DNA from: Escherichia coli | GTDB lineage: Bacteria > Pseudomonadota > Gammaproteobacteria > Enterobacterales > Enterobacteriaceae | DNA: 64,000 bases | Direction: 5' to 3' (one strand) | Assembly (NCBI RefSeq): GCF_011045215.1 | Contig: NZ_CP049201.1 | Shown: positions 1 through 64,000 of the stretch, piece after piece | Layout of the letters: the number at the start of each line of letters is the position of its first letter | Numbering within the stretch: the first letter of the stretch is position 1 | The notes under the pieces: generated by a model | What the model saw: the letters and a program-made list of their open reading frames with translations, nothing else | The model's database searches: none | What the model was told of the DNA's origin: nothing | Translations under genes and position numbers: made by a program

Positions 1-187
1 TGTTCTGGCAATTACCCTGGCAATGTCTCTGAGTGCCTGTTCTAACTGGTCTAAACGGGACCGCAACACCGCAATCGGCGCGGGTGCAGGGGCATTAGGC
101 GGTGCAGTACTGACCGATGGCAGTACGTTGGGTACATTAGGTGGCGCAGCTGTCGGTGGTGTTATTGGTCACCAGGTCGGTAAATAA
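1..187 (+). CDS. osmB: OsmB osmotically inducible lipoprotein, C-terminal part (5' end outside window)
   Basis: Frame from nt 2 reads ...LAITLAMSLSACSNWSKRDRNTAIGAGAGALGG...GHQVGK then stop at 185-187; matches recalled OsmB and its position next to yciH. Confidence 0.85.
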   Translation, partial: VLAITLAMSLSACSNWSKRDRNTAIGAGAGALGGAVLTDGSTLGTLGGAAVGGVIGHQVGK

Positions 188-283
188 TCGTAAATAAATG
201 TCGATTATCGACTCGTAATTATAATACGCTTGATTCTGTTCAGTACGAAATAACTGAATAATACACACAGTAAAATATTCGAA

Positions 284-309
284 AGCCACGGATATATCCG
301 TGGCTTTTT
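284..309. terminator. Bidirectional rho-independent terminator between osmB and yciH
   Basis: Hairpin AGCCACGG..CCGTGGCT followed by TTTTT; sits between convergent genes. Confidence 0.6.
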
Positions 310-312
310 ATG

Positions 313-639
313 TTAACCGCCTGCGAGTTTTACCTTCATCCCTTTCGCTTCAAGTAGTGATTTTAATAAATCACGCTTATCGCCCTGGATTTCAATAACT
401 CCATCTTTAACTGCTCCGCCGCAGCCGCATTTTTTCTTCAGTTCCGCTGCAAGTTTTGTCAGTTCGGCATCATCGAGATCGATACCGGTAATCAGGCAAA
501 CGCCCTTACCTTTACGTCCACTGGTCTGACGCTGAATACGCACCACACCATCGCCTTTAGGGCGTACTGGGGCCGCTTTGGGCTCATCAATACGCCCGGT
601 TTCTGTCGAGTAGACCAGACGGCTGTTGGAATCACTCAT
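313..639 (-). CDS. yciH: YciH, SUI1-family translation initiation factor homologue
   Basis: ORF track 313..642; protein [21 protein letters not shown]... matches recalled YciH; start taken at second Met (alternative start 642). Confidence 0.85.
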   Translation of the reverse strand: MSDSNSRLVYSTETGRIDEPKAAPVRPKGDGVVRIQRQTSGRKGKGVCLITGIDLDDAELTKLAAELKKKCGCGGAVKDGVIEIQGDKRDLLKSLLEAKGMKVKLAGG

Positions 640-1376
640 CATGCACTCCGCTGTAAAGAGGCGTTGATCGCTTTCAGTGTTTGCGCTGGATCTACCGATT
701 GCGTTACCGGGCGACCAATCACCATATAATCAACACCAGCCGCCAACGCCTGTTCTGGCGTCATAATGCGGCGCTGGTCACCTGCTTCACTCCCCTGCGG
801 ACGAATGCCCGGTGTAACCAGTTTGAACTCCTGACCGAATACCTGTTTAAAGCGCACAGCTTCCTGAGCAGAACACACCACACCATCAAGGCCACATTTT
901 TGCGTCAGTGCCGCCAGACGTTCTGCATAATCTGCAGGTGACAGTGTCACGCCAAGATCGGCCAGGTCGCTGGCTTCCATGCTGGTCAACACTGTCACAG
1001 CAATCAAAAGCGGTGCATCTTTGCCATACGGAACCAGTGCCTCACGCGCTGCGGTCATCATACGCGCCCCACCAGAGGCATGAACATTCACCATCCACAC
1101 GCCTAAGTCAGCTGCAGCAGCGACAGCGTGCGCTGCAGTGTTAGGGATATCGTGGAATTTCAGGTCAAGAAAGATATCAAAACCACGCTGTTGAAGTTCG
1201 CGCACAAACTGTGGCCCAAACAATGTAAACATCTCTTTGCCGACCTTCAGACGACAATCGCGTGGGTCGATCTTGTCGACAAAGGCCAGCGCGGCATCAC
1301 GATTATGATAATCAAGGGCAACAACCACAGGAGAATTCGTAACAGCGCGGGAAGAAGATGAAGCAGTTAACGTCAT
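639..1376 (-). CDS. pyrF: Orotidine 5'-phosphate decarboxylase
   Basis: ORF track 639..1436; recalled PyrF begins [23 protein letters not shown], giving ATG at 1376 (245 aa). Confidence 0.95.
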
Positions 1377-1568
1377 GACCAGACCTTCTTGATGATGGGC
1401 ACCGGAAGTGGCGCGAAACAGGTAAACGGCGAGCATTCTACCCGTGGAAATAAAAAATTAACAGTTGCGATTTCTCCCCTGGCAGGCTTTTTCTGCGCTG
1501 TCGTTGCCGGAGCACAATGGGACATCAATAACTAGTATGTTGTAACTAAAGTCGGTTTTTTTAAAAAA

Positions 1569-2738
1569 TTACAGGCCATCAAGACCGCGAATCGGTTTAA
1601 TAGTTGACCAGGCACGACAAGACGGACAATGCCAGTAGAGGGTGTATGCGGTAAAACCACATTTCTGGCAGCGATAACGAGGCTTACTACGTACCTTCTC
1701 GCCAACCATGTCACGCAGCACCATCAGGCTCTCTTTGGCACGCCCTTCTTCCGCTTCATTTAAGTGGTAATCCATTAACTTATGGAACACACGCATGGTC
1801 GGATGACGCTGAAGCTGGCGCGTAATATAGACCTGTGCGGCCTCACTACCGTCGCGCGCTTCGATGATATCAGCAAGCATCAATTCAGCATCGGCACCGG
1901 TGTTCTCTTCCACCGCGCGTTGCAGGAATTCTGCCCATTCGGCAGTTTTACCCAACTGCTGATAGCAGGTTTGCAGCATTTCCAGCGTTTCGCTGACCAG
2001 TTCTCTGTCCTGGGATATCACGCGTTGCAAACTTTCGACGGCTTTGGCGTATTCTCCTTTCGCCATAAACACGCGTCCCATCATGATGGATACGCGGGCG
2101 CTGTTTTTATCTGCCGCCGCCCCTTTTTTTAGCAAGGTCATGGCACGATCGAGATCGTCGCTGGCCATATGCTGCAGGGCTAACTCACAGTAGAAATGGG
2201 CAATTTCGACGCGCTGTTTATCTTTACCCAGCTTCACCAGGCGTTCGGCAACATCAATTGCTTTCTGCCACTCACTGGTAGCCTGGTAGATTTGTAGCAA
2301 CTGTTGCAGCGCGCCAATGCGGAAGTCAGTTTCATCGGTCAGCTGATTGAACATGTCTTCCGCGCGGTCATATAACCCGGCGGCCATGTAATCACGCCCC
2401 AGTTGTTGAATCGCCAACAGACGCTGTTCATAGGTCAGCGAGGCGCTTTCCATTAGGGTCTGATGGATGCGAATAGCGCGATCAACTTCGCCACGCGAAC
2501 GGAACAGGTTTCCGAGCGTAAGGTGGGCTTCAACGGTGCCTGTATCCTCTTTAAGCATATCGAGAAACAGGTCTACCGCTTTATCCTGTTGATTACTAAG
2601 CAGGAAGTTAACCCCCGCTACGTAATCACGCGACAAGCGGTTGGCTTCATCTTGCTTGTTTTGTTGCGCACTTCTGCGGCCCATATACCAGCCATAGGCA
2701 GCGGCTACAGGCAAAAGCAGAAACAACAACTCCAGCAT
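1569..2738 (-). CDS. lapB: LapB (YciM) lipopolysaccharide assembly protein, TPR repeats plus C-terminal rubredoxin-like zinc finger
   Basis: 389-aa ORF; N-terminal membrane anchor, TPR-like repeats, C-terminal CQKCG...CPSC motif. Confidence 0.95.
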   Translation of the reverse strand: MLELLFLLLPVAAAYGWYMGRRSAQQNKQDEANRLSRDYVAGVNFLLSNQQDKAVDLFLDMLKEDTGTVEAHLTLGNLFRSRGEVDRAIRIHQTLMESASLTYEQRLLAIQQLGRDYMAAGLYDRAEDMFNQLTDETDFRIGALQQLLQIYQATSEWQKAIDVAERLVKLGKDKQRVEIAHFYCELALQHMASDDLDRAMTLLKKGAAADKNSARVSIMMGRVFMAKGEYAKAVESLQRVISQDRELVSETLEMLQTCYQQLGKTAEWAEFLQRAVEENTGADAELMLADIIEARDGSEAAQVYITRQLQRHPTMRVFHKLMDYHLNEAEEGRAKESLMVLRDMVGEKVRSKPRYRCQKCGFTAYTLYWHCPSCRAWSTIKPIRGLDGL

Positions 2739-2744
2739 AGAAAG

Positions 2745-3053
2745 TTATTCCTTCGCCGCTGACGAGTGCTGCACTACAGCCACGTCAGTCGCGGGTGAAA
2801 GCTGGTTTTCCAGTCGCTTTATTTTACGTTCAGCGCGCACCAGGGAAACACGAACTCGCAGCCAGAACAGGCCACAAATCAACCAACCGATAGCAAAACC
2901 CGCAGCAAACAATACCGCCAGCAATGTGGAAATACGGTACTCCCCTTGCGCTAACAGATAATTAAACGTCACCTGTTGATCGTTCTGCGCACCCAACGTG
3001 ACCGAAATCACAAAGATCGCTAACACCAGTAAGAAAATGAGTAAATATTTCAC
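2745..3053 (-). CDS. lapA: LapA (YciS) inner-membrane protein
   Basis: 102-aa ORF directly upstream of lapB, two hydrophobic segments; matches recalled LapA. Confidence 0.9.
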   Translation of the reverse strand: MKYLLIFLLVLAIFVISVTLGAQNDQQVTFNYLLAQGEYRISTLLAVLFAAGFAIGWLICGLFWLRVRVSLVRAERKIKRLENQLSPATDVAVVQHSSAAKE

Positions 3054-3201
3054 ATTACTTCCCGTTATGTGGTTAGAGCGAATAAATTATGGTCAACTTA
3101 CCGCAATAGCCCTTTAAAGTACCATTTTCGCGCCGTCTGCGAAATGGCATCCACGCGCATTGTTGATGATTTAAGGGCTAAATTCGGAAAATCAACCAGC
3201 G

Positions 3202-3966
3202 TTAACTTTCTTGTTCTCGTTGCGCTATTTCGCGATTTTCTTCCGCAGGTGGTGTTAATGGCCCACAAATTCGTTGCGCAAGCCACGTTGCCACCGCCAC
3301 CAGCGCCCACGAAATCAACGTAGCTACTACCAGATCGCGTGGCCAATGCATCCCGAGCAGCAGGCGGCTTCCCATGACTCCAGTTGCCCAGACCAACAAG
3401 ATAGCAATGGTTAACGTTCGCCGACGCGGCCACAGCAAACCAACGGCCAGCAGTGCCCAACTGGCAGCAAACATCGTGTGACCGGAAGGAAAGGCAAACC
3501 CCGTCTCTTTCTGCCAGTGTGAACGCAAATATTGTGGGATATTTTTCTCTTCAGCCAACTGTTCTTTCACTAGATTTCCGCGTTCTGCTCGCTTTAAAGT
3601 GTAGAACTCATCAACCGGAATATGATGTGTTTTTTCCAGCCAGATAACAAAAGGTCGTGGTTCCTGGACTTTGTCTTTGATCCAGGATTTAACGCCTTGT
3701 CCCACAAGGATTGCCGCCGCCAGAATGGCAAATAATACAAAGGCAGCCTTAATGCGAAAACGCAGACACCAGAGAAACCAGCCGAATAAAATCAAATGTG
3801 TAATGACGCCCCAGGGCTGGGTGACAGTTTCAGTAACCCAAAAAGCCGCTTTTAGTAGCCAACTTTGTTCTCCAGGTTGCCAACGCCAGCCAGAAATCCA
3901 TACGGCTACTGGCATAACAAGCAATAGTGCAGCTCCCACTGCGGTACGTCGGGCAATCGAACGCAT
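3202..3966 (-). CDS. pgpB: Phosphatidylglycerophosphatase B (PAP2 family)
   Basis: 254-aa ORF, multi-pass membrane protein with PAP2 motifs (PSGH, SRLLLGMH); conserved position. Confidence 0.95.
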   Translation of the reverse strand: MRSIARRTAVGAALLLVMPVAVWISGWRWQPGEQSWLLKAAFWVTETVTQPWGVITHLILFGWFLWCLRFRIKAAFVLFAILAAAILVGQGVKSWIKDKVQEPRPFVIWLEKTHHIPVDEFYTLKRAERGNLVKEQLAEEKNIPQYLRSHWQKETGFAFPSGHTMFAASWALLAVGLLWPRRRTLTIAILLVWATGVMGSRLLLGMHWPRDLVVATLISWALVAVATWLAQRICGPLTPPAEENREIAQREQES

Positions 3967-4135
3967 GGCCTCTCCTTTTTGATAAGTCCCACAATCATAA
4001 CTGAAAATGCCAGTTCCAGGAAAAATTGACAGATTTGTGCCATTCCGTGAACGATCGACGCGTCGTGATTAGGTGAACCCCTTCTCGTTATGGCAAAATA
4101 AGCCAATACAGAACCAGCATTATCTGGAGAATTTC

Positions 4136-4726
4136 ATGCAGCTTAAACGTGTGGCAGAAGCCAAACTGCCAACCCCATGGGGCGATTTCCTGATGGTGGG
4201 ATTTGAAGAACTGGCAACCGGACACGATCATGTCGCGCTAGTCTATGGCGATATTTCCGGGCATACCCCGGTACTTGCGCGCGTCCATTCCGAATGTCTG
4301 ACCGGTGACGCCCTGTTCAGCTTGCGCTGCGATTGTGGCTTCCAGCTCGAAGCGGCATTGACGCAAATTGCCGAGGAAGGCCGTGGTATTTTGCTGTATC
4401 ACCGTCAGGAAGGTCGTAACATTGGTCTGCTGAATAAAATCCGCGCTTACGCACTGCAGGATCAAGGTTACGATACTGTAGAGGCTAACCACCAGTTAGG
4501 CTTCGCCGCTGATGAGCGCGACTTCACTCTTTGCGCTGATATGTTCAAACTCCTTGGCGTCAATGAAGTCCGCTTGTTAACCAATAACCCGAAAAAAGTC
4601 GAAATTCTGACCGAAGCAGGGATTAATATTGTTGAACGCGTACCATTGATTGTAGGTCGTAACCCCAATAACGAACATTATCTCGATACCAAAGCCGAGA
4701 AAATGGGCCATTTGCTGAACAAATAA
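4136..4726 (+). CDS. ribA: GTP cyclohydrolase II
   Basis: ORF track 4073..4726; recalled RibA begins [21 protein letters not shown] at 4136 (196 aa). Confidence 0.95.
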
Positions 4727-4748
4727 CCCTCTTGCATTGTGTAATTCA

Positions 4749-4783
4749 TTTGCTTGCCGGAAGCAAAATAACCGGCAAGCAAA
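4749..4783. terminator. Bidirectional terminator between ribA and acnA
   Basis: Inverted repeat TTGCTTGCCGG..CCGGCAAGCAA between convergent genes. Confidence 0.6.
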
Positions 4784-4789
4784 TACTTG

Positions 4790-7465
4790 TTACTTCAACA
4801 TATTACGAATGACATAATGCAAAATGCCGTCGTTCTGGTAGTAGGTCAACTCCGTCGCGGTGTCGATACGACAACGGCAGGGTACGACTTCCTGGCTACC
4901 ATCCGCGCGCGTAAGCGTCACCGGAACCGTCGCGCCGGGTTGTAGGTTTTGCAGATCGCCAATATCAATCTTCTCTTCCCCGGTTAGCCCTAACGTTTTA
5001 CGCGTTACGCCTTGCGGAAATTCCAGCGGCAGGATGCCCATGCCAATTAAATTCGAACGGTGAATTCGTTCAAACGATTCGGCAATCACCACACGAATAC
5101 CAAGCAGACGCGGACCTTTTGCCGCCCAGTCACGGCTGGAGCCTGATCCATACTCTTTCCCGGCAATCACCGCCAGCGGCGTTTGCTCCTGCTTATAGCG
5201 CATCGCAGCATCATAAATAGAGACTACGTCGCTGTCAGGTAAATGCCGCGTCATCCCCCCTTCAACGCCAGGCACCATTTCATTACGGATGCGAATATTG
5301 GCGAAGGTGCCGCGCATCATCACTTCATGGTTACCACGCCGCGAACCGTAGGAGTTAAAGTCTTTTCGCTCAACACCCCGACCTTGTAGGTATCGACCCG
5401 CTGGGCTGTCGGGCTTAATACTGCCCGCCGGAGAGATATGGTCAGTGGTGACTGAATCCCCCAGCATTGCGAGGATCCGCGCACCGTGAATATCTTCCAC
5501 AGGTGCTGGTGTTGCCTGCATTTCATCAAAGAAAGGCGATAAACGAATATAGGTTGAATCCTCCTGCCATCCGTAGGTATCGGATCGTGCGACGTTAATT
5601 TCTTTCCACTCTGCAGTGCCTTCAAAGACTTCTGCGTACTCTTTGCGGAACATTTCTGTGGAGACTTGTTCTACCGCACGGGCAATTTCTTGTGCCGATG
5701 GCCAGATATCTTTCAGATATATTGGATCGCCTTTACGATCATGACCAATAGGCTCAGAAGCCAGGTTGATATTCATATTTCCCGCCAGCGCATAAGCAAC
5801 CACCAGCGGCGGCGAGGCCAACCAGTTGGTTTTAACCAGCGGATGGATACGGCCTTCAAAGTTACGGTTGCCGGACAGCACTGCACCGACGGTTAAATCG
5901 CCTTTTTTGATTGCCGTTTCGATAGGATCGGGCAGCGGCCCAGAGTTACCAATACAGGTGGTACAACCGTATCCCACAAGGTTAAACCCCAGTTCGTCGA
6001 GATACGGTGTAAGTTTCGCTTTTGCCAGATAATCAGAAACGACTTTCGAACCCGGTGCCAGCGACGCTTTGACCCACGGTTGCCGCTTGAGGCCCAGAGT
6101 TACGGCTTTTTTCGCCAGCAAGCCTGCGGCCATCAGCACACTTGGGTTAGAGGTGTTGGTGCACGAGGTTATCGCAGCAATGACCACAGCGCCATCAGGT
6201 AACTGATACTGATGTCCGTTCATAACATAATCGACCGGCTGGCGATCTTTATGCGTGGCATTCACTTCCAGTTCGTTACTGGCGGCAAATGCTTTTGGTA
6301 CATCGGGCAGTGCAACGCGATCCTGTGGGCGTTTAGGCCCTGCCAGGCTCGCTTCAACGTCATTCATATCCAGTTCTAACGTACTGGTAAAAATCGGTTC
6401 ATCGCCCGGGTTACGCCACATGCCCTGCGCTTTGGCATATTTTTCGACCAACTCGACCTGATCTTCGCTGCGCCCGCTTAAACGCATGTAATCGAGGGTT
6501 ACAGCATCGATTGGGAAGAAGCCACAGGTGGCACCATATTCTGGCGACATATTGGCAATGGTGGCGCGATCCGCCAACGGTAGTGAATCCAGACCATCAC
6601 CATAAAATTCGACGAATTTCCCCACCACGCCATGTTTGCGCAGCATTTGGGTAACAGTGAGAACCAGGTCTGTAGCGGTAATACCTTCACGTAATTTTCC
6701 GGTAAGTTTAAAGCCCACTACGTCCGGGATAAGCATGGAAACCGGCTGGCCTAACATTGCGGCTTCTGCTTCGATGCCACCCACGCCCCACCCCAACACG
6801 CCAAGGCCGTTTATCATAGTGGTGTGCGAGTCAGTACCAACGAGTGTATCCGGATAAGCAATCCATTCACCGTCCTGCAATTCGCTCCACACTGCTTTGC
6901 CGAGATATTCGAGGTTAACCTGATGGCAAATGCCTGTGCCTGGCGGCACGACGCTAAACCGACTGAACGCCTGCTTTCCCCATTTCAGGAACACATAACG
7001 TTCGTGGTTGCGCTCCATTTCCAGGCGTACGTTTTCTTCAAATGCCTCATCATCACCAAAACGATCGACGGTCACCGAGTGGTCAATGACCAGGTCGACC
7101 GGTGAGAGCGGGTTAACCTTTGCAGTATCGCCGCCGAGGCGTTTAACCGCTTCGCGCATTGCAGCGAGATCAACAACGGCAGGTACGCCGGTAAAGTCCT
7201 GCATCAGCACCCTTGCCGGGCGGTAGGCAATTTCACGGTCAGCATGGGCATTTTTCAGCCATCCCGCCAGCGCGTGGATATCCTCTTCGGTAACCGAGTT
7301 ACCATCCTGCCAGCGCAGCAGGTTTTCGAGCAAAACTTTGAGTGACTTGGGTAGACGGGTGATATCGCCCAGTGATTTGGCAGCAAGCGGCAGGCTGTAG
7401 TAGTGGTAAGTTTTATCTTTGGCCTGCAACGTGTCCTTACTGGCTTCTCGTAGGGTTGACGACAT
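4790..7465 (-). CDS. acnA: Aconitate hydratase A
   Basis: 891-aa ORF with aconitase-family motifs; matches recalled AcnA. Confidence 0.97.
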
Positions 7466-7837
7466 AGCTCCTCCTTAATGACAGGGTTGCGAAGCCCTGA
7501 TTCTCTTCAGGGTGAATATTAAAGATAACACAAACATCGCGTAACGATTTGATAACAACCCAAATTGATAAAAGAGGAGAAACCTTGTGGCAAAGCAAAT
7601 GACAACCCCGCCGCAGCGGGGTCAAGGATCAGTGAGTAATGATCCAGAGGAGTTCGGCCCAGAAGAGCATCGACAGAGAAAACGCGCCCATCCAGGACCA
7701 ATATTTCATATTTGTGTTGATCATAGGCTACACCCTTAACGGTTATTACTTTGTGTTGAGATAACTCAACCTGTTATTGCTGCGGTGTATTAAAAGCCCT
7801 GTAATTCATTAAAAATGGGTAATAAGAATGATGATAA

Positions 7838-8005
7838 TTATTGTTTCGGCTGATCATCTTCAGCAAACAGTTCTATAAAGGCTTGCTGCTGCGATGTTAG
7901 TTGCCAGTCGTCTGGAATAACGACGGAACATTCCCGTTTCGTTTCTGGTTCATTGTCACTATGCTGGCATAATGGTGACGACTCCAGTTGCTCCTGACCA
8001 ACCAT
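7838..8005 (-). CDS. yciX: Small protein YciX
   Basis: ORF track 7838..8026; MVGQEQLESSPLCQHSDNEPETKRE...; position between acnA and cysB as in E. coli; start assignment uncertain. Confidence 0.5.
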   Translation of the reverse strand: MVGQEQLESSPLCQHSDNEPETKRECSVVIPDDWQLTSQQQAFIELFAEDDQPKQ

Positions 8006-8007
8006 AG

Positions 8008-8136
8008 TTATCCCCACACTTTCCAAATCAGCAGTGCGACAACCACCCAGAAAAGTGCAGAACCAAGAAAAACCGCCAGCCAGGCTTTACGTTTTAATTC
8101 AGGATCGCGGCGGGGTTCCTGATTTCCAGAAGGCAT
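8008..8136 (-). CDS. ymiA: Small membrane protein YmiA (42 aa)
   Basis: Hand-translated minus-strand ORF MPSGNQEPRRDPELKRKAWLAVFLGSALFWVVVALLIWKVWG; below ORF-track length cutoff. Confidence 0.5.
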   Translation of the reverse strand: MPSGNQEPRRDPELKRKAWLAVFLGSALFWVVVALLIWKVWG

Positions 8137-8420
8137 TGCTAACCTCATATAATCGCCATCACTTATCAGCAAGACGTTGAACGATTGGTGTAATTAATCA
8201 TACGATGAGACAAATCCTAAAGAAACTTTAGTCAAAAATCCAGCGAATTTACGAATCGTCTTCAGTGAATAATTCAATCTTTTGACCTGAAATAGATATT
8301 TGAAAACTGGAGTTTGCGAGGCGGGTAATTAGACACTACTTTACAGGTAATTTACCCTATAAATATGAGGGATAAAATATTGTGCACGATATACAAATAA
8401 GTAACAAAAGAAAATATATT

Positions 8421-8449
8421 TCGGCACCTTCGCTACAAAAAAGGTGCCG
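8421..8449 (-). terminator. Probable cysB terminator
   Basis: Perfect 9-bp inverted repeat CGGCACCTT..AAGGTGCCG just downstream of cysB stop, T-rich flank on minus strand. Confidence 0.5.
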
Positions 8450-8465
8450 AAAATAACGCAAGAAA

Positions 8466-9464
<999 letters not shown>

Positions 9465-9600
9465 TCAGAACATCGTTTTTTCGTCACACCTGGCGGGTGA
9501 CTAATACGATTTAATAATAAAAAAGGTGCTAACTATAACCACTATATCATTTATAGCCTTAGTGTATAGGTGTGAAGAAAAAATAATATGCAATAAAAAA

Positions 9601-9618
9601 GGGCCGCTTTCGCGCCCC
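9601..9618 (-). terminator. Probable topA terminator
   Basis: GC-rich imperfect hairpin GGGCCGC-TTTC-GCGCCCC followed by T-run on the minus strand, 30 nt after topA stop. Confidence 0.45.
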
Positions 9619-9649
9619 TTTGTTTATAAAAACCTGACAGAATTAAAGG

Positions 9650-12247
9650 TTATTTTTTCCCTTCAACCCATTTGCCATCAACATAAAATGCTGACCAGCC
9701 AGTCGCCTTTCCGTCTTTTTCCGAAGAGACATATTGCTGTTTGGTTTTACGGCTAAAGCGAACCATAGTCTTATTACCTTCCGGATCCTGCTGCGGCGCA
9801 TCGGCCAGATAACGCAGTTTTTCCGGCAGACGATCGCGGAAGCGATACAGCTCTTCCACCAGCGGCGCACGCGTTTCACGCGATTTCGGGAAGGTATTGG
9901 CCGCCAGGAACACACCGGCAGCACCGTCACGCAGCACGAAATAGGCATCTGATTTTTCGCACGGCAGCTCCGGTAATGGTACCGGATCTTCTTTCGGTGG
10001 AGCCACTTCGCCGTTACGTAAAATCTTACGCGTGTTTTTACACTCTTCGTTGGTGCAGGCCATATATTTACCGAAACGCCCCATTTTCAGGTGCATTTCA
10101 GAACCACATTTTTCACACTCAACGATCGGGCCGTCATAACCTTTAATGCGGAATTCGCCCTCTTCGATCTCGTAACCGTCGCAGGTTGGGTTATTACCAC
10201 AGACATGCAACTTACGTTTCGGATCGATGAGATAGCTGTCCATCGCCGTGCCGCATTTCGGGCAACGACGTTTTGCGCGCAGCGCGTTGGTTTCAGCGTC
10301 TTCGCCTTCCAGCACGTTCAGCACTTCGTTTTCCGGCACCAGGTTAATGGTGGTTTTGCAACGCTCTTTCGGCGGCAGCGCATAGCCAGAACAGCCAAGG
10401 AATACCCCGGTGCTCGCTGTGCGAATACCCATTTTGCGACCACAGGTCGGGCAGTCGATGCTGGTCAGAACCATCTGGTTCGGACGCATACCCCCCTCTT
10501 CCGGATCTTTTTCAGCTTTATCTAACTGCTGAGTGAAATCCGAGAAGAAGTGATCCAGTACAGCTTTCCACTCTGCTTCGTGATTTGCCACCTGGTCGAG
10601 GCTGTTTTCCATCTGCGCGGTGAAGTCGTAGTTCATTAACTCGCGGAAATTCTCTTCCAGGCGATCGGTGACGATTTCGCCCATTTTTTCCGCATAGAAA
10701 CGACGGTTTTCTACACGCACATAGCCACGGTCCTGAATGGTCGAAATGATCGACGCATAGGTAGACGGACGACCGATACCGCGTTTTTCAAGCTCTTTAA
10801 CCAGCGATGCTTCACTGAAACGGGCTGGCGGTTTGGTAAAGTGCTGGGCTGGTGTCAGTTCAACGAGCGTCAGAGCATCGCCTTTATCGACTGCCGGTAA
10901 GATACGATCTTCATCGCCTTTACGCAGTGCAGGCATCACTTTTGTCCAGCCATCAAAGCGCAAAATACGACCGCGTGCTTTCAGGCGGAAATCGCCCGCA
11001 CCAACGGTCAGCGTCGTGGAGTCATATTTCGCTGGGGTCATCTGGCAGGCAACGAACTGACGCCAGATTAACTGGTACAGTTTCTGAGCATCTGCTTCCA
11101 TATCCTTCAGCGATTCCGCCATCACATTGACGTCAGAAGGACGAATCGCTTCGTGCGCTTCCTGTGAGTTTTCTTTGCTGGCGTACTGATTCGGACTTTC
11201 CGGCAGATATTTCTTACCAAAATTATCGCTGATATAACCGCGAACCATATTTACCGCGTCCTGACTCAGGTTAGTGGAGTCGGTACGCATGTAAGTGATA
11301 TAGCCTGCTTCATACAAACGCTGCGCCATCATCATGGTTTTTTTCACGCCAAATCCAAGACGGGTGCTGGCAGCTTGTTGCAGCGTAGAGGTAATAAAAG
11401 GAGCGCCAGGTTTACTGGTTGTCGGTTTGTCTTCACGTTCCAGCACGCTGTAGCGCGCTTTTTCCAGCAGACTTACCGCAGCCTGAGTTTGTTCTTTGTT
11501 GACCGGACGGAACGGTTTGTCGTTCTGATGAGTCACCTGCAACGCCAACGCTTCACCAGATGGCGTGGTCGTGCTGGCATCGACTTCCCAGAACTCCTCC
11601 GGCACGAACGCTTTAATTTCACGCTCACGCTCGACCACCAGGCGAACTGCCACCGACTGCACACGACCGGCAGACAGACCACGAGCGATCTTTTTCCATA
11701 GCAGCGGCGAAACCATATACCCCACCACGCGGTCCATAAAGCGACGCGCCTGCTGGGCATTAACACGATCAATATTCAGCTCACCCGGTTTGTTAAACGC
11801 CTGGCGGATCGCGTTTTTAGTAATTTCGTTAAACACCACTCGGCTATAGCGCGCATCATCACCCCCAATAACTTCCCGCAGGTGCCATGCAATGGCTTCC
11901 CCTTCGCGGTCAAGGTCGGTTGCGAGATAGATGTGATCGGCTTTTTCAGCCAGTTGTTTCAGTTCAGAGACGACCTTCTCTTTACCAGGCAACACTTCAT
12001 AGTGCGCCTCCCAATTGTGCCACGGGTCAACCCCCATACGGTTGACGAGAGCGCCACGTTCATCCTTTTTAGGCTTTTTAGCCGTCTTGGTGGAGGTAGA
12101 GTCGGCACTCTTTTTGGCAGCTGAGCCACTGGTCGGCAAATCGCGGATGTGACCGACGCTGGATTTAACCACGTAGTCACTACCCAGATACTTGTTGATC
12201 GTTTTGGCTTTTGCCGGGGACTCAACGATGACAAGAGCTTTACCCAT
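9650..12247 (-). CDS. topA: DNA topoisomerase I
   Basis: ORF track 9650..12289; recalled TopA begins [25 protein letters not shown] at 12247 (865 aa); C-terminal zinc ribbons. Confidence 0.97.
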
Positions 12248-12626
12248 ATTCACCTTACCTAATTTGATTCTTCCAGGAATGCGTCGCACGTTGAAAAACC
12301 TTCCACTGGCAACGAGTTACCGATATGGACTCGTTCTCTGCGGATATCAACCCCTTGTCGTGACTCTGTTCACGAAAATTCAGGTGACTGAGTTAACAGG
12401 TCTTGGCCTACAGGCGCTATAGCACGACGGAATTTTGGTCGAATGTCAAGCAAATCTATTGCCAGATTGACGAAAGCGTCACACTGTACCTGATAAAATC
12501 CGATACGCAACTTTATTAGCATGCAAAATCCAAAGTTGCCAGTAAGGCGCTCTTGCCACCAGCGTGGTATATTTGTCTGCAAGCCATGCCTGGCGTAGAC
12601 TAATGTCCTTGTTTAAGGAGTAAATA

Positions 12627-12878
12627 ATGAACAAAGAGACACAACCCATCGACCGCGAAACGCTGTTGAAAGAGGCCAACAAAATCATTCGTGAGCATGA
12701 GGATACGCTCGCAGGGATTGAAGCCACCGGCGTCACGCAGCGTAATGGCGTGCTGGTATTTACCGGCGACTACTTTTTAGATGAACAAGGATTGCCAACA
12801 GCCAAAAGCACCGCGGTGTTTAATATGTTCAAACACCTGGCCCATGTGCTTTCAGAAAAATATCACCTGGTTGATTAA
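12627..12878 (+). CDS. yciN: YciN, uncharacterised protein
   Basis: 83-aa [29 protein letters not shown]...; conserved position between topA and sohB. Confidence 0.9.
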
Positions 12879-12882
12879 AGCA

Positions 12883-12908
12883 AAACGCGAGGTCTTACCC
12901 TCGCGTTT
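12883..12908. terminator. Bidirectional terminator between yciN and sohB
   Basis: Inverted repeat AACGCGAGG..CCTCGCGTT between convergent genes, T-run after. Confidence 0.6.
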
Positions 12909-12913
12909 GTCTT

Positions 12914-13963
12914 TTACATCAATGGCTTTTGCCCCCGCTGCCACCAGCGTAACAACAATCGATCGGCGCTCTCTGCCGCGCTGCCGGTGAATCGGTCAAT
13001 GAGTCGTTTACGCTGCATATAGCGTACATTGACCACTTCACGGCCTTCCATCAGGCTAAGAATAACTTCATCACTGGTGTTGATTTCATCAACCAGGCCT
13101 TTCTCTACCGCCTGTTGTCCGTACCAGTGCTCACCCGTTGCCACCTGTTCAATATCCAGAGACGGACGCATACGCTTCACAAAATCTTTAAATAACTGAT
13201 GCGTTTCGTTCAACTCTTCGCGGAATTTCTCCCGCCCTTCTTCGGTATTTTCACCCAGCAAGGTCAGCGTGCGCTTATACTGCCCGGCGGTGTACAGTTC
13301 GATATCAATATCTTTGCTTTTCAGGAAGCGGTTAAAGTTGGGCATTTGCGCAACCACGCCAATGGAACCCACAATAGCAAACGGTGCGGAAACAATTTTG
13401 TCCGCCACACAGGCCATCATGTAACCGCCGCTGGCAGCGACTTTGTCTACCGTAACAGTTAAAGGAATGTTTTTATCACGCAGACGCTGCAGCTGCGAAG
13501 CCGCCAACCCGTAACCATGCACCATGCCACCAGGGCTTTCCAGACGGAGCACAACCTGATCCTGCGGTTTGAATGCTGCGAGTACAGCCGTTATCTCTTC
13601 ACGTAGCGAGTTCACTTCATGGGCGTCCATGCTGCCTTTAAAATCCAGCACCCAGACGCGGGGTTTACTGTCAGTTGCCACCTCGCCCAGTTTGGCTTTC
13701 GCTTTTGCTGCTTTCGCTTCTTGCTTGTGCTTTTTCTTCTGCGCTTTGTGCCACTGTTTTTGCTGATGTGAGTCCATCAGCGCCGCGGCCAGTTCTTCTT
13801 TCATCTCCTTATACTGTTCGCTGAGATTGTTGACCCGTAACTCGCCACGCTGGCGTTTATTACGTTGAGCAACATTGACAATAATGGCGGCAATCGCCGC
13901 AATCGCTAGCACAACGGTAACGATTTTCGCCAAAAACAAACCATATTCAGACAACAATTCCAC
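12914..13963 (-). CDS. sohB: SohB, S49-family periplasmic serine peptidase
   Basis: 349-aa ORF, N-terminal TM segment, ClpP/S49 peptidase core. Confidence 0.95.
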   Translation of the reverse strand: MELLSEYGLFLAKIVTVVLAIAAIAAIIVNVAQRNKRQRGELRVNNLSEQYKEMKEELAAALMDSHQQKQWHKAQKKKHKQEAKAAKAKAKLGEVATDSKPRVWVLDFKGSMDAHEVNSLREEITAVLAAFKPQDQVVLRLESPGGMVHGYGLAASQLQRLRDKNIPLTVTVDKVAASGGYMMACVADKIVSAPFAIVGSIGVVAQMPNFNRFLKSKDIDIELYTAGQYKRTLTLLGENTEEGREKFREELNETHQLFKDFVKRMRPSLDIEQVATGEHWYGQQAVEKGLVDEINTSDEVILSLMEGREVVNVRYMQRKRLIDRFTGSAAESADRLLLRWWQRGQKPLM

Positions 13964-14182
13964 GAGTCCCCACCTTGGTTAAACAACGCTTTGGCTCACA
14001 GTTTACAACAGGCATGTTAAGCCGTCTCGCAGAGATGTTATTGCAGCGAAAGTATGACAAAGTATCCATTTTGCGGTGTTATCGCCCCAGGCTGATTGAA
14101 ATGCCCTTCTGTTTCAGGCATAAAGCCCCAAAGTCATAAAGTACACTGGCAGCGCGACAGACAACGTCGTTGAGGAGTAGCC

Positions 14183-14941
14183 ATGCATTACCAGCCAAAA
14201 CAAGATTTACTCAATGATCGCATTATCCTGGTGACGGGAGCCAGTGATGGTATTGGTCGTGAAGCCGCGATGACGTATGCACGCTATGGTGCGACAGTGA
14301 TTCTGTTGGGCCGTAATGAAGAAAAATTACGTCAGGTAGCCAGCCACATAAACGAAGAAACTGGGCGTCAGCCACAGTGGTTTATTCTCGATTTGCTGAC
14401 CTGCAGGTCCGAAGATTGCCAACAACTGGCACAGCGCATTGCCGTTAATTATCCGCGTCTGGATGGTGTTTTGCATAATGCCGGATTGCTCGGCGATGTT
14501 TGTCCAATGAGCGAACAAAATCCACAGGTCTGGCAGGACGTCATACAGGTCAACGTTAATGCCACCTTTATGCTCACCCAGGCACTGCTTCCTTTATTAC
14601 TCAAATCGGACGCTGGTTCTCTGGTCTTTACTTCATCAAGCGTTGGACGTCAGGGACGAGCCAACTGGGGCGCATATGCAGCGTCGAAATTTGCCACCGA
14701 AGGGATGATGCAGGTACTGGCCGATGAATATCAGCAGCGCCTGCGCGTCAACTGCATTAACCCAGGCGGTACGCGCACCGCAATGCGTGCCAGCGCCTTC
14801 CCGACCGAAGATCCACAGAAACTTAAAACACCCGCTGATATCATGCCGCTCTACCTCTGGCTGATGGGCGATGACAGCCGCCGTAAAACCGGCATGACCT
14901 TTGACGCCCAACCGGGCCGTAAACCAGGAATTTCCCAATGA
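14183..14941 (+). CDS. yciK: YciK, short-chain dehydrogenase/reductase
   Basis: 252-aa ORF with Rossmann motif TGASDGIG and SDR catalytic Y-x3-K. Confidence 0.9.
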   Translation: MHYQPKQDLLNDRIILVTGASDGIGREAAMTYARYGATVILLGRNEEKLRQVASHINEETGRQPQWFILDLLTCRSEDCQQLAQRIAVNYPRLDGVLHNAGLLGDVCPMSEQNPQVWQDVIQVNVNATFMLTQALLPLLLKSDAGSLVFTSSSVGRQGRANWGAYAASKFATEGMMQVLADEYQQRLRVNCINPGGTRTAMRASAFPTEDPQKLKTPADIMPLYLWLMGDDSRRKTGMTFDAQPGRKPGISQ

Positions 14942-15528
14942 GTGATGAACGCTACCAACAGCGTCAGCAGCGAGTGAAAGAAAAAGTAGATGCTCGTGTG
15001 GCCCAGGCCCAGGATGAACGCGGTATTATCATCGTCTTTACCGGCAATGGAAAAGGCAAAACCACCGCGGCATTTGGTACGGCAACACGCGCAGTTGGTC
15101 ACGGAAAAAAAGTGGGCGTCGTGCAGTTTATTAAAGGCACCTGGCCTAATGGCGAACGCAATCTGCTGGAGCCACATGGCGTTGAGTTTCAGGTGATGGC
15201 AACGGGCTTTACCTGGGATACACAAAACCGCGAGTCTGATACCGCCGCCTGCCGCGAAGTCTGGCAACATGCAAAGCGGATGCTTGCTGATTCCTCACTG
15301 GATATGGTTTTGCTTGATGAGCTGACTTATATGGTGGCGTATGACTATTTGCCACTGGAAGAAGTGGTGCAGGCGTTAAATGAACGTCCACATCAACAGA
15401 CGGTGATTATCACGGGTCGAGGCTGTCATCGGGATATTCTTGAACTGGCGGATACGGTGAGTGGGTTGCGCCCCATCAAACATGCGTTTGATGCCGGTGT
15501 AAAAGCGCAGATAGGGATCGATTATTAA
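14938..15528 (+). CDS. btuR: Cob(I)alamin adenosyltransferase
   Basis: 196-aa ORF overlapping yciK stop (ATGA); P-loop GNGKGKTTAAFG; matches recalled BtuR/CobA. Confidence 0.95.
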   Translation: MSDERYQQRQQRVKEKVDARVAQAQDERGIIIVFTGNGKGKTTAAFGTATRAVGHGKKVGVVQFIKGTWPNGERNLLEPHGVEFQVMATGFTWDTQNRESDTAACREVWQHAKRMLADSSLDMVLLDELTYMVAYDYLPLEEVVQALNERPHQQTVIITGRGCHRDILELADTVSGLRPIKHAFDAGVKAQIGIDY

Positions 15529-15539
15529 TCTGTAAAAAT

Positions 15540-15562
15540 GCCGGATATGACGTCCGGCATAC
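15540..15562. terminator. Hairpin between btuR and rluB
   Basis: Inverted repeat TGCCGGA..TCCGGCA between convergent genes. Confidence 0.55.
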
Positions 15563-15567
15563 TTTGA

Positions 15568-16443
15568 TTAACCGTTATTATTACGTCCGCCAGAACGACG
15601 ACCGCCGCTCACCTGACTGTGACGTTTCACCGCACGACGAATCTGATTCGCCTTCATGCGACGACGGTCTTTTTCTACAGCGACTTTAGAGCTGGTTTCT
15701 GGCGGTAGCTCCACCAGTTCGCGCAGATAGTTAGTCTGGGCGAGGTCCAGCTCCGTCCAGCCACCGCGTGGCAGACCTTTTGGCAGTGGGATATCACCGT
15801 AACGAACACGGATCAGGCGGCTCACCTGCACACCAACCGCTTCCCACAGACGACGAACTTCACGGTTACGGCCTTCGGTCAGAGTCACGTTGTACCACTG
15901 GTTGATCCCTTCGCCGCCGCTGAACTTGATGGTTTTAAAAGCTGCCGGACCATCTTCCAACTGCACGCCACGACTCAAATCACGCAGTTTCGCGTCGTCA
16001 ACCTGACCAAATACACGCACGGCATATTCACGTTCAACTTCACGGCTTGGGTGCATTAAACGGTTTGCCAGTTCACCATCGGTGGTGAACAGCAGCAGAC
16101 CACAGGTATTAACGTCCAAGCGACCCACGGCAATCCAGCGTGCGCCACGTAGTTTTGGCAGACGGTCAAACACCGTTGGACGTCCTTCCGGATCGTTACG
16201 GGTACACAACTCACCTTCCGGTTTGTAATAGGCCAGAACGCGACAAATTTGTTCAGCGGACTCACGTACCGAAATCAGGTGACCATCGATACGGATTTTC
16301 AATCCAGGGGTAACTTCAACGCGATCGCCGAGTTTAGCAATTTTGCCATCAACACTCACACGACCGGCTTCAATAATAGATTCGATTTCACGGCGAGAAC
16401 CGTGGCCGGCACGCGCCAGCACTTTCTGTAGCTTTTCGCTCAT
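15568..16443 (-). CDS. rluB: 23S rRNA pseudouridine synthase RluB
   Basis: 291-aa ORF, S4 domain plus RsuA-type pseudouridine synthase core, Arg/Gly-rich C-terminus. Confidence 0.95.
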
Positions 16444-16655
16444 AGAGCTTCCTTTTGGTGTCGCCTTCCCAGGCGTCTGATATGCTTTTGTGCAACAGTG
16501 AGTCAGAACTTACATCTGACTCACTGATAGTAAAGTCTGTTTGAACTCTTCAGGCCTTAAGTAAACGACTCGACGTTTTAACTGGCCTGGCTTTGAGGCG
16601 CAACATACTACACTATCTTTATGGTTAAAGCTTGTTTCGATTAACATCAGCTTAA

Positions 16656-18551
16656 TTACCAGCCACCACCGCCTCCGCCACCCGCGCCGCCGCCAGAACC
16701 ACCACCGGAATAGCTCCGCCCCAACAAACTGGTATAGGCCCCGCAACTCAGGTGCGTCTGTAATGAGAATAAAACGCCACTACGGGCAATTTCCGGGGCG
16801 CTAACAGCCGCTGTGAGTGATGGGGTGATACGTGCTGCCCATTCTCTTCCAAGATTTGCTGAGACTGCCCAACCTAGCAACGCGTAATCCAGTTTCCGTG
16901 TTTCCCCTTTCCGCCGCCGCCCACTGTGTGTTGCCGCCTCTTTACGCGCAAGATAGTTAACGATAGCTTCACCGTGGGCATAACGTTGCTGCCCAGTTTG
17001 GGTAAACTTTGGCAGAAAAATATACCCCATACCAGTGAGATAACCGGTCAGGAAAACAGCGCTAAAATAACCCGCTGACATATACCAGTAAAAGAATACA
17101 TCTCCGACATTGATATAGAGAGAATAAAAGGCCACGCCTGAACAAATCAGCGGTAAAAACAAAGTGATGATTACACGATTAACGCAAGGCTTGTCATCAT
17201 CGCGGGCAAACAAAAGCTCAAGGGAACAAAATAAAAAAGGAAGAAGCCAGCAGATCATAATAAACATATCGCCCACCAGACTCATTCCTGCCCAGCCTAC
17301 AGGACTCAGGTTACCGTAGAGAATGACCGCCAATATTGCCAGTCCACCCCATTGCAAAAACATATCAGGCCGGTAAAACGAAGACTTTTTACGCGGCAGA
17401 TAAAATTTCTGCATTCGTAAAAATGCCCTGCGTAACACTCTGTTTCGCCCACCGCTCAGAATAACCTTATCGCTTTTGCGAAATAACGCGTCCAGCAATA
17501 ACTGCTCTGCGGGCAGTAATTCAGCATTATTTCTGGTCGCGCCTTCATTAACACGAATTAGGGTTTGCTGGTTCTTGTCATACTGATCTTCCAGATGAAT
17601 TTTTCCTTTCACAATCAGATTTACGATATCAGCACAAAAACCTTTATCGTCATAAACCAGCTTCGCATCGAGACGTAACATGCCGGGCGTGTAATCGGGT
17701 GGAATGACATCAGTTTCCATCACTTCCACCGGCGTAAATTGCGGCCTGCGCTTCCAGAGATATAACCATCCACACGCCAGGAACAGGCACGGAAACCAAA
17801 TTAACAACGATGACGTAGAAGGTAAAAGAAGATGGCTGAAAATATTCGTCGTTTGTGGTACCGGGGCATTACCAAGTAAAGCGTGAGGCCAGCGGTAGAG
17901 TACCGTGAAATCTTCACGATAAAACGGATCGCGGGATTCAATTCTTCCGTCCTCAAGGATGCGGCCATTTCGATATGTGTCGCCCTCTTCTCCAGTAAAG
18001 AGATCGATTTCGCTAAATGGATTACCCGCGATATCAGGGAACTTGAGTGAAAATCGGGTCTTATAGATTTCAAACGGCCAGTGGTTACCAGTCACGTTCC
18101 AGATTAACAGATCTGAATCTCCCTCACGCTGGAAAGCATTTTTAACCTGATAATGAATTTGATAATGATAGTCGCCTTGAGGCAAGAAACGTTGTTTATC
18201 GCCCACGACAATACTCATTAACCCGATATGCCAGTCATGATGCCAGGGTTCAGGAATACCATCACGGGTGACGCCAACAATATGATAGTTCAGCAGTGCA
18301 GCGTCCCCATTAGGCTGCATCCATAGTCGTGGTAAATCACGATAAAATCCGTGCTTAATCTGCTGATTTCGCGCCTGAAAATGAATGTTCTCTTTGATGT
18401 CGAGCACCCCATCCGGTTGCAGAGTGGCTTCAACATCAAAGAGCGAGATCCCTTCTTCATAAGAAGGCATCTCCGTGTTTTTCGCATAACTTAACGAAGA
18501 GAAAAAAAGCCCAACTATCAATAGCAAAATGCAGCGAAACTTCCCTGCCAT
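16656..18551 (-). CDS. yciQ: YciQ, large membrane protein with glycine-rich C-terminus
   Basis: 631-aa ORF, signal peptide, several TM segments, C-terminal GGGSGGGAGGGGGGGW. Confidence 0.9.
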   Translation of the reverse strand: MAGKFRCILLLIVGLFFSSLSYAKNTEMPSYEEGISLFDVEATLQPDGVLDIKENIHFQARNQQIKHGFYRDLPRLWMQPNGDAALLNYHIVGVTRDGIPEPWHHDWHIGLMSIVVGDKQRFLPQGDYHYQIHYQVKNAFQREGDSDLLIWNVTGNHWPFEIYKTRFSLKFPDIAGNPFSEIDLFTGEEGDTYRNGRILEDGRIESRDPFYREDFTVLYRWPHALLGNAPVPQTTNIFSHLLLPSTSSLLIWFPCLFLACGWLYLWKRRPQFTPVEVMETDVIPPDYTPGMLRLDAKLVYDDKGFCADIVNLIVKGKIHLEDQYDKNQQTLIRVNEGATRNNAELLPAEQLLLDALFRKSDKVILSGGRNRVLRRAFLRMQKFYLPRKKSSFYRPDMFLQWGGLAILAVILYGNLSPVGWAGMSLVGDMFIMICWLLPFLFCSLELLFARDDDKPCVNRVIITLFLPLICSGVAFYSLYINVGDVFFYWYMSAGYFSAVFLTGYLTGMGYIFLPKFTQTGQQRYAHGEAIVNYLARKEAATHSGRRRKGETRKLDYALLGWAVSANLGREWAARITPSLTAAVSAPEIARSGVLFSLQTHLSCGAYTSLLGRSYSGGGSGGGAGGGGGGGW

Positions 18552-18578
18552 AGTCTTCCATCCGTGGAACGCAATTTG

Positions 18579-19199
18579 TTATAAGAAAGGCTTCACATCA
18601 CCTACGCCTTCACGCACCACGACCGGCGTATCATCGGTAAGATCAATAACCGTTGTTGGTTTCTGCCCGAGATAGCCACCGTGAATAATCAAATCCACCT
18701 GTTTTTCCAGACGGTCTTTAATTTCTTCCGGGTCCGATTCGGTAAATTCGCTGCCTGGCAGCATTAGCGAAGTGGAAAGCATCGGTTCGCCCAATGCTTC
18801 AAGCAACGCCTGCGCAATCGGGTTAGAAGGCACACGCATACCGATGGTTTTGCGTTTTTCCTGCAACAGACGGCGTGGCACTTCTTTCGTCCCTTTCAGG
18901 ATGAAGGTGTAGTTACCCGGCGTGTTGTTTTTCATCAAACGAAACGCAACGTTATCGACAAATGAATAGGTCGAGAGTTCAGAAAGATCGCGACACATCA
19001 GGGTAAAGTTGTGACCGTCCGGCAGCTGGCGAATACGACAAATACGCTCCATGGCGTTTTTATCTTCAATTTTACAGCCGAGCGCATAGCCGGAATCAGT
19101 TGGATAAACAATCACCCCGCCTTTGCGCACGATCTCCACCGCCTGGTTGATCAGACGTTGCTGTGGGTTATCTGGATGAATATAAAAAAACTGGCTCAT
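18579..19199 (-). CDS. yciO: YciO, YrdC/Sua5-family protein
   Basis: ORF track 18579..19235; recalled YciO begins MSQFFYIHPDNPQQRL, ATG at 19199, ATGA overlap with trpH stop. Confidence 0.9.
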   Translation of the reverse strand: MSQFFYIHPDNPQQRLINQAVEIVRKGGVIVYPTDSGYALGCKIEDKNAMERICRIRQLPDGHNFTLMCRDLSELSTYSFVDNVAFRLMKNNTPGNYTFILKGTKEVPRRLLQEKRKTIGMRVPSNPIAQALLEALGEPMLSTSLMLPGSEFTESDPEEIKDRLEKQVDLIIHGGYLGQKPTTVIDLTDDTPVVVREGVGDVKPFL

Positions 19200-20077
19200 A
19201 ATTCCCTCTCTGTGGTGTTCTGCGGCTGTTCCCATAGCTGCCAGACGCCTTCAACGCCTGCGGGCAGCCAGAGTTTACGACCCAGTTCGATCCACGGGCA
19301 TGGCTGATGAAAATCAGATCCTTGTGATGCCCATAAATGATGCTGACGCGCAAGTGTCGCCAGCTGGGTGCGTTCATTGGGCGATTGCTGGCACTGCGCG
19401 ACTTCCATCGCGTCGCCGTCGTGTTCGGCAAAATGCGCAACCAATCTTTTCAGCCATTTAGCACTAAGATTGTACCGCCCAGGATGAGCTAGCACCGCCT
19501 TACCGCCAGAATGATGAATGACATCAATAGCTTGTTCTATTGTACACCACTGTGGCGGAACGTATCCGGTTTTCCCGCGCGCCAGATACTTTTTAAAGAC
19601 ATCCGCCATTGAACTGGCTTTGCCGCACTCAACAAGGAAACGCGCAAAATGACCGCGCGTCACTGCGCCGCCCTGCGCCAGTCGTTGTGCGCCTTCCAGC
19701 GCCCCAGGTATTTGCGCTTTTTCAAGTCTTTCGGCAATTTGCTGCGCCCGCTGATTGCGCCGTTCTGTCTGCTGCGCGAGGAACTCACACATTAGCGGAT
19801 GAGTAATATCAATATTCAGCCCGACAATATGAATTTCATGATTTTCCCAGACCGTGGAAATTTCCACGCCGGGAATAAGATTCAGCGCCAGTCCCGAACG
19901 TGAAATTTCCTCTCTTGCTGGCGCGATTGCAGCTGTGGTGTCATGGTCGGTGATCGCCAGGGTGCCGACGCGCATCTCGACTGCACGGTGCACCAATGCT
20001 TCTGGCGTCAGGCAGCCATCGGAAGCTGTGGTATGGCTATGCAGATCGTAAATCACTGCGTAATTCGTGTCGCTCAA
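19196..20077 (-). CDS. rnm: TrpH/YciV PHP-domain 5'-3' exoribonuclease (RNase AM)
   Basis: 293-aa ORF, PHP metal-binding motifs (HSHTTASDG, ITDHD); divergent from trp operon as in E. coli. Confidence 0.9.
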   Translation of the reverse strand: MSDTNYAVIYDLHSHTTASDGCLTPEALVHRAVEMRVGTLAITDHDTTAAIAPAREEISRSGLALNLIPGVEISTVWENHEIHIVGLNIDITHPLMCEFLAQQTERRNQRAQQIAERLEKAQIPGALEGAQRLAQGGAVTRGHFARFLVECGKASSMADVFKKYLARGKTGYVPPQWCTIEQAIDVIHHSGGKAVLAHPGRYNLSAKWLKRLVAHFAEHDGDAMEVAQCQQSPNERTQLATLARQHHLWASQGSDFHQPCPWIELGRKLWLPAGVEGVWQLWEQPQNTTEREL

Positions 20078-20149
20078 GGCGCACTCCCGTTCTGGATAAT
20101 GTTTTTTGCGCCGACATCATAACGGTTCTGGCAAATATTCTGAAATGAG

Positions 20150-20190
20150 CTGTTGACAATTAATCATCGAACTAGTTAACTAGTACGCAA
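20150..20190 (+). promoter_or_regulatory. trp promoter with TrpR operator
   Basis: -35 TTGACA 20153-20158, -10 TTAACT 20176-20181, operator palindrome ACTAGTTAACTAGT overlapping -10. Confidence 0.85.
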
Positions 20191-20214
20191 GTTCACGTAA
20201 AAAGGGTATCGACA

Positions 20215-20259
20215 ATGAAAGCAATTTTCGTACTGAAAGCTTGGTGGCGCACTTCCTGA
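20215..20259 (+). CDS. trpL: trp leader peptide (14 aa, tandem Trp codons)
   Basis: ATG AAA GCA ATT TTC GTA CTG AAA GCT TGG TGG CGC ACT TCC TGA; reads [14 protein letters not shown]. Confidence 0.9.
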   Translation: [14 protein letters not shown]

Positions 20260-20301
20260 AACGGGCAGTGTATTCACCATGCGTAAAGCAATCAGATACC
20301 C

Positions 20302-20329
20302 AGCCCGCCTAATGAGCGGGCTTTTTTTT
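20302..20329 (+). terminator. trp attenuator (3:4 terminator hairpin)
   Basis: AGCCCGCCTAATGAGCGGGCT followed by TTTTTTTT, between trpL and trpE. Confidence 0.9.
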
Positions 20330-20350
20330 GAACAAAATTAGAGAATAACA

Positions 20351-21913
20351 ATGCAAACACAAAAACCGACTCTCGAACTGCTAACCTGCGAAGGCGCTTA
20401 TCGCGACAACCCGACTGCGCTTTTTCACCAGTTGTGTGGGGATCGTCCGGCAACGCTGCTGCTGGAATCCGCAGATATCGACAGCAAAGATGATTTAAAA
20501 AGCCTGCTGCTGGTAGACAGTGCGCTGCGCATTACAGCTTTAGGTGACACTGTCACAATCCAGTCCCTTTCCGGCAACGGCGAAGCCCTGCTGACACTAC
20601 TGGATAACGCCCTGCCTGCGGGTGTGGAAAATGAACAATTACCAAACTGCCGTGTGCTGCGCTTCCCCCCTGTTAGTCCACTGCTGGATGAAGACGCTCG
20701 CTTATGCTCCCTTTCGGTTTTTGACGCTTTCCGCTTATTGCAGAATCTGTTGAATGTACCGAAGGAAGAACGAGAAGCCATGTTCTTCGGCGGCCTGTTC
20801 TCTTATGACCTTGTGGCGGGGTTTGAAGATTTACCGCAACTGTCAGCGGAAAATAACTGCCCTGATTTCTGTTTTTATCTCGCTGAAACGCTGATGGTGA
20901 TTGACCATCAGAAAAAAAGCACCCGCATTCAGGCCAGCCTGTTTGCTCCGAATGAAGAAGAAAAACAACGTCTCACTGCTCGCCTGAACGATCTTCGCCA
21001 GCAACTGACCGAAACCGCGCCACCGCTGCCGGTGGTTTCCGTGCCGCATATGCGTTGTGAATGTAACCAGAGCGATGAAGAGTTCGGTGGCGTAGTGCGT
21101 TTGTTGCAAAAAGCGATTCGCGCTGGAGAAATTTTCCAGGTGGTGCCATCTCGCCGTTTCTCTCTGCCCTGCCCGTCACCGCTGGCGGCCTATTACGTGC
21201 TGAAAAAGAGTAATCCCAGCCCGTACATGTTTTTTATGCAGGATAATGATTTCACCCTGTTTGGCGCGTCGCCGGAAAGTTCGCTCAAGTATGACGCCAC
21301 CAGCCGCCAGATTGAGATCTACCCGATTGCCGGAACACGTCCACGCGGTCGTCGTGCCGATGGTTCACTGGACAGAGACCTCGACAGCCGCATCGAACTG
21401 GAAATGCGTACCGATCATAAAGAGCTTTCTGAACATCTGATGCTGGTGGATCTCGCCCGTAATGATCTGGCACGCATTTGCACCCCCGGCAGCCGCTACG
21501 TCGCCGATCTTACCAAAGTTGACCGTTACTCTTACGTGATGCACCTGGTCTCCCGCGTGGTCGGTGAGCTGCGCCACGATCTCGACGCCCTACACGCTTA
21601 CCGCGCCTGTATGAATATGGGTACGTTAAGCGGTGCGCCGAAAGTACGCGCTATGCAGTTAATTGCCGAGGCTGAAGGTCGTCGCCGCGGCAGCTACGGC
21701 GGCGCGGTAGGTTATTTCACCGCGCATGGCGATCTCGACACCTGCATTGTGATCCGCTCGGCGCTGGTGGAAAACGGTATCGCCACCGTGCAAGCCGGTG
21801 CTGGCGTAGTCCTTGATTCTGTTCCGCAGTCGGAAGCCGACGAAACCCGTAATAAAGCCCGCGCTGTACTGCGCGCTATTGCCACCGCGCATCATGCACA
21901 GGAGACTTTCTGA
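20351..21913 (+). CDS. trpE: Anthranilate synthase component I
   Basis: 520-aa ORF; matches recalled TrpE. Confidence 0.97.
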
Positions 21914-23508
21914 TGGCTGACATTCTGCTGCTCGATAATATCGACTCTTTTACGTACAACCTGGCAGATCAGTTGCGCAGCAATGGGCATAACGTGGTGA
22001 TTTACCGCAACCATATTCCGGCGCAAACCTTAATTGAACGCCTGGCGACGATGAGCAATCCGGTGCTGATGCTTTCTCCAGGACCCGGTGTGCCGAGCGA
22101 AGCTGGTTGTATGCCTGAACTGCTTACCCGCCTGCGCGGTAAGCTGCCTATTATTGGCATTTGCCTCGGTCATCAGGCAATTGTCGAAGCTTACGGGGGC
22201 TATGTCGGTCAGGCGGGCGAAATTCTCCACGGTAAAGCGTCGAGCATTGAACACGACGGTCAGGCGATGTTTGCCGGATTAACAAACCCATTGCCGGTGG
22301 CGCGTTATCACTCGCTGGTTGGCAGTAACATTCCGGCAGGTTTAACCATCAATGCCCATTTTAATGGCATGGTGATGGCAGTACGTCACGATGCGGATCG
22401 CGTTTGTGGATTCCAGTTCCATCCGGAATCCATTCTTACTACCCAGGGCGCTCGCCTGCTGGAACAAACGCTGGCCTGGGCGCAGCAGAAACTAGAGCCA
22501 ACCAACACGCTGCAACCGATTCTGGAAAAACTGTATCAGGCACAGACCCTTAGCCAACAAGAAAGCCACCAGCTGTTTTCAGCGGTGGTACGTGGCGAGC
22601 TGAAGCCGGAACAACTGGCGGCGGCGCTGGTGAGCATGAAAATTCGCGGCGAGCACCCGAACGAGATCGCCGGAGCAGCAACCGCGCTACTGGAAAACGC
22701 CGCGCCGTTCCCGCGCCCGGATTATCTGTTTGCCGATATCGTCGGCACCGGCGGTGACGGCAGCAACAGCATCAATATTTCTACCGCCAGTGCGTTTGTC
22801 GCCGCGGCCTGTGGGCTGAAAGTGGCGAAACACGGCAACCGTAGCGTCTCCAGTAAATCTGGTTCGTCCGATCTGCTGGCGGCGTTCGGTATTAATCTTG
22901 ATATGAACGCCGATAAATCGCGCCAGGCGCTGGATGAGTTAGGTGTTTGTTTCCTCTTTGCGCCGAAATATCACACCGGATTCCGCCACGCGATGCCGGT
23001 TCGCCAGCAACTGAAAACCCGCACCCTGTTCAATGTGCTGGGGCCATTGATTAACCCGGCGCATCCGCCGCTGGCGTTAATTGGTGTTTATAGTCCGGAA
23101 CTGGTGCTGCCGATTGCCGAAACCTTGCGCGTGCTGGGGTATCAACGCGCGGCGGTGGTGCACAGCGGCGGGATGGATGAAGTTTCATTACACGCGCCGA
23201 CAATCGTTGCCGAGCTGCACGATGGCGAAATTAAGAGCTATCAGCTCACCGCAGAAGACTTTGGCCTGACACCCTACCACCAGGAGCAACTGGCAGGCGG
23301 AACACCGGAAGAAAACCGTGACATTTTAACACGCTTGTTACAAGGTAAAGGCGACGCCGCCCATGAAGCAGCCGTCGCGGCGAACGTCGCCATGTTAATG
23401 CGCTTGCATGGCCATGAAGATCTGCAAGCCAATGCGCAAACCGTTCTTGAGGTACTGCGCAGTGGTTCCGCTTACGACAGAGTCACCGCACTGGCGGCAC
23501 GAGGGTAA
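21913..23508 (+). CDS. trpD: Anthranilate synthase component II / anthranilate phosphoribosyltransferase
   Basis: 531-aa ORF, glutamine amidotransferase N-domain plus PRT C-domain. Confidence 0.97.
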
Positions 23509-24870
23509 ATGATGCAAACCGTTTTAGCGAAAATCGTCGCAGACAAGGCGATTTGGGTAGAAGCCCGCAAACAGCAGCAACCGCTGGCCAGTTTTCAGAA
23601 TGAGGTTCAGCCTAGCTCGCGACATTTTTATGATGCGCTACAGGGTGCGCGCACGGCGTTTATTCTGGAGTGCAAGAAAGCGTCGCCGTCAAAAGGCGTG
23701 ATCCGTGATGATTTCGATCCAGCACGCATTGCCGCCATTTATAAACATTACGCTTCGGCAATTTCGGTGCTGACTGATGAGAAATATTTTCAGGGGAGCT
23801 TTGATTTCCTCCCCATCGTGAGCCAAATCGCCCCGCAGCCGATTTTATGTAAAGACTTCATTATCGACCCTTACCAGATCTATCTGGCGCGCTATTACCA
23901 GGCCGATGCCTGCTTATTAATGCTTTCAGTACTGGATGACGACCAATATCGCCAGCTTGCAGCCGTCGCCCACAGTCTGGAGATGGGTGTGCTGACCGAA
24001 GTCAGTAATGAAGAGGAACTGGAGCGCGCCATTGCATTGGGGGCAAAGGTCGTTGGCATCAACAACCGCGATCTGCGCGATTTGTCGATCGATCTCAACC
24101 GTACCCGCGAGCTTGCGCCGAAACTGGGGCACAACGTGACGGTAATCAGCGAATCTGGCATCAATACTTACGCTCAGGTGCGCGAGTTAAGCCACTTCGC
24201 TAACGGCTTTCTGATTGGTTCGGCGCTGATGGCCCATGACGATTTGCACGCCGCCGTGCGTCGGGTGTTGCTGGGCGAGAATAAAGTGTGTGGCCTGACG
24301 CGTGGGCAAGATGCTAAAGCTGCTTATGATGCGGGGGCGATTTACGGTGGGTTGATTTTGGTTGCGACATCACCGCGTTGCGTCAACGTTGAACAGGCGC
24401 AGGAAGTGATGGCTGCGGCACCGTTGCAGTATGTTGGCGTGTTCCGCAATCACGATATTGCCGATGTGGTGGACAAAGCTAAGGTGTTATCGCTGGCGGC
24501 AGTGCAACTGCATGGTAATGAAGATCAGCTGTATATCGATACGCTGCGTGAAGCTCTGCCAGCACACGTTGCCATCTGGAAAGCATTAAGCGTCGGTGAA
24601 ACCCTGCCCGCCCGCGAGCTTCAGCACGTTGATAAATATGTTTTAGACAACGGCCAGGGTGGAAGCGGGCAACGTTTCGACTGGTCACTATTAAATGGTC
24701 AATCGCTTGGCAACGTTCTGCTGGCGGGGGGCTTAGGCGCAGATAACTGCGTGGAAGCGGCAAAAACCGGCTGCGCCGGGCTTGATTTTAATTCTGCTGT
24801 AGAGTCGCAACCGGGCATCAAAGACGCACGTCTTTTGGCCTCGGTTTTCCAGACGCTGCGCGCATATTAA
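23509..24870 (+). CDS. trpC: Indole-3-glycerol phosphate synthase / phosphoribosylanthranilate isomerase
   Basis: 453-aa ORF beginning [16 protein letters not shown]. Confidence 0.97.
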
Positions 24871-24881
24871 GGAAAGGAACA

Positions 24882-26075
24882 ATGACAACATTACTTAATC
24901 CCTATTTTGGTGAGTTTGGCGGCATGTACGTGCCACAAATCCTGATGCCTGCCCTGCGCCAGCTGGAAGAAGCTTTTGTCAGCGCGCAAAAAGACCCTGA
25001 ATTTCAGGCCCAGTTTAACGACCTTTTGAAAAACTATGCCGGACGCCCAACCGCGCTGACCAAATGCCAGAACATTACGGCTGGCACGAACACCACGCTG
25101 TACCTGAAGCGTGAAGATTTGCTGCACGGCGGCGCACACAAAACCAACCAGGTGCTCGGTCAGGCTTTGCTGGCGAAGCGAATGGGTAAAACCGAAATCA
25201 TCGCCGAAACCGGGGCTGGTCAGCATGGCGTGGCCTCTGCCCTTGCCAGCGCCCTGCTCGGCCTGAAATGCCGCATTTATATGGGGGCCAAAGACGTCGA
25301 GCGCCAGTCACCCAACGTTTTTCGTATGCGCTTAATGGGTGCGGAAGTGATCCCGGTGCATAGCGGTTCCGCAACGCTGAAAGATGCCTGTAACGAGGCT
25401 CTGCGCGACTGGTCCGGCAGTTATGAAACCGCGCACTATATGCTGGGTACCGCAGCCGGCCCACATCCTTACCCGACTATTGTCCGTGAGTTCCAGCGGA
25501 TGATTGGCGAAGAAACCAAAGCGCAGATTCTGGAAAGAGAAGGTCGCCTGCCGGATGCCGTTATCGCCTGTGTTGGCGGCGGTTCGAATGCCATCGGTAT
25601 GTTTGCAGATTTCATCAACGAAACCAACGTCGGCCTGATTGGTGTGGAGCCTGGTGGTCACGGTATCGAAACTGGCGAGCACGGCGCACCGCTAAAACAT
25701 GGTCGCGTGGGCATTTATTTCGGTATGAAAGCGCCGATGATGCAAACCGAAGACGGGCAGATTGAAGAATCTTACTCCATCTCCGCCGGACTGGATTTCC
25801 CGTCTGTCGGCCCACAACACGCGTATCTTAACAGCACTGGACGCGCTGATTACGTGTCTATTACCGATGATGAAGCCCTTGAAGCCTTCAAAACGCTGTG
25901 CCTGCACGAAGGGATCATCCCGGCGCTGGAATCCTCCCACGCCCTGGCCCATGCACTGAAAATGATGCGCGAAAACCCGGAAAAAGAGCAGCTACTGGTG
26001 GTTAACCTTTCCGGTCGCGGCGATAAAGACATCTTCACCGTTCACGATATTTTGAAAGCACGAGGGGAAATCTGA
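24882..26075 (+). CDS. trpB: Tryptophan synthase beta chain
   Basis: 397-aa ORF, PLP-enzyme motifs. Confidence 0.97.
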
Positions 26076-26881
26076 TGGAACGCTACGAATCTCTGTTTGC
26101 CCAGTTGAAGGAGCGCAAAGAAGGCGCATTCGTTCCTTTCGTCACGCTCGGGGATCCGGGCATTGAGCAGTCATTGAAAATTATCGATACGCTAATTGAA
26201 GCCGGTGCTGACGCGCTGGAGTTAGGTATCCCCTTCTCCGACCCACTGGCGGATGGCCCGACCATTCAAAACGCCACTCTGCGCGCCTTTGCGGCAGGTG
26301 TGACTCCGGCACAATGTTTTGAAATGCTGGCACTGATTCGCCAGAAACACCCGACCATTCCCATTGGCCTGTTGATGTATGCCAATCTGGTGTTTAACAA
26401 AGGCATTGATGAGTTTTATGCCCAGTGCGAAAAAGTCGGCGTCGATTCGGTGCTGGTTGCCGATGTGCCTGTTGAAGAGTCCGCGCCCTTCCGCCAGGCC
26501 GCGTTGCGTCATAATGTCGCACCTATCTTCATCTGCCCGCCAAATGCCGATGACGACCTGCTGCGCCAGATAGCCTCTTACGGTCGTGGTTACACCTATT
26601 TGCTGTCACGAGCGGGCGTGACCGGCGCAGAAAACCGCGCCGCGTTACCCCTCAATCATCTGGTTGCGAAGCTGAAAGAGTACAACGCTGCACCTCCATT
26701 GCAGGGATTTGGTATTTCCGCCCCGGATCAGGTAAAAGCAGCGATTGATGCAGGAGCTGCGGGCGCGATTTCTGGTTCGGCCATTGTTAAAATCATCGAG
26801 CAACATATTAATGAGCCAGAGAAAATGCTGGCGGCACTGAAAGCTTTTGTACAACCGATGAAAGCAGCGACGCGCAGTTAA
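26075..26881 (+). CDS. trpA: Tryptophan synthase alpha chain
   Basis: 268-aa ORF beginning [28 protein letters not shown]; 1-nt overlap with trpB stop. Confidence 0.97.
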
Positions 26882-26888
26882 TCCCACA

Positions 26889-26915
26889 GCCGCCAGTTCC
26901 GCTGGCGGCATTTTA
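26889..26915 (+). terminator. trp operon terminator
   Basis: GCCGCCAG-TTCC-CTGGCGGC hairpin followed by TTTT immediately after trpA. Confidence 0.8.
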
Positions 26916-27261
26916 ACTTTCTTTAACGAAGCCGGAAAAATCCTAAATTCATTTTATATTTATCTTTTTACCGTTTCGCTTACCCCTGTCGAACGTCAAC
27001 TTACGTCATTTTTCCGCCCAACAGTAATATAATCAAACAAATTAATCCCGCAACATAACACCAGTAAAATCAATAATTTTCTCTAAGTCACTTATTCCTC
27101 AGGCAATTGTTAATATATCAAGAACGTTCCTCATAATATATTTTCCCACTTTCTTCTCGTTACGCTTAATTTGACTAATTCTCATTAGCGACTAATTTTA
27201 ATGAGTGTCGACACACAACACTCATATTAATGAAACAATGCAACGCAACGGGAGAAATAAC

Positions 27262-27441
27262 ATGGCCGAACATCGTGGTGGTTCAGGAAATTTCGCCGAA
27301 GACCGTGAGAAGGCATCCGACGCAGGCCGTAAAGGCGGTCAGCATAGCGGCGGTAATTTTAAAAATGATCCGCAACGCGCATCTGAAGCGGGTAAAAAAG
27401 GCGGTCAACAAAACGGTGGTAATAAATCAGGTAAATCCTGA
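27262..27441 (+). CDS. yciG: YciG, KGG-repeat stress protein
   Basis: ORF track 27205..27441; start taken at MAEHRGGSGNF (ATG 27262) with RBS GGAGAAATAAC; KGG repeats. Confidence 0.85.
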   Translation: MAEHRGGSGNFAEDREKASDAGRKGGQHSGGNFKNDPQRASEAGKKGGQQNGGNKSGKS

Positions 27442-27526
27442 TTCACCGTTAATTATTAATATCAGCTGATAAAGATAATTGCATCTGCGGGCCGTATGGC
27501 TCGCAGTGATTCCACTGGAGAAAAAT

Positions 27527-28027
27527 ATGAATATGAAGACCATTGAAGATGTATTTATTCACCTGCTTTCAGATACCTACAGCGCAGAAAAACAATTAAC
27601 CCGGGCACTGGCAAAACTCGCAAGAGCAACATCAAACGAAAAATTAAGTCAGGCTTTTCATGCGCACCTCGAGGAAACACATGGACAGATTGAACGTATT
27701 GATCAAGTTGTGGAATCAGAATCGAATCTGAAAATTAAGCGCATGAAATGTGTGGCAATGGAAGGTCTTATTGAAGAAGCTAATGAGGTCATCGAAAGTA
27801 CCGAGAAAAACGAAGTGCGTGATGCCGCACTGATTGCCGCAGCACAGAAAGTCGAGCACTATGAGATTGCCAGTTACGGGACATTAGCGACGCTGGCTGA
27901 ACAATTAGGTTACCGTAAAGCAGCGAAGCTTCTGAAAGAGACCCTGGAAGAAGAAAAGGCCACCGACATCAAACTGACTGATCTGGCCCTTAATAACGTA
28001 AATAAGAAAGCCGAAAATAAAGCCTGA
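27527..28027 (+). CDS. yciF: YciF, ferritin-like stress protein (DUF892)
   Basis: ORF track 27479..28027; recalled YciF begins MNMKTIEDVFIHLLSDTYSAEKQ, ATG at 27527. Confidence 0.9.
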   Translation: MNMKTIEDVFIHLLSDTYSAEKQLTRALAKLARATSNEKLSQAFHAHLEETHGQIERIDQVVESESNLKIKRMKCVAMEGLIEEANEVIESTEKNEVRDAALIAAAQKVEHYEIASYGTLATLAEQLGYRKAAKLLKETLEEEKATDIKLTDLALNNVNKKAENKA

Positions 28028-28072
28028 AATATGAACTTTAACTTTTAGTCATTTTATAAAGAGGACATTTTC

Positions 28073-28579
28073 ATGAATCGTATTGAACATTATCATGACT
28101 GGTTACGTGACGCCCATGCAATGGAAAAGCAAGCCGAATCTATGCTTGAATCCATGGCCAGCCGTATAGATAATTATCCTGAACTACGTGCTCGTATTGA
28201 ACAACATCTTAGTGAAACCAAAAACCAGATTGTTCAACTGGAAACTATTCTTGATCGTAATGACATTTCACGTTCAGTCATTAAAGATTCCATGAGTAAA
28301 ATGGCTGCGCTTGGGCAGTCAATCGGTGGTATATTCCCTTCTGATGAAATAGTCAAAGGCTCTATTAGCGGATATGTCTTCGAGCAATTTGAAATCGCCT
28401 GTTACACCTCTCTATTAGCAGCAGCAAAAAATGCCGGTGATACAGCCTCAATTCCGATCATCGAAGCGATTTTAAATGAGGAAAAGCAAATGGCCGACTG
28501 GCTGATTGAGCATATTCCGCAAACAACTGAGAAATTTTTAATTCGATCTGAAACTGATGGCGTAGAAGCGAAGAAATAA
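28073..28579 (+). CDS. yciE: YciE, ferritin-like stress protein (DUF892)
   Basis: 168-aa ORF MNRIEHYHDWLRDAHAMEKQ; paralogue of yciF. Confidence 0.9.
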   Translation: MNRIEHYHDWLRDAHAMEKQAESMLESMASRIDNYPELRARIEQHLSETKNQIVQLETILDRNDISRSVIKDSMSKMAALGQSIGGIFPSDEIVKGSISGYVFEQFEIACYTSLLAAAKNAGDTASIPIIEAILNEEKQMADWLIEHIPQTTEKFLIRSETDGVEAKK

Positions 28580-28603
28580 TACCCTTTATGCCATGTCCTT
28601 ATT

Positions 28604-28630
28604 GACCCCGTATATTACGGGGTCGTTTTT
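28604..28630. terminator. Terminator after yciE
   Basis: GACCCCGTA-TATTA-CGGGGTC hairpin followed by GTTTTT. Confidence 0.6.
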
Positions 28631-28638
28631 GTGCGGAA

Positions 28639-28764
28639 TTAAAAACGATATCCTGCTGAGAACATAAACACCCACGGATCGAGGCGTACGCTATCGTGTT
28701 GCTGTGCACCGCCCAGCTTATAATTGGCGGTGGTATCGATATCCATGTACCAGACTGACATGTT
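28639..28764 (-). pseudogene. ompW: 3' fragment of ompW (last 41 codons only)
   Basis: Minus-strand reading MSVWYMDIDTTANYKLGGAQQHDSVRLDPWVFMFSAGYRF-stop matches recalled OmpW C-terminus; in-frame stop and unrelated sequence immediately upstream. Confidence 0.8.
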
Positions 28765-28948
28765 TTAAAAAATGAAATAAGACATTGTATCTGAAAGAAA
28801 AAACAGGATTTTGAGGCGCTTTTTTATACCGTTTCTCCGTGTTTTTAACTGCCTGATTTTATTGAAATCTTTTTTAGTTTTGCAGAAAGGATTTTTTGCT
28901 CGATCGTTTTAATTTTATACATTCCTGATAACGGAAATTTTTTTGCCG

Positions 28949-29061
28949 TTGACAGTTTTTGTTCTCCGGGGCTATATTCCTCACACAACCGCAAAATCGG
29001 TTGTCGGGATTGGCGTCCCGGATGTTTACGGAGCGATATAAGACGCGCCCGCGTCTTTTTT
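28949..29061 (+). ncRNA. Candidate small RNA: sigma70-like promoter, about 75-nt structured transcript, intrinsic terminator
   Basis: TTGACA 28949-28954, 18-bp spacer, TATATT 28973-28978; two internal hairpins (CAACCG..CGGTTG, CGGGA..TCCCG); terminator AGACGCG-CCC-GCGTCT + TTTTT at 29041-29061. Confidence 0.3.
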
Positions 29062-29224
29062 CATATCGTTTGCACAGTCACATTCGCGATTTATGGCGGG
29101 CTGTGTGGGGGAGCCGAAAGGCTCGCCGGTTTCCGTACCCGGTTACGCCAACCCTGCACAGTTCGCCACCAGTTCGATTGGCGTCGTCGGTGGCGATAAT
29201 TTCCAAATGTACGGAGTTATCGTT

Positions 29225-29788
29225 ATGACCACTCAGATTTCTGTCGAAACTCTTTCCCCGATTACACACAATCAAATTCCCGTTATCACTACCGAGTTGC
29301 TGGCGCAGCTTTATGGCACGGACTCAGATAACATCAAAAAGAATTATTCGCGCAACGCAGATCGCTTTTGTGAAGGTAAGCACTTTTACAAGGTGATTGG
29401 CGATGAACTAAAGAATTTGCGGGTGACTTTAAGTCACTCACAAAATCCCATCTCTCCCAAAACTCGCTCCCTCATCCTCTGGACAGAACGCGGCGCAGCC
29501 CGCCATGCCAAAATGCTCGAAACCGATCAGGCGTGGGAAGTGTTCGAAAAACTGGAAGACTGTTATTTCAGCCATAAACAACCACCAGCAACACAAAACT
29601 CCCCCACCCCAAATGATGGATGCGCATTACTGATCCACTTCGATAAACACGGGCAGGTCGAGTTCACGGAAAAAGTCCCCGCCGATGCGATGGTATGCAC
29701 TCTGGAACGGTTTAAATTTTATCTGGAGCAACATGGGTGGATCGTTGCCCGTAAAGAACAATTGGTAGAAAGGTTGATGCGGTTTTAA
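29225..29788 (+). CDS. ORF6N-domain (KilA-N-like) protein
   Basis: ORF track 29093..29788; start taken at MTTQISVETLSPITHNQIPVITTELLAQLYG (ATG 29225); motif typical of ORF6N/antirepressor-like family. Confidence 0.6.
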   Translation: MTTQISVETLSPITHNQIPVITTELLAQLYGTDSDNIKKNYSRNADRFCEGKHFYKVIGDELKNLRVTLSHSQNPISPKTRSLILWTERGAARHAKMLETDQAWEVFEKLEDCYFSHKQPPATQNSPTPNDGCALLIHFDKHGQVEFTEKVPADAMVCTLERFKFYLEQHGWIVARKEQLVERLMRF

Positions 29789-29794
29789 TGAATG

Positions 29795-29828
29795 CAAAAC
29801 CCCGGATGATCACCGGGGTTGATTTTAT
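29795..29828. terminator. Bidirectional terminator between ORF6N gene and tail fibre assembly gene
   Basis: AACCCCGG-ATGATCA-CCGGGGTT hairpin flanked by A/T runs. Confidence 0.5.
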
Positions 29829-30403
29829 CGAGGATGATTGCCGCTAATCGTCATCTCTCTGATTGAGAGTAAATCATCCAAGTTATTCAGCTCTTGCTTC
29901 ATCTCCCGCTGGCGGCGATAAATCTCGTCATTGCGATCGACCTGCGCCTGAACCATTGCAGTAAGCAGCTCATCCAGTTGTTGCATTGACAACTTTACCT
30001 GCTGATTTTCCGCATCGCGCCATACCATGGTTTTCCGTGCCGTGACTGATTTTGCTGATATCACCACCGGGTAAAGACGGGCCATCGAATCCGGTCCCCC
30101 GTTCCAGCTATGACCGTTCCATTCAAAAATGAATGGCTGCGCCTCCTGCTCTGTACGCCATGCTTCAATTTCCCGGCGTTTGGCTGCTTTTGCTGCTTCC
30201 AGCATCTCTGGCGTGACGGTGAACGGCGTTATTTCTCCCCACTTGCCGCTTTGCAGTTCCTGCCAGACTCGCTGCCCTGTCTCTGCTGTATCCGTGGCAG
30301 TTGCCGTATACGGAACCGGTTCATCCATGCCATCAAACAACACCCCGCAGTCAATCGCGCCATTTTCAAGATAACGCGCATTTTCGATGCGTTTTATTTC
30401 CAT
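29825..30403 (-). CDS. Putative tail fibre assembly chaperone (Tfa-like)
   Basis: ORF track 29825..30436, start at MEIKRIENARYLENG (ATG 30403); immediately downstream of a fibre gene. Confidence 0.55.
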   Translation of the reverse strand: MEIKRIENARYLENGAIDCGVLFDGMDEPVPYTATATDTAETGQRVWQELQSGKWGEITPFTVTPEMLEAAKAAKRREIEAWRTEQEAQPFIFEWNGHSWNGGPDSMARLYPVVISAKSVTARKTMVWRDAENQQVKLSMQQLDELLTAMVQAQVDRNDEIYRRQREMKQELNNLDDLLSIREMTISGNHPR

Positions 30404-30410
30404 AAAACAC

Positions 30411-31835
30411 CTACGCAATACGTATGAACAAACCAATCATGACACTGGCTGACCCGGCAGACCCGAGTTCATCGCCTGACAGTGCACGATATGACCCCGG
30501 CATACCACCACCAGAACCCCGCACATATACGGAAACGCTGCCGTTATATCCAACCCCGCTACCGGTCGTGCCGTAACACATAAATTCAACCGCACTCAGG
30601 CGTGACCCCGGATAACTGTAACCGCGCTTTATCCGGCGGTCGGTGTCTGCGTCTCCCTTACCGTTATAAGCCGCCAGTACAAGACTGCCTGCACCGTACC
30701 AGCCGTCCGTGGTACCGGGAGCAATACCGGACAGAAGAGAGATAATGTCCTGTGAGGTAATCTTCAGATTTTCCCAGCCAGTCAGATAACCATTACCTGT
30801 TGTCCAGTAGCGGCTGTAATAAACATCGCCATTGATACCGTAGAAAATAATGGCCTTTGGTGTATATCGCGGTTCCGGTGGATTATTGCGTGCCTCAACC
30901 CACCGGATGCTGACCACCCCGTTAAACAACACACCTCCGGATATGATTTTACTGCCACCCTCAACAAAATATTCACCCGGCGTCGCATTCCTTACCCATG
31001 CCAGAAAATCATCCTCTGTGTTAAAACGGATGCGTTCTGCGGGCAGAAAAATATGCCCAAAACCAAATGCGCCAGGTGTCGCCAGACGGCCTTCAGTCCG
31101 GTCGCGAATGTCGCTCTGTGGCGTCATTGTGGCTGCGCTTTTCAGTCCAAGATTATCACGGGATTCCTGCTGAGCCTCTTCACCTTCATCAGCCAGCTCT
31201 GATAAACGATTCGCCGTTTTCAGTGTCGCAGATAACGCGGTGTCAATATCCTCCCTGACATGCTCTGCATCAGATGCAGCCTGTTTAGCAGCTTCAGCGT
31301 CCTTTTTTACCTCCTCGGCGGCATTCTCAACCTGTGAGACCAGATTTTCGGCCTGTTGTTTACCCTCCGCAACCGCGTCGGCGTTCTGCTGAACACCTTC
31401 CGCCAGTTTTTTTACCTCTTCTTTTTCCCGAGCGGCAGCGTCTGCATGTTGCCCTGCCTGTCGTTCGCTTTCTGTTGCAGTTTCCGCGCTCTGCTGCGCC
31501 TGCGCCACCAGTTCTTCGAACCGCTTAACAACATCCGGCTTCAGGTCGCCTTCATCGAGGGCAGTCAGAAAGTCGTTCAGCGTGCCAGGCTTTGAGTCGT
31601 CGTAAACCGAAATATCACCGACACAGTATTCCCTTTCAATACACGACCGAAGATAAACGTCATATTTTCCGGTCTGAGCTTCAAAAGCATATTCTCCTGC
31701 CGGACCTGTCACCACTGTCGCCACCGTTCTCATGACCACTGCGGATGTATTCTGTCTGGCTTTCAGAATAATATGGTATCCGGACATGGGGAGTCCCGCG
31801 CCATCCGTCAGCACACCCGAAATTAATACAGACAT
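30411..31835 (-). CDS. Side tail fibre (Stf-like): prophage tail-fibre N-terminal domain, Ala/Glu-rich coiled region, distinct C-terminal domain
   Basis: N-terminus ISGVLTDGAGLPMSGYHIILKARQNTS...SVYDDSKPGTLNDFL resembles recalled StfR/StfE N-domain. Confidence 0.7.
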   Translation of the reverse strand: MSVLISGVLTDGAGLPMSGYHIILKARQNTSAVVMRTVATVVTGPAGEYAFEAQTGKYDVYLRSCIEREYCVGDISVYDDSKPGTLNDFLTALDEGDLKPDVVKRFEELVAQAQQSAETATESERQAGQHADAAAREKEEVKKLAEGVQQNADAVAEGKQQAENLVSQVENAAEEVKKDAEAAKQAASDAEHVREDIDTALSATLKTANRLSELADEGEEAQQESRDNLGLKSAATMTPQSDIRDRTEGRLATPGAFGFGHIFLPAERIRFNTEDDFLAWVRNATPGEYFVEGGSKIISGGVLFNGVVSIRWVEARNNPPEPRYTPKAIIFYGINGDVYYSRYWTTGNGYLTGWENLKITSQDIISLLSGIAPGTTDGWYGAGSLVLAAYNGKGDADTDRRIKRGYSYPGSRLSAVEFMCYGTTGSGVGYNGSVSVYVRGSGGGMPGSYRALSGDELGSAGSASVMIGLFIRIA

Positions 31836-31859
31836 TTTTATTTCCTGATTCAGAAAACA

Positions 31860-32936
31860 TTAACCAAAATAATTGACGCCTTTTTTCTTGCCACTGGCTT
31901 TCCCCTTTGCAGAAATATCCGTGGCCAGCGACAGATTCAGCGAAAATCCCTGCACCGGTGACAACGAAAATTCCACTGACTCTGCCTGCCAGTTATGGTC
32001 CTCCCGTACCCCGAAGCCCCGTGTGATAAAGCGCACTTCCGCCCCCGCTTTCAGCAATACCGGTCGGCAGGGCAGCGTTATCGTCATCTGACGCCCCGCT
32101 TTCTGCACCCGCTTTACCTTCGACTGTGCACAATGTTCTGCCGTGCCCTGGTCTGGCTGGGTGAAGGGATGACGCTTGTCTGTGGACTCCACATCCACTT
32201 TAAGTTCACGCGTGCGACCATCAGACGGAGTAAAGTACCTGACACCAACCTTTCCCCCTTTTCCGCCTCCGGATGCCCCCTGCCGATCGCCCTCCCGGTA
32301 ATCCCAGTCTGACACCATATCCGGTGTGATAGTCATCACAGGGGCATCCCTGCCTCCGGTACTCTGCGACGCACCATACTCCAGAAATAACCAGTAACCG
32401 TTCGTCGGTTTACTGGTGGCACCGTACATCCCTGCAAGCCGGGAAAGCAGGGACGCATCCGACTCAGATGACTGCATCACCCACGGAATACGAATTTCCT
32501 CCAGTACCGGAGATACCCGCGCCACCAGATTATTTTCAGTGGCGATCGTTTTTACCAGGTCACCCAGCGTGACATCGCTGAAGGCGCGGGTTTTCAGTGC
32601 AGTCACATCTGCACCATGCCTGGACGCATTCATGGGGGCTGCGGTGGCATAAATGGTGATCCGGCGGGGAGGGCCACCGCTTGCCACCTGACAGACAGTA
32701 AAGCTACCCTTATTCACCAGACGTCCGTTAAACCCCAGCCCCAGCGTTAATACTGCGCCTTTCGGTGGCAATGCCAGCGTTTCACTGAACAGCGTTATCA
32801 TTAACTCATCAGCCCGCTTTGTGGCAGCACCATTATCGGTATAACGCAGTTCAGCCAGTCCGCGTTTTATTGCTTTCGTGATATCCTCGCCTTCCACCGT
32901 CAGACTGAAATCCGGCTGATATTCATTCAGTCCCAT
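31860..32936 (-). CDS. P2 gpD-like tail protein (late control D)
   Basis: 358-aa ORF downstream of U/X in a P2-like order. Confidence 0.75.
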   Translation of the reverse strand: MGLNEYQPDFSLTVEGEDITKAIKRGLAELRYTDNGAATKRADELMITLFSETLALPPKGAVLTLGLGFNGRLVNKGSFTVCQVASGGPPRRITIYATAAPMNASRHGADVTALKTRAFSDVTLGDLVKTIATENNLVARVSPVLEEIRIPWVMQSSESDASLLSRLAGMYGATSKPTNGYWLFLEYGASQSTGGRDAPVMTITPDMVSDWDYREGDRQGASGGGKGGKVGVRYFTPSDGRTRELKVDVESTDKRHPFTQPDQGTAEHCAQSKVKRVQKAGRQMTITLPCRPVLLKAGAEVRFITRGFGVREDHNWQAESVEFSLSPVQGFSLNLSLATDISAKGKASGKKKGVNYFG

Positions 32937-33145
32937 AACTGAAACGTCTCCTTCTCTTCCGGCTCATATGTCCAGTCCGGTAACACAATTTCCACCCCGG
33001 ACGGATACACCGGACCAAGGTCAGCCAGCCCGGGATTGGCTTCCAGTACCGCCGCCAGTGACTGGTTGAGCCCGGCGCTGCCGTAGTGTCTCTGACAGAT
33101 ATCATCCAGCATATCGCCGTCAGTGGTCCGCCAGTTTTTCGCCAT
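32927..33145 (-). CDS. P2 gpX-like tail protein (LysM-like)
   Basis: 72-aa ORF; DDICQRHYG...LEANPGLADLGPVYPSGVEIVLPD resembles recalled P2 X. Confidence 0.7.
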   Translation of the reverse strand: MAKNWRTTDGDMLDDICQRHYGSAGLNQSLAAVLEANPGLADLGPVYPSGVEIVLPDWTYEPEEKETFQLWD

Positions 33146-33614
33146 AGTATTTCAGCTCCAGTGTGAACGTTTTGTTTTTCGGCGCACCGCCGGGAAGAAA
33201 GGACGTGGTGTTATCTGAATAGGCGGTTACAACAAAATACCCCATCACATCCCCCGTCCCGGAAACCAGCAGATGCGGCGCAGGATTTTTATCCACCATC
33301 TGAACCAGCGTATCAAGGGCATCCATCCCCACACCGTCACGAAATCCCGCATGAACCATCCCTTCAAGGCTTATCGTTCTGGCCCCCTTACCGGTATACT
33401 GCAGCAGATCATTTTTTCCGATTAACTGCTGCTCATCCCATCGCCATTCCATGGTGCGCTTCATGGCGTTATACGCCGCTGAATCAATACTGAACTCAAA
33501 CTCACCAAACGACAGCATGACCCGCGAGGCCACATCGGTTAATGAACCAATCCTGTCCCATGCCCTGCGCTCAATCATGTTTGCGCCAAAGCCAACAAAA
33601 TCCACCATCATCAC
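33120..33614 (-). CDS. P2 gpU-like tail protein
   Basis: 164-aa ORF beginning MMMV, between tape measure and X. Confidence 0.65.
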   Translation of the reverse strand: MMMVDFVGFGANMIERRAWDRIGSLTDVASRVMLSFGEFEFSIDSAAYNAMKRTMEWRWDEQQLIGKNDLLQYTGKGARTISLEGMVHAGFRDGVGMDALDTLVQMVDKNPAPHLLVSGTGDVMGYFVVTAYSDNTTSFLPGGAPKNKTFTLELKYYGEKLADH

Positions 33615-35266
33615 CCCCAGAATGCATAACTGTCGGTCATGCTGGCCCGCTGGCCAAAATCAATATCACCCAGATTTTTCGTCACCCTGTCTGCCAGCTG
33701 TCCGGCATCCTCGCCGGGCTTCTGGGTGAGGTTAAATTCAGCCCGTATCTGATACGTGGGTTTTACTTCCACCTGGCTGATACTGCCCGGAACGTAGTGA
33801 AGCGCAGAAAGAGGATCCGTTTTTTCCTGCCCCTGTTTTGTAGCGGGTGGGGTGTCATACTTCGCGAGGACATCAAGCGCTTTCTTTTCCCATCCGTCAA
33901 AGTCCGGATCGTCTTCTGGCCCCAGAAAAGGCTCGAGGGACGCCTCAAATTTTTTATCGTCATCACTCAGGAAACCGCGTGTGTCTGTATACGCCTTCAC
34001 AACCTGCTTCGTCAGATCGGGATTTTTTTTAAGCTGATCATCAAACCATTTATCCTGCCCGTTCCTCTTCGCCACTGCCCTTGCCAGCTCTGGCGAGCCT
34101 GTTTTTGCCAGATATTCCAGCACCTCACGCCGGTCACTCCGTGGATCTTCAGCCAGCCCCCACTCGATGGCCTTTTCAGTGAGCCCGGCAATGACTTTTC
34201 CAAAATTCCACGCCCAGGCCGTCACCTTGATCAACATCGGCAGCGCGTCCTCTCTGATAAATGTATTGATTTTTTCCAGCCCGCCGTTTTTAAACCAGTC
34301 CGCCAGGTCGTCCGTGACCTGCTGAATATTCGGTGCCAGCTCTTTCCCCAGCTGTCCACAGATTTCATCAATGGACGAACCCAGAACACCGGTGAGGTTT
34401 GAGACGGCGATATGTCCCCGGACGGCACCATCCGCCCCTTCCCTGGTCACCAGGTTATAGCGCTTCTGCTCCTCAATAAGCTCCCGGTAAGTTTTTCCTG
34501 ACAGACGCATCCAGGTCAGGATCTTATTACCCTCACCACCAAACAATGCATCCGCCATCCCGGCAGCCTTTTGTTCATCCTTCACCTGCAGCAATCGGTC
34601 AAAAAGAAATTCAACCTGCTCCTGGTTGTTTTTTCCCGCCATCGCCCCGGCTTTCAGCCCCAGCGCCCCGAAGACCTGCTGTATGGCACCTTTATCCGAT
34701 GCGCCATTATCATCATCAAAAACCTTGTTGCGGTACTCCTCAAACAGATCCCCGAAGTTTTCCCCGTTCAGCCCCATCTGCTTACCCAGCGAATCCCACG
34801 CTGCATACGTCTCATAATCCACACCGTAACTCCGGGCTATCCCTGCCCGCTCTGCAGTTTCACTGTTCCGGCTAAATGCTGCACCGGCAGCGCCTGCCAG
34901 TGTCAGTCCTGCCCCGACCGAAAGCCCTAACCCCGCTTTCAGAGCGGTCTTTCCACGCCCTTTCCAGCGTTCCAGACGTTCCGCACGTGCCAGCTTACGG
35001 TTAAATTTATCCTGCTCTCCGGTGGCATCATGAATTTTTTTGCCCAGCTTTTCATACTGCTTTCGCAGTTCAGTAATATCCTGCCCTGCCAGTACGCCAG
35101 CCTGAATTTTTCGTTTCAGTACATCCTGCTGGCGAGTCAGGCGAGCCACTTCCTGCGTTGCCCCTGATAATCCGTGCTTCAGTCCATCAACCGATTTTTT
35201 CCACGACGGATCTATCGTGCCGCCGATCCTGATATTCGCTTTCAGGTTATCGCCCACCGTTGCCAT
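33611..35266 (-). CDS. Tail tape measure protein (551 aa)
   Basis: Long Ala/Gly/Lys-rich ORF following the E/E' chaperone pair; start MATVGDNLKANIRIGG. Confidence 0.7.
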   Translation of the reverse strand: MATVGDNLKANIRIGGTIDPSWKKSVDGLKHGLSGATQEVARLTRQQDVLKRKIQAGVLAGQDITELRKQYEKLGKKIHDATGEQDKFNRKLARAERLERWKGRGKTALKAGLGLSVGAGLTLAGAAGAAFSRNSETAERAGIARSYGVDYETYAAWDSLGKQMGLNGENFGDLFEEYRNKVFDDDNGASDKGAIQQVFGALGLKAGAMAGKNNQEQVEFLFDRLLQVKDEQKAAGMADALFGGEGNKILTWMRLSGKTYRELIEEQKRYNLVTREGADGAVRGHIAVSNLTGVLGSSIDEICGQLGKELAPNIQQVTDDLADWFKNGGLEKINTFIREDALPMLIKVTAWAWNFGKVIAGLTEKAIEWGLAEDPRSDRREVLEYLAKTGSPELARAVAKRNGQDKWFDDQLKKNPDLTKQVVKAYTDTRGFLSDDDKKFEASLEPFLGPEDDPDFDGWEKKALDVLAKYDTPPATKQGQEKTDPLSALHYVPGSISQVEVKPTYQIRAEFNLTQKPGEDAGQLADRVTKNLGDIDFGQRASMTDSYAFWG

Positions 35267-35686
35267 AACGTCGCCGCCTCTCTTCCGATTCCTCCAGCAT
35301 CATTGACACAAAATCTGCATACGGCAGCGCCATCACATCTCCGGGAGACCACCCGAACCAGGCACCGGCGCGCCGTATCGCTGTCAGGATGCTGTCTTCT
35401 TCCGCCTGACCGGCGGCAGCAAAAAAACATTAAACTGCCGCTCCAGGGCCAGGTAATCACACGCTTCCATATTCATCATGTCCGCCGCATCCATTCCGCA
35501 CAGGCCGGCTATCATATCCAGATCGGCTTCTGCTTCCGGCTTGGTACTCCGGCGATGTAACAGACGATCGCGGACGGTGGGTGCACGCATGGTGACATGC
35601 GAGATTGTCTGACCTGACGCAGTGACATACGGCACGGATAACACAATCTCCACGCTGCTGCAGGGAATACTGTTTATCTCTGGCAT
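35247..35686 (-). CDS. Tail assembly chaperone E+E' fusion via putative -1 programmed frameshift
   Basis: Slippery site G-TTTTTTT-G at 35421-35427 (minus strand); the -1 frame stays open for 58 codons and ends at 35247, overlapping tape-measure start. Confidence 0.55.
35384..35686 (-). CDS. Tail assembly chaperone (P2 gpE-like)
   Basis: 100-aa ORF between tube and tape measure; contains slippery T7G run near its 3' end. Confidence 0.7.
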   Translation of the reverse strand: MPEINSIPCSSVEIVLSVPYVTASGQTISHVTMRAPTVRDRLLHRRSTKPEAEADLDMIAGLCGMDAADMMNMEACDYLALERQFNVFLLPPVRRKKTAS

Positions 35687-35746
35687 ATTGATTTCCTCTT
35701 AAAAAGAAAAGGCGGCCTGAACCGCCTGAATGACCACTTCTCCGGA

Positions 35747-36265
35747 TCACACCCGGATAATTTTTTTCAGATCCGACAGCACATTCACACCGTTAATGCG
35801 CCGTACAAACTGCTCCGGAATAATGCAGATGGTCTCCAGTCCATCGACAGCCTGGCGGTAATAACTCAGTGACATTTCCACCGACACCGCTGCTTCTGCC
35901 TGCGAGGTGGACGGACGCGCATCCGGCGTGATACTGGTGATCATCCCCTGAAGGGTTTCCACCAGACCGCTTGTTGCACCGCCCACCTGATACGCCTGAC
36001 GGACAACAATTTCTGGCGAATAAATCCCTGCCTGCAATCCCAGCAGAGTCAGTATGGCCACGTCGTATCCGTAAATTTTAAACGAGCAGGTCAGCGCCTC
36101 CATACCGTCATCCACTGACACCGGCGCATCCATCGCACCGGTTTTGATGTCCACCTTCGTGATATTGATGGCCGGAGGCGTGTACTCATGTGCCCCCTGA
36201 AGGCGAATACCACCCGGCAGAAAGAGCGCCCATGCCCGTAGCAGTTTTTTTTCGCACGACATCAT
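35747..36265 (-). CDS. Tail tube protein (P2 FII-like)
   Basis: 172-aa ORF directly after sheath, ATGA overlap. Confidence 0.75.
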   Translation of the reverse strand: MMSCEKKLLRAWALFLPGGIRLQGAHEYTPPAINITKVDIKTGAMDAPVSVDDGMEALTCSFKIYGYDVAILTLLGLQAGIYSPEIVVRQAYQVGGATSGLVETLQGMITSITPDARPSTSQAEAAVSVEMSLSYYRQAVDGLETICIIPEQFVRRINGVNVLSDLKKIIRV

Positions 36266-37737
36266 ACTGTCAGTTCCTCCTGTGCCAGTTTATTGTTGAT
36301 CATTGTACGCAGCGTCAGGCGTTCCAGTGGTGACTTCGGCCCGAAGTCATAGTCGATATACAACTGCCCGGCAGCCAGGGTTTCTGCTGTATTCAGTTCG
36401 TCGTTCAGCCATGCGCTACCACCGTGGATCGCGCCCAGATTTTTAAGCTGGCGCATGTAGGCATTAATACTGCCGAGAATATCGTCCGCAACATCCCGAT
36501 CAATCGGACGGTCAACATAAGGCAACATGGATTCCTGAACACTGTCTTCAATCACATCAGCCGTACGGCGCACGGACTCAAAGCGCAACTGGCTATGAGA
36601 TGTGCACAGGCGGTTACCCCAGTGTTTAAAACCGTCATGACGAATAATGGTGGAGATGTTTTCCATGTTCAGCAGATTTGCCGTGCAGTTCTGCTCCCCG
36701 AGAATAAATGTATCCACCTGCTCAAGACCGGTGATATTCATCACGTCCTGATTTGATTTGGACCACCACCATCCTTTTTCATAATCAATACGGGCACGCA
36801 GTCCGGCAGCGCGTGCCGAATACGGGCGAAACACTGTTTGTCCGCTGTCATCCGTCACCGACACGCGCGGACGAAGCAGTTCAACACGCCCACCAAATAA
36901 CGTCCGGCGCTGAACCACATCCTGCGGCGTTACCATTGAGGGGGAGTCAATATAGGCAACAGCCCGCAGTTTCGCGGCATACGTTTCCAGCGCCTTTGCC
37001 ACACCATCATCCTCGCTGTAGCCAGTGGCGACAAGAATACGCGGCTGGTAGCCTGTTACGCCTTTGCTCTTCGTCAGAGCTTCCATGGCCTTAATCACTG
37101 CGGCACGCTGTTCTGCCTCCTTCGCTTTCGGTTTGCTTTCCGCACGTACCACAATCACCAGCGCACCGGTCTGGTCAAAAATATCACGCAGGGCAGGATA
37201 CAGCGTTCCGGAAGCCCCCAGCTTTCCGGCCTGCGTGAGTGCCCCCGCCACCACCACCGGCGTATTAACCGGAAATGCCTCATCCTCACCGCCGGACAAC
37301 GTCAGGGTAAAGGGAGATACCACTCCTTCCCCGACAGAATCTGCATTCAGCATGCTGGTATCGGCCATCACCGGTGAATCCTCCAGCGCATTCACAACCT
37401 CCTTCACACGTGACGCAGTGGCATTCGTCTCACCATGTTCATCTGTGCCCAGTGTGATCGTCAGGGTGTTTCCCTCCAGAGCCGCGGTTGTCTCTGCGTT
37501 TTGCTGCGTGCTTCCGTTGGCCACAACTGAAATCTCATTGCCGGACCGCCCGGCTTTTTTCGCTGTAAAATCCAGCGCGGAACTCAACAACCATGATCCG
37601 GCAGTACCGGAAGCACACACACCGCCGGAGGCGTCCGGCGCTGTCCCCACGAGGCCAATCACTGCCGTGGAGACGGTCTGCACGGCCACCGTGCCTGTCG
37701 TCAGTTCAATGGTTTCCACACCATGTAGTCCGGACAT
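36262..37737 (-). CDS. Tail sheath protein (P2 FI-like) with enlarged central region
   Basis: ORF track 36262..37824; start taken at MSGLHGVETIELTTGTVAVQTVSTAVIGLVGTAPDA (ATG 37737, RBS GGGAGAAA); C-terminus LYIDYDF..PLERLTLR resembles recalled P2 sheath. Confidence 0.8.
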   Translation of the reverse strand: MSGLHGVETIELTTGTVAVQTVSTAVIGLVGTAPDASGGVCASGTAGSWLLSSALDFTAKKAGRSGNEISVVANGSTQQNAETTAALEGNTLTITLGTDEHGETNATASRVKEVVNALEDSPVMADTSMLNADSVGEGVVSPFTLTLSGGEDEAFPVNTPVVVAGALTQAGKLGASGTLYPALRDIFDQTGALVIVVRAESKPKAKEAEQRAAVIKAMEALTKSKGVTGYQPRILVATGYSEDDGVAKALETYAAKLRAVAYIDSPSMVTPQDVVQRRTLFGGRVELLRPRVSVTDDSGQTVFRPYSARAAGLRARIDYEKGWWWSKSNQDVMNITGLEQVDTFILGEQNCTANLLNMENISTIIRHDGFKHWGNRLCTSHSQLRFESVRRTADVIEDSVQESMLPYVDRPIDRDVADDILGSINAYMRQLKNLGAIHGGSAWLNDELNTAETLAAGQLYIDYDFGPKSPLERLTLRTMINNKLAQEELTV

Positions 37738-37792
37738 ACATTTCTCCCATAAAAAAACCGCCCCTGAGGCGGTCAGTTGATTTACTTCTTTT

Positions 37793-38338
37793 TCAGGTGT
37801 TTTGTGGAGGTACTGGCCACTCAATGGCGTTATATGAGGTTTTATCAGTGATGGTGCTGAAATCCATCGCCTGCAGCGATTTCGCGTAAATGCGGTACGC
37901 TTTCAGCTTTTCCCTGTCCTCGTCGCTGATTAATCCCAGCAACAGGTCTTTTTCCCATTCGCTGGTCATTATACTGACCTGTTTTAACAGGGCATCACGC
38001 TCGTCTTCCGCTTTAAGTTTGTAGTCGAAAACAAATTCATCATTGCGGTAAAACCAGTAGCCTGATGCTTCAATGCGACGATTAGCGGTAATATCCGGCA
38101 ACTCAATCACGCTTTTATTTTCCGGGCAGATTGAGGTGATGTCTTTTCCGACCCAGACCACTTCGCCAGTTTCAACATAAATAACTTTCAGGGTGTCTGG
38201 TAGAAATTTTTCCTGGGCTTCGTGCCATTCCTGTCCATCATCTGAGAACAGCCACAATAAAAATTTATGCTGTCGCGCCAGCTGGTATTGCTCAATTGTT
38301 TTAGGGTTTTGTACCGTAATATTTTTTAAGTGCATCAT
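37793..38338 (-). CDS. Tail fibre assembly chaperone (P2 gpG / Tfa family)
   Basis: 181-aa ORF directly after fibre gene; C-terminus ...NAIEWPVPPQNT typical of Tfa. Confidence 0.75.
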   Translation of the reverse strand: MMHLKNITVQNPKTIEQYQLARQHKFLLWLFSDDGQEWHEAQEKFLPDTLKVIYVETGEVVWVGKDITSICPENKSVIELPDITANRRIEASGYWFYRNDEFVFDYKLKAEDERDALLKQVSIMTSEWEKDLLLGLISDEDREKLKAYRIYAKSLQAMDFSTITDKTSYNAIEWPVPPQNT

Positions 38339-38340
38339 GA

Positions 38341-39714
38341 TTACAAACTCGCTACATTTCTCCAGACGCCATTAATCAGAACCTGCACCGGGCGTGCATT
38401 GGCCCAGTCCACACTTTCACCGCCATCAACACCACTCAGTAAATGACCTGATGGCGCATTTCCCCCGCGTCCAATACCAATGGCGCTTCCCAGACGTACA
38501 TCCTGCACGCCGCCTGTTTTGGTCTGATAGCGGGCATCAAAGTTTCCGTAGTTTGATGGAGTTATCTGCCCATTTACAGCGAATGTGACGCTACCGTCTG
38601 TATTTCTCTGACTGTAGAAATGCCAGCCGGAATCATCACCAAGCTCTGCAACTACAGGTCTGGATGGATTACCCCATAAATTAAACCCTACGTTCTTCGT
38701 GGAGCTGTTGGAGCTGGATAGCGTGAATTTTTTACTATCCCCGGCCTGAACGTTTTTAAAAGCAATAGCAACTCCATTCTGAAAGCGAAATACGCGCTGA
38801 TTATTAGCATAAACATCCAGAATGCCGTCGCCGTTTTGTTTTATACCTGTATCGTTATCACCGAGAGTAATAGAATTACCACCCAATGCGTTATTCGTAC
38901 CAAGCGCCAGCCCACCATCAATTTTTGCACCGTGGCTGACTGATATAGCGCCTGTTCTCAGATTTATAGCAAATGGCCTTAATGGGCCGATATCACCGTT
39001 TTCGCCCCGTCCTTCAGACGTCGGGATAAAATGAAGATATTCTTCCGAACGACGAAAAATCAGGCCAAAAGCATCGTCGAAAATTCGCAGCGCATTCACC
39101 GTGCCAATTTTCAGCTCCCCGGTCATGGTGTCACCACCGCGCTGAACGGCATTTTTCGCTTTATCCACCGTAGGTTTTAATCCGAGGTTATCAACCGCTT
39201 CATCTTTATCTTCCACATCGGCAAGATTCTCGCCGATGCGCAGATAGCGTTTATCTCCGGCCTCCTGCGTGATAATCGCCCTGTGAGGATCCACCTCCAG
39301 CGTCACACTCTGTGTATGTGTAAGCGCAAGAACCAGTGTCAGTATCACCTCCTTGATAACGGAATCCGTCTGTGCCGGTAAATACGTATCCGGATAACGA
39401 CCATACGCAATCAGCGTGCCACGGCGACTCACCATCCCCAGCTCGCGCAGGGTCTTTCCCGGGTATGACTGACAGTCAATGACAATATCCCCGCTGATAA
39501 AACCTTCGTCCACCACGCCGCCTGAAAAGGGCTCCCGACCAAACTCACCACACAACATGACCATCGCCGCCATCTCATCCGGCGTTGAGGGCAGTGTTTT
39601 CCCGCCCCCGTCACCAATCATCACCTGACTGATGGTCACCACCTCACCGGCATGATATGCAGCTTCAATTTCGGCTGCCCCGGCTGTTGTCAAAACTAGT
39701 CCATGCATACCCAC
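38341..39714 (-). CDS. Tail fibre protein (P2 gpH-like)
   Basis: 457-aa ORF; C-terminal half (NNALGGNSITLGDNDTGIKQNGDGILDVYANNQRVFRFQNGVAIAFKN...) closely resembles recalled P2 H. Confidence 0.8.
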   Translation of the reverse strand: MGMHGLVLTTAGAAEIEAAYHAGEVVTISQVMIGDGGGKTLPSTPDEMAAMVMLCGEFGREPFSGGVVDEGFISGDIVIDCQSYPGKTLRELGMVSRRGTLIAYGRYPDTYLPAQTDSVIKEVILTLVLALTHTQSVTLEVDPHRAIITQEAGDKRYLRIGENLADVEDKDEAVDNLGLKPTVDKAKNAVQRGGDTMTGELKIGTVNALRIFDDAFGLIFRRSEEYLHFIPTSEGRGENGDIGPLRPFAINLRTGAISVSHGAKIDGGLALGTNNALGGNSITLGDNDTGIKQNGDGILDVYANNQRVFRFQNGVAIAFKNVQAGDSKKFTLSSSNSSTKNVGFNLWGNPSRPVVAELGDDSGWHFYSQRNTDGSVTFAVNGQITPSNYGNFDARYQTKTGGVQDVRLGSAIGIGRGGNAPSGHLLSGVDGGESVDWANARPVQVLINGVWRNVASL

Positions 39715-39717
39715 AAC

Positions 39718-40299
39718 TCACTCCACCCACTCATCCCGGATACCCCGGGTATCATCAGCACTGATACCACTGACTTTTTCTGTTGCCATCACATAACCGT
39801 AACCAAAAATACGCCCCCTGCTGTTTCCGTAAAGATGAACACTGAACCAGCTGCGCAGATTTTTGGCACGGAGCACCGCATGCTTCAGATCCTGATAGTC
39901 ATTCATCTGTACCGGTAAATCCTTCTGCTCCACATTCAACCGGAAGGTATAGGGTTCACCTGGTGGCGTCTGCTCATACCACTCCACAATCTGTGACCGG
40001 AACGGGCTGTCTGTCAGTGATTCGTTCAGAGCGGCTTTTGTTCCCCGGTGACGATGGATATAAGCGGCACGTTTTATCGCCGCTCTTTTTTCCGCCTCCG
40101 TCCAGTGTTCATTCCAGGCGTCCACCGACATTTCCCAGGCCAGCCATGGCAGCAATTCCGTCGGACATAAATCGGGATTTTTTACATAGCGGATCAGACA
40201 GACCGCGATTTCCGCCAGCATATCACCGGCGGTACTGTCCACCACCCGCTCTGCCCGGCTGGCGCTGACAGGAAGTATGCTTCTGATGATGTCATTCAT
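39718..40299 (-). CDS. Baseplate protein (P2 gpI-like)
   Basis: 193-aa ORF; LLPWLAWEMSVDAWNEHW motif resembles recalled P2 I. Confidence 0.75.
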   Translation of the reverse strand: MNDIIRSILPVSASRAERVVDSTAGDMLAEIAVCLIRYVKNPDLCPTELLPWLAWEMSVDAWNEHWTEAEKRAAIKRAAYIHRHRGTKAALNESLTDSPFRSQIVEWYEQTPPGEPYTFRLNVEQKDLPVQMNDYQDLKHAVLRAKNLRSWFSVHLYGNSRGRIFGYGYVMATEKVSGISADDTRGIRDEWVE

Positions 40300-41206
40300 C
40301 GGTTGCCTCCACCTTGTTCAGTGTGACTGAGCGACACCATGGAGCCTGTCCCATCGCCGGAACAATATCACTGGCCGGCGATTTCAGTGCCACCGTAATC
40401 ACCCCCGTCTGATGCAGGGCTCCGTCCATACCGGAGCAGGACGCCACAGAACCAATCCGGTGAACACTGTCAGTGTATGTCTGCAGCGCCTGACGGGCAT
40501 TTTTCATCACCAGTTCACCATCCAGCCCGTAGGGAATATGAATATCTGCAACCACATCGTAGAGAATAATTTCTGCCGCACGGACACTGACAAAATCCGT
40601 CAGAGGTCGAATTTCATCATCATTGACTGACGCTGCCACCTTATCCAGCAGGGGTTGCGATGCCGTACCGTTTCCGGTTCGCGATAACACATAAAGAAAA
40701 ACACGCCCTTCCTGTGAATGCGTTTCCGGCCCGTAGGCTTTCACATCCAGCACATCAGGATCAGCACTCTGTGCAAAATAATGGTAAGCATTTTTCGCAC
40801 CGGCTGTACTGAGTCGCGCCCACGACAACTGAATACGCTCACGAAAGGCATCATCCCCTTCATACACCGCCGGTGTGGGCGGGATAGTGCTGTCATCTGC
40901 CGGAGTAATCACCAGACGTTGCACCTGAAAATTCGCACCAATCTGATCCAGATCGTTCCTGCGGGCACTGGCAAGCAGTACAGCCCGGACTGCATCATTG
41001 ACCTGCTGGCGCATCAGCGCCACCCGAAAAGCAAGCGCCTCCGCCCATTTATACGCCGGATCTGATTCCACCAGGGCCGAAAACAACGTGTCCAGTTCCT
41101 GATATTTCGCCACTATCTGAGTGACCAGCACAGCGGTGTCCGGCACCTCCACCGCATCCGGTACAGGTATCGCGGACAAATCAATAATGGCCTGAGACGT
41201 TGTCAA
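40292..41206 (-). CDS. Baseplate assembly protein J (P2 gpJ-like)
   Basis: 304-aa ORF; ...ITPADDSTIPPTPAV... identical stretch to recalled P2 J. Confidence 0.8.
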   Translation of the reverse strand: MTTSQAIIDLSAIPVPDAVEVPDTAVLVTQIVAKYQELDTLFSALVESDPAYKWAEALAFRVALMRQQVNDAVRAVLLASARRNDLDQIGANFQVQRLVITPADDSTIPPTPAVYEGDDAFRERIQLSWARLSTAGAKNAYHYFAQSADPDVLDVKAYGPETHSQEGRVFLYVLSRTGNGTASQPLLDKVAASVNDDEIRPLTDFVSVRAAEIILYDVVADIHIPYGLDGELVMKNARQALQTYTDSVHRIGSVASCSGMDGALHQTGVITVALKSPASDIVPAMGQAPWCRSVTLNKVEATDE

Positions 41207-41537
41207 TTCTGATTTCCTCCAGACGAATTGTTTCCTGTGTTTCGTTATTCACGCCCAAAAGCGTCAACATGACATTTCCCTCACCGCCGAAGCTCACCTC
41301 CACACGGCGGATCGTCAGTCTCGGTTCCCAGCGTTCAAGAGCGGTAACCGTCTCACGGACAATCCTCACCCGTGTGAAATCATCCTGCGGGTTATCAAGC
41401 AGACTGAACAACCTGCTGCCGTATTCCCTGAGAAGTACCCGGCTGCCGACTGGTGTTGACAAAATATCGGTGACGGACTGACGCAGATGTTCGTTACCGT
41501 GCAGATATCTGCCGGTGGCGGAATCAATACCAATCAT
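41181..41537 (-). CDS. Baseplate protein W (P2 gpW / gp25-like)
   Basis: ORF track 41181..41627; start taken at MIGIDSATGRYL (ATG 41537); SVTDILSTPVGSRV resembles recalled P2 W. Confidence 0.75.
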   Translation of the reverse strand: MIGIDSATGRYLHGNEHLRQSVTDILSTPVGSRVLLREYGSRLFSLLDNPQDDFTRVRIVRETVTALERWEPRLTIRRVEVSFGGEGNVMLTLLGVNNETQETIRLEEIRIDNVSGHY

Positions 41538-41571
41538 GAAATTTTTCCGAAAAAAAACGCCGGTGCGGCGT

Positions 41572-42195
41572 TCACATTTCCTGGTTAGGTTTACGGGTGG
41601 TTCCCCCGCTGTCGCCAGGGTGATCATGAGTATTATAAATTTCGCGAATTTTACTCATGCTGCCGGTTTTATCGGTGATCTCCTGTGAGGCACCGATATT
41701 GCCCAGAACCTGCGTATCGGCATTAATCTTCGTTTCTCCCTGCACAGTCAGGGTATCCGTGATTTCCACCGGACCGTCCAGCGTTCCCCTGCCGGTGATT
41801 TTATAGCTGCCGCTTTCAGCCAGCGTGATGGACAGGGCATTGGCTTTACGGTCGTAACGGATTTCCGTTCCGGTATCAAACAAAATAACATGCTCGTGTT
41901 CACTGCCCGCCGGTACAGGAATGGCGTCAATATTCGCCCCCGGATACACACGACCGTTACGCAGATCGCCCGCCTCCGATATCACCGTGACCGCATCTCC
42001 TGGTGCCGGGTAATTACTGACCTGCATGTAACGCCCGGACTGCATCTGAATCCAGGGCAACGGCGGCGAAAGCACATCTCCGATATCCACCCGAACCATC
42101 ACCGGGTTACCCGGGATCACCTCTTCCACCACGCCGCGACGGATCATGTCCGCCACCCTGCGGCGTAACTCTGCCACTTCATCCGCCAGACTCAT
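41572..42195 (-). CDS. Baseplate spike protein V (P2 gpV-like)
   Basis: ORF track 41572..42354; start taken at MSLADEVAELRRRV (ATG 42195); C-terminus HDHPGDSGGTT as in P2 V. Confidence 0.8.
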   Translation of the reverse strand: MSLADEVAELRRRVADMIRRGVVEEVIPGNPVMVRVDIGDVLSPPLPWIQMQSGRYMQVSNYPAPGDAVTVISEAGDLRNGRVYPGANIDAIPVPAGSEHEHVILFDTGTEIRYDRKANALSITLAESGSYKITGRGTLDGPVEITDTLTVQGETKINADTQVLGNIGASQEITDKTGSMSKIREIYNTHDHPGDSGGTTRKPNQEM

Positions 42196-42339
42196 CGCCG
42201 GTGCCCTCCGCTTTCCAGATAAGACGATAATCCTGCACATGCTTTTTACCGGTTTCCGGTACTTTACCCAGCCAGACTTCCTGTAACGGCACACCTGCCG
42301 GAGCCGCAAACGGATCTTCGCCGACCGGAATGTCCTGTT
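42179..42339 (-). pseudogene. 3' fragment of a tail-completion gene (P2 gpS-like position), separated from its 5' part by the inserted element
   Basis: Open frame ...FSFEQDIPVGEDPFAAPAGVPLQEVWLGKVPETGKKHVQDYRLIWKAEGTGDESGG-stop with no upstream start (in-frame stop at 42398-42400); ATGA overlap with gene V. Confidence 0.55.
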
Positions 42340-42348
42340 CAAAAGAGA
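42340..42348. repeat. Left copy of 9-bp direct repeat CAAAAGAGA (putative att core)
   Basis: Identical 9-mer at 53493-53501; both copies sit in the same reading frame of the split gene. Confidence 0.5.
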
Positions 42349-42760
42349 AAGCAAACAAACAAGATAATAAGTTGAATTTAAAGGAATAAAAAAGGCATCA
42401 TTTTTGCTTTTGGTACAAATTCTAGTCCGTATAAACGCGGAAAAATCCGCTAAATTAAGATAAAAAAGATGCTTAGATAGTTACTATGTTTAGCTTCATG
42501 GCTACGGGGAGTAAGTTTGCTCTTTGCTTAATCTCGGTTATGGAAATCCCCATATCGGCATCATGCCCACCAGCGTGACGCATTTTTTTTAATTTCGCGG
42601 GTATAAAAATTTGACGAGGCGGGCGGTCCCATAAGCAATGGGGTGTAGGGATTCCGATCCCCCTGGGGGGGGTATTAAACACCCACCCTATTTAAATACC
42701 GTCTTTTTTGTCACTGTGTGTCACTGGTTGTCACTCTCCGTCACGGTATGCCACCATAAG

Positions 42761-43075
42761 TTAACGTCGTAACCGCTCCGGCTTCTTCCAGTGGTAAGTA
42801 ATTTTTTCTTTCTCCTGGTACATCTGCACGCGGCGACGGTATGACAACATCTCCAGAACTCTGGTGCGTATATTGCGCATATCCACGCCGTTAAGCTCAA
42901 TACCGTCACGGCGCATCACCTCAGCCACCACACGCGCGTAATTTTCGGCTATCACGCTGTCCGGCTGCGTGGCCTCCTGTTTGCCTGCTGGTGGTCTGAT
43001 TCCGGCAGCACGGCGAATCATTTTGAGCATTTCGGCTTCGGTCATTGTCATGGCCTCCGTGGTGATGGAAAACAA
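42761..43075 (-). CDS. Hypothetical protein downstream of element terS
   Basis: 104-aa ORF, no recognised motif; start uncertain (Met at 43075, 43051 or 43045). Confidence 0.4.
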   Translation of the reverse strand: MFSITTEAMTMTEAEMLKMIRRAAGIRPPAGKQEATQPDSVIAENYARVVAEVMRRDGIELNGVDMRNIRTRVLEMLSYRRRVQMYQEKEKITYHWKKPERLRR

Positions 43076-43310
43076 TGCCGTAATTGTGGCGGGTCCTTCC
43101 TGGAAAATGAAACACCGGGGGTGGCCATACGCGCAATTCTTAACTGTTTATGAAAATTTTTCGGGAAAAGTCAGATCCGTTCTTCTTCTCTGTAACTCAT
43201 TGTTTAATGGTAAAATCATCAAAAAAAGAAAGGATCTGGCAGTGGTCATTCTGGGCCCAAAATGACGTTATCAGATCCTTTCTCAGTTTTGTTCAATAAT
43301 TGCGCGGTTG

Positions 43311-43895
43311 TCACTCAGCTCTCTGTTGCCGTAACTTCTCCGGCACGTTTCCGGTTGTTTCCATCAGATAATCTTCCAGAATGCGGGGCAGGTTATCGGC
43401 AGTTTTAGCGCACGCATTACAGGCGCGTGCTGTTTCCCTCCTCAGGCCATCGATCATTGCCGGAGTCATCGCGGGAAACTGCCTTTGCATCGTAAGGGGC
43501 AAGCTATTCATGATGGTTGAAATCTGTTGCGCCAGTTTAGACAGTGCATACATACAAAAGCCGGTATCTATAACCTCTCCTGTCTCCCTGGCGTTCTTCA
43601 GTTCCTGCCCGTCAGCCTGTGCTTTAGTGAGACGGTATCGTTCGTACTCTGTTGTGCCTGGCTGTAAATCTGATTCACCAACGGCACGTAAATCATCAAG
43701 CTCACTGCGGAGTTTTTCTTTTTCGATCTCCTTCTCCCTCTGTACATACCATTCGATCACCTGTGAAGAGTCGAAAGTCACCTCCATACCTTTTCCGCCA
43801 CCAGATACATGGGGGAGCCCTTGCATCTGCCAACGTTCAATTGTGCGCGGATCAACACCGAAAATCTCTGCCAGTCTCTTTTTGTTAACATTCAT
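43311..43895 (-). CDS. Terminase small subunit, lambda Nu1-like (element copy)
   Basis: N-terminus MNVNKKRLAEIFGVDPRTIERWQMQGLPHVSGGGKGMEV resembles recalled lambda Nu1 winged HTH; C-terminal half similar to the prophage TerS at 62051..62560. Confidence 0.8.
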   Translation of the reverse strand: MNVNKKRLAEIFGVDPRTIERWQMQGLPHVSGGGKGMEVTFDSSQVIEWYVQREKEIEKEKLRSELDDLRAVGESDLQPGTTEYERYRLTKAQADGQELKNARETGEVIDTGFCMYALSKLAQQISTIMNSLPLTMQRQFPAMTPAMIDGLRRETARACNACAKTADNLPRILEDYLMETTGNVPEKLRQQRAE

Positions 43896-44039
43896 TTATC
43901 AAATCCTCATCAAAAACCACCTCCGACATGAAACGCCTGAAAAACGGGATTTTCCGGCGTTATGGTGTCGTATGTTTATTATAGTTAATTTAAATAAAAA
44001 CATAATGTTACATGCAAGAAGTACCGACATGCTTTTTCC

Positions 44040-44115
44040 CTGAAAAATTTTCATAAATAGTGAAAATCTGCGCGTCTGCCGCCCCGCGGTGTTTCTGATT
44101 CTGGAAAGGACCCGT
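44040..44115. other. Lambda-like cos site of the element
   Basis: GAAAAATTTTCATAAATAG ... GCGCGTCTGCCGCCCCGCGG ... GGAAAGGACCCG; reverse complement resembles the lambda cos junction (CGCTATTTATGAAAATTTTCC, GGGCGGCGACCT, GGGTCCTTTCC); about 185 bp upstream of terS. Confidence 0.6.
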
Positions 44116-44194
44116 GAAAATTGGGGCGATCACCACCGTTCCGGATACAAAAAAAATCGCGAGACCTTGCCAGCCTCGCGAACGTTCATTTCAG

Positions 44195-44620
44195 TTACTT
44201 AACAGACAGCAACAGCTTTTCATCTTCGGTCAGTCCGGCGTTGCCATCACCGGCTGCTGGCCCAACACATTTCGGGCTGTGCTTTTCCATGTACGCTTCA
44301 AACAGAAAAGCCGTTTTCTTTTCCTGCATCATTGCCTGGGCATCCACGGCAGCCAGTAACGTTTGTGCATAGGTTACTGTCATTACTTCAGAACCACACT
44401 CAATCAGCTTACTGGTGAACTCAGGGTATTTTGATGCCAGCGGTAACGCCTTGATACCCTCTATGCGCTGTTTATCACTCTCAGCCTTTGCAGTAAGCAC
44501 CGTTCGGGCTTCTGTCAGTGATGCGCCATTATTTGCGAGATTTTCCGCAAGCGTCGGGTATTTCTGCGCCTCAGGCAGTGCCATGATCAATGCTCTGGTT
44601 GAATTTGCTTTCTCAGTCAT
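44195..44620 (-). CDS. Hypothetical head-module protein (possible scaffold)
   Basis: 141-aa ORF between decoration-like gene and cos; no recognised motif. Confidence 0.45.
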   Translation of the reverse strand: MTEKANSTRALIMALPEAQKYPTLAENLANNGASLTEARTVLTAKAESDKQRIEGIKALPLASKYPEFTSKLIECGSEVMTVTYAQTLLAAVDAQAMMQEKKTAFLFEAYMEKHSPKCVGPAAGDGNAGLTEDEKLLLSVK

Positions 44621-44634
44621 AAATCACCACAAAA

Positions 44635-44964
44635 TTATTGCCCTAAAGGCTGCACGGAAATACCGGAACCAACAAAAGACGACACTTTTTTCTCGAACGT
44701 GTCCGCTGTATCAGGCCAGTTAATTTCATCGATATTAAAAACCCCGCACTTATAAACCTGTGCGCGGTTTTTTGTGGCCGTGTTAATGTCCGATATGGTC
44801 AGATACACCGCCTTACCGGGTGTACCGTCCCACTCAACCATCAGGCCCGCGCCGTTCTGCATCAGCGGAGTTCTCGCTTTAATTTCTCCGGCACTGGCAA
44901 AACAGGCCAGCGTGCTGACCAGTTCCTGCGTGCCGGAAAGGAATTGCGTGTAAGGTGTTGGCAT
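44635..44964 (-). CDS. Head decoration protein homologue (lambda gpD-like, element copy)
   Basis: RTPLM..VEWDGTPGKAV...YKCGVF..INWPD...FVGSGISV parallels the gpD pattern TPLM..VAWDG...YKSGTF...WP..AF.GTAIS. Confidence 0.65.
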   Translation of the reverse strand: MPTPYTQFLSGTQELVSTLACFASAGEIKARTPLMQNGAGLMVEWDGTPGKAVYLTISDINTATKNRAQVYKCGVFNIDEINWPDTADTFEKKVSSFVGSGISVQPLGQ

Positions 44965-44974
44965 ACGATCCCCT

Positions 44975-46030
44975 TTATTTCACTTCGACGGTAACAAAGC
45001 GACCAATATCCACGGGTACTGGCTGCGGGGCGCTGTGCGTCTGCACGTATTCAATCGCCGGATCGCCCGGTACGATATAATTTTTCGGGTAGTACATCCC
45101 CTCAGAAAATCCCTCGCGTGCCGCGTCCTGATCCATGATGGCACCATAAGCAACAAGGCCTTTATTTTCGGTATTGCCGAAAACCATCATGTTTTGTTTC
45201 AGGAAATATTGCTGCTGCCCGTTTTCGTCGTCATAACGACCGGAATAAACCACGATCGCCACATCACCGAGATACCCCTTGAAGCTGACAACGCCGCCCA
45301 AATCTTTTAGCGCAAGTTCAAGTGACGAGTTTGAACCGCGACGCGTGTCCATTAGTTCGCGGAATCGACGGAACGAGCGCAAAATACGCCAGGCTTCGCC
45401 ACCCATGACGATAATATTTACCGTACCTTCGGAAAAATCAGCGTAAGCCTCAATGTCGCTTATCGGATCAAACGTTTCGGCATCCTGTTTTGACCATTCT
45501 TTCCCGCCAGCCTGCGTAATATGATTGGTTTCGGGTAATCCCCAGTCAATTTCATAACGCTCAATGCCTTCGCCCTCAATAACGTTACGGCCTGTTGTGA
45601 TGGCATTGACCGCCAGCCATTCAACACGCGCTTTGATGGCAGCAAGCTGTTTTTTCTGGCTGTCGTGAACCATTTTTACGCGGCGTAGTGCCGGGGAAGA
45701 CTGACCATTGCCGATCTGTTCTCCAGGCATGCGCATGATTGTTTTGGTGGGATCAATAACGTGTTTGGGCTTCATATAACCCGGCGTGAACGTGTTCGTT
45801 GTGAAACCTTTGTCACGCATAACCTGGCTGCCTGACATTGGAGAACAAAACGGACTCATGACCACGTTTTCAATATCCAGCGTATCAAGTGCAATATCTC
45901 TGGTGCTGAAAGTAGCGACGTTCGGAAAGAACAACGTAGTAAAGAGTGGATTAAATTTAAATTCCGGCACATCTTCGCGCCCGATATTTTTCAGTAGCGT
46001 TGGTGTGCTTACCAGTTGCGGCGCTGTCAT
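44975..46030 (-). CDS. Major capsid protein homologue (lambda gpE-like, element copy)
   Basis: 351-aa ORF; TPGYMKPKH, NHITQAGGKEWSKQDAETFDP, KELMDTRRGSNSSLELALKDLGGVVSFKGY align with the prophage gpE at 55439..56467. Confidence 0.8.
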   Translation of the reverse strand: MTAPQLVSTPTLLKNIGREDVPEFKFNPLFTTLFFPNVATFSTRDIALDTLDIENVVMSPFCSPMSGSQVMRDKGFTTNTFTPGYMKPKHVIDPTKTIMRMPGEQIGNGQSSPALRRVKMVHDSQKKQLAAIKARVEWLAVNAITTGRNVIEGEGIERYEIDWGLPETNHITQAGGKEWSKQDAETFDPISDIEAYADFSEGTVNIIVMGGEAWRILRSFRRFRELMDTRRGSNSSLELALKDLGGVVSFKGYLGDVAIVVYSGRYDDENGQQQYFLKQNMMVFGNTENKGLVAYGAIMDQDAAREGFSEGMYYPKNYIVPGDPAIEYVQTHSAPQPVPVDIGRFVTVEVK

Positions 46031-46266
46031 TACTCACCCCCATGAGGCTGATTCATACCAAGCGCAGCGCGTAAATGGCTGCGTACCATCCAGCCGACTG
46101 ACGGCTTCACCAGGCACAACGGATCAAGGCCGATTTTTTTTCCTGCCTCTGCGTTCTCCTCAAAGCGCGCATTAAGTGCGGCGATAATATCGGGGCTGAT
46201 GTACACGGATACACCGCCCGGCTTCTGTGTTCCCATAAATGAGATTCCTCTTTGACTAAAAAACAA
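46030..46266 (-). CDS. Hypothetical protein upstream of capsid homologue
   Basis: 78-aa ORF, start uncertain; no recognised motif. Confidence 0.35.
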   Translation of the reverse strand: MFFSQRGISFMGTQKPGGVSVYISPDIIAALNARFEENAEAGKKIGLDPLCLVKPSVGWMVRSHLRAALGMNQPHGGE

Positions 46267-46457
46267 ACATAACGAAAAGTCATGTCATGATTTTAATTAT
46301 CGTTGCACTTTTTGCAATATAATTGACTATTGTTGCGAATAATGAAATCATTATGTCGTGGTTTTAATCCTTGTACCACAGAGTTGTTTAGCATTAATCA
46401 CGTTAGCGGCGTGAAATCCCCCGGAACCTCATCCCGGGGGATTTTTTTGCGCACAAA

Positions 46458-46482
46458 AAAGCCGGGAAAAATCCCGGCTTCT
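46458..46482 (-). terminator. Terminator after element ssb
   Basis: AGCCGGGA..TCCCGGCT hairpin followed by TTTTTTGTG on the minus strand, just after ssb stop. Confidence 0.5.
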
Positions 46483-46494
46483 GTCACTCGTTGC

Positions 46495-46917
46495 TTAAAA
46501 CGGTATTTCATCCCCGTACGGATCATCATTTCCCGCCTGTTGTTTTGCTCTGCTCAGTGCATCAGTAGCCTGCCCCTGTTGGCCTTTTTTGCCGCCCGGT
46601 CGCGCCGTTCTGGCACTGATTACACTGTCTGCGATAACCTGCCAGCTCTGCCGCGTTTCGCCGTTCTGGCCTGTCCACTGGCTTACCTGCATGTTACCCG
46701 CCACGCTCACCAGTTCGCCTTTGCGGTGTTTTGCCAGTGCGTCGGCCTGTCTGCCAAACGCCAGGACGGATAACCACATCGTCGCCGTTCCGTCATCTGC
46801 CTGGCTGCACGGCAGGGGAACCGCCATACTCGCCATCGCCATTTGTGTTCCCTTGCTGGTGGTCTTTAACTGCGGGTCAGCCACCAGCCGCCCGTAAGCT
46901 GCTATCTGTGCTGTCAT
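46495..46917 (-). CDS. Single-stranded DNA-binding protein (SSB-like) with acidic C-terminal tip
   Basis: 140-aa ORF; C-terminus ...NDDPYGDEIPF resembles the SSB tail ...DFDDDIPF. Confidence 0.7.
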   Translation of the reverse strand: MTAQIAAYGRLVADPQLKTTSKGTQMAMASMAVPLPCSQADDGTATMWLSVLAFGRQADALAKHRKGELVSVAGNMQVSQWTGQNGETRQSWQVIADSVISARTARPGGKKGQQGQATDALSRAKQQAGNDDPYGDEIPF

Positions 46918-47165
46918 GCTGTCTGCTCTCCGGTTTTAACGTTGATGGTTGTCACCTGTTCCGCTTCGGCAATCTCCCGCTCTGTCAGCGTGGCAAAGTT
47001 TGCCGCCGCTGTGGTCATGAATGCGCTTATCAGTTCGGGATGTGCTTTTGCGTATCCTTCTCCGGCATGGCGGTCTATTGTTCTGATTGCCACCTTTAAG
47101 GCGTGCTCTGTCATGTCTAACGCTTTATATTTTGGCGCTGTCTTATCTCTGGTTTTTTTGGTCAT
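46914..47165 (-). CDS. Hypothetical protein
   Basis: 83-aa ORF, ATGA overlap with ssb start. Confidence 0.45.
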   Translation of the reverse strand: MTKKTRDKTAPKYKALDMTEHALKVAIRTIDRHAGEGYAKAHPELISAFMTTAAANFATLTEREIAEAEQVTTINVKTGEQTA

Positions 47166-47370
47166 TTCTCACTATTCCCCACTTTTTCGCCTCACTTTTT
47201 AAGCTCCCAACATGATTTCCAACCTTGTTTTTTTGTGATTCTAATATGTTGTTTTTCAATGTGTTTTTTATTCCTCACTTTTGAGCCTATATACAGGTTG
47301 AAAAGTGAGGGGCGCGGTTGCTTTTTGTTCAGTTTCTGCTATCCCCTCACTTTTGTGCCTCACTTTTTAC
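47165..47370. repeat. Iteron array with AT-rich core (candidate replication origin of the element)
   Basis: CTCACTTTT at 47191, 47274, 47346, 47361 and inverted AAAAGTGAGG at 47301, flanking an AT-rich stretch (47225-47275), directly downstream of the helicase gene. Confidence 0.55.
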
Positions 47371-48782
47371 AGTGGGCGCACATCATCACCGTCAATAGTG
47401 ATAACGCCGTCTCTTTCCAGCTTGTACAGCCAGCGCCGAAAGTTTTTCATCTCATACCCCAGCTTTTTCATATCATCACGCAATAACGGGATAGTGCATT
47501 TATCGCCGCGCTGTGTGCGTGAACGGATACAGCCCCATAGCGCGGCGTGATTCTCCGTCTTGTTTCCGGCCTCCTCAATGCGCTCCAGTTCAACAGGTGG
47601 GCGCGGCTTATCCACTACCACCAGCGACGTGATTAACTCCTTGTCAGCGTCGATAAAAAGCTCCACCACGCGTAAATCGTATGCGGCCTCTTTCAGTTCC
47701 TCTGCGTCCTTCATTTTGGTGCAGGAGATAACCAGGGCTTCACTGTCTGCACCTTCCCGGCGAATACGGTATTCAGCGTCCAGAGATGCACGAAATGCAC
47801 TGGAACCACGCGCCCCCTTTGTTTCATCCTTGCCGGAATGGTGAACCACCAGTACCGTGGCCCCTGTGCGTCGTTTCAGTTCGTCACATCCACGGATAAA
47901 CGCCCCCATATCCCGCGCGTCATTTTCATCATTACCGCCAAAACACCGCGCCAGCGTATCCAGAATAATCATGCGTACCGGTTTACCCGTTTCCCTTTCA
48001 ACCTGGCGGGAAGCGATGACCATTTCATCAATATCAAACTGTGCTGCCGGAAAAATCGGGCGGTTTACCAGGTACAGATTTTTCACCCGTTCATCATTAA
48101 CGATTTCCCATGCTTTGATACGACGAGGGACACCAATGCCACCTTCACCGACGACATACATCACCGAACCATGCGCCACCCTGCGGCCTCCCCAGTGGCG
48201 ACCCGTGGCAACATGACACGCCCAGGAACACGCGAGGAATGATTTATAGGAACCGCTCGCGCCGTATGTGCTGCACAACGAATTAGCCGGAATCACGCCC
48301 TTAACGACATAATCAAGCTGTGTGTCGTACCCTGCAGATCCAATACTCATTGGTAGCGTGGTTTTTCGCTGGTCGTTTTTTTCTTCCTCCGGTATCTCTC
48401 CGGACCGTCTTTTCTGGCGCTCTCGTTCCAGATATTCGCGCCACCCCTCCCGCTTCTGGCTGTGCATTCCCTCAGGGTAATAATTCGCATCCCGTACACC
48501 TGCCGCTGCCAGCTTTTGCCCGATGGCATTAATATTTGACGGCTTGATGTGGCCTGCCTTGTACAGCCGGACACAATAGCGACCATCGTCGATAATTTTC
48601 AGGTCAGCCAGTTCGTCAAGATGGCTGTCTCCAAGCCATACAGGCGGAACATTGTCGCCAGCAAGTCGCCCGTCCTGCTCCTGCCATTGTTTCGCGTGCG
48701 CCCAGGCATCACTACCCGCAAAAATAATGACTTCGGTCATTTTGTCGTGCGGCTGTTTTTTTAAGTTCGGTGCCAGTTTCAT
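47367..48782 (-). CDS. Replication protein, RepA/DnaB-like P-loop helicase
   Basis: 471-aa ORF with Walker A GASGSYKS and RecA-like core; C-terminal winged-helix-like region. Confidence 0.7.
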   Translation of the reverse strand: MKLAPNLKKQPHDKMTEVIIFAGSDAWAHAKQWQEQDGRLAGDNVPPVWLGDSHLDELADLKIIDDGRYCVRLYKAGHIKPSNINAIGQKLAAAGVRDANYYPEGMHSQKREGWREYLERERQKRRSGEIPEEEKNDQRKTTLPMSIGSAGYDTQLDYVVKGVIPANSLCSTYGASGSYKSFLACSWACHVATGRHWGGRRVAHGSVMYVVGEGGIGVPRRIKAWEIVNDERVKNLYLVNRPIFPAAQFDIDEMVIASRQVERETGKPVRMIILDTLARCFGGNDENDARDMGAFIRGCDELKRRTGATVLVVHHSGKDETKGARGSSAFRASLDAEYRIRREGADSEALVISCTKMKDAEELKEAAYDLRVVELFIDADKELITSLVVVDKPRPPVELERIEEAGNKTENHAALWGCIRSRTQRGDKCTIPLLRDDMKKLGYEMKNFRRWLYKLERDGVITIDGDDVRPL

Positions 48783-49078
48783 TTTTTACCCCTGAATGCG
48801 TTAATCATGTTTTTCATTTTCTGAATGTTCGCCCGTGCCTTTGCGTTGCTGGTGGGCTGTTTGCATGGCGTGGCCTGTATCAGTGAAAAATCACGCCGGA
48901 ACTGATAAACAGGCATCACGCAGTCATAGCCGTACCCATCACGGCGGTAAGTAACGCACCGTCCCGCCACGCTTTTAATCGTTACCGTGCCGCCGTAGTT
49001 ATCCCGGAAAATATCGCCGGGGCGGATTTCAGGCCGAGCGGGGCCGCTGGCAGTAAAGCCAGAAATTTTCTGTTTCAT
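48779..49078 (-). CDS. Hypothetical protein
   Basis: 99-aa ORF, ATGA overlap with helicase start. Confidence 0.4.
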   Translation of the reverse strand: MKQKISGFTASGPARPEIRPGDIFRDNYGGTVTIKSVAGRCVTYRRDGYGYDCVMPVYQFRRDFSLIQATPCKQPTSNAKARANIQKMKNMINAFRGKK

Positions 49079-49286
49079 GGTTTTTATTCCTCTGCGCGGG
49101 TCTTGTTGTGTATTTCCATAACCGCGTTTAATTCATCAATAACCGGGGTTAACAGAGTGCTGAAAGCAGAAAATAAATCCCCCCCCCTGTTCGGCATGAA
49201 CTTCGGTTAATTTAATTAATACCGCTTTCATTTCCAGTGCCCGGTTTAATGCATTCTCAGAATGAATAAGAACATCGAAAGGGATT

Positions 49287-49520
49287 TTATCCATGGCTTA
49301 CATCCTCCGGGAATTTTCTTCTGTAACGCGCCTCTGCAACATATTCCGCATAGTCCGACGCAATATTGAGAATCTCCACACCCTCTGACCTGTAGCCACT
49401 GGTACTGATAAGAAAAAATGCGGCTTTCATCATGTCGGCAACGCATAACAACGCATCGCCTGTATGTTCCGGTGCGCCATCAAATTCCTGTTTCAGGGCA
49501 TTAAAACGATCATCACGCAT
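49287..49520 (-). CDS. Hypothetical protein (may be the 3' part of one gene frameshifted at a C9 tract)
   Basis: 77-aa ORF; begins inside poly-C/G tract 49523-49531. Confidence 0.3.
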   Translation of the reverse strand: MRDDRFNALKQEFDGAPEHTGDALLCVADMMKAAFFLISTSGYRSEGVEILNIASDYAEYVAEARYRRKFPEDVSHG

Positions 49521-49753
49521 AACCCCCCCCCATTTTCACAATCAGTAATCAGGATGGCTTTAGCCTCATTCAGTGCCATATCAGCACTAAATTGCATAAC
49601 AGCCAGTGAGTGAGGAACGAAATCCCCGGCATATTCTGTTTCGCTGGTGGCGTGCTTATGTGCCCTGTCCGCGATAACAGAAATATCAATCAGCGCGTGC
49701 ATCAGCGTTTTGATGGCTTCGGCGGCTGCGTCCTGACGGGTGTTATTGCACAT
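49493..49753 (-). CDS. Hypothetical protein (may be the 5' part of one gene frameshifted at a C9 tract)
   Basis: 86-aa ORF ending just after poly-C/G tract. Confidence 0.3.
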   Translation of the reverse strand: MCNNTRQDAAAEAIKTLMHALIDISVIADRAHKHATSETEYAGDFVPHSLAVMQFSADMALNEAKAILITDCENGGGLCVMIVLMP

Positions 49754-49949
49754 GGCGCACCTCCTGACGAATACGGGCGGCGAATACCATCACGCAGCCA
49801 TCAGGAGATTGCTGACGCGCTTCCTGTTCGTTGGTGGCCTCAATGGTAATCACGCGCGGTTGTGCCGTGCTCAGGGCGATAAAACGCCAGATGTATTTAT
49901 TCAGGTTGTGCGAGTCCCGCCCTTGCGGGTGTGTGGTATGATTTAACAT
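49743..49949 (-). CDS. Hypothetical small protein, divergent from the RHH gene
   Basis: Start taken at MLNHTTHPQ (ATG 49949, RBS GAGGTA); long upstream extension in ORF track rejected. Confidence 0.4.
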   Translation of the reverse strand: MLNHTTHPQGRDSHNLNKYIWRFIALSTAQPRVITIEATNEQEARQQSPDGCVMVFAARIRQEVRHVQ

Positions 49950-50043
49950 AGCTACCTCGATAATCTTGCTATCGTTGGTGGTTAGACGCCCTGCATGTGT
50001 ACCACCACTGCGGGGCGTTGCGTTTTTTGATGTGCACGTGTTA

Positions 50044-50088
50044 AGGTGTACACCTAACGAACCAAAACATAACGCCATAGGTGTACAC
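50044..50088. promoter_or_regulatory. Two palindromic operator-like sites GTGTACAC in a divergent promoter region
   Basis: AGGTGTACAC at 50044-50053 and 50079-50088, second abutting the RHH start codon. Confidence 0.5.
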
Positions 50089-50283
50089 ATGTCAACAGTT
50101 ATTAAGCGCGATAAAAAACAAAAAGGCACAGGAAAGGCCCCACCATTCCATATGCGTATAGTCCCTGAATTGAAGGAGCAGTTTGATAACGAAGCCAGTA
50201 ACGATGGAGTAAGTCTTGCCAACTGGCTTAAAGAGTTAGGGCGCAAAGAACTGCTACGGCGCGGAATTGAACCAAAGGGATAA
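50089..50283 (+). CDS. Ribbon-helix-helix (Arc/CopG-like) DNA-binding protein
   Basis: ORF track 49966..50283; start taken at MSTVIKRDKKQKG (ATG 50089); APPFHMRIVPELKEQFDNEASNDGVSLANWLKELGRK fits the Arc-type RHH pattern. Confidence 0.6.
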   Translation: MSTVIKRDKKQKGTGKAPPFHMRIVPELKEQFDNEASNDGVSLANWLKELGRKELLRRGIEPKG

Positions 50284-50340
50284 CTATCACTAATGTCGCA
50301 ACCAGAGGAGTTGCGACTCCGAAGATTACATAGGAAATTA

Positions 50341-50823
50341 ATGATTATGGGATTCGTCATTTTCATTGCGATCGTAATTTTATCCATTTACGTTCTTACC
50401 AAATTATTTATTTCAGAAAATTCACACGACAAAATTAGAGCCGAGGCATCCAGAAGAATTGCACAAGAAGAGGCCGAACGGGCTAAGTTGTATGAAGAGA
50501 GAAAGGAATCATCTGATAATCCTGTTAATAAACAAAAACGAATAACAACACACGAAGATCATTTTTATATGGATATTCATGGTGGTCACAAATATATATG
50601 TGTTGATGCTAAGTTAGTTTTTGAATATGCAAATTTAAAACACAACTATTTTCTTCACGCCTCTCACTATTTCCCTGAGTTAGAGTATGTTTATGGAAAA
50701 AACGAACATGGGAAAATAGTTAGAGTAGATTTGTACGATAAAAAAATTCAAGCTATTAACCCCGATACTGGCGAAAAAATACCTGGTGTGAGACGTTATC
50801 TACGACAGCACAAGATAAAATAG
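50341..50823 (+). CDS. AT-rich membrane-anchored protein of unknown function
   Basis: ORF track 50293..50823; start taken at MIMGFVIFIAIVILSIYVL (ATG 50341, RBS AGGAAA); single N-terminal TM helix; markedly lower GC than neighbours. Confidence 0.5.
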   Translation: MIMGFVIFIAIVILSIYVLTKLFISENSHDKIRAEASRRIAQEEAERAKLYEERKESSDNPVNKQKRITTHEDHFYMDIHGGHKYICVDAKLVFEYANLKHNYFLHASHYFPELEYVYGKNEHGKIVRVDLYDKKIQAINPDTGEKIPGVRRYLRQHKIK

Positions 50824-51238
50824 CCCACCGGAATTTTTTTCCGGTTACGCTTTGCCCACCAGCCGCAAATGTGGCATTGTTGGCTATGCTCATGCGTTGG
50901 GGATAACGCGCAATTAGTGTTGAAGGGCCACCGTAGCGGGTGGCCTTTGTTTTGCCTGTTATCCGGCAATTGTGGCGCTTCGCCACACGGTTGATATAAT
51001 CCTCCTGCACAGATTCATTTTTTGCGCAGCAGGTTAATTGTTCGCAAGGGCGCTCCGGCAACTGGGCGCTTTTTGTTTTTACCCACCAGCACAATAAAAA
51101 TCTTCATTTTCCATTTTTGCAAAATTTCATGCTTTCCGGACGACTGGCCATATGTCATTTTTTAGCAGAAGATTTTGCCTTGCTGGTGGGTAGCTTCCCG
51201 GTTAACACGATGTACCGTATAATCAGCACCGCACGCGG

Positions 51239-51820
51239 TTACTGAATACGCTCACCAAAGTAAAACTCAGGCTGATATTCACGTATCAGCCTTTTTTCTT
51301 CTTCCTCCAGCTCACGCTTTTTGCGCTTACATGCCTGTAGTTCCCTCCCCTTCTCGCTGGCACTTATCTGGTATTGCTCTTTGCGACGGGAAAAATCCTG
51401 TAATGCGCCCCACGGGATACCATAAGCCCCCGTTTTTCTGATACCCGGTATCACATTTCTGAATACCCAGTTACTGAAACGATGGGCGAACGTGCCAGGA
51501 GTAGCAGCTTTTCGACTTCTGGCAATCAGCTTGTAAAAACCAGATTCAGAAACGACGCTATGATTTGGATTTCCGCGAATACCGTAAGTTAAAGTTACGG
51601 TATTACTTTCATCATCATCCAGAGCTTGCAACGCCATGCGTGAATTAGTCAGTTCCAGCGCAGCGCAGACATCCTTTGCAACAAACCACGGATCGCCGTT
51701 CAGATACACCACGCGAACGTTCACACTATCAAAGCGCAGAACGACCAGATCACGAATATCACAGAATTTTTTCACTGGACGTGCGTCACCCTTGCCAGTC
51801 ACGGCAATATTTTTATTCAT
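51239..51820 (-). CDS. Bro-N domain protein (antirepressor-like)
   Basis: DIRDLVVLRFDSVNVRVVYLNGDPWFVAKDVCAALEL...GFYKLI..S....A..F..WV fits Bro-N. Confidence 0.7.
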   Translation of the reverse strand: MNKNIAVTGKGDARPVKKFCDIRDLVVLRFDSVNVRVVYLNGDPWFVAKDVCAALELTNSRMALQALDDDESNTVTLTYGIRGNPNHSVVSESGFYKLIARSRKAATPGTFAHRFSNWVFRNVIPGIRKTGAYGIPWGALQDFSRRKEQYQISASEKGRELQACKRKKRELEEEEKRLIREYQPEFYFGERIQ

Positions 51821-51870
51821 CGCTTTTTACCTCACATACAAAAAACCCCGCATTGCGCGGGGTATATCAA

Positions 51871-52080
51871 TCATTGACGATATTCATTAGCTTGTTTTCG
51901 TTGTCTTTCCAGCCACGATGCAACATCATCACGATGCCATGCGTTGCGTCGCCCAATCTTAAAGGGGCGTGGAAATTTATTTTTTTCATCATTCATGAAA
52001 GCGTAAAATGCACTCATTGCACCGTAGCGAAGCTCTGCCATCACGTCTTTGGTAAATAGAATATTGCCGTTAGTGCTCAT
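51871..52080 (-). CDS. AlpA-family regulator / excisionase-like protein
   Basis: 69-aa ORF immediately downstream of integrase, HTH-like core. Confidence 0.65.
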   Translation of the reverse strand: MSTNGNILFTKDVMAELRYGAMSAFYAFMNDEKNKFPRPFKIGRRNAWHRDDVASWLERQRKQANEYRQ

Positions 52081-52086
52081 ATTGCC

Positions 52087-53319
52087 TCACATATTCACTA
52101 CTTTTAGCCCCTGATGACCACCAGAACGACGGATAATTCCCTTTCTGGCATCATCAACAAAATCACCAATCCATTGCATCATGATCTTACGTTGCTCAAA
52201 ATATTTTGAGCGATTATAAATATCACGAATAGCATCGCCGCTTTTATGGGCTAATGCTGCCTCAATAACATCTGGGTTAAACCCTTCTTCGTTGAGTAAC
52301 GTACTCCACATAGCCCGGAATCCGTGGGCAGTTGCAATACCATAAAATTGTCCATCTTTGAAACACTTATGACGCAACACGCTTGATATAGCTTTCCCCG
52401 GATTCTTTGGAGAAAAAAATATATAGCTACCACATTTTATTTTATTCATTTCATTTAAAATATCCACGGCTTGCCGTGAAAGCGGAACTACGTGTTCACG
52501 TCCACACTTCATTCTTTCAGGGGGAATTGTCCAGATACAATTTTCTAAATCAATTTCCTCCCATTTTGCCTCCCTTGCTTCACATGGTCGTACCATAGTG
52601 AAAATCTGGAACAAAAGAGAGCATCTTATAGAGATATTACTTGTAGTATCCCACCAGTTCAAAAATTCTGATAACAGTTCAACTGGTAATGCCTTTAATG
52701 GGGTATGTTTTTTTGTTGCAAATGCATTTCTTATTGTTGATAGCGGGTTATTTTTAATTACTCCAGAGTTAACACAGTAATTCATTATTTCATTAATTTT
52801 TGAAATAATTTTATCCAATACAGAATTACGATCAGAAAATTGATTAAGCAATGGTATGACCACAGGCGCGGTCATATCATGTATGTACACATTTCCAAAT
52901 ACAGGGATTATATGTCTGTTCAATAACTCTTCTATTGTCTGTAAAGTCGACAGTCGCAAATCACCTTTTTTCTTAAAATTAAACCATTCAATTGCAATAG
53001 CACCAAACGTCTGTAAGTGCTTTCTTTTAGCCTCGAGTCGTTTTTCTGCCCGGTATGATAACGGATCTATATCCCGTGCCAACAATCTGCGCAGATTATC
53101 GCGTTCTTCTCTGGCTTCAACCAGCGTGAAATCGGGGTATCGCCCTATAGTGTATGTTTGCCGCTTCTTCGTAAAAGGTTGTACATAACGAAAACGCCAC
53201 GATTTACTACCGGCTTTTGACACATAAAGCAAAAGCCCAAACCCATCATATAGAGCGTAATCTTTCTCTCGTGGCCTGGCGCTTTTTACCTCTGATGCAG
53301 TAAGAGGCTTCACCGACAT
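52087..53319 (-). CDS. Tyrosine recombinase, P4-type integrase
   Basis: ORF track 52087..53418; start taken at MSVKPLTASEVKSARPREKDYALYDGFGLLLYVSKAGSKSWRFRY (ATG 53319); C-terminal catalytic region with HGFR and Y. Confidence 0.85.
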   Translation of the reverse strand: MSVKPLTASEVKSARPREKDYALYDGFGLLLYVSKAGSKSWRFRYVQPFTKKRQTYTIGRYPDFTLVEAREERDNLRRLLARDIDPLSYRAEKRLEAKRKHLQTFGAIAIEWFNFKKKGDLRLSTLQTIEELLNRHIIPVFGNVYIHDMTAPVVIPLLNQFSDRNSVLDKIISKINEIMNYCVNSGVIKNNPLSTIRNAFATKKHTPLKALPVELLSEFLNWWDTTSNISIRCSLLFQIFTMVRPCEAREAKWEEIDLENCIWTIPPERMKCGREHVVPLSRQAVDILNEMNKIKCGSYIFFSPKNPGKAISSVLRHKCFKDGQFYGIATAHGFRAMWSTLLNEEGFNPDVIEAALAHKSGDAIRDIYNRSKYFEQRKIMMQWIGDFVDDARKGIIRRSGGHQGLKVVNM

Positions 53320-53492
53320 ACAAGCACTCCAATACAAATTTTTTCTAGTCCATGCGCTGGTTCCTTTTGCCAGAATACTGGCGATAAAAAAGCGAAAAAC
53401 AAGGAACAATGCACACAATGAAAAAACCGCAACTTATTGAATAAGAAGAAAAACAAAAAGAAACGGTAACGAAAGATAATGATTGCATAGTC

Positions 53493-53501
53493 CAAAAGAG
53501 A
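53493..53501. repeat. Right copy of 9-bp direct repeat CAAAAGAGA (putative att core)
   Basis: Identical to 42340-42348; about 170 bp from the integrase start. Confidence 0.5.
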
Positions 53502-53898
53502 CACGGAAAACGATGTAGTCGTCCAGCAGTCGGTCGAAGGTATCCACCTCAGCATCAATAAAAACCGCCGGATCAACGTTATCCAGCCCGAACGTGGCTC
53601 CATCAATCCAGTCAGATAAATCCATTGCCAGACAGCGGGCAAATATCTGCGGTTTTGGCACGTTTTCCGTCTTTCCGGCCCGATCAGTCACCACAAACAG
53701 ATCGCATTTCAGCGTGACCCGTGTCTGCCCGTCGGCAAACTGAGCCTTGTCCCAGCCGGGTACATCCACAAACACGGCAGGCGTCACCAGTTGCGTCACT
53801 TTTTCCGGGTACTCATCGGCATCTTCCACCCAGGGAATTTGTTTCAGACTGTCAATCACTGCCTGATGCCAGGTTCCCATCATCAATGGTTCCATCAT
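53501..53898 (-). pseudogene. 5' fragment of the split tail-completion gene
   Basis: ORF 53434..53898 reads a coherent protein to ...DDYIVFRVSF then a hydrophobic nonsense tail (GLCNHYLSLPFLFVFLLIQ) encoded by element sequence; frame at the junction matches the fragment at 42179..42339. Confidence 0.55.
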
Positions 53899-54617
53899 TC
53901 CATCCCCTTAAATACCCGGAATTTCAGTTCATGCTCAAAATTTTTCAGGATCAGTGCTTCCGCATCAGGGAAAACAAAATCCTCTATACGGTTCAGCATG
54001 GCTTCATAAATATCAATTTCCGCTTCGCGCACCCTTCGTCGTCCGGATGCCTGCCGGACCAGTACCGTCTTACGTCGTGAAATGCGTCCGCGCCGGTTTT
54101 CAGACTCAAACTCATTAACAAAAGCCTCGTCACCTGACCAGGTGGTGACCGGTATTGCCTCCCCGGCGGGCTTAAAACGTATCTCCGGCGCTTTCCTGCG
54201 ACGGGAAGCCGGTGCAAAACGCCCCCGTTCATCACGCAGCTGATGGCGTTCACCGCGTCGCCCCCCACTGATGCGTCCGCGCAGATCACGCACTTTGATG
54301 GCGTTCAGGCCGAACCACACCTTTACCTCATCAAACTCATCGCCATTTCGACGAATGATAAAAGCATTCAGGACACGTTTTTTGATCATTTTCTGGCTGC
54401 GTGGCGCAACCTGTTTTTTAAACTCTGCCATGGCCTTCATCCGCAGTGCGGACGCGGCTCTTTTCAGCGCCACGCCCCAGGCTTTACGGATCTGGCTTTT
54501 TGAACCACCCAGTTTAGCGATAATTTTCAGCACATCATCCTCGTCAATATCGACGACGAGGTTTCGTGCCAGCCGTCGCTGCCGGACAGTGCTTCGTTCA
54601 TGCTCTCTGACTGTCAT
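53895..54617 (-). CDS. Putative head-tail joining / virion morphogenesis protein
   Basis: ORF track 53895..54677; start taken at MTVREHERSTVRQ (ATG 54617); between FII-like and tail-completion genes; family not recognised. Confidence 0.45.
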   Translation of the reverse strand: MTVREHERSTVRQRRLARNLVVDIDEDDVLKIIAKLGGSKSQIRKAWGVALKRAASALRMKAMAEFKKQVAPRSQKMIKKRVLNAFIIRRNGDEFDEVKVWFGLNAIKVRDLRGRISGGRRGERHQLRDERGRFAPASRRRKAPEIRFKPAGEAIPVTTWSGDEAFVNEFESENRRGRISRRKTVLVRQASGRRRVREAEIDIYEAMLNRIEDFVFPDAEALILKNFEHELKFRVFKGME

Positions 54618-55005
54618 AACGTTTACTCGGTCGGACAGGGGCGGCGGGTGTACTTCTTCCGGGTTCTCCCCGCGCAAGAGTAATGGTAATCACACCATGA
54701 CCCGCAGTGCCTGACTCATCCCAGCCAGGATCGACCACCTGGTAGGGTTCGCCGTGGATCATGACCCTGTCATATTTTTTCAGTCCGGCAACCCATGCGC
54801 TCCGGGTAAATAACACCGGTGCAGTATCACGAATTTCGCCGCTGCCAGTGTTCATCCCGGTGTTATCTGCCGGGGCATCAAAAACAGCACGGATTTTTCT
54901 TTCCGTGCCGCCCGGATATATGCTGATTTCCGTCCCCATCGTATCCAGGATGATGTCATCCGCATCACTCATGGCCTGATCGAACAGATTATCGGACATC
55001 ATCAC
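54598..55005 (-). CDS. Head-tail joining protein (lambda FII-like)
   Basis: 135-aa ORF; NLFDQAMSDADDIILDTMG resembles recalled lambda FII N-terminus; ATGA overlap with FI. Confidence 0.65.
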   Translation of the reverse strand: MMMSDNLFDQAMSDADDIILDTMGTEISIYPGGTERKIRAVFDAPADNTGMNTGSGEIRDTAPVLFTRSAWVAGLKKYDRVMIHGEPYQVVDPGWDESGTAGHGVITITLARGEPGRSTPAAPVRPSKRYDSQRA

Positions 55006-55388
55006 TCCCGGATTTTTTCTGCCAGACCATCCGCCAGCAACGCAGGAACTGTGGCTTCATTAACCAGCACAACACTGGAGGCCCGGGCGAACATCAACAT
55101 TTTGCCCGTCACCGCATCACGGGACGGCATATGTGCCGTTTTCAGCATGCGCACCCGAACGAGTCCCCGCTCAGAATACACCTCATTACGGGCATCCCCT
55201 CCGGATGCATCACGCTGTTCATCATGCACATCATCCTGTTCTGTCCCTTCCCCATCGAATCCGGCGGCCTCCTCTTCCCATTCCGCCAGGCGCTGTTCAA
55301 GATCGGCTTTTGAACCTGAAATATCTGCTTCACGCCCCAGAATCTCTGCCAGCTCCTGCAGGCGTTCAGTCATCTGCTCTTTTGTCAT
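55002..55388 (-). CDS. DNA packaging protein (lambda FI-like)
   Basis: ORF track 55002..55520; start taken at MTKEQMTERLQELAEILGREADISGSK (ATG 55386-55388); resembles recalled lambda FI. Confidence 0.65.
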   Translation of the reverse strand: MTKEQMTERLQELAEILGREADISGSKADLEQRLAEWEEEAAGFDGEGTEQDDVHDEQRDASGGDARNEVYSERGLVRVRMLKTAHMPSRDAVTGKMLMFARASSVVLVNEATVPALLADGLAEKIRE

Positions 55389-55438
55389 CACATTTCTCCC
55401 GTGCGATAAAGAAAAAGGCGGGAATATCCCGCCTGACC

Positions 55439-56467
55439 TTATTTCACCTGAACCACCACAAACGCGTCCGGATCCGGCAACACCATCAACGGCGCAGACT
55501 GCGTCATGGTATATTCGCACCCCGGGTCCCCCACCTCTAACCAGTGTTTCGGATAACGAATTGCAGAGGTGATCCCTTCACTCAGCGCCTGGTTATCCTG
55601 GATTGCGCCATAACAACGGACACCCTCCACCTGAGTGTTTCCAAGAATCAGTGTGCCTTCCGGCAGATAACGCTGCTCATCCCCGTTTTCATCAACATAC
55701 GTTGTTTTCGCCACCATGATGGCCAGATCACCGTAATAACCTTTAAAAGAAACCACGGAACCCAGATCTTTCAGCGCGGTTTCCAGTTCAGATTTTGAGC
55801 CACGGCGGGTATCCAGTTTTTCACGAAACAGCTTAAAACCGTTCAGCATACGCCAGACAGTACCGTCCATAATCGCAATATTGATGGTACCGGAAGCAAA
55901 ATCGCAGTACGCATCCAGATCATGCGTCGGATCAAAGGTGTCAGCATTCTGTTTTGACCATTCGCGTCCCCCTGCCTGCGTTATGTTATTGGCGGCAGAA
56001 CGTCCAAAATCCACTTCCACCGTCTCAAACTGTTCACCGCTCATGGTGTACTTACCCTGCAGAACAGCGCTGACCGCCTGCATTTCTTCCACCTGCACAA
56101 TCGCCTGCTCTTCCTGTTTCAGGTTATCAGTCAGAATACGCAGGCGACGGTAGGCCGGGTCATTAAGACGGGCCGGATCTTCCCCCGGAAGACGCTCCAC
56201 CGCCTGCTGATAATCCAGCCGGTGTTTTGGTTTAACATAGCCGGGGCGTAACACGCGGGTTTCACCACCACGACTGCGCAGTACCTTACCTGACACAACC
56301 GGAGACACATATGCCGCAACCGGTGTTTTTCCGGTGATTTTATCCAGCATCACTTCCTGAGTATGGAAAGTGACCGTACGACGAAAAAACAGCTCCAGAA
56401 ACAGCGCACGGAATTTCACTTTCTGCTCGGTGTAGCCGAGCAACTGACGCGTGGTAAATAACCCCAT
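55439..56467 (-). CDS. Major capsid protein (lambda gpE-like)
   Basis: ORF track 55439..56506; start taken at MGLFTTRQLLG (ATG 56467, RBS GGAAAG); long stretches match recalled lambda E (PIVSG.V.RSRGG, PGYVKPKH, VEEMQAVSAVL.GKYTM.GE.F, KLDTRRGS.SELETA.KDLG). Confidence 0.9.
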   Translation of the reverse strand: MGLFTTRQLLGYTEQKVKFRALFLELFFRRTVTFHTQEVMLDKITGKTPVAAYVSPVVSGKVLRSRGGETRVLRPGYVKPKHRLDYQQAVERLPGEDPARLNDPAYRRLRILTDNLKQEEQAIVQVEEMQAVSAVLQGKYTMSGEQFETVEVDFGRSAANNITQAGGREWSKQNADTFDPTHDLDAYCDFASGTINIAIMDGTVWRMLNGFKLFREKLDTRRGSKSELETALKDLGSVVSFKGYYGDLAIMVAKTTYVDENGDEQRYLPEGTLILGNTQVEGVRCYGAIQDNQALSEGITSAIRYPKHWLEVGDPGCEYTMTQSAPLMVLPDPDAFVVVQVK

Positions 56468-56537
56468 AATTGACTTTCCTTTAAAAACACAAACGAACCG
56501 CATCACGACCCGTTTTTTTCAGTTAATCACTTCACCA

Positions 56538-56873
56538 TCAGGCGTGGCTGATGGCACTTCCCACAAACGCGTTGGCTTTTTTCACCGCATCCACCGAATC
56601 CGGCCAGACCAGCGATTCGGTGGCAAACGTACCGCTTTTGTAGTACGTCAGTGTGGGCTCGGTCCCGGCCAGCGCCAGTGCCAGTACCCCCACAGCCGTT
56701 CCGGCTTTCTGACCATCCCATGCCACCAGTTTTCCGCTGGCGTCATCCAGCATCAGTGGCGTCAGTGAAGGCGTGGCAACACTGATACCGCTGGTACCTG
56801 TTGCGGTATACACCGGATCGCTTCCGGCAAAAATGCGCCCGTCCGCACGCTTTTCTGTGGTGGTTTTAATCAT
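56538..56873 (-). CDS. Head decoration protein (lambda gpD-like)
   Basis: ORF track 56538..56903; start taken at MIKTTTEKRADG (ATG 56873); TPLMLDDASGKLVAWDG...YYKSGTF...WPD matches recalled lambda D. Confidence 0.85.
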   Translation of the reverse strand: MIKTTTEKRADGRIFAGSDPVYTATGTSGISVATPSLTPLMLDDASGKLVAWDGQKAGTAVGVLALALAGTEPTLTYYKSGTFATESLVWPDSVDAVKKANAFVGSAISHA

Positions 56874-56913
56874 TTTCTCAGTCTCCTGATTTATCTGAAT
56901 CACGGATCCCCGC

Positions 56914-58395
56914 TTACGGCATACTCATCAGCAGTTCTTCTTCCCCGTTCCCGGCAGTTCCGCCACCGGAAACGGCACTGGCGGCATGCTGTGCCATGAA
57001 GCGCTCAAAAAGTGTTACCTGTGACGGTTGCGATACTGATGGCGCAGCTGCCAGCAGTGTTTTCGCCTGGTCCACTGTCATTCCCGGCTGTTCAGCCAGC
57101 GCCTGTGCCAGTTTTTCGCGTCCTTTTGCTTCCGGAAGTGCCATTATCTGCTCGCCGGTACTTGCCGCACCGGTTGCCGGTGCCGCTGCCAGTAACATTT
57201 TCGCCTGTTCCACCGTCATTCCCGGCTGTTCAGCCAGCGTCCGTGCCAGTTGTTCACGCCCTTTTGCTTCCGGAAGTGCCACAATCTGATCGCCAGTACT
57301 GTCAGTACCGGCAACCGGTGCCGCTGCCAGTAACGTTTTCGCCTGCTCAACTGACATTCCCTGCTGACCTGCCAGCATCTGCGCCAGTTTTTCGCGTCCT
57401 TTCGCCTCCTGACAATTCAGGATCCCCATCACGCGCTGATTTTCCTGGGACACCGCTTCAGCAACGGTGAGATTTTTTGTTGTCATCGTATTCTCCTGTG
57501 TAACAGAGTCGTTCAGAGCAGAAACCATTACATCAACGGCATCTGCAGCATTAATCAGTTGATCAGCCAGGCCTGTATCAATGCCTGCCTGACCGTCATA
57601 AACGGCAGCCTCGGTATTCATCACCACCTCTGAACTCAGCCCCGTATAAAGTGCCACCTTGTCGACAAACATCCGGCGGGCCTCATCAATACGGCGCTGA
57701 AAATCCGCACGCACACCTGTCGGCAACGCCTGAATACTGTTGCCGTCAACCTTGTGCTGCCCGGAGTAAATCAGCGTGATATCCACCCCTTCCTGTGCCA
57801 GTTGTTTCTCATAACTGATGTGCGCCATCATCACACCAATCGAACCAATTTTTGCCGTCTGCGTGACCAGCCGACGCGTACAGGCTGCCGCCAGCAACAT
57901 GGCGGCTGAACAGGCCATGTCATTACACAGCGCCCACACGGGCTTCTGTTCCCGCAGACGGTAAATCATGTCAGCACAGTCAAACGCCCCGGCAGCCTGA
58001 CCGCCAGGACTGTCGATATCCAGCAAAATACCGCGCACATCCGGATCATTCACCGCCAGCTGAAGACGGGCGGTAAGACCGTCATAGCCTGTCATGCCAG
58101 AGTAAGGCCTCAGGGTACCCATTTTATGTACCAGCGTGCCGCTCACCGGCAGAATGGCGATGCCATTTTTCACCTGATAGCATTTTTCAGGACGCCGGCC
58201 ACCAGACATATAGTCCGCCACCGCCAGTTGCATACCGTCGGCATCAAGCTGAACATCCAGTTGCGGAACGGAAAGACTGCCCGCCCCCATCTCCTTACCC
58301 AGCGCGCAAAAGAAAACCCGCGCATAGGCGGGTTCCAGTAAAAGCGGTTCATTAAATGCCATGGCGGCAATATGCGATAAATTACGACGCATCAC
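56914..58395 (-). CDS. Head maturation protease / scaffold (lambda gpC-like, S49 peptidase) with triplicated C-terminal repeat
   Basis: N-terminus ...NLSHIAAMAFNEPLLLEPAYARVFFCAL matches recalled lambda C; C-terminal region has three tandem copies of an ~46-aa unit. Confidence 0.85.
   Translation of the reverse strand: MMRRNLSHIAAMAFNEPLLLEPAYARVFFCALGKEMGAGSLSVPQLDVQLDADGMQLAVADYMSGGRRPEKCYQVKNGIAILPVSGTLVHKMGTLRPYSGMTGYDGLTARLQLAVNDPDVRGILLDIDSPGGQAAGAFDCADMIYRLREQKPVWALCNDMACSAAMLLAAACTRRLVTQTAKIGSIGVMMAHISYEKQLAQEGVDITLIYSGQHKVDGNSIQALPTGVRADFQRRIDEARRMFVDKVALYTGLSSEVVMNTEAAVYDGQAGIDTGLADQLINAADAVDVMVSALNDSVTQENTMTTKNLTVAEAVSQENQRVMGILNCQEAKGREKLAQMLAGQQGMSVEQAKTLLAAAPVAGTDSTGDQIVALPEAKGREQLARTLAEQPGMTVEQAKMLLAAAPATGAASTGEQIMALPEAKGREKLAQALAEQPGMTVDQAKTLLAAAPSVSQPSQVTLFERFMAQHAASAVSGGGTAGNGEEELLMSMP
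57040..57406. repeat. Tandem repeat, about 138 bp x 2.7, inside the gpC-like gene
   Basis: Protein units EAKGRE(K/Q)LA..LA.Q.GM(S/T)V(E/D)QAK.LLAAAP...STG.QI.ALP repeated; DNA motif ...GTGCCAGTTTTTCGCG..TTTTGCTTCCGGAAGTGCCA recurs at about 138-bp period. Confidence 0.7.
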
Positions 58396-59953
58396 CTTTT
58401 TCTCCCGTTGTCTGACGGATCTGCTGCTGAAACGCGTCCTTTATCCAGACCGGACGCGGAAGACCGGCAGCCTGTCGCTCCTGAGTTTCCCGTAGCTGCT
58501 GGCGGAAAATCTCCTGATAGTCATCCCCCATCAGGGCCAGCTCTTTCTCGTATGTACTCAGGCCGCCTTCAATGCGCATCACCGCTTCCTGCACTTCCTT
58601 AAGGCCATCAATCGCCATACGACCGGCACCAATCCACTCGGCACGGCACCACCCGGAACGGGCCTCCCAGAATGAGAAACGGGATTTCGGCGGACGGATC
58701 ACACCACGAATAAGGGCTTCCTCCAGCCAGCAGGCAAACATCTGTGACGCCAGGCGACTGGCCACAAATTTTCGTTTTCCCATAAAATACCGCCACGACT
58801 CATTGGCGGATGCCCTGGCACTGGAATAACTGACCTGTGAATAATCACGGGAAAGCTGCTCATAGGACACGCCCAGTCCGGCAGCTATGTAACGTAACAG
58901 CGCCTTTTCCAGTTCAGAAAAACCATTATCCGCATTCTGGGCTGTCTGCAGATTCAGTGAATCTCCCGGGTAAAGATGCGGAATACGGACCCCGCCCAGT
59001 TTTACCGTATTGGTGGCGTAATAACGCGCGTAGCCTTTCATGATGGTGTTCAGGGGATTTTTACCTCCATCTCCCACTCCGGCGATATATTCAAACGCTT
59101 TTTCCGAATCCAGTGTGGATTCAATCGTCGCGGCGTACATCGCCCGCACCACCGCCGACTGCAGTTGCGTGGCCTGCAGTGTGTCGAGCATCTTGAGACG
59201 CTCCATGACGGAATAAAACTGGTTGGCCCCGCGCGTCTGCCCGTCTTCCTGTGGCTGAAACACATGGATCATTCCCGGTCTCCCGGAAGGCAGTGTTGCC
59301 GTAATTCGTGTCCATTTACTGACACCGTAGCCGGGCCAGCCATCATCCTGAACATGGTAGGCCAGCGCTTTTCCGTGTCGGTTTATTTCCACCCCGGCAC
59401 GCATAAAACGATCGCCGGTACCATAACCGGGTGTACTGACACGCTTCGGGCTGATGGTTTTGAATTTCGTCCGGAATAATGACGTGGATTCCGCATCCCA
59501 TACGGGCTGGACAAAAATTTCACCGTTAAACGTATGGACCCCCACCCCTTCACGAATGAATTCGGTAAACGAACGACGTCCTTCCACATCCATCGTACCA
59601 AACACCGGATCGCAGTATTCCATCCACGCAGCCTCAACATCTTCAATAAAAGCATGTGAATCTGCTTCCGACATCCCCAGCCAGCGCCAGTTGGGACGGT
59701 AACTCAGACGAAACATGTGCCCGACAATATGATCCTTATGAATTTCCACTGCATTCGATGCAATACCGTTGTTACGGACCAGATCATCCGCGCGGGCGTT
59801 ACCCAGATGAATGGAAGGTAAGAGCGCCACGTCGGCACTTTCCGGTGCAGGCAGCCATTCTGCCATTTGCCCACCGAACCCGGAACCACCACCAGAATAT
59901 CCCATGCTTTGCCGTAAAGGCTGCCCATGAATATCCACCAGTTCCCCGTTCAC
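58382..59953 (-). CDS. Portal protein (lambda gpB-like)
   Basis: 523-aa ORF; GGGSGFGGQ, LPGDSLNLQTAQ.DNG, LLRYIAAGLGVSYEQLSR, GRMAIDGLKEVQEAVM match recalled lambda B. Confidence 0.9.
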   Translation of the reverse strand: MNGELVDIHGQPLRQSMGYSGGGSGFGGQMAEWLPAPESADVALLPSIHLGNARADDLVRNNGIASNAVEIHKDHIVGHMFRLSYRPNWRWLGMSEADSHAFIEDVEAAWMEYCDPVFGTMDVEGRRSFTEFIREGVGVHTFNGEIFVQPVWDAESTSLFRTKFKTISPKRVSTPGYGTGDRFMRAGVEINRHGKALAYHVQDDGWPGYGVSKWTRITATLPSGRPGMIHVFQPQEDGQTRGANQFYSVMERLKMLDTLQATQLQSAVVRAMYAATIESTLDSEKAFEYIAGVGDGGKNPLNTIMKGYARYYATNTVKLGGVRIPHLYPGDSLNLQTAQNADNGFSELEKALLRYIAAGLGVSYEQLSRDYSQVSYSSARASANESWRYFMGKRKFVASRLASQMFACWLEEALIRGVIRPPKSRFSFWEARSGWCRAEWIGAGRMAIDGLKEVQEAVMRIEGGLSTYEKELALMGDDYQEIFRQQLRETQERQAAGLPRPVWIKDAFQQQIRQTTGEKGDAS

Positions 59954-60159
59954 AGCCCCACTCCTGCCGGGCCACGACGCCGTCCGGATACACCCAGCGC
60001 ACTTTCCAGCTCTTCAATATACTGACGCAGTTCACCAATCGTCGCACGCGAATACTGAACCTGCCGTCCGTTCCTGCCGACAGAAACCACAGCACGCCCG
60101 ATCATCAGTTCATGTAATGCCCGACGCGCCTCGCAAAGCATTTCATGCGTATAAACCAT
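59950..60159 (-). CDS. Head-tail connector (lambda gpW-like)
   Basis: 69-aa ORF; ARRALHELMIGRAVVSV..GRQVQYSRATIGELRQYIEELE...RRRGPAG resembles recalled lambda W. Confidence 0.8.
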   Translation of the reverse strand: MVYTHEMLCEARRALHELMIGRAVVSVGRNGRQVQYSRATIGELRQYIEELESALGVSGRRRGPAGVGL

Positions 60160-60162
60160 CCT

Positions 60163-62079
60163 TTATCCTCCACTCAGTGCAGCCGCGATCTCTTCCATGC
60201 TCATATCATCCTCATCCTGCTCATCTCTTCGTGCCCTCGCCAGCGCTTCAAGGTCCAGTTGCCACCGCTGTACCGAAACGCGCAGGGCGGCATAAGCATA
60301 TACCAGGCAGTCGAGGGCTTCGTTGCGTCGCCCTTTTTTATCCCACAGCAGTTTCACCCTGCCGTTAACCACCTTTTCCACCAGTTCTTCCGCTACGATT
60401 TGACGCGCCTCTTCTTCCGAAAAAATGTCCGGGTTATCCGGAAAACGGAAGGTATACGGGGCTGCTTCACTTGCAGAAACCACCGGCAGGGCAAAACGCG
60501 CATACAGCATTTCCTTGACGGTATCGGAGCCCACCTCACACAAAAACACACCACGCTGGTTGCGCTTTTTGGGCATGGTGATCACCGGCTTGCCATACAC
60601 CGATGCCCCTTTTATGGGAAGCACAAAAAAAGTGCCGTGTTTCCTGGAACGCTGATACACAATGTCCTGGTCGATACCACCGGTATCCCAGCAGACGCGG
60701 GAAATGGAAATTTCAGTACCGTCAGCATGGCGGTATTTTTTCCGGATCACCGCATCAACACGTTTAAGGGTGTCCTCGTCCTCCGGTCGCCCCATGATAA
60801 TTTGCTTGTCAATCAGAAAGGCTTCTTCGCCGGGAGCCCAGCCCCAGACATAAATTTCATAGCGATCTTTCTGGGAGTCGATCCCGGCAGTCAGGTAAAC
60901 CACCCGCAGGGGAACCTGCGCATCATAGTGGCAGACTTTTTCCAGCAACAACTCAAAGCTCAGTTTTTCTGCCACGGCCTCTTCATAGGGCTCCCCGAGC
61001 GTGGTGTTAATAAACGTCTTGACACCGTTCGGATCCTTCAGCGCATCCAGCCAGTCATAAACAATCTGTACCCAGGTGGTGAACGGACTGTACGCTGTCC
61101 ACACGTGGTACGTGATTGAGCGCGGTGGCGGCATCTCCTCATCACCGGCGCTGTAAAATGCCAGGCCGTCACGCGTCCACATCCCGGTATTGTCACAAAT
61201 CCAGCGCCCGTCGGTCTGGTCAAGCTCCGACTGCCGGATCACACAGCCATTATGTTCACACAGGTAATACACCGTTTCCGGTTTACCCTTCTCCCATTTC
61301 AGGCCAAAGGTTGTCGCATCATCGCCAAACTTAAGATACTGGGCTTCACCACAATGAGGGCATGGCACATAAAACCGCATAAAATGTGCAGATTCGTTCG
61401 CGGCTTTTTCAATCTGACAGGAACCTTTAATTTTTGGCGTTGAGCCGCGTATGGATTTAGGCCATACCGAACCTTCGATACGTTTATCGCCAAGCAGCGT
61501 TGGCGAGCCTTCCTTTTCCACATCCGGTTCAAACGAGGAGAGTTCGTCATAGCAGACCACATCCACTGATTTTTCACGGTAGTTTTTAGCAGCGGCACCC
61601 CCCAGGCACCAGAACCCCACGCCGGAGGAGAAACGCTTCAGGGTGAGTGTGTTGTCACGATGTTTTCTGCCCAGCCATGGCGATAACGCTTTAAGGCTGG
61701 GGACATCCCGGAGCGTTGCTTCCACATGCGCTTTCATAAAATCTTCAGCTGCGGAATCTGTCGGCTGGAAGAGCAGGCTGTTACGGGATTTATGCTCAAT
61801 AAAATACCCGACCACGCCCAGCAGCATTTTGGTGTAACCCACACGCGCCGATTTAATCAGATTAACAGTGCGGATCCTGTCGTGCCCCATGCTGTTCATA
61901 ATGGCGACCTGGAACGGCAGTGTTTTCCATTCCCCATCACCGTATGACGATTCTTTAGGCAGATAATAATTTTGATCAGCCCATTCAACTGCCGTCATCG
62001 GTACAACCCTGACCAGAGGCTGCAGCGCAACTGAAACAGCAGCCATCATATTATTCAGCTGTAGTTCGGATATATTCAT
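60163..62079 (-). CDS. Terminase large subunit (lambda gpA-like)
   Basis: ORF track 60163..62115; start taken at MNISELQ (ATG 62079); extensive match to recalled lambda A (TAVEWAD.NYYLPKES, KRIEGSVWPKSIRGSTPK, WTAYSPFTTWVQIV). Confidence 0.95.
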   Translation of the reverse strand: MNISELQLNNMMAAVSVALQPLVRVVPMTAVEWADQNYYLPKESSYGDGEWKTLPFQVAIMNSMGHDRIRTVNLIKSARVGYTKMLLGVVGYFIEHKSRNSLLFQPTDSAAEDFMKAHVEATLRDVPSLKALSPWLGRKHRDNTLTLKRFSSGVGFWCLGGAAAKNYREKSVDVVCYDELSSFEPDVEKEGSPTLLGDKRIEGSVWPKSIRGSTPKIKGSCQIEKAANESAHFMRFYVPCPHCGEAQYLKFGDDATTFGLKWEKGKPETVYYLCEHNGCVIRQSELDQTDGRWICDNTGMWTRDGLAFYSAGDEEMPPPRSITYHVWTAYSPFTTWVQIVYDWLDALKDPNGVKTFINTTLGEPYEEAVAEKLSFELLLEKVCHYDAQVPLRVVYLTAGIDSQKDRYEIYVWGWAPGEEAFLIDKQIIMGRPEDEDTLKRVDAVIRKKYRHADGTEISISRVCWDTGGIDQDIVYQRSRKHGTFFVLPIKGASVYGKPVITMPKKRNQRGVFLCEVGSDTVKEMLYARFALPVVSASEAAPYTFRFPDNPDIFSEEEARQIVAEELVEKVVNGRVKLLWDKKGRRNEALDCLVYAYAALRVSVQRWQLDLEALARARRDEQDEDDMSMEEIAAALSGG

Positions 62080-62560
62080 CGAGTAACTCCGGCAATTTAT
62101 CCCCTGTCCGCGCACACTGATTCGCGCCTTTTGCGATAAGGGTTTTCAGATAATCGATATGACGCGGGGTTAAATCCGGGAACTGTCGCTGCATGGATAA
62201 AGGAATGGAATCAAGCGTACTGGACAATGCCATCGCCAGTTTGCTGAGAGCGAAAACGCAGAACCCAGAATCAATGAGCTTGCCTTCGGTTACCTGATTT
62301 TTTAATTGCTGTGCTATTGCCTGTTCTTCAGTCAATTTCCATCTGGCGATAAGTAATTTTTCTTCGTAATCGCTATTTCCATCGTCATCAGTATCGCTTC
62401 TTCCTTTGCGTTTAAGGTATGAAATATAAAAATATCGCCAGGCATCAATATCGTATTCACCACGCTTTCGATTTTTTGGCGCTCCCGGGTGCTTCTGAAG
62501 ATCCCGCAACCAGCGTTCAGTTATACCAAGATGCTCGGCTACCTCCGCCTGCGTTGCCAT
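62051..62560 (-). CDS. Terminase small subunit (Nu1-like, prophage copy)
   Basis: 169-aa ORF upstream of terL; C-terminal half similar to the element TerS; N-terminal domain distinct. Confidence 0.8.
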   Translation of the reverse strand: MATQAEVAEHLGITERWLRDLQKHPGAPKNRKRGEYDIDAWRYFYISYLKRKGRSDTDDDGNSDYEEKLLIARWKLTEEQAIAQQLKNQVTEGKLIDSGFCVFALSKLAMALSSTLDSIPLSMQRQFPDLTPRHIDYLKTLIAKGANQCARTGDKLPELLDEYIRTTAE

Positions 62561-62699
62561 ACACCCTCTTTAGCTGTTCACTTTACACTCAACTCCGTTT
62601 TTGCCGCTATTTTCCCACAAACTGGTCGGACTTCCGGTTTTCTTGATAACTAAAAACAATATAATCAATTGGTTAGATAATTAAAAAACCGGAAGTGGA

Positions 62700-62776
62700 A
62701 CTCGAAAAATTTTCATAAATAGCGCGTTTTTGCGCGTCCTACGACCCCCGGTGTTTCAGATTCCGGAAAGGACCCG
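62700..62776. other. Lambda-like cos site of the prophage
   Basis: CTCGAAAAATTTTCATAAATAGCGCG ... GCGCGTCCTACGACCCCCGG ... GGAAAGGACCCG; reverse complement parallels the lambda cos junction; about 180 bp upstream of Nu1-like gene. Confidence 0.65.
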
Positions 62777-63421
62777 CGCAAATGAGAGCATTTATCATTA
62801 ACATTTACAGATAAGATGACGTACATCATTGCAACGCCATTCAGCCATATACCTGTGGCATTCGTTGTTGCACTCCGTAACCCTGCGACTAAAGTTGAAA
62901 GCATGGCCATCTTTTGCCACCGGCAAATCTTCAATGGATTTCCCCTGCCGGTTTTTTATTTTCGTCGATGCATAACATTGCATTTACATCAATACCGTCT
63001 ATTGTCATAAGTATGTTGTACCGATGCTCGGGTGATATTGGCGGTCTTCGCCAGCCGGTTCTGTGTAGCTGCTCCCTGTGACCGGTTTTTTATTTCTCAC
63101 ATTATCGCAGCCCCTCACTGAAGGGCTGCTGTAATGCCTGTTACTCACAAATCAAACGAACATGCTGACCACTCATTTCAATGCGTAAGTATTGTGGCTT
63201 GCCGTCAATCAACGCGGTGATTAACTTGTCACCTGTAGGTTTCCACATAATTTTCTCCTGTTTTAATGCCCCTTGCCGCCGGGCAGTTGATCAAAGTTCA
63301 TCTTGATTCGACAAGATTTAGAATGAATAAGATAAAATTGGCACAAGCAGCAGAATTTCATGCTTTCTGGACGCTGGCGCACCCTTCATTTTTCAGCAAA
63401 ATATTCTGCTCTTACAGGCGA

Positions 63422-63646
63422 TCAGTTCTGCATACACTGCCGAACACCGTCGACAATTTCACAGACCTGAGAAGCTGTATCGAAAAGCTGGCGCGCCTTA
63501 TCCAGGCTGACGCACCCCACCAATAAAAAAGGCACCAGTATCGCTACCAGTGCCCATTTCGCCGCCGTTCGCGGCATTCTGTGTGTCCAGTGTTTTCGGC
63601 TCATGTCACCACCACCTGACCGCACTAACCAACTGTGCAATACCAT
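63422..63646 (-). CDS. Putative small lipoprotein
   Basis: Hydrophobic leader ending in lipobox-like LLVGC; start uncertain; function unknown. Confidence 0.35.
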   Translation of the reverse strand: MVLHSWLVRSGGGDMSRKHWTHRMPRTAAKWALVAILVPFLLVGCVSLDKARQLFDTASQVCEIVDGVRQCMQN

Positions 63647-63821
63647 ACAAACACAAGCAAAACGCTCCAGCCTTGATTAACCAGGCGGTAGCTACACTGA
63701 TTTCGCTCGTCACCGGAGCTTTCAGTTCAGGGCCGTTTTTCATTGTCAACCTCAGCAGTATTCTTTTATACTTTCCCACGAGGATTTTTTCCGTATTCAC
63801 TGAGCACAATTTCCTTTTCAT
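63606..63821 (-). CDS. Hypothetical small protein with C-terminal hydrophobic segment
   Basis: 71-aa ORF overlapping the lipoprotein ORF in another frame. Confidence 0.3.
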   Translation of the reverse strand: MKRKLCSVNTEKILVGKYKRILLRLTMKNGPELKAPVTSEISVATAWLIKAGAFCLCLYGIAQLVSAVRWW

Positions 63822-63838
63822 CGCGTGATAACTAAAAA

Positions 63839-63875
63839 CCCCGGACTGTTCCAGCAGCCGGGGTTTTATTTTTTT
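63839..63875. terminator. Bidirectional hairpin terminator
   Basis: CCCCGG..CCGGGG stem with flanking A-run and T-run, immediately after the stop of the partial gene at the window end. Confidence 0.5.
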
Positions 63876-64000
63876 ATTTACTGGTATGAGTGCGGCATCG
63901 GGCTATTTCATTCCGGGCCTTACTGTCACCGCGACAGATGCAACGCACCGTATCGCCGTTCAGTGTGGTAATGTAAGCCTCATCCTCTTTTTCTACCGGA
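63874..64000 (-). CDS. 3' end of a gene continuing beyond the window (Cys-rich C-terminus)
   Basis: Minus-strand frame ...VEKEDEAYITTLNGDTVRCICRGDSKARNEIARCRTHTSK-stop; start outside window. Confidence 0.3.
   Translation of the reverse strand, partial: PVEKEDEAYITTLNGDTVRCICRGDSKARNEIARCRTHTSK

Follow-up and report, generated by a model that had tools for sequence, protein, structure and literature searches.

The gene at 46495-46917 on the minus strand of the window (the whole 64-kb stretch of Escherichia coli DNA that was analysed) encodes a protein whose last ten residues are DDPYGDEIPF, and this raises the question of whether a satellite carries its own SSB, a protein that binds single-stranded DNA, with a partner-docking tail and, if it does, which proteins that tail would recruit. 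The initial annotation had likened this ending to the DDDIPF tail of host SSB, had assigned the gene to a satellite that might compete for host partners, and had held that this reading would fall if structure prediction gave no support for an OB fold. The answer depends on what the surrounding element is, on whether the protein is an SSB at all and on how the tip behaves in its relatives, and these are taken in turn below.

The embedded satellite

The first 20 kb of the window are E. coli chromosome from the acnA-topA region (99.6% identity), and near the trp/ompW region lies a prophage whose flanks occupy 30411-42354 and 53434-62115. The right side of the prophage consists of lambda-like head genes (terminase, portal, S49 protease, decoration, capsid E and FI) and the left side of P2-like contractile-tail and baseplate genes. 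An island of approximately 11.15 kb (42340-53501, minus strand) is set into this prophage and has a 9-bp att core, CAAAAGAGA, at either end (42340-42348 and 53493-53501). The borders emerged when the sequence was compared with E. coli C5, in which the prophage is uninterrupted and which shows that the insertion breaks a 183-aa late gene, in the same orientation, between head-completion genes and baseplate V; no fewer than 72 E. coli records have the site in its uninterrupted form. When the two island ends were searched for att direct repeats by exact words (11-mers), nothing was returned. A tRNA scan of the window was negative; whereas a related island in strain ETEC1732 sits at tRNA-Pro, the present one has no tRNA at its site.

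Bro-N, AlpA-like and integrase genes lie upstream of the replication block, at higher coordinates on the minus strand. The tyrosine integrase (52087-53319, minus) has Arm-DNA-bind_3, Phage_int_M and Phage_integrase domains, and the AlpA-like small regulator (51871-52080, minus), whose counterparts in homologous islands carry the annotation helix-turn-helix regulator, matches Phage_AlpA at 20.3 bits, just below the cut-off of 21. Downstream of ssb is a late module (43311-46030, minus) defined by Pfam and PHROG matches, which comprises the major capsid protein E (44975-46030), head decoration D (44635-44964), a 141-aa gene (44195-44620) and a Nu1-like small terminase (43311-43895; Pfam 2.2e-68), all on the minus strand. 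When the island was compared with phage records by megablast, the Nu1-like gene alone was matched, at approximately 73% identity to gene 1 of phage 21; judged by its sequence, a small terminase of the Nu1 type suggests cos-type packaging redirection. A small protease-tail-like ORF is also present in the satellite, and no portal, large terminase, tail or lysis gene was found between the att cores. In the variable zone that runs from Bro-N to the replication genes, two ORFs of 105 and 176 aa without a Pfam match (49966-50823, plus strand) are oriented opposite to all other satellite genes and could be accessory or defence cargo.

This gene content and the size of 11.15 kb are those of a Gram-negative PICI, with the AlpA match marginally below its cut-off, and the minus strand carries all the main genes of the satellite as well as the head and tail genes on its flanks, as in the layout of helper-embedded PICIs. 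The element is a helper-embedded PICI, an arrangement that has already been published (PMC10111431), and the surrounding prophage is its probable helper. The carrier was therefore rightly called a satellite, as gene content, att cores and empty-site comparison indicate. Two other classes were considered and rejected: a cf-PICI, given the absence of portal and large terminase among the ORFs scanned, and a P4-like element, given that no alpha, sid, psu or delta family was found among the same ORFs. An Rfam gathering scan of 42000-54000 reported no RNA family, including C4/isrK, which is reported for some PICIs. In strain SA53-3 the same prophage-plus-satellite composite also bears Stx2a and subtilase AB5 toxin genes, which would fall past the right end of the window.

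The replication module and its ssb gene

Within the satellite, ssb is the last gene of a co-oriented module in the order DUF4222, RepA helicase, iteron array, 83-aa gene and ssb. The DUF4222 gene (48779-49078, minus) is the first recognisable gene of this replication operon, and it is followed by a RepA-family helicase or replication initiator (47367-48782, minus) that matches AAA_25 (Pfam 6.7e-44) and phrog_2850, has weaker matches to primase/helicase PHROGs and is annotated as 'helicase RepA family protein'. The iteron array (47177-47367) contains six copies of AAAAGTGAGG, five exact and one inverted, with an A+T-rich stretch in their midst. The 64-kb window has eight matches to this word, of which six fall within this 191-bp intergenic region, and the array, positioned between the helicase gene and the 83-aa/ssb pair, is the putative replication origin of the satellite. 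No polymerase family was matched among the satellite ORFs scanned, and no complete primase is recognisable in the satellite.

The ssb ORF is intact, from an ATG start to a TAA stop, and its product of 140 aa reads MTAQIAAYGRLVADPQ...AGNDDPYGDEIPF; the coordinates (stop codon included) and the tail given in the initial annotation agree exactly with the ORF read-out. A Shine-Dalgarno sequence, GGAGAG (46926-46931, minus), can be read 8 nt 5' of the ATG. From the ORF coordinates and the sequence, the start codon of ssb and the stop codon of the upstream 83-aa gene overlap as ATGA. This upstream gene (46914-47165, minus; phrog_1231) is translationally coupled to ssb, and the same gene pair occurs in E. 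coli islands; it has no Pfam or NCBIfam match and its product could be an SSB or helicase accessory factor.

The far side of ssb is marked by RNA structure. A G+C-rich hairpin of 9 bp lies 15 nt past the ssb stop and is followed by a U run (46452-46480, minus; arms 46459-46467 and 46472-46480, inverted repeat I12), and the minus-strand RNA of 46405-46500 folds at -45.9 kcal/mol (z = -5.3 against shuffles). The hairpin and its U run are probably an intrinsic terminator that closes the replication operon. A second hairpin, a perfect 11 bp identified by RNA fold and as inverted repeat I6 (46414-46444), has its T run on the plus strand and is possibly a terminator for the opposite direction. These strong hairpins stand back to back between ssb and the capsid module (46414-46480), and the pair looks like a bidirectional terminator that divides the replication module from the late module. 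A consensus promoter and terminator scan of 45900-49300 gave sites no more numerous than in shuffles, and neither of the two post-ssb hairpins was listed in it.

An SSB of bacterial type with a conserved tip

The protein matches the SSB family in Pfam (PF00436) over residues 5-99 with 62 bits (cut-off 26; 6.3e-17), TIGR00621 with 62.9 bits (cut-off 53.95) and the SSB family of PHROG (phrog_44) at 1.3e-40, and a phmmer search retrieved 27 PDB SSB chains at E <= 0.01. The first two scores exceed curated cut-offs and confirm the family to which the gene had been assigned. AlphaFold2, run as a monomer prediction on an alignment of 45 sequences (A1, 32-96% identity to the query), gave pLDDT values of 92-98 over residues 1-100 as means of 10-residue blocks. 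The predicted elements are strands at 3-11, 16-19, 25-36 and 44-54, a helix at 55-62 and strands at 69-82 and 88-100, an order that fits the five-strand barrel of an OB fold with its helix between strands 3 and 4. When this model was compared with the PDB by Foldseek, the best 50 matches were all SSBs (probability 1.00, TM (target) 0.63-0.80). Residues 1-100 (46618-46917, minus) are thus predicted to be an ssDNA-binding OB-fold domain, and the one result named in advance as fatal to the SSB assignment, a failure to predict this fold, did not arise. No second SSB-like ORF was found in the 64-kb window, and ssb is the only ORF fragment of at least 60 aa in the window that has an acidic ...[ILV]PF end.

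The protein is not, however, a copy of a familiar enterobacterial SSB. It scores 29 bits against PRK09010, the enterobacterial chromosomal SSB (cut-off 260), and 18.6 bits against PRK13732, the F-like plasmid SSB (cut-off 265); both scores are below the subfamily thresholds and, on these grounds, an orthologue of chromosomal SSB and an F-type plasmid SSB were each ruled out. Comparison was made with an E. coli SSB sequence that matches PDB 1eqq at 178 of 178 residues. The two proteins (E. coli SSB as in 1eqq/4mz9) have in common an OB fold, a disordered linker and an acidic tip that ends in I-P-F, and they differ in length (140 aa for the satellite SSB and 178 aa for E. coli SSB) and in pI (8.85 and 5.44 respectively). 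The OB domains are 27% identical. Of the four aromatics that stack on ssDNA, three are retained, with W54, F60 and W88 of E. coli SSB corresponding to W48, F54 and W81 of the satellite SSB; in the 45-sequence alignment F54 never varies and the conservation of W48 is 90% or higher. The position of W40 is occupied by Gln and that of H55, the residue altered in ssb-1, by Leu. From the sequence, Leu at this position may mean that the oligomer interface of the satellite SSB differs from that of E. coli SSB. The L23 loop is also five residues shorter than that of E. coli SSB in the pairwise alignment. Given the identity of 27%, the Gln in place of W40 and the Leu in place of H55, the oligomeric state of the satellite SSB is uncertain.

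The OB fold is followed by a short basic linker (residues 101-130; 46528-46617, minus), delimited by pLDDT, charge and conservation. It has 30 aa, a net charge of +5 and a G+Q+P fraction of 0.37, whereas the linker of E. coli SSB has 55 residues, a net charge of +1 and a G+Q+P fraction of 0.65; the satellite linker is therefore about half as long, and basic. AlphaFold2 assigned pLDDT values of 55-64 to the last 40 residues, which include the linker, and in the family the linker is the least conserved region with the exception of R106 and P107. These two residues belong to a family-specific SARTxRP motif at the boundary between OB fold and linker (residues 101-107; 46596-46617), in which their conservation stays at 90% or more in relatives as distant as 32-50% identity, and the motif is not found in E. 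coli SSB. A short basic linker may alter both cooperativity and the accessibility of the tip.

The last ten residues (131-140; 46498-46527, minus) form the acidic tip, as sequence, conservation and charge indicate. Read from the C-terminus, the satellite tip is F, P, I, E, D, G, Y and that of E. coli SSB is F, P, I, D, D, D, F, so that the two agree at F-1, P-2, I-3, an acidic residue at -4 (E for D), D-5 and an aromatic at -7 (Y for F), and the net charge over the last 10 residues is -4 in both. Work on SSB-partner docking found the terminal Pro-Phe to be most critical, with the Phe and the carboxylate occupying the pocket of chi, and the loss of one of three acidic tip residues to cost little (PMC3561973); the satellite tip holds P139-F140 and two of the three acidic residues. 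The protein thus ends in the manner of an SSB-Ct, with a disordered linker capped by an acidic [DE]-x-[IL]-P-F tip.

The tip is also maintained in relatives of the protein. An ending of the form [NDGES]IPF is present in 108 of 120 close homologues, and variants of [FY]-D-D-x-[IL]-P-F end most full-length representatives at 32-60% identity. In the 45-sequence alignment F140 does not vary, and the conservation of D136 is 90% or more. In a set of 117 representatives from clusters at 50% identity, the most frequent residue at a position has a mean frequency of 0.52 in the tip (134-140), 0.51 in the OB fold and 0.20 in the linker. Conservation of the tip thus equals that of the OB fold, and the linker between them drifts, a pattern that points to purifying selection on a docking motif rather than to chance. 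The likeness to DDDIPF that was claimed for the tail is therefore supported twice, by the aligned residues shared with E. coli SSB and by the conservation of the tip in homologues. There is one qualification: position -4 is N or G, and not acidic, in most close homologues, so that their tip is less acidic than DDDIPF and its affinity for host partners may be lower. Taken together, the satellite gene encodes a genuine bacterial-type SSB, in which a short disordered linker joins the OB fold to an SSB-Ct-like tip.

The clade to which this SSB belongs is common in E. coli. DNA resembling ssb (80-95% identical) is present in 1625 of 5426 complete E. coli genomes, about 30%; every match listed, including those at approximately 94% nucleotide identity, carries the annotation 'single-stranded DNA-binding protein'. 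Protein clusters 96% identical to the query have more than 1000 member sequences. A protein search of 50,697 deposited phage genomes found no relative of the SSB above 32% identity, and relatives occur in just 26 of 72,556 plasmid records, one of which is 4.9 Mb. In the islands inspected, from strains ETEC1732 and SA53-3, ssb is at the same place. A 50%-identical relative, P0135, is encoded in another integrase-AlpA island that has no recognisable RepA helicase, and a distant relative, P0194, is on a 1.9-kb contig. As it is common in E. coli genomes and scarce in phage and plasmid records, the SSB clade seems to reside mainly in integrated islands.

Proposed partners of the tip and relation to known systems

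Given an SSB with a selected docking motif, it is considered likely that the satellite SSB coats ssDNA at the satellite origin or fork and that its tip recruits host partners, so that the host replisome takes over. After induction and excision, the RepA-type helicase or initiator would open the adjacent iteron origin, and the satellite SSB, made from the same operon beside that origin, would cover the exposed ssDNA. The tip on the SSB-coated satellite DNA would then recruit those host proteins that read the motif, namely DnaG, chi of the clamp loader and perhaps proteins of restart or repair, after which the host replisome would take over the satellite DNA. That the tip recruits host proteins is proposed since the satellite is without a DNA polymerase or a recognisable complete primase. 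Counted against this proposal are the abundance of SSB that the host itself provides, the low identity of the OB domain and its Leu at the position of H55, the short basic linker, the less acidic position -4 of most close homologues and the ability of phage SSB tips to serve proteins of the element instead. Both DnaG and chi are known to bind the C-terminus of SSB (PMC3632105). What we infer of the satellite protein in this scheme covers its ssDNA binding, its oligomeric state, the partners of its tip and the timing of its expression.

The tip could instead recruit mainly proteins of the element itself or of its helper, the host-like ending being an ancestral docking motif reused within a mobile element. 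The RecA-fold RepA helicase, the coupled 83-aa protein and recombination proteins of the helper, of the Red-beta or Orf kind, would be the candidates, and this possibility is compatible with recruitment of host partners. It has precedents: the SSB tail of HK620, NDYPPF, is needed to load the cognate RecA-core protein Sak4 on SSB-coated ssDNA (PMC5928155), the SSB tail of T7 binds T7 polymerase and helicase/primase (preprint 10.64898/2026.02.22.705581) and the C-terminal domain of lambda Red-beta interacts with E. coli SSB, according to the title of PMC6393309. The setting of the gene is also consistent with it, given that ssb is operonic with a helicase of the RecA-like AAA_25 fold and translationally coupled to a conserved 83-aa gene. 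Nevertheless, it is thought unlikely for two reasons: first, the tip has the exact I-P-F of host SSB and not a divergent ending such as the PPF of HK620. Second, a [FY]-D-D-x-[IL]-P-F pattern of this general kind recurs in relatives at 32-60% identity, and P0135 lies in an island with no recognisable RepA helicase. The I-P-F end, the shared pattern and the context of P0135 indicate that a universal partner of the host type fits better than a lineage-specific one.

Two further proposals place the satellite SSB in conflict with the helper or the host. In the first, it would be a satellite-specific hijacking factor, which couples the origin and the RepA helicase to DnaG and Pol III and outcompetes the helper or host for SSB-interacting proteins; this is regarded as quite improbable. 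A protein acting in this manner could also influence SSB-sensing defence (Retron-Eco8, DARNA, Hna, AbpAB) in the cells that carry it. In the second, the competition raised in the initial annotation, it would displace host SSB on ssDNA or titrate SSB-interacting proteins and so favour replication of the satellite and depress that of helper or host. The precedent is G36P of SPP1, which has a host-like tip, supports phage forks and inhibits the host replisome despite saturating SsbA (PMC3561973), and this proposal is also favoured by the linker and core of the satellite clade, which are unlike those of host SSB, and by a distribution in which no close relative is found in the 50,697 phage records yet 1625 of the 5426 E. 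coli genomes are matched. However, nothing in the sequence separates such interference from plain support of replication, the authors of the SPP1 study credit the inhibition by G36P to features outside the tip, and the satellite needs its helper to carry late gene expression through to the end; interference is accordingly held to be very improbable. It is scarcely credible that ssb is a passenger or decaying gene without a role in the satellite and its tail a relic, as truncated or tip-less examples among the database homologues might imply, given an intact ORF of the modal length of 140 aa, a Shine-Dalgarno sequence, translational coupling and a probable terminator, a tip as conserved as the fold down to approximately 35% identity, and a gene retained in the ETEC1732 and SA53-3 islands and matched in 1625 E. 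coli genomes.

Recruitment of host partners to satellite DNA, the preferred reading, can be set against what is known of other mobile elements. Mobile-element SSBs that retain the SSB-Ct have long been known. The SSBs of F-like plasmids and of phage P1 keep this motif and can replace host ssb; those of the F-like plasmids (PRK13732) and P1 are close paralogues of host SSB, which the satellite SSB is not. The SSB of HK620 (PMC5928155) resembles the satellite SSB in being an enterobacterial mobile-element SSB with a DDDIPF-like acidic tail that is required for partner loading, and differs in that its tail, NDYPPF, serves a recombinase and in its larger size of 21.3 kDa. G36P of SPP1 (PMC3561973) has the same host-like Pro-Phe tip with two of three acidic residues and acts with an element-encoded helicase and origin-binding system and the host polymerase. 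It differs in coming from a Gram-positive system and in being 48% identical to the SSB of its own host. Furthermore, inhibition of the host replisome has been demonstrated in vitro for G36P, whereas for the satellite SSB it would be a conjecture.

The closest published setting is that of the PICIs themselves. In PMC10111431, Gram-negative PICIs are given a replication category to which SSB, like primase and DUF5906, is assigned, adjoining the mapped origin. The kind of element, the position of the module next to replicase and origin and the host species are all shared with the present satellite, as is, for the helper-embedded PICIs, insertion into a late gene of a prophage with a short block of att identity. 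That study lists 14 helper-embedded PICI sites; the present insertion is between head-completion genes and baseplate V, in a prophage with lambda-like heads and a contractile tail. It classifies the SSB only and is silent on the tail, and in the literature searched neither experimental work on a PICI SSB nor comment on its tail was found. The satellite ssb is an ordinary, routinely annotated gene, and the type of satellite, its embedding in a helper and the presence of an SSB in its module have all been published.

In summary, the analysis bears out that E. coli PICI satellites have an SSB of their own whose tip is of the partner-docking kind, and adds little beyond correct annotation of the gene. 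This fits elements that bring an initiator or helicase and an origin while borrowing the polymerase of the host. Should the tip or the unusual linker confer on the satellite an advantage against helper or host, in the way that G36P of SPP1 has one over B. subtilis replication in vitro, the SSB would represent a replication-level layer in the conflict between satellite and helper.

Follow-up and report, generated by a model that had tools for sequence, protein, structure and literature searches.

A probable replication origin directly 3′ of a RepA-family helicase gene in a phage-inducible chromosomal island of Escherichia coli

In a 64-kb stretch of Escherichia coli DNA (the window, whose coordinates are used throughout), a gene for a RepA/DnaB-like helicase is followed by a short intergenic gap crowded with copies of a 10-bp repeat, which raises the question of what these repeats do. 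A preliminary description proposed that they form a satellite origin of the type found in phage-inducible chromosomal islands (PICIs), placed beside the gene for its initiator/helicase. Sequence comparisons and structural models point the same way, through synteny with the E. coli island EcCICFT073, a conserved architecture of the repeat block, a predicted winged helix in the helicase, and covariation of the repeats with helicase residue 447.

The island and its prophage host

The gap lies within a PICI-like island of ∼11.1 kb (42349..53489, minus strand), extending from an integrase gene (52087-53418) to a small terminase gene (43311-43895) and also coding for a DUF4222 protein, the helicase, a single-stranded DNA-binding protein (SSB), a lambda-E-like major capsid protein, and a head-decoration protein. 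A 69-aa open reading frame (ORF) has a weak match to Phage_AlpA (i-E = 6e-4). The structural genes are limited to capsid, decoration, and terS, and with its length of 11.1 kb, inside the ∼10 to 15 kb range of PICIs, an integrase, an AlpA-type ORF (by that weak match), genes that mostly run one way, and less than a full set of virion and lysis genes, the island has the features of a PICI. A 95%-identical island with the same gene order is located between abgR and smrA in E. coli KSC1031. The spacer gave no match in a blastn search of 50,697 phage records; this element is not a phage but an island.

The island itself sits inside a prophage. An uninterrupted prophage in E. coli C5 is 99.8-99.9% identical to 41499-42348 and 53490-54752, and these matches share 12 bp, GT[T/C]CAAAAGAGA, representing a duplicated att core at 42337-42348 and 53490-53501. 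A direct-repeat search found no att sites for the island, and its ends are defined by the comparison with the uninterrupted prophage. The insertion splits a 183-aa late gene situated between baseplate V and head-tail genes, and it matches the published "helper-embedded PICI" arrangement (PMC10111431).

Two other features of this region are of note. The region contains a pair of lambda-E-like major capsid genes separated by 9 kb, with one in the island (44975-46030; 351 aa) and the other in the prophage (55439-56506; 355 aa), and each has head-decoration or packaging genes of its own after it. Two plus-strand genes (49966-50283 and 50293-50823) oppose the otherwise unidirectional island and code for a 105-aa Arc-like protein of the YlcI/YnfO type and a 176-aa protein whose N-terminal segment is hydrophobic and which matches no family, respectively; these may be accessory or defense cargo.

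A repeat array fills the gap after the helicase gene

The preliminary description reported five copies of a 9-mer, one of them inverted, around a 50-bp AT-rich stretch in the intergenic region immediately after the helicase gene, and none outside the block. An exact search of the window bears this out. CTCACTTTT occurs five times, always inside 47191-47367, with starts at 47191, 47274, 47346, and 47359 on the plus strand and 47301 on the minus strand, although shuffled sequences give a chance expectation of 0.54 per window and 0/100 shuffles gave five copies. The actual repeat unit is the 10-mer CCTCACTTTT (at 47190, 47273, 47301 on the minus strand, 47345, and 47358), which reads AAAAGTGAGG on the helicase-sense strand. 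When one mismatch is tolerated, six of the eight matches across the window fall in 47177-47367, adding the variant CCCCACTTTT at 47177, and there is no second iteron cluster anywhere in the 64 kb at the same tolerance. Reading of the sequence revealed a further degenerate copy, TCTCACTATT, at 47167, for a total of ∼7 copies of AAAAGTGAGG directly 3′ of the helicase gene. These two degenerate left-hand copies escaped the earlier inspection, as did a 38-bp near-palindrome and an overlap with the helicase stop codon.

The block occupies the whole 201-bp gap (47166..47366, minus strand) that opens at the stop codon of the 471-aa helicase gene and closes where an 83-aa ORF (46914..47165, minus strand; phrog_1231) starts. 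This ORF is in turn followed by the SSB gene of the replication module (46495..46917, minus strand; phrog_44). In the helicase-sense direction it begins with iteron set I, two minus-strand copies 13 bp apart right after the stop (copy 1 at 47358..47367, in a position kept in relatives and sharing 1 nt with the stop codon, and copy 2 at 47345..47354), and a 30-bp spacer. Next come the sole oppositely oriented iteron (47301..47310, plus strand), a center reading CCTGTATATA on the helicase-sense strand (TATATACAGG on the other; 47288..47297), and a direct copy (47273..47282, minus strand) that adjoins a 50-bp AT-rich stretch (47224..47273), a candidate DNA-unwinding element. The array ends with iteron set II, three direct copies on the minus strand consisting of an exact match (47190..47199), the CCCCACTTTT variant (47177..47186), and degenerate TCTCACTATT (47167..47176), the last of which lies on the ribosome-binding region of the next gene.

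The AT-rich stretch has a GC content of 22%, compared with 27% for the larger interval 47200-47272, 38% for the whole spacer, and 51-53% for the flanking genes. Its predicted duplex stability is 2.4 SD under the element mean, but of all 50-bp windows in the island it is only the ninth least stable, such that the melting argument is weak when taken alone. Scans for sigma-70 promoter and intrinsic terminator consensus sequences found none in 46800-47700, and an Rfam scan of the spacer at E ≤ 1 returned no family; on these grounds, the spacer is not read as a promoter, a terminator, or a known RNA. Inspection of 47166-47366 by eye gave no TTATCCACA-like 9-mer (DnaA box).

The inverted iteron pair and its center form the near-palindrome at 47273-47310, which can fold as a hairpin (47268-47315; −9.4 kcal/mol, z = −5.2), and the repeats could in principle be a structural hairpin, such as a transcript-end stem-loop, or neutral remnants, in either case with no protein partner. 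We find this scarcely credible, as the stem is not followed by a T-run and no terminator was called, direct copies that do not pair change in concert with the palindrome arms, the iteron cores are more conserved than the spacer around them, and the cluster is far above the chance level that the shuffles exclude.

The helicase gene and the genes downstream of it have no terminator between them, which puts the spacer within a transcription unit, and set II adjoins the start codon of the next gene, with its last copy on the ribosome-binding region. The repeats might accordingly serve mainly as an operator, with the helicase winged helix or another island protein controlling the downstream 83-aa, SSB, and capsid genes. 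This is unlikely, however, given that there is no sigma-70-like promoter nearby, and that the candidate hexamers within the AT-rich part are 8 to 10 bp apart, too close for a promoter. In addition, half of the sites directly follow the helicase stop, ∼150 to 200 bp short of the next start codon, an AT-rich center between two site sets is not something that an operator requires, and the syntenic spacer of EcCICFT073 is required in cis for plasmid replication. Origin function is thus the reading that we favor, and a secondary effect of the repeats on downstream expression is possible.

A RepA-family helicase with a predicted winged helix

The presumed initiator is the 471-aa helicase (47367..48782, minus strand), identified by its Pfam and PHROG matches and by the PGAP names of near-identical E. 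coli loci. Residues 153-320 match the RecA-like Pfam family AAA_25 (E = 1.4e-43), the PHROG matches are phrog_2850 and primase/helicase PHROGs, and near-identical E. coli proteins are named "helicase RepA family protein." The RSF1010 RepA structure (1g8y) is a weak match (E = 0.02, residues 154-325). AAA_25 is the only Pfam match, and there is no Rep-family match in either Pfam or NCBIfam.

At the C terminus, AlphaFold2 predicts a domain (aa 410-471; 47370..47555, minus strand) with three helices followed by a beta-hairpin, at pLDDT values of 83 to 94; the helicase core was modeled poorly at full length (mean pLDDT 59), and the C-terminal domain alone was therefore used. The best PDB matches in Foldseek are winged helices, including LexA (with DNA complexes among the matches), the IclR-type PcaR, Fur, DtxR, and DnaD-N, with probabilities of 0.9 to 0.99 but weak E-values (≥0.04). 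This result supports a winged-helix DNA-binding fold for the model, and only that, not a specific family; the domain is predicted to bind the iterons. Residue 447 is at the N-terminal end of helix 3 in the model, the putative recognition helix, and its codon in the window specifies Asn (47442..47444, minus strand), a candidate specificity residue.

The N-terminal part of the protein has a different relationship. Residues 1-123 (48412-48782) share ∼76% nucleotide identity with the N terminus of the EcCICFT073 P4-family primase (L169 3501-3880), and these first ∼123 codons have no Pfam match. This domain is an alpha/beta fold common to two otherwise different initiators, and the DUF4222 gene just upstream (48779..49078, minus strand), which overlaps the helicase start, is also common to them and is a conserved partner in both PICI replicon types.

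Conservation of the array in relatives

The close set of relatives includes the window, seven E. coli loci, and 79 usable IMG/VR loci, for a total of 87 loci with 61 distinct origin sequences. The iteron cores are at identical positions in all 87, with a mean column conservation of 0.92 for the iterons and 0.72 for the rest of the spacer. The columns of the palindrome center TATATACAGG are also conserved, mostly at ≥0.9 over 59 distinct origins, and the other genera examined have a related TGTATA/TATATA center.

A scan of species-representative genomes yielded 79 loci, 73 of them analyzable and from other Enterobacterales, most of which repeat the map seen in the window; the genera are Xenorhabdus, Photorhabdus, Kluyvera, Kosakonia, Serratia, Erwinia, Pectobacterium, Morganella, and other genera. 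The cross-genus examples examined in detail have the same map directly 3′ of a homologous helicase gene, with a direct set, an inverted pair around a TATATACAGG-type center, an AT-rich stretch, and a second direct set, and the iterons themselves are lineage specific (GTGAGGA, AAGTGGGGA, AAGTGGGGGA, and AAGTGCGGCA). Two loci with a His-type helicase, L144 (Klebsiella sp.) and L147 (Tatumella sp.), show no recognizable array of iterons within 280 nt past the gene, and their origins may be located elsewhere or lost. The replicon class is widespread. The spacer is present in 402 of 5,426 complete E. coli genomes, and most of the helicase-to-spacer stretch is in 583; carriers of the class include O157:H7, O145, and O111 strains, and it extends across the Enterobacterales.

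A separate motif, CATTACTGG, is found in the AT-rich part of origins from other genera (L106, L109, L118, and L124) and also in the origin of EcCICFT073 (L169, about 1925-1940), despite its different initiator; it is not in the origin of the window. It may be a host-factor or priming site.

Helicase residue 447 covaries with one iteron base

The iterons of the close set are of two flavors, AAAAGTGAGG and AAAAGTGGGG, and the copies within one origin are essentially all of the same flavor. The flavor corresponds without exception to the identity of helicase residue 447 (87/87 loci), with Asn447 accompanying A (AAAAGTGAGG) in 45/45 loci and His447 accompanying G (AAAAGTGGGG) in 42/42. Among the 471 columns of the helicase, only column 447 is fully informative on iteron type (0.999 bit), and the next column has 0.44 bit. 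Pairs of C-terminal domains only two to four residues apart carry opposite iteron types, and position 447 is the sole difference common to all of the pairs. As a linkage control, the best column of the 83-aa protein has 0.60 bit with iteron type and that of DUF4222 has 0.24 bit.

The pairing extends to other genera when the dominant core base of each locus is considered: Asn with A in 22/23 loci, His with G in 5/7, Lys with G in 35/38, and Ser with C in 5/5. In protein-DNA recognition generally, Asn prefers adenine, and His and Lys prefer guanine (e.g., Luscombe et al. 2001). The cross-genus pairings of residue 447 fit these Asn-adenine and His/Lys-guanine preferences. The residue-447 codon and the iterons are only 75 to 280 bp apart, however, so the association is partly one of linkage, and the two largely travel as one cassette. 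The number of iteron-type changes required varies with the tree used, with three on a tree of origin DNA (cores masked), seven on one of the C-terminal domain, and 16 on one of helicase residues 1-395.

There is, in our estimation, an even chance that origin specificity is set by one residue, the one that begins the recognition helix in this RecA-fold (RepA/DnaB-like) helicase, with Asn, His, Lys, and Ser at position 447 reading A, G, G, and C, respectively, at iteron position 8. If this is true, then all 6 to 10 iterons of an origin must switch along with residue 447, and the satellites of the Enterobacterales contain orthogonal initiator/origin pairs. A further implication would be that a helicase of the SF4 type came independently to load itself and bind an origin, a role for which the documented satellite initiators have so far been AAA+/SF3-type proteins (SaPI Rep and P4 alpha). 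An N447H substitution together with an A-to-G swap in the iterons should then re-target the initiator, offering a handle on satellite replication, island cross-talk, and orthogonal replicons.

The island has its own small terminase and integrase, and such proteins also read short repeated sites, which invites the alternative that one of them recognizes the block, as a pac/cos site for packaging or as a site of recombination. This is very unlikely, since terS lies 3.3 kb and int 4.7 kb away, the att core maps elsewhere (at the coordinates given above), the repeat sequence covaries with a helicase residue, and the array follows the helicase gene in relatives regardless of the other content of the island.

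Within the origin of the window, which is of the Asn/A type, the iteron at 47177-47186 (CCCCACTTTT) has the G-type base of the other flavor, and the same mixed copy is found in L011-L013. Such a copy could be a mismatch that the system tolerates, or it could be left over from an earlier switch or recombination event. We also considered the idea that co-resident islands avoid a common iteron type, and this is ruled out by one genome with three Asn-type elements (L030-L032, IMG/VR) and another with two His-type elements (L076 and L077). Elements with the same flavor and the same residue 447 thus reside together in one genome, and a common origin specificity is evidently tolerated.

A model for initiation of island replication

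Taken together, the comparative and structural support described above indicates that 47166-47366 is very probably the vegetative replication origin of this ∼11-kb PICI. Upon island induction, the RepA-family (RecA-fold, AAA_25) helicase would serve as its own initiator, docking its winged helices on the iterons, with residue 447 reading the eighth base pair (Asn with A:T and His with G:C). Protomers would oligomerize on the two flanking sets and the inverted pair, the adjacent TATATA center or AT-rich DNA would open, and the RecA-fold ring would self-load onto the single strands, after which the island SSB and the host primase and polymerase could take over. The scheme follows the one reported for SaPI Reps (PMC9371898) and for EcCICFT073 Pri-ori, with an AAA_25/RepA-like motor in place of their superfamily III/P4-type motors.

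This assignment would place the cis-acting origin for a class of PICI replicons found commonly in E. coli, and it leaves the current understanding of PICI replication unchanged. The layout, with iterons around an AT-rich center 3′ of rep, is already published for SaPIs and Gram-negative PICIs. The link between one residue and one base in specificity, and a RecA-fold helicase acting as a self-loading initiator, are possibly new; neither was found in the literature searched.

Comparison with known replicons

The closest counterpart is EcCICFT073, for which a plasmid with pri and the downstream spacer replicates, and deletion of either impairs replication (Fillol-Salom et al. 2018, PMC6092414). 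The backbones are homologous and organized in the same order (int, AlpA-like, DUF4222, rep, spacer, small ORF, SSB, and capsid), with an iteron-rich spacer at the same position in both. The initiators differ, that of EcCICFT073 being annotated as a P4-family primase (584 aa), in contrast to the AAA_25/RepA-family helicase with a different C terminus here, and as expected from this the iterons differ too, being of the TCTACC/GGTAGA type in EcCICFT073 and CCTCACTTTT in the window. Iteron sequences are absent from the text of that report (Fillol-Salom et al. 2018, PMC6092414), although its Fig. 2a may draw this iteron. Of the two, the EcCICFT073 origin is the one with an experimental test, and that of the window is a predicted counterpart.

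The SaPI Reps, which are related to AAA+ superfamily III/MCM-type helicases, are self-loading and bind, through a C-terminal winged helix, iterons that surround an AT-rich center immediately downstream of rep (PMC9371898). The E. coli island shares the principal features of such PICI origins: in the window and its relatives, the candidate origin is immediately 3′ of the rep gene; set I with the palindrome (47273-47367) and set II (47167-47199) flank an AT-rich interval (47200-47272), with some copies in opposite orientation, as in SaPIs; and the helicase has a C-terminal winged helix that is predicted in silico to recognize the iterons. However, the motor is a RecA-fold AAA_25 protein rather than a superfamily III/MCM-type helicase, and the iterons are ∼10 nt rather than 5 to 6 nt. 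The SaPI iteron sets are opposed, whereas here the outer sets are co-oriented and the inverted pair flanks a conserved TATATA center.

P4 is a satellite of enterobacterial phages. Its alpha protein joins a primase to an SF3 helicase and also binds the origin, all in one polypeptide, with a C-terminal winged helix that reads repeated octamers. The P4 ori is not known to lie directly 3′ of the alpha gene, and P4 requires a second cis site, crr, kilobases away. The island is likewise a satellite with helicase and predicted origin-binding functions in one polypeptide. It differs in that the window has no second cluster of the crr type, and in that Pfam identifies AAA_25 alone in the initiator, in place of a primase with an SF3 helicase.

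Among solved structures, RSF1010 RepA (1g8y) comes closest to the helicase core by sequence. RSF1010 RepA is not known to carry an origin-binding domain, and the oriV iterons are bound by another protein, RepC. Iteron plasmids of the pPS10, F, RK2, and R6K types resemble the island origin in having direct repeats, winged-helix readers, and an adjacent AT-rich unwinding element. Their initiators are dedicated non-helicase Rep proteins with tandem winged helices (Rep_3 or RepA-RepE-Pi), which rely on DnaA and DnaB/DnaC; the island protein, in contrast, has no plasmid Rep domain in Pfam, and its predicted winged helix is fused to the helicase.

Follow-up and report, generated by a model that had tools for sequence, protein, structure and literature searches.

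The two G tracts and their host element

The window analysed here is a 64,000-nucleotide stretch of Escherichia coli DNA (contig NZ_CP049201.1 of assembly GCF_011045215.1). Nine consecutive C occupy plus-strand positions 49179..49187, which corresponds to a G9 run in the sense of a small minus-strand gene, referred to here as gene A. A preliminary description of this DNA had reported that a minus-strand ORF runs into the tract and stops shortly after, and direct reading of the letters confirmed both the tract and its consequence. ORF 49136..49294(-) encodes a 52-aa product (MDKIPFDVLIHSENALNRALEMKAVLIKLTEVHAEQGGGFIFCFQHSVNPGY) composed of MDKIPFDVLIHSENALNRALEMKAVLIKLTEVHAEQGGG followed by 13 out-of-frame residues to the stop, while the rest of gene A lies in another frame (ORF 49084..49197(-)). 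In silico deletion of one G yielded a single 69-aa gene A ending in ...NKTRAEE, in line with the protein of about 70 aa that had been predicted for a tract one G shorter and with the full-length homologues of 68-70 aa present in databases. Its stop codon occupies 49084..49086, near enough to the expected position of about 49082.

Tract 2, another G9 in the coding sense, shares the strand of tract 1 and lies 344 bp from it, where the N-terminal and C-terminal halves (N-half and C-half) of gene B, the gene next upstream of gene A, meet. Neither this second C9 (49523..49531) nor the phage-satellite nature of the surrounding element featured in the preliminary description. The features of the two genes are as follows.

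49179..49187, minus strand: tract 1, G9 in the coding sense, within the loop codons of gene A; an out-of-frame (+1) allele
49084..49294, minus strand: gene A, frameshifted; phrog_2196 family; 69 aa if G8, 52 aa as read
49523..49531, minus strand: tract 2, the second G9 in the coding sense, at the N-half/C-half junction of gene B
49493..49753, minus strand: N-half ORF of gene B, 86 aa, ending in ...CENGGGLCVMIVLMP*; phrog_5146 / phrog_2512; predicted two-helix hairpin
49287..49520, minus strand: C-half ORF of gene B, 77 aa; phrog_24341; three predicted helices

Composition alone is only suggestive as evidence that these C9 runs are unusual. The window contains five C6 runs, no C7, no C8 and two C9, and dinucleotide-preserving shuffles gave an expectation of 0.44 nonamers, with at least two in 12 of 100 shuffles; it is comparison with relatives that carries the weight. 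In K-12, 8-bp runs of G·C have been described as outliers already (PMC8510543).

Both tracts lie within an element of ~11.1 kb with the following content.

42349..53501, no strand assigned: PICI-type satellite holding both tracts
42337..42348 and 53490..53501: att core, an imperfect 12-bp direct repeat, GT(T/C)CAAAAGAGA
52087..53418: P4-type integrase (Phage_integrase and Arm-DNA-bind_3)
51871..52080: AlpA-like gene (PF05930; its 20.3 bits fall just short of the Pfam cutoff of 21)
51239..51820: BRO-N anti-repressor
49743..49952 (start approximate), minus strand: Icd-like small gene, first of the leftward early operon (phrog_6196 and RefSeq annotation of relatives)
48779..49078, minus strand: DUF4222 gene, directly downstream of gene A (PF13973, 85 bits)
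47367..48782, minus strand: RepA-type helicase (AAA_25), the satellite replication gene (Pfam and PHROGs)
46495..46917: SSB
44975..46030: lambda E-like capsid gene (Phage_cap_E)
44635..44964: D-like decoration gene
43311..43895: Nu1-like terS, small terminase (Phage_Nu1)

The early/replication operon is directed leftward and tightly packed, comprising the Icd-like gene, gene B, gene A, the DUF4222 gene and the RepA/AAA_25 helicase. By the published SatelliteFinder definitions of the PICI and cfPICI core sets (PMC10085698), the gene content predicted from Pfam and PHROGs matches identifies the element as an enterobacterial PICI-type satellite. It shares with the enterobacterial PICIs an integrase, a capsid-like gene and a small terminase within ~11 kb, together with a putative AlpA-like regulator and a putative counterpart of the replication gene, but differs in carrying a RepA/AAA_25 helicase, which matches the helicase part of primase-helicase PHROGs, instead of a classic primase-replicase, in the sub-threshold AlpA match and in its position inside a prophage gene (PMC10085698). 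Portal, head-tail adaptor/connector, large terminase, tail and lysis genes were all lacking among the scanned ORFs of 42349..53501. Identity as a cfPICI was rejected, there being no portal, terL or adaptor and 11 kb leaving no room.

Comparison with E. coli strain C5, in which the satellite flanks are contiguous, placed the insertion point inside a hypothetical gene of a Mu-like prophage, between its baseplate and head genes. The head and packaging genes of this prophage are lambda-like, matching in type the capsid, decoration and Nu1-like genes of the satellite, so that it may serve as the satellite's helper. The non-coding region 42655..42745, which lies at the end of the satellite on the downstream side of the Nu1-like gene, contains a palindromic CCCCC-T-GGGGGGGG that includes the only G8 in the window; behind it come four GTCAC repeats spaced ~10-11 nt apart. 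This region may be a cos or terminase-binding region, and its G8 could be a third length-variable run. Upstream of gene B, the 214-aa maximal ORF at 49743..50387(-) matches an Icd-like / 'transcriptional repressor' PHROG over its last ~85 residues only, and overlaps a plus-strand ORF (49966..50283) that is annotated in relatives as a member of the YlcI/YnfO family. The plus strand of the window as a whole displays a strong C excess (17,673 C against 14,624 G), which is consistent with the location of most prophage and satellite genes on the minus strand.

Tract length and coding outcome among relatives

Comparison of tract length among related elements, which the preliminary description had suggested as a check, revealed a range from G5 to G10 for tract 1. 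This census covered 31 elements, namely 14 complete E. coli genomes, eight contigs from a viral collection, eight metagenome contigs and the window, and some of these public assemblies may contain homopolymer errors of their own (older 454 or long-read-only data). Of 5,426 complete E. coli genomes, 14 have gene A with the tract, which makes this variant rare; the region as such is present in roughly 1,245 complete E. coli genomes. The tract is in frame in 12 of the 31 elements (39%), giving a product of 68-69 aa, and out of frame in the other 19, in which the first alternative frame gives 47-48 aa and the second 51-52 aa. A large protein database contains the same classes of product: in-frame gene A clusters of 68, 69 and 70 aa carry one, two and three glycines, respectively, and truncated clusters of 46-52 aa represent both alternative frames, one of them with four glycine codons. 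Tract 1 lengths of at least G12 are implied by protein records. Homologues that also end at the tract, which the preliminary description had named as evidence against its reading, are indeed common, but in-frame homologues coexist with them.

The A-G9 allele of the window recurs in five independent elements with differing tract 2 lengths, and its carriers include complete genomes as well as SPAdes metagenome contigs. Two pairs of elements without a single difference in 739 flanking nucleotides differ in tract 1 alone, with G7 in L004 against G9 in L014, and G8 in L041 against G7 in L094. A third pair, L097 and L099, has 3/739 flank differences, yet both tracts differ.

Gene A homologues that do not carry the G run provided a control for these truncations. 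Distant homologues of 75 aa (~60% identity) and 77 aa (~37%) read through the tract position, and most related satellites (loci L005-L091) encode at the gene A position a tract-free 77-aa homologue (MRDIYHETIDRAF...SHSEN...). The longest G/C run in this tract-free gene is 4, and 63 of 65 elements (97%) carry the gene at full length, which argues that the gene A position is normally kept intact and that the truncations are due to the tract and not to general decay. An AlphaFold model of gene A (pLDDT 83) predicted a two-helix hairpin with helices at residues 6-32 and 38-68 and a loop at 33-37, where the tract lies. The tract-encoded loop is also the sole length-variable stretch in the alignment of gene A homologues, and its predicted position would explain the tolerance of one to three glycines. 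Both gene A subgroups retain the G run.

Tract 2 was surveyed by a gapped pattern scan, which yielded 87 viral-collection loci; together with the E. coli loci and the window, these comprise 84 distinct haplotypes. Their distribution and the coding outcome at gene B are listed below.

G7: 20 haplotypes; halves fused into a protein of 154 aa
G8 (commonest): 28 haplotypes; split, with a start/stop overlap ATGCGTGA of a geometry equal to that of the gene B/gene A junction ATGGATAA
G9 (as in the window): 20 haplotypes; split, the N-half being nine codons longer and overlapping the C-half start by 28 nt
G10: 4 haplotypes; halves fused into a protein of 155 aa
G11: 2 haplotypes; split
G8 followed by one T: 1 haplotype; fused
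Interrupted variants: 9 haplotypes; split

Tract 2 is accordingly in frame in 25 of 84 haplotypes (30%) and out of frame in 59. Its length differs in 57% of the pairs that have only one or two flank differences in 423 nt. Inside each of five groups of identical 950-nt haplotypes the tract 2 length agrees, which indicates that the length readings are reproducible. Both halves of gene B are open in ~95% of the haplotypes, and the pN/pS of each (N-half 0.64, C-half 0.43) is the same whether the allele is fused or split. Non-G bases account for 1.2% of the G runs, compared with a third-position diversity of ~0.3 at 16-45 nt distance, a comparison affected by ascertainment in that the search pattern fixed the immediate flanks.

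More distant relatives clarify what tract 2 interrupts. In relatives of gene B at 40-50% identity that are devoid of the G run, the halves are separate genes, with an N-half of 77-84 aa ending in ...HHA* or ...DHA* and a C-half of 68-76 aa whose initial Met corresponds to query residue 79. PHROGs likewise assigns the complete gene B protein, its N-half and its C-half to different families. On both counts tract 2 marks a gene junction. The C-half has its own ATG 2 nt past the G run, for which the run would probably also act as a Shine-Dalgarno element. Judged from these alignments, the two halves are ancestrally separate, translationally coupled genes, and the predicted role of tract 2 length is to set whether they are split or fused. 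Among the top 120 protein clusters, 58 have the fused junction CENGGV and 48 have CENGGGV, the forms that go with G7 and G10. In the structural model of gene B (pLDDT 78), a low-confidence linker at tract 2 connects a hairpin domain to a three-helix domain. The placement of tract 1 in a loop and of tract 2 in an interdomain linker by these models would account for the tolerance of in-frame length changes.

Database searches yielded little on what the two proteins do. Pfam gave zero matches for gene A and gene B, PHROGs returned only families of 'unknown function' for both, and a Foldseek search of the gene B model against PDB and BFVD reached a best E of 1.8, i.e. no fold match. When fused gene B served as a tblastn query, 50,697 phage records gave zero matches, and so these records offer no characterised phage context for gene B.

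The variation of the tracts within the family is real and not a product of sequencing error, as follows from the range of lengths, from the agreement of replicated haplotypes and from the occurrence of the same alleles in assemblies of differing kinds. For the window itself, the preliminary description had left open a homopolymer sequencing error; with an error in sequencing or assembly, the true tract would be G8 and gene A intact. G/C nonamers are difficult for several chemistries, a single-base error would account for the frameshift of gene A, and the collections searched contained no near-identical element to confirm the tract length: the closest relatives are ~95% identical (L073) with none above 95%, and L103, which shares the G9/G9 combination, is a different element with ~87% identity. 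Against this option, the ~21 kb of flanking prophage aligned to strain C5 at 96-99% identity with nine gap openings, none of them in homopolymer runs, despite the many A/T runs of 7-8 in the window. The recurrence of the identical A-G9 allele in five independent elements, a population span of G5-G10 that goes far beyond plus or minus one, and the consistent tract lengths of replicated haplotypes all point the same way. An error in the window is disfavoured by these data to the point of being very improbable, and its G9 is almost certainly a natural out-of-frame allele.

Slippage, tolerance and recoding as candidate explanations

Both tracts are real, change faster than any other site in the element, and produce heritable variants across the E. 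coli population, on or off for gene A and split or fused for gene B. The explanation that we regard as probable is that both are genuine hypermutable G runs that change by slipped-strand mispairing. Polymerase slippage would add or remove G in tract 1, which would explain why relatives carry G5 to G10. With tract 1 in frame, the loop of the 68-70-aa protein would contain one to three glycines, and the two other frames would give truncated products that keep helix 1 only. Slippage in tract 2 would lead from two proteins at G8 and G9 to one fused protein at G7 and G10. Switching within lineages would presumably be reversible. In the window allele, the genes downstream of gene A are expected to be unaffected, since the early stop of gene A lies just 58 nt before the start of the DUF4222 gene, which has its own GAGG motif.

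The slipped-strand switch proposed in the preliminary description is borne out as far as the variable tract is concerned, given the G5-G10 range in 31 elements and the flank-identical pairs that differ in it, but not as a functional switch, about one third of the alleles being in frame. At 39% and 30%, the in-frame fractions cannot be told apart from the 1/3 that would arise if frame were not under selection, which fits a tolerated hotspot as well as it fits a switch. The main rival explanation accordingly holds that the tracts are tolerated mutational hotspots of no regulatory role, situated in dispensable accessory genes whose frame is unselected, so that an out-of-frame allele would be the first step of decay. 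Beyond the match of 12/31 and 25/84 to the neutral expectation, the fairly high pN/pS values (0.43-0.64), the use of a tract-free gene A homologue by most elements in the family and the failure of Pfam and fold searches to assign a function are all in keeping with such dispensability. This account is less easily reconciled with the coding sequence on either side of the tracts, which has stayed open and conserved even between deeply diverged alleles (pS about 0.4-0.47), or with the intact gene A position in 97% of tract-free elements. Stabilising synonymous changes would be simple, yet they are rare, and the G runs are nearly uninterrupted, at the 1.2% of non-G bases given above, in two diverged gene A subgroups and in gene B alleles. 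Taken together, we consider a tolerated hotspot possible but doubtful.

A different explanation invokes programmed recoding, in which slippage of RNA polymerase or of the ribosomal P-site tRNA-Gly would yield full-length gene A and both fused and unfused gene B from any allele, making the genomic frame irrelevant. Such recoding would fit the observations that all three frames are common without penalty and that out-of-frame alleles keep their coding halves conserved. A conserved, fixed out-of-frame arrangement is the hallmark of programmed frameshifts, but no such arrangement is conserved here, all three frames being present at both tracts. Moreover, no stimulatory element was identified, and the efficiency expected on such runs would be low. 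A precedent is the variable poly-G run of mycobacterial frdB-frdC, which gives all isoforms from both genotypes, attributed by the authors to transcriptional slippage (PMC7835394). In E. coli transcriptomes, however, slippage insertions within homopolymers were confined to runs of A or T, and runs of G or C were judged by the authors not to be prone to slippage (PMC5574713). The type known to slip in E. coli is a run of about 9 or more A or T; because the tracts here consist of G, transcriptional slippage is marked down on these data. Recoding as a whole is thus quite improbable.

Returning to slipped-strand mispairing of the DNA, a more far-reaching proposal is that the two tracts are contingency loci of the satellite, whose populations, mixed for gene A on/off and gene B split/fused variants, would hedge its interaction with different helper phages or hosts. 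The slipping would then take place during growth of the lysogen or in the replication burst after induction. We put this forward tentatively, as a rather unlikely extension.

Relation to known systems and significance

The tracts resemble the simple sequence repeat (SSR) contingency loci of Neisseria, Haemophilus, Campylobacter and Bordetella in several respects. Both have a homopolymeric G/C tract of 7-11 nt within an ORF, and the tract length is polymorphic in close relatives, shifts the frame and changes much faster than the flanks. The uninterrupted G9 runs of the window are of the size seen in such loci (about 7 nt or more). Purity of the tract across diverged alleles may be a further shared trait, with the reservation that the immediate flanks were fixed by the search pattern used here. 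The differences concern the host and the products. The host is E. coli, whose known phase variation proceeds by DNA inversion and methylation (PMC4272514, PMC8510543), inversion being the only form reported in systematic work on this species (PMC4272514). The predicted products are small, cytoplasmic-looking helical proteins of a mobile element and not surface structures or restriction-modification systems.

Contingency loci have lately been proposed in phages, with poly-A runs in T2 agt and T4 rIIA and poly-G runs in the receptor-binding proteins of Fletchervirus, and bet-hedging was suggested as their role (10.1101/2025.10.21.683753). These loci likewise consist of hypermutable homopolymers in a virus-like element, and mixed progeny arise there by polymerase slippage. 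Those phages are lytic and their runs are mostly of six or more A, whereas here the element is a PICI-type satellite in its integrated state, and two neighbouring genes of its early operon carry G runs of 7-10; satellites and prophages are outside the coverage of that preprint.

The closest parallel to tract 2 is the frdB-frdC locus of Mycobacterium bovis/BCG (PMC7835394), where a G run at the 3' end of the upstream gene also toggles between separate and fused products, the fusion has a short Gly-rich link and the length varies among strains. The frd tracts are longer (10-22 G), and the organism and the proteins differ. A further distinction of tract 2 is the downstream ATG located 2 nt after the run, with G8 recreating the ancestral start/stop overlap ATGCGTGA. 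Within the library searched, no account was found of the present tracts or of repeat-driven variation in PICIs.

For annotation, the consequences are immediate. PGAP calls genes A and B as intact, as two genes, as truncated or as absent (L001-L004, L092-L101), and the outcome tracks tract length exactly. The gene B ORFs 49493..49753 and 49287..49520, for example, are annotated in relatives either as one gene of 154/155 aa or as two genes. The inconsistent annotation of genes A and B in E. coli genomes is therefore explained by differing tract lengths, and automatic 'correction' of such tracts as sequencing errors should be avoided.

The usual view of E. coli is that it lacks phase variation driven by repeats, and phage satellites are not known to use such variation. 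Repeat-driven hypervariable genes are already known as a kind; the setting here, two neighbouring tracts in a phage satellite of E. coli, is unusual. If the tracts do act as switches, satellites would diversify their early-gene repertoire stochastically, as has lately been proposed for lytic phages. Should the contingency reading prove true, phase variation driven by repeats would have its first described example among PICIs and one of its rare examples in E. coli.

Follow-up and report, generated by a model that had tools for sequence, protein, structure and literature searches.

Homopolymeric contingency loci are known from Neisseria, Haemophilus, Campylobacter and Helicobacter, and some of them are poly-G tracts by which neighbouring ORFs are split or fused. 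To our knowledge, E. coli is usually thought to lack phase variation that is based on homopolymers. In this study, which was based on a 64-kb stretch of E. coli DNA (the window, i.e., the whole stretch that was analysed) and on its relatives in public databases, we describe a run of nine G (tract 1) at the junction of two small genes, ORF1 and ORF2, that are carried by a phage satellite. Like the contingency loci, tract 1 is a G/C homopolymer of 7-12 nt within a coding sequence, its length and the resulting frame vary among close strains, and slipped-strand mispairing is presumed to be the cause. Unlike them, it is found in a mismatch-repair-proficient host, E. coli, and its carrier is a phage satellite and not a surface-structure gene. 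Moreover, ORF2 keeps its own start, there is no obvious "off" frame and all of the frames are equally common.

Two other kinds of system are close to this locus. In translationally coupled gene pairs of the ATGA/TGATG type, the second gene is served by an internal Shine-Dalgarno sequence. Similarly, when tract 1 has eight G, the stop codon of ORF1 overlaps codons 2-3 of ORF2 and a G-rich Shine-Dalgarno presumably lies within ORF1; in distant relatives, GGAGG or GGGGG precedes start/stop overlaps of 4 or 8 nt. What differs from the coupled pairs is that the Shine-Dalgarno at tract 1 would be expanded to a hypermutable run, and the upstream stop therefore shifts between +8 nt, +28 nt and none, the last being a fusion. 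The programmed -1 frameshift sites of dnaX, IS3/IS911, the phage tail chaperones G/GT and P2 E/E' share with tract 1 a slippery homopolymer at the overlap of two ORFs, the second of which is in the -1 frame. However, the frame relation at tract 1 is not conserved, its motif is a poor shifter and it comes without a suitably spaced stimulatory structure.

By its gene content (integrase, Ant/BRO, Icd-like protein, DUF4222, helicase, SSB, capsid, decoration protein and small terminase), the carrier resembles the satellites of Enterobacteriaceae, that is, the PICI/capsid-forming PICI and the P4-like elements. It differs from them in that no portal or protease gene was seen in the window's copy and in that tblastn searches with the ORF1 and ORF2 proteins found nothing in 50,697 deposited phage genomes, P4 included.

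Genomic context and layout of the poly-G junction

The coordinates of the features are given in Table 1. The order of the genes in the leftward operon is Icd-like gene, ORF1, ORF2, a small ORF and the DUF4222 gene, and this is the early, replication-side operon of an E. coli satellite. The satellite is inserted within a prophage of the myovirus type, with the baseplate assembly V gene on one side and head-side genes on the other (flanks 41572-42354 and 53434-54677), and it is placed likewise inside a prophage in E. coli SA53-3 (L097). No direct repeats of at least 15 nt that could represent att sites were found to flank it. Iteron-like direct repeats (CCYCACTTTTT...CCTCACTTTTTA) are located at 47177-47201 and 47345-47369, a short distance downstream of the helicase gene; they may represent the replication origin of the satellite. 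Two tandem terminator-like hairpins follow the SSB gene (46411-46480, minus strand). Their sub-threshold Rfam match to ncr1175 (35.6 bits versus a gathering score of 60) is most likely a mere similarity of terminators.

Table 1. Positions of the two poly-G tracts, the adjoining genes and the other genes of the satellite in the window
Feature	Position	Strand	Remarks
Tract 1	49523..49531	minus (coding)	C9 on the plus strand, G9 on the coding strand
ORF1	49493..49753	minus	86 aa in the G9 state, ends ...ITDCENGGGLCVMIVLMP*; matches phrog_5146
ORF2	49287..49520	minus	77 aa, MRDDRFNALK...; own ATG at 49520-49518; matches phrog_24341
Tract 2	49179..49187	minus	G9 inside the next small gene
Small ORF	49136..49294	minus	52 aa in the G9 state
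Phage satellite carrying the tracts	~42600..53500	minus	~11 kb, approximate extent
Integrase	52087..53418		satellite gene
BRO/Ant gene	51239..51820		satellite gene
Icd-like gene	49743..49949	minus	phrog_6196; directly upstream of ORF1, same operon
DUF4222 gene	48779..49078	minus	downstream in the operon
RepA-type replicative helicase (AAA_25)	47367..48782	minus	satellite gene
SSB	46495..46917		satellite gene
Major capsid	44975..46030		satellite gene
Head decoration	44635..44964		satellite gene
Small terminase	43311..43895		satellite gene

Tract 1 forms the Gly-Gly-Gly codons that close the conserved part of ORF1 and ends 2 nt 5' of the ATG of ORF2. In the G9 state, the helical hairpin of ORF1 leads into CENGGG and then into an out-of-frame tail of 9 aa (LCVMIVLMP), and ORF1 overlaps ORF2, whose frame is -1 relative to that of ORF1, by 28 nt. 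The consequences of other lengths were derived in silico. At G9, the state of the window, or at G12, the 86-aa ORF1 with its 28-nt overlap is obtained. G8 or G11 shortens ORF1 to 79 aa (...ENGGGYA*), with a TGA that overlaps codons 2-3 of ORF2 (ATGCGTGA), whereas G7 or G10 fuses the two genes into one of 154/155 aa. An additional base in the tract opens a stop-to-stop frame of 167 codons, which gives 155 aa when counted from the ATG. The ATG of ORF2 stands 2 nt past the run at every length, so that its start is kept in all of the frames. By its layout, the G8/G11 junction ATGCGTGA would be a classic coupled pair, with a G run 2 nt before the ATG, a start/stop overlap and genes that are separable in relatives. 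The homopolymer of at least ~7 nt in or just upstream of a coding sequence that is typical of contingency loci is also present at tract 1.

An earlier note on this DNA had described a C9 run at the junction of the two overlapping ORFs, with which the sequence and the list of ORFs agree, and had calculated that one extra G creates a 155-aa frame. The arithmetic is right, and fused proteins of 154/155 aa occur in many strains. The second C9 run of the note is also present (tract 2), but it starts 344 nt from the start of tract 1 and not 340 bp away. As for the opinion that two such runs so close together are unlikely by chance, the clustering is indeed unusual, but the count alone is only mildly so. 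The two C9 tracts are the only runs of nine or more of any base in the 64-kb window, in which the further C/G runs of six or more are limited to five C6, one G6 and one G8; in dinucleotide-preserving shuffles, C9/G9 matches averaged 0.44 per window, and two or more turned up in 12 of 100. The unusual part is their closeness (344 nt) together with their location on one strand and in adjacent genes of one operon. Moreover, the comparative data revealed that both positions are recurrent poly-G sites across the family of elements.

Length variation of tract 1 among relatives

A pattern scan of IMG/VR that allowed any run length returned 85 stretches, which were tallied together with three RefSeq relatives and the window to give 89 matches. 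The run was G8 in 34 of them, G7 in 23, G9 in 22, G10 in four and G11 in two, and it was interrupted in the remainder (GGGGGTGG in three, G8TGG in one). Resampling via the ORF2 protein gave a similar picture for 62 junctions with an ORF1-type upstream gene (G8 22, G7 16, G9 14, G10 4, G11 1, G4 3, interrupted 2). G12 and G9TGG alleles were also present in relatives. When read in the G8 frame, the interruptions in GGGGGTGG and G8TGG are either synonymous or add a Gly. The site was found in ~720 of 5426 complete RefSeq E. coli genomes (~13%). Exact matches to a single 30+30-nt flank haplotype in the complete RefSeq genomes comprised 126 G7, 127 G8, 97 G9 and 11 G10. All three reading frames are thus common and occur at a similar frequency; the distribution of lengths is smooth and unimodal around G8, and no frame is favoured or avoided.

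The same variation is visible at the protein level. A search with the hypothetical fusion gave 474 matches at E <= 0.001, and among the best 120 of them, 119 were real proteins with lengths of 154-156 aa. An ORF1 allele of identical sequence is part of the 154-aa fusion on at least 1000 contigs, whereas 547 contigs have it in the 79-aa form; an 86-aa (G9-type) member of the same 90% cluster is found on 179 contigs. In PHROGs, the locus is split into three families, 2512 (fused), 5146 (ORF1) and 24341 (ORF2). The three RefSeq E. coli relatives, which are 85-95% identical to the window, have exactly G9, and PGAP annotates the same two overlapping CDS in them.

The pace of the length changes was assessed by comparing the flanks. 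Among the pairs with identical 690-nt flanks, the length of tract 1 was the same in 11 and different in two; with 1-7 differences in these flanks, it was the same in four pairs and different in 29, so that the length is randomised by then. Every 30+30-nt flank haplotype that was seen at least five times has several tract-1 lengths. Changes in the run are therefore much more rapid than the accumulation of point substitutions, yet the run is stable within recent clones. A part of the length variation in the public data must be sequencing error, as old 454 and Nanopore assemblies are included. Our literature searches found no published report of these tracts.

Alleles with a "locked" short run (GAATATGGGGTTATG, ...CEYGVMRDD...) were observed in three IMG/VR stretches (L129, L132 and L166), in which ORF1 and ORF2 are fused with only G4. 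In these three, the N-terminus of ORF1 is missing or rearranged. In two related satellites, a third poly-G tract is built in the same way, with AT and an ATG after G10 or G8 (…AATTACGGGGGGGGATATGCCAAAG…), and is located at the start of another gene (L046, ~8905-8914; L066, ~1660-1669); the window lacks this tract.

Origin, selection and structure of the two genes

The earlier note implied that one gene had been broken at tract 1, which is not what the homologues reveal. They carry two separate overlapping genes at this position, annotated as such by PGAP, which is the very observation that the note had named as its refutation, and in distant relatives the two are independent modules. An exhaustive search of representatives returned only 50 clusters at E <= 0.001, many of which were ORF1-only (73-84 aa) or ORF2-only (75-77 aa). 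In the distant relatives, ORF2-like genes come after Icd-like or other genes, with a GGAGG-type Shine-Dalgarno and 4- or 8-nt start/stop overlaps, and unrelated genes come after the ORF1-like genes. Within E. coli, ORF2 is also found behind a different gene of 127 aa, with the junction CAGGGGGGTAAACATGCGTGA. The two modules lie apart in the stretches L089-L096 and L114. Because ORF1-like and ORF2-like genes occur apart and beside unrelated genes, two genes are the ancestral state, and the fusion is derived. The idea that ORF1 and ORF2 are an internal duplication was rejected (BLASTP E = 14).

Both genes are under purifying selection, with a dN/dS of 0.25 for ORF1 and 0.22 for ORF2. Tract 1 is uninterrupted in ~93-97% of the alleles although dS between the alleles is 0.5-0.7. 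Additionally, an island of ~50 nt around it (~-18 to +30; ~49490-49550) has almost no synonymous variation across 62 loci. The island and the unbroken run suggest some constraint at the nucleotide level or a selection that keeps the run, which is not explained by pure neutrality.

In the AlphaFold model of the fusion (pLDDT 68), two helical hairpins are connected through residues 77-95, a linker of low confidence to which the Gly run belongs. Compared with the PDB, this model had no match at E <= 0.001, just generic helical bundles. Searches with ORF1, ORF2 and the fusion had no match in Pfam, even at E <= 10, and none in NCBIfam or PADLOC; their only matches were PHROGs of unknown function. 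Rfam, when scanned over 42-54 kb, gave no relevant RNA family, including the C4/Icd-type antisense RNA. In a predicted hairpin of -12 to -14 kcal/mol, the last Gs of the run and the AUG of ORF2 pair with GUUUUAAU(G/U)CCC; its z of ~-1.5 is not significant against shuffles, and it is a weak candidate for an RNA element.

Tract 2 and the neighbouring small gene

The length of tract 2 also varies, with G5, G7, G8 and G9 in relatives. With G8, its gene reads on to a TAA at ~49084, just before the start of the DUF4222 gene, and the full-length product of 69 aa matches phrog_2196 over 66 of its 69 residues. The G9 of the window ends the product early (Table 1) and G7 reduces it to 47 aa. Among 14 complete genomes that hold the cassette, exact matches comprised four G7, one G8 and two G9, and the full-length (G8) frame is thus not enriched. 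The mutational behaviour of tract 2 would be the same as that of tract 1, but its frame changes would truncate the small protein.

Interpretation of the variable junction

The polymorphism of the run, its consequences for the frame and the independence of the two genes are what the comparisons above establish. In our opinion, tract 1 is probably a real, slippage-prone G·C homopolymer that joins two independent small genes of a satellite and is naturally variable in length. Changes in length would arise through slipped-strand mispairing during replication. The run may have a double role, as the Gly codons of a flexible linker and as the Shine-Dalgarno of ORF2, and it looks like an expanded form of the latter. 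G runs can serve as Shine-Dalgarno in E. coli (PMC4066793). In this manner, the tract would toggle among three arrangements, in which the genes are coupled (G8), overlap (G9) or are fused (G7/G10), and ORF2 would presumably be made in each of them. Because ORF2 can start alone in each of them, the three architectures are probably near-equivalent and experience little selection on the frame, which would explain why all of the frames are about equally frequent. The G9 of the window would then be one ordinary natural allele.

Several points follow for annotation and for the use of the locus. A single base decides whether one gene or two are annotated, which inflates pangenomes and divides the locus among three PHROG families and many protein clusters. 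The locus should neither be flagged as a pseudogene nor "corrected". Tract 1 clearly exemplifies a naturally occurring, hypermutable homopolymer of E. coli; it could be used for fine-scale typing and to test whether mobile elements make use of such tracts.

The distribution of the lengths also bears on an adaptive explanation, in which one or two hypermutable poly-G tracts are the stochastic switches of a contingency locus, their states (ORF1/ORF2 fused or separate, the small protein full-length or truncated) differ in, e.g., the interaction with helper phages, induction or interference, and selection keeps the runs long. Two tracts that are both on the coding strand of adjacent genes in one operon, the run that has stayed unbroken within a conserved island at the above dS and the similarly designed third tract that two relatives have at the start of another gene are all in agreement with it, as is the fact that tract 2 yields the full-length phrog_2196-matching protein in only one frame. 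However, the lengths of tract 1 form a smooth, unimodal distribution around G8, and the near-equal frequency of the three frames argues against a selected on/off state; ORF2 retains its start throughout. The one full-length frame of tract 2 is not enriched among the complete genomes, and the proteins have no phenotype on record and no match to a family whose function is known. Tract lengths mostly agree between elements whose flanks are identical, and the switching is thus slower than that of classical phase variation. We therefore consider this explanation fairly unlikely. The suggestion of the earlier note that the tracts are a phase-variable pair is accordingly accepted for the pairing and for the variation in length of both, but not for a functional on/off switch at tract 1.

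A broader form of the same idea, in which the satellites keep poly-G contingency tracts (tracts 1 and 2, and the third in some relatives) in their early operon and stochastically re-wire small helical proteins as bet-hedging against helper phages, appears improbable to us. If the tracts were functional switches, they would constitute a new regulatory layer in phage satellites. If the bet-hedging was real, the satellites within one clonal host population would vary in their response to, or interference with, helper phages, which would add a layer to the arms race between satellites and helpers.

An assembly artefact, in which the true genome would have G10 or G7, and hence one gene of 155/154 aa, and both C9 calls would be homopolymer errors, is highly unlikely. 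In its favour, 9-mers are indeed miscalled in long-read assemblies, and neither tract is in the frame that would give the longest product. Moreover, only one contig, the source chromosome (5,409,430 bp), has the exact 86-aa ORF1 of the window (QIF13964.1) on record; the exact ORF2 protein is recorded from this chromosome as well. No independent assembly of an identical element was found for the G9 calls of the window, the closest being 96% identical (L099), but that element has G9 at both tracts. Moreover, the G9 state is shared by the 97 complete genomes with one flank haplotype and by 22 of the 89 matches, and the G9-type ORF1 on 179 contigs comes from many sources. The systematic miscalls that the earlier note considered are at odds with 11 of the A/T runs of 7-8 nt, which sit in intact frames that are open for ~390-890 codons and that an indel would shorten. 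When its proposal to look for other homopolymers that coincide with frameshifts was followed, the other homopolymers of the window were found to break no genes. Even an off-by-one call would leave the locus a polymorphic tract, and assembly error is unnecessary as an explanation of G9.

The least probable reading is recoding, in which the G9 template would yield some 155-aa fusion, either through a -1 frameshift on G_GGG_GGG or through slippage of the RNA polymerase that adds a G, and would be a programmed two-product site such as those of dnaX or the phage tail chaperones. Although ORF2 is in the -1 frame of ORF1 at G9, the run contains the slippery heptamer G_GGG_GGG (formally X_XXY_YYZ) and the fusion is a real protein in the G7 and G10 strains, the length of the run, and hence the shift that is needed, is not conserved, and each of the three frame relations is common. 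Of the heptamers measured in E. coli, G_GG.G_GG.U had the lowest frameshifting frequency (0.018%), and heptamers of G only are not among the efficient motifs (PMC4066793). The runs on which bacterial transcriptional slippage was described consist of 9 A or T (PMC5009743), whereas tract 1 consists of G/C. There is no stimulatory structure 5-9 nt downstream (local fold z = -1.67), and the strong hairpin is located ~60 nt away. Programmed -1 frameshifting or transcriptional slippage at tract 1 is thus unlikely.

A separate site in the window, at 35421-35427 (minus strand, ...AATGTTTTTTTGCTG...), has a T7G slippery run inside a 100-aa ORF (35384..35686), just downstream of a tail tube-like gene. 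An indel at this run opens a frame of ~150 aa. The site looks like the conserved programmed -1 frameshift of the tail assembly chaperones (P2 E/E'-like) and is likely to be one.

Follow-up and report, generated by a model that had tools for sequence, protein, structure and literature searches.

The stretch at positions 49,950 to 50,823 of the window (the whole 64,000-nucleotide piece of Escherichia coli DNA analysed, from contig NZ_CP049201.1) is interpreted as a regulatory switch, with a single exchangeable cargo gene attached, belonging to a helper-embedded phage-inducible chromosomal island (PICI). Taken whole, and including the predicted operator consensus AGGTR-NN-YACCT for two sites (O1 and O2) of a ribbon-helix-helix (RHH) regulator, this explanation is given a probability of about 0.55. 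The initial annotation had treated the RHH gene and the 160-aa gene behind it as a two-gene cargo module. All features that it listed were found in place (RHH gene at 50089–50283, 160-aa gene at 50341–50823, AGGTGTACAC twice), and its reading of the RHH, the operators and a mobile AT-rich cargo was upheld, but the pairing of the two genes as one cargo module was not: the RHH gene with its control region was present in 654 of 5426 complete E. coli genomes (~12%), and the 160-aa gene in 14 of these 654, the other 640 being without it. The RHH gene was retained whatever cargo followed, even in islands with hardly any cargo, and other islands carried unrelated AT-rich genes (GC 0.31–0.38) in the slot behind the same RHH. 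Together with its control region, the RHH gene belongs to the conserved core of the satellite and is not cargo.

Identification and limits of the satellite

The region lies in an 11-kb PICI satellite (~11.15 kb) lodged in a prophage late gene of E. coli. The features that define the island and the surroundings of the switch are as follows.

42340..53501, − strand: whole satellite, helper-embedded PICI (gene content, split phrog_1072, core repeat)
49743..49949, − strand: Icd-like gene, first of the leftward replication/packaging operon (NCBIfam NF033153, 1.3e-19; PHROG 6196, 1.2e-44; RefSeq annotation in relatives)
50850..51100, − strand: non-coding relic (equivalent annotated in relative L001 as a truncated Icd-like gene; terminator scan)
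51239..51820, − strand: BRO-N/anti-repressor-family gene (PHROG 2593 'anti-repressor', 1.1e-82; RefSeq 'BRO-N domain-containing protein')
51871–52080, − strand: integration module, AlpA-type HTH/excisionase gene (ORF list, profile matches, RefSeq relatives)
52087 to ~53319 (open frame to 53418), − strand: integration module, tyrosine integrase (ORFs, profiles, RefSeq relatives)

The island genes comprise int, AlpA-type HTH, BRO-N, RHH, cargo, Icd-like, DUF4222, RepA helicase, SSB, capsid-like, decoration and small-terminase genes. The RepA-family helicase was matched by PHROG 2850/906, and iterons were located at 47177–47369. Gram-negative PICIs were taken to be elements of ~10–15 kb with an integrase, an AlpA-type regulator and a primase or replicase with an adjacent origin, and with no tail or lysis genes; this gene content was found in the island, where tail and lysis genes are not annotated. 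The integrase gene is itself AT-rich (GC 0.39).

The insertion interrupts a late gene of the phrog_1072 family, situated between neck and baseplate genes of a myovirus-type tail module. Its N-terminal part was mapped to 53434–53898 and its C-terminal part to 42179–42358, profile positions 3–131 and 130–173 being found at opposite ends of the island. The direct-repeat search, with a minimum of 14 nt, missed the 9-bp att core, and the core was seen after mapping of the split gene: the repeat TCTCTTTTG is present at both ends (42340–42348 and 53493–53501), and joining across it restores the phrog_1072 reading frame. The split late gene and the island genes used in this comparison all lie on the − strand, so that late gene and satellite are co-oriented, as in a helper-embedded PICI (HE-PICI). 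The published HE-PICI integrase clade has a doubled attP motif, tgTGTATTGCantgTGTATTGCa, which was absent from the window with up to three mismatches allowed; the island may thus represent another integrase clade. A cf-PICI in the strict sense was first suspected, as relatives carry ClpP-capsid fusions, and was dropped; the element is called a PICI because its packaging genes are capsid-like, decoration and small-terminase genes only, portal and large-terminase genes being unannotated in the closest relative.

The Icd-like gene starts 139 nt to the left of the RHH start and is divergent from it, in keeping with the divergent control region proposed at the outset. On the other side, the BRO-N and cargo genes are convergent, and the alpA-bro unit stops at a bidirectional hairpin; as this unit is both terminated and convergent with the cargo unit, a local promoter is needed. 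Two more + strand terminator hairpins, the second and third, lie in the relic between them, which is probably the scar of a module exchange.

The RHH regulator and its predicted operators

50089..50283, + strand: Arc-like RHH gene, 64 aa, MSTVIKRDKKQKGTGKAPPFHMRIVPELKEQFDNEASNDGVSLANWLKELGRKELLRRGIEPKG (PHROG 228 and P22 Arc matches)
50044..50055, no strand: predicted operator O1, AGGTGTACACCT, a perfect 12-bp palindrome (sequence, conservation, co-variation)
50079..50090, no strand: predicted operator O2, AGGTGTACACAT (sequence, conservation, co-variation)

The 64-aa protein was matched by PHROG 228 'Arc-like repressor' (2.4e-5). When all PDB sequences were searched with a profile of 10 RHH variants, P22 Arc (1b28) was matched at E = 0.003, residues 12–59 aligning with Arc 2–49, and hhalign gave a probability of 80% for the same pair. 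By these sequence matches the protein is an RHH/Arc-type regulator, as had been proposed. The YlcI/YnfO model NF041551 did not match it at the cut-off of 30 bits, a relative with 67% identity reaching 19.8 bits, and PADLOC-DB 2.0 contained no match to it. One RHH relative of 67% identity lies on a phage-lysate fragment (L068) whose host was EDL933; the fragment does not derive from EDL933 itself.

The repeated sequence AGGTGTACAC lies at 50044–50053 and 50079–50088 and contains GTGTACAC (50046–50053 and 50081–50088). The exact 9-mer GGTGTACAC occurs twice in the 64 kb, precisely at the two operator sites, and the second copy of the palindrome continues into the RHH start codon (AGGTGTACACATG), which it had correctly been said to abut. 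O1 overlaps the −10 element of a candidate rightward promoter and approximately +4 to +15 of the predicted leftward transcript. O2 lies inside the spacer of the leftward promoter, adjoining its −35 element, and extends over both the Shine-Dalgarno sequence (AGGTG) and the start codon of the RHH gene.

The RHH gene was found in 51 IMG/VR loci, all of which (51/51) have both sites, and the centres of O1 and O2 change together, lineage by lineage, across these loci. The operator centres co-vary with RHH residues 19 and 21, which align with Arc Q9 and N11; in Arc these two residues read operator bases. The predicted beta-strand of the RHH protein is F20–V25. Three specificity classes were distinguished. 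The combination P-F-H goes with GTGTACAC at both sites in the window and in L048 (only 66% identity); A-F-Q goes with GTG(T/C)GTAC/GTAC(A/G)(C/T)AC in L020 (80%), L022 (78%), L053 (64%) and L068 (67%); and Q-F-R goes with GTGG(T/C)CAC in L025 and L036. As these classes cut across identity, the operator sequence tracks the beta-strand and not overall similarity. The evidence that the beta-strand reads a repeated, palindromic operator, as in RHH regulators, is comparative, and the conservation and co-variation in the 51 loci make the GTGTACAC sites the likely operators of the RHH protein, in agreement with the initial annotation.

Predicted promoters, terminators and a candidate antisense RNA

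50066..50095, − strand: predicted leftward promoter of the Icd-like/replication operon (consensus scan)
50018..50047, + strand: candidate rightward promoter for the RHH gene (conservation; predicted)
49985..50028, + strand: conserved hairpin and T-run (arms 49985–49994 and 50010–50019; T-run 50023–50028)
50295..50317, + strand: spacer hairpin GTCGCAAC-N7-GTTGCGAC (57-nt RHH-cargo spacer)
50827..50958, + strand: 3' end of the rightward unit (hairpin 50827–50845; strong terminator 50923–50948, then a T-rich tail)

The predicted leftward promoter has a −35 element TTGACA (50095–50090), an 18-nt spacer and a −10 element TATGTT (50071–50066), with 10 of 12 consensus matches. Among 11 divergent sequences, the −35 element and −10 positions 1, 2 and 6 were invariant and −10 positions 3–5 varied; the hexamer TTGACA also encodes RHH codons 1–3, so that its conservation may be partly coding-driven. 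The rightward candidate, with a −35 element TTGCGT (50018–50023), a TG (50039–50040) and a −10 element TAAGGT (50042–50047), is weak (3/6 in the −10 plus TG) and was missed by the consensus scan. Its TG-n-TA and last T were invariant in the same number of divergent sequences, and because these bases overlap or adjoin the operator, promoter and operator constraint are inseparable there.

Between the Icd-like start and the RHH operators, the hairpin at 49985..50028 was stabler on the + strand in all 16 distinct variants (mean −23.7 versus −17.8 kcal/mol), with nearly all G.U pairs on that strand. RNAalifold gave 13 pairs, five of them with compensatory changes, and an 81-nt + strand RNA folded with z = −5.4, against z = −2.6 for the − strand. 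On this sequence evidence the hairpin behaves as a + strand intrinsic terminator and is probably the 3' end of an antisense RNA of ~80 nt (~49950–50028), which would probably span the Icd-like ribosome-binding site and start. The candidate promoter of this RNA, TGgTATGAT (49934–49942), is conserved, but it lies within coding sequence. No Rfam family matched the hairpin. Over the island, Rfam gave no credible family, three weak matches being terminator-like look-alikes, and C4 and isrK were not found between 42000 and 54000 at E up to 1. In EcCIMP1, a PICI studied by experiment and without a divergent RHH, C4 (81 bits) and isrK (69 bits) were detected immediately ahead of the Icd-like gene. The spacer hairpin further right (−14.6 kcal/mol, z = −2.45), identical across four E. 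coli copies, lacks a following U-run and so does not qualify as an intrinsic terminator.

These elements bear on an alternative in which the RHH protein is a local autoregulator of the rightward unit only, the leftward operon being controlled by AlpA and/or the antisense RNA. Autoregulation is common among RHH proteins, the RHH ribosome-binding site and start lie under O2 and the candidate rightward −10 under O1, AlpA is the sole demonstrated regulator of Gram-negative PICIs, published accounts of whose induction rest on this activator alone, and the conserved + strand hairpin and terminator suggest a separate antisense RNA on the Icd-like leader. Against this, the 139-nt intergenic region offers a single good leftward candidate, and O2 falls between its −35 and −10 elements, so that RHH occupancy should exclude RNA polymerase; the module occupies the position held elsewhere by the C4/IsrK immunity RNAs ahead of icd-like genes; and the RHH gene is kept in the 654 genomes regardless of cargo. 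Purely local control is therefore considered unlikely, and the RHH protein is read as the repressor of this island type because EcCIMP1, which lacks the module, has the C4/IsrK RNAs in its place. This repressor role is inferred.

The cargo gene and its protein

50341..50823, + strand: cargo gene, 160 aa (ORF; Shine-Dalgarno AGGA at 50332–50335)
Residues 2–23 (50344–50409), + strand: N-terminal membrane helix (hydropathy/model)
Residues 27–58, + strand: long charged helix (model of the cargo protein)
About residues 84–160 (50590–50820), + strand: C-terminal SH3/WYL-like beta-barrel (AF2 model)

An alternative in-frame ATG at 50293 would give a protein of 176 aa. The four E. coli copies, in which the spacer is invariant, do not settle the start codon; 50341 is preferred because eight homologues all begin 1–3 residues ahead of the membrane helix, some with a good Shine-Dalgarno sequence. 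The gene has a GC content of 0.337 (0.29 at third codon positions), against ~0.49 for the rest of the island and 0.53 for the flanking prophage, and only 0.24% of 483-nt windows across the 64 kb are as AT-rich. Residues 1–19 of the protein have a mean Kyte-Doolittle value of 2.94, and no second hydrophobic segment was found. The description of the cargo as AT-rich, horizontally mobile, equipped with a single N-terminal membrane helix and free of recognisable motifs thus stood.

The remote-homology and structure check proposed with that description yielded an SH3/WYL-like barrel and no match to a named family. Mean AF2 pLDDT was 85.8 for the full length and 93.0 for the domain, and the barrel ends in a conserved tail, HP.TGERIPGI(K/R)RYLRQ. 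Searches of PHROGs, NCBIfam, PADLOC and Pfam with the single sequence and with all family members gave nothing significant, Pfam WYL (PF13280) being unmatched by the protein and by 10 family members; the family profile against PDB sequences gave E > 1 only, and the best Foldseek match of the model among BFVD viral structures had E = 0.28. No catalytic motif was recognised, no known defence, exclusion or lysis family was matched, and no sequence or fold relation to the superinfection-exclusion proteins SieA, Imm, gp15 and Sie2009 was seen in PHROGs or BFVD. The structural scores of the barrel are low and common to many unrelated SH3-like barrels; such a fold says little about function.

The family is small: 15 clusters among 5.8 billion proteins in a profile search and nine representatives among 1.84 billion in an exhaustive phmmer search, the relatives being few and close, none named and none with a Pfam domain. 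Eight of the nine informative contexts place the gene in the PICI slot seen here, opposite in strand to int/alpA and following a small regulator of RHH type; in the ninth it is a moron in reverse orientation within a prophage. The RHH-cargo pair was found on two different backbones, one located at tRNA-Pro and carrying a primase, the other embedded in a prophage and carrying RepA. In L005, L065, L066 and L067 the regulator ahead of the cargo homologue belongs to the YlcI/YnfO family (56–67 bits). Homologues elsewhere form a promoter-gene-terminator cassette with a promoter of their own, TTCAGA-17-TATAAT. No partner gene was kept beside the homologues across the contexts examined. Alternative cargoes of the slot gave weak PADLOC matches only, to the candidate systems PDC-S62 and PDC-S31.

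The cargo may instead serve the life cycle of satellite or helper, by lysis timing (holin/antiholin-like), by division or envelope control, or by tethering DNA or particles at the membrane. The family is found almost exclusively in PICIs, several of which sit within helper late genes, and tblastn of the cargo against 50,697 phage records gave no match; lysis genes are missing from PICIs; and the protein combines one membrane helix with a soluble binding domain and has no enzymatic motif. The gene is dispensable, however, being replaced in its slot by unrelated genes; it sits on the repressor side, oriented opposite to the induced operon; and its promoter in other islands looks constitutive. 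A lysogeny-phase accessory gene fits dispensability, placement and promoter better, and a life-cycle role is accordingly held to have a low probability.

By analogy with Cap15-like membrane effectors, which have a C-terminal beta-barrel, the cargo might also be a one-gene abortive-infection sensor-effector, in which the WYL-like barrel would sense a phage ligand (single-stranded nucleic acid or a nucleotide), whereupon the juxtamembrane helix and the anchor would oligomerise and damage the membrane. The lack of a PF13280 match, the low and unspecific structural scores, the poor suitability of a single membrane helix as a pore former, the absence of a PADLOC match and the lack of a conserved neighbouring partner make this decidedly improbable.

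The pair has the typical layout of a type II toxin-antitoxin system, with a small RHH gene first, a second gene ~60 nt downstream and palindromes over the promoter, and would then consist of an RHH antitoxin that autoregulates through the palindromes and a membrane-protein toxin. Weak matches to antitoxin-type RHH proteins were also obtained (Pfam HicB, 0.012; MazE7 in PDB, E = 0.9; RelB, 0.077 for a relative). The distribution largely refutes this reading, with 654 RHH genomes against 14 with the cargo and many unrelated followers; in addition, cargo homologues stand behind regulators of other families or none, and the 64-aa RHH has almost no C-terminal extension for toxin binding. Chance origin of the ORFs or palindromes in an AT-rich spacer, suggested by small ORF size and nothing more, is excluded because the comparative data already contradict it: both proteins have constrained homologues, their AF2 models are confident and the sites co-vary.

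Proposed mechanism

In the preferred reading, a regulatory switch with exchangeable cargo, the Arc-like RHH protein would bind O1 and O2 and, since O2 lies in the promoter spacer and O1 over both predicted starts, would silence the leftward operon and limit its own synthesis. The predicted leftward promoter would drive the operon of Icd-like, DUF4222, RepA-helicase, SSB and capsid genes, and the RHH protein would play the part that Stl/Rpr has in Gram-positive PICIs and that C4/CI immunity RNAs have in P1, P4 and other Gram-negative PICIs. The operators probably belong to an island switch ahead of the replication operon, because the RHH gene is core, the slot is variable and cargo homologues are found behind other regulators. 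Candidates for derepression are the BRO-N anti-repressor-family protein, which would be driven by AlpA, and helper late transcription through the co-oriented island, which would run antisense to the RHH-cargo unit.

The cargo would be a moron-like gene, here without a promoter of its own; co-transcribed with the repressor, it would be made during quiescence of the satellite. Its protein would be anchored in the inner membrane by the N-terminal helix, with charged helix and barrel predicted to be cytoplasmic by the positive-inside rule; a start at 50293 would add a basic N-terminal extension, reverse the predicted topology and place the barrel in the periplasm. As it has no catalytic signature, it is taken to be a binding protein. 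The anti-phage or exclusion function suggested in the initial annotation was neither borne out nor contradicted; such a role is plausible, and the satellite context fits it circumstantially. That the protein blocks other phages at the inner membrane face, by exclusion or abortive infection, is the likeliest of the roles considered, though speculative and of fairly low probability; the analogy is with rexAB behind lambda cI. The cargo is rare and could be a nearly neutral hitch-hiker.

Implications

Repression of the leftward operon by the RHH protein, if it occurs, would mean that a common class of E. coli satellites is equipped with a protein repressor of recognisable and evolvable operator specificity. 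It would bear on the silence and induction of these islands and on possible cross-regulation between related islands in one cell. The table of operator and beta-strand co-variation is a direct design for specificity swaps. The slot behind the RHH gene holds many uncharacterised AT-rich genes; hotspots of this kind in P2, P4 and other satellites gave new defence systems (PMC9122126), and the 160-aa family offers a compact and clean candidate that consists of one gene.

A broader reading, which in all its parts jointly is offered tentatively, is that a large subfamily of Gram-negative PICIs has in the RHH protein and its two co-evolving operators its missing master repressor or 'immunity' determinant, with several specificity types comparable to phage immunity groups. 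The module would be interchangeable at this position with C4/IsrK RNA and YlcI/YnfO-type cassettes and would be supported by an as yet undescribed cis-antisense RNA directed at the Icd-like leader. The slot would be a hotspot of uncharacterised lysogeny-phase genes, in which the cargo would found a new family of single-gene phage-exclusion proteins.

Comparison with known systems

The immI region of P22 comprises the RHH repressors Arc and Mnt, the overlapping opposed promoters Pant and Pmnt, the sar antisense RNA and ant. The island resembles it in having a small Arc-type RHH, palindromes amid two opposed, overlapping promoters (here predicted), a likely small antisense RNA adjoining them and an anti-repressor-family (BRO-N) gene nearby. 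It differs in gene order and target, the operon here containing Icd-like, satellite replication and capsid genes; the BRO-N gene of the island lies in a separate, convergent unit; and two separate 12-bp sites 35 bp apart take the place of the single 21-bp operator of P22.

The position just upstream of the Icd-like first gene is shared with the C4/CI/IsrK RNAs of P1 immI, P4 and many Gram-negative PICIs. Unlike the islands with C4 or IsrK, the island of the window has neither family; it has a protein repressor with operators (predicted) and a hairpin on the opposite strand. Immunity RNAs of this sort occur in the dynamic 'Bro zone' of Gram-negative PICIs (Tommasini et al. 2023, PMC10111431). 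The island is like the Stl/Rpr systems of SaPIs, whose accessory genes are placed in the interval from int to stl (PMC6092414), in having a repressor gene divergent from the excision, replication and packaging operon and an accessory gene on the int side of it. Stl, in contrast, is a large HTH protein inactivated by specific helper proteins, whereas the island has a 64-aa RHH (repression predicted) and, unlike SaPIs, also AlpA, the activator of Gram-negative PICIs. In cf-PICIs, a variable gene of unassigned function lies downstream of alpA.

The HE-PICI configuration was described by Tommasini, Mageeney and Williams (2023, PMC10111431), with 14 published sites. The present element agrees with it as an 11-kb int-AlpA-Bro-replication-late island, co-oriented in a prophage late gene with a short att core that restores the frame, and differs in the absence of the doubled attP motif TGTATTGC of the integrase clade in that paper, which does not mention an RHH regulator. 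Literature searches on PICIs and ribbon-helix-helix proteins found nothing relevant, and those on YlcI/YnfO/DUF3950 found no functional study. The small prophage proteins of the YlcI/YnfO family (NF041551, DUF3950) are similar to the RHH protein in being RHH-like and in standing at the same position ahead of cargo homologues; unlike them, the RHH of the window does not reach NF041551.

For the cargo, the barrels compared were those of the WYL-domain and SH3-like ligand-binding proteins CapW, BrxR, PafBC and PIF1 and of the Cap15 membrane effectors. With RexAB, SieA/B, Imm, gp15 and Sie2009 the likeness is one of position only, with no relation in sequence or structure. In lambda cI-rexA-rexB, exclusion genes of the lysogeny phase lie behind the repressor gene, and the cargo resembles these genes and other morons as an AT-rich, dispensable gene on the repressor side with predicted expression in the quiescent state.

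Regulatory region and operator co-variation

The initial annotation had placed a small ribbon-helix-helix (RHH) protein and a 160-aa protein with an N-terminal membrane helix in this region, and both open reading frames were found where it had put them, separated by 57 nt.

50089-50283, +, RHH gene, 64-aa ORF
50295-50317, hairpin in the spacer between the two genes, without a U-run 3' of it
50341-50823, +, 160-aa gene, ORF

As had also been reported, the 160-aa gene was far more AT-rich than its surroundings (GC 0.337, third-position GC 0.29, against ~0.49 for the remaining island and 0.53 for the flanking prophage), and only 0.24% of equal-sized windows across the 64 kb reached its AT-richness. 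Both palindromes were recovered as copies of AGGTGTACAC at 50044-50053 and 50079-50088, the first forming a perfect 12-bp palindrome, AGGTGTACACCT, and the second overlapping the RHH start codon. The exact 9-mer GGTGTACAC had no further copy in the window.

The small protein matched PHROG 228 ('Arc-like repressor'), and the best PDB sequence for a ten-variant RHH profile was P22 Arc (E=0.003; hhalign probability 80%), in agreement with its assignment as an RHH regulator. RHH residues 19 and 21 were aligned opposite Q9 and N11 of Arc, which are base-contacting residues. Two sites of the form AGGTR-NN-YACCT (in the window O1, 50044-50055, and O2, 50079-50090) were present in all related loci; their centres co-varied by lineage and tracked RHH beta-strand residues 19-21, not overall similarity.

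Table. RHH residues 19-21 and site centres (percentages, identity to the window RHH).
P-F-H; O1/O2 centre GTGTACAC / GTGTACAC; window, L048 (66%)
A-F-Q; O1/O2 centre GTG(T/C)GTAC / GTAC(A/G)(C/T)AC; L020 (80%), L022 (78%), L053 (64%), L068 (67%)
Q-F-R; centre GTGG(T/C)CAC; L025, L036 (74-77%)

This co-variation is the strongest result of the analysis. It strongly supports O1 and O2 as putative operators of the RHH protein, the role originally proposed for them, and the predicted operators come in several specificity types.

The satellite island

The region sits in an ~11.15-kb island of E. coli, the gene layout of which is that of a Gram-negative phage-inducible chromosomal island (PICI).

52087 to ~53319, -, integrase (int)
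51871-52080, -, AlpA-type HTH gene (alpA)
51239-51820, -, BRO-N/anti-repressor-family gene (bro)
49743-49949, -, Icd-like gene
left of the Icd-like gene, -, small ORFs, DUF4222
47367-48782, -, RepA-family helicase
left part of the island, -, SSB, capsid-like, decoration and small-terminase genes
53434-53898, N-terminal part of phrog_1072 (profile positions 3-131)
42179-42358, C-terminal part of phrog_1072 (profile positions 130-173)

The prophage late gene that the island interrupts is phrog_1072, flanked by a neck/tail-completion gene on one side and baseplate V on the other. Both junctions (42340-42348 and 53493-53501) carry a 9-bp core, TCTCTTTTG, and the phrog_1072 reading frame was restored on joining its two parts, as excision would do.

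Four iterons of the CCTCACTTTT type (47177-47369), directly downstream of the RepA-family helicase gene, are likely to be the replication origin of the island. Two tandem terminator-like hairpins were seen between the SSB and capsid-like genes (46411-46480, -); their sub-threshold Rfam match to ncr1175 (35.6 bits; gathering score 60) is most likely due only to their likeness to terminators. An operator-like sequence, AGGTATCCACCT, lies inside the interrupted helper gene at 53538-53549, ~40 bp from the island junction; it differs from AGGTGNNCACCT by one mismatch, and with 1.3 such matches expected in the window it may be due to chance.

Predicted control of the leftward operon

Consensus scanning returned one good intergenic promoter, directed leftward (TTGACA, 50095-50090; 18 nt; TATGTT, 50071-50066). 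In eleven divergent sequences its -35 hexamer and -10 positions 1, 2 and 6 were invariant and -10 positions 3-5 varied; the conservation of the -35 is confounded because it doubles as RHH codons 1-3. O2 falls within the spacer of this predicted promoter. O1 lies at ~+4 to +15 from the predicted leftward start. It also overlaps a candidate promoter for rightward transcription, weak in its match (TTGCGT, 18 nt, TG-n-TAAGGT; 50018-50047), whose predicted start would face the leftward one at a distance of ~5 bp. The alpA-bro and cargo units converge, and the former stops at a bidirectional hairpin, so the Icd-like operon requires a promoter of its own.

From this arrangement we infer that the RHH protein would repress the Icd-like/replication operon in this island type, and would also regulate its own synthesis. 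Repression might be relieved by the BRO-N protein or, as a second candidate, by late transcription of the helper that continues across the island, which has the same orientation, and runs antisense to the RHH unit.

The stretch upstream of the RHH promoter (49934-50028, +) contains a conserved hairpin and T-run, encoded opposite to the Icd-like operon. For the hairpin itself (49985-50028) the + strand fold was the more stable in 16/16 variants, nearly all G.U pairs were on the + strand and five pairs showed compensatory changes; the 81-nt + strand RNA (49950-50030) had a folding z of -5.4. A candidate extended -10, TGgTATGAT (49934-49942), was conserved, but lies within coding sequence. Rfam gave no family match for the candidate RNA. 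These features suggest an undescribed cis-antisense RNA over the Icd-like ribosome-binding site and start.

RHH gene as core, variable cargo slot

The 951-bp region was matched in 654 of 5426 complete E. coli genomes, and the part with the 160-aa gene was covered in only 14 of these 654; the remainder matched the first ~334 nt only, that is, the control region and the RHH gene. The RHH gene belongs to the conserved core of the island, and the 160-aa gene is cargo. The 'two-gene cargo module' of the initial annotation accordingly holds for the 160-aa gene and fails for the RHH gene (654 against 14 genomes).

RHH relatives were present in 51 IMG/VR loci (64-100% identity), in which ~1.0 to 3.2 kb separated the RHH stop from the integrase. 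Depending on the island, the gene next to RHH encoded a SWIM-like protein of 118 aa, a multi-pass membrane protein of 147 aa, a 241-aa protein or basic proteins of 62-75 aa, or there was no such gene; proteins of 273-318 aa were also seen in this slot. GC was 0.31-0.38 for most of these first genes. Varied AT-rich slot genes were seen 1-3 kb past the RHH stop in L012/L013, L025/L033/L035, L053, L006, L009, L020-L023 and L048-L052. PHROGs lists all alternative slot genes as of unknown function, and PADLOC returned two weak matches only, to candidate systems PDC-S62 and PDC-S31. The pairing of RHH and cargo gene seen in the window recurs on another backbone, an island at tRNA-Pro that encodes a primase in place of RepA.

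In a relative, the counterpart of the non-coding DNA that separates the cargo gene from bro (50850-51100) is annotated as a truncated Icd-like gene. In the window this DNA carries two further + strand terminator hairpins (50923-50948 and 51046-51073) similar to that at 49985-50028, and these relics are probably scars of recombinational module exchange.

The 160-aa protein

The family is rare: a search of 1.84 billion proteins gave 9 representatives, and one of 5.8 billion gave 15 clusters. Its members come from E. coli, Serratia and metagenome assemblies, and none was present in 50,697 phage records. In all members a membrane helix lies 1-3 residues past the start and is followed by K/R-rich sequence, a charged helix and, at the C-terminus, a ~75-aa domain with terminal HP.TGERIPGI(K/R)RYLRQ; in one member this domain is duplicated. 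Invariant residues are structural or basic, and no catalytic pattern was found among the conserved residues. The soluble domain had been described as free of recognisable motifs, and searches of Pfam, PHROG, NCBIfam and PADLOC likewise gave no match. The AF2 model was confident, with pLDDT 85.8 over the whole protein and 93.0 over the domain, and predicted a small SH3-like barrel plus helix. Foldseek against AFDB50 returned first the protein itself and a 41%-identity homologue, then short enterobacterial 'WYL domain-containing' proteins with nearly full-length alignment (E 3e-4 to 4e-3), and also TerB/DjlA-N membrane proteins; against BFVD it gave no match. By the positive-inside rule the barrel is predicted to be cytoplasmic. 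A start at the alternative ATG 50293 would reverse this topology, and the homologues argue against that start.

In eight of nine informative loci (window, L005, L059, L061, L062, L065, L066 and L067) the gene occupied the same PICI slot, on the strand opposite int/alpA, with a small RHH-type regulator upstream in all except L062, whose contig ends just upstream. The ninth, L064, has the homologue as a prophage moron in reverse orientation. Three homologue-bearing islands are embedded in or adjoin phage late genes: in L005 (1-751, 11061-12056) the GpA_ATPase and GpA_nuclease parts of a split large terminase flank the island, in L059 (3590-7291) it adjoins a ClpP protease/portal cluster and in L067 (5320-10550) a tail-tube gene.

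The homologues in L005 and L059 have their own promoter (TTCAGA-17-TAT(G/A)AT), and an AT-rich promoter region with a conserved TATTGATCA motif was seen in L005 (7880-8000), L059 (690-795) and L057 (150-228). The window lacks this element; there the 160-aa gene has no promoter of its own and must depend on the RHH transcript.

The 160-aa protein is a predicted non-enzymatic, membrane-tethered binding protein that would be produced in the quiescent state. Our best guess, a defence hypothesis given about one chance in three, is that it excludes other phages by an early-step block or by abortive infection; the main alternative is a role in satellite or helper biology.

Comparison with known satellites

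A helper-embedded satellite is already in the literature. An Arc-like repressor cassette with co-evolving operators before a PICI replication operon, and a membrane-anchored SH3/WYL-like cargo family, appear undescribed in the searchable literature. Helper-embedded PICIs (HE-PICIs) were described by Tommasini, Mageeney and Williams 2023 (PMC10111431), with a division into four zones (Integration, Bro, Replication, Late). Insertion of the window island in a late gene is the configuration published there, and the RHH and 160-aa gene region falls in their dynamic 'Bro zone'; the paper makes no mention of an RHH regulator. The doubled attP motif TGTATTGC of the published clade is absent here, so the window integrase may belong to another clade.

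In EcCIMP1, an experimentally studied PICI (PMC11773190), all genes have a single orientation without a divergent RHH gene. Directly upstream of its Icd-like gene (L069 16600-16840, E. coli MP1), where the window island has RHH, Rfam identified the RNAs C4 (81 bits) and isrK (69 bits), and neither was found by Rfam in the window island. RNA-based and RHH-based cassettes thus seem to be alternative occupants of this position. Other islands have a third cassette there, a YlcI/YnfO-type RHH accompanied by repeated motifs of its own. Divergent-region repeats in such islands were GTGAGATATAC (four copies) in L061 (115-245) and GTGTGTA/TACACAC in L059 (200-315), differences which fit several 'immunity' types. 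We infer that RHH, C4/isrK and YlcI/YnfO-type cassettes are alternative controls for the same operon.

In cf-PICIs a variable gene of unknown function lies downstream of alpA (He et al., bioRxiv 2025.02.11.637232). Fillol-Salom et al. 2018 (PMC6092414) called the global repressor in Gram-negative PICIs 'unclear', and described accessory genes between int and the repressor gene in SaPIs; the window island likewise has an accessory gene between int and the RHH gene.
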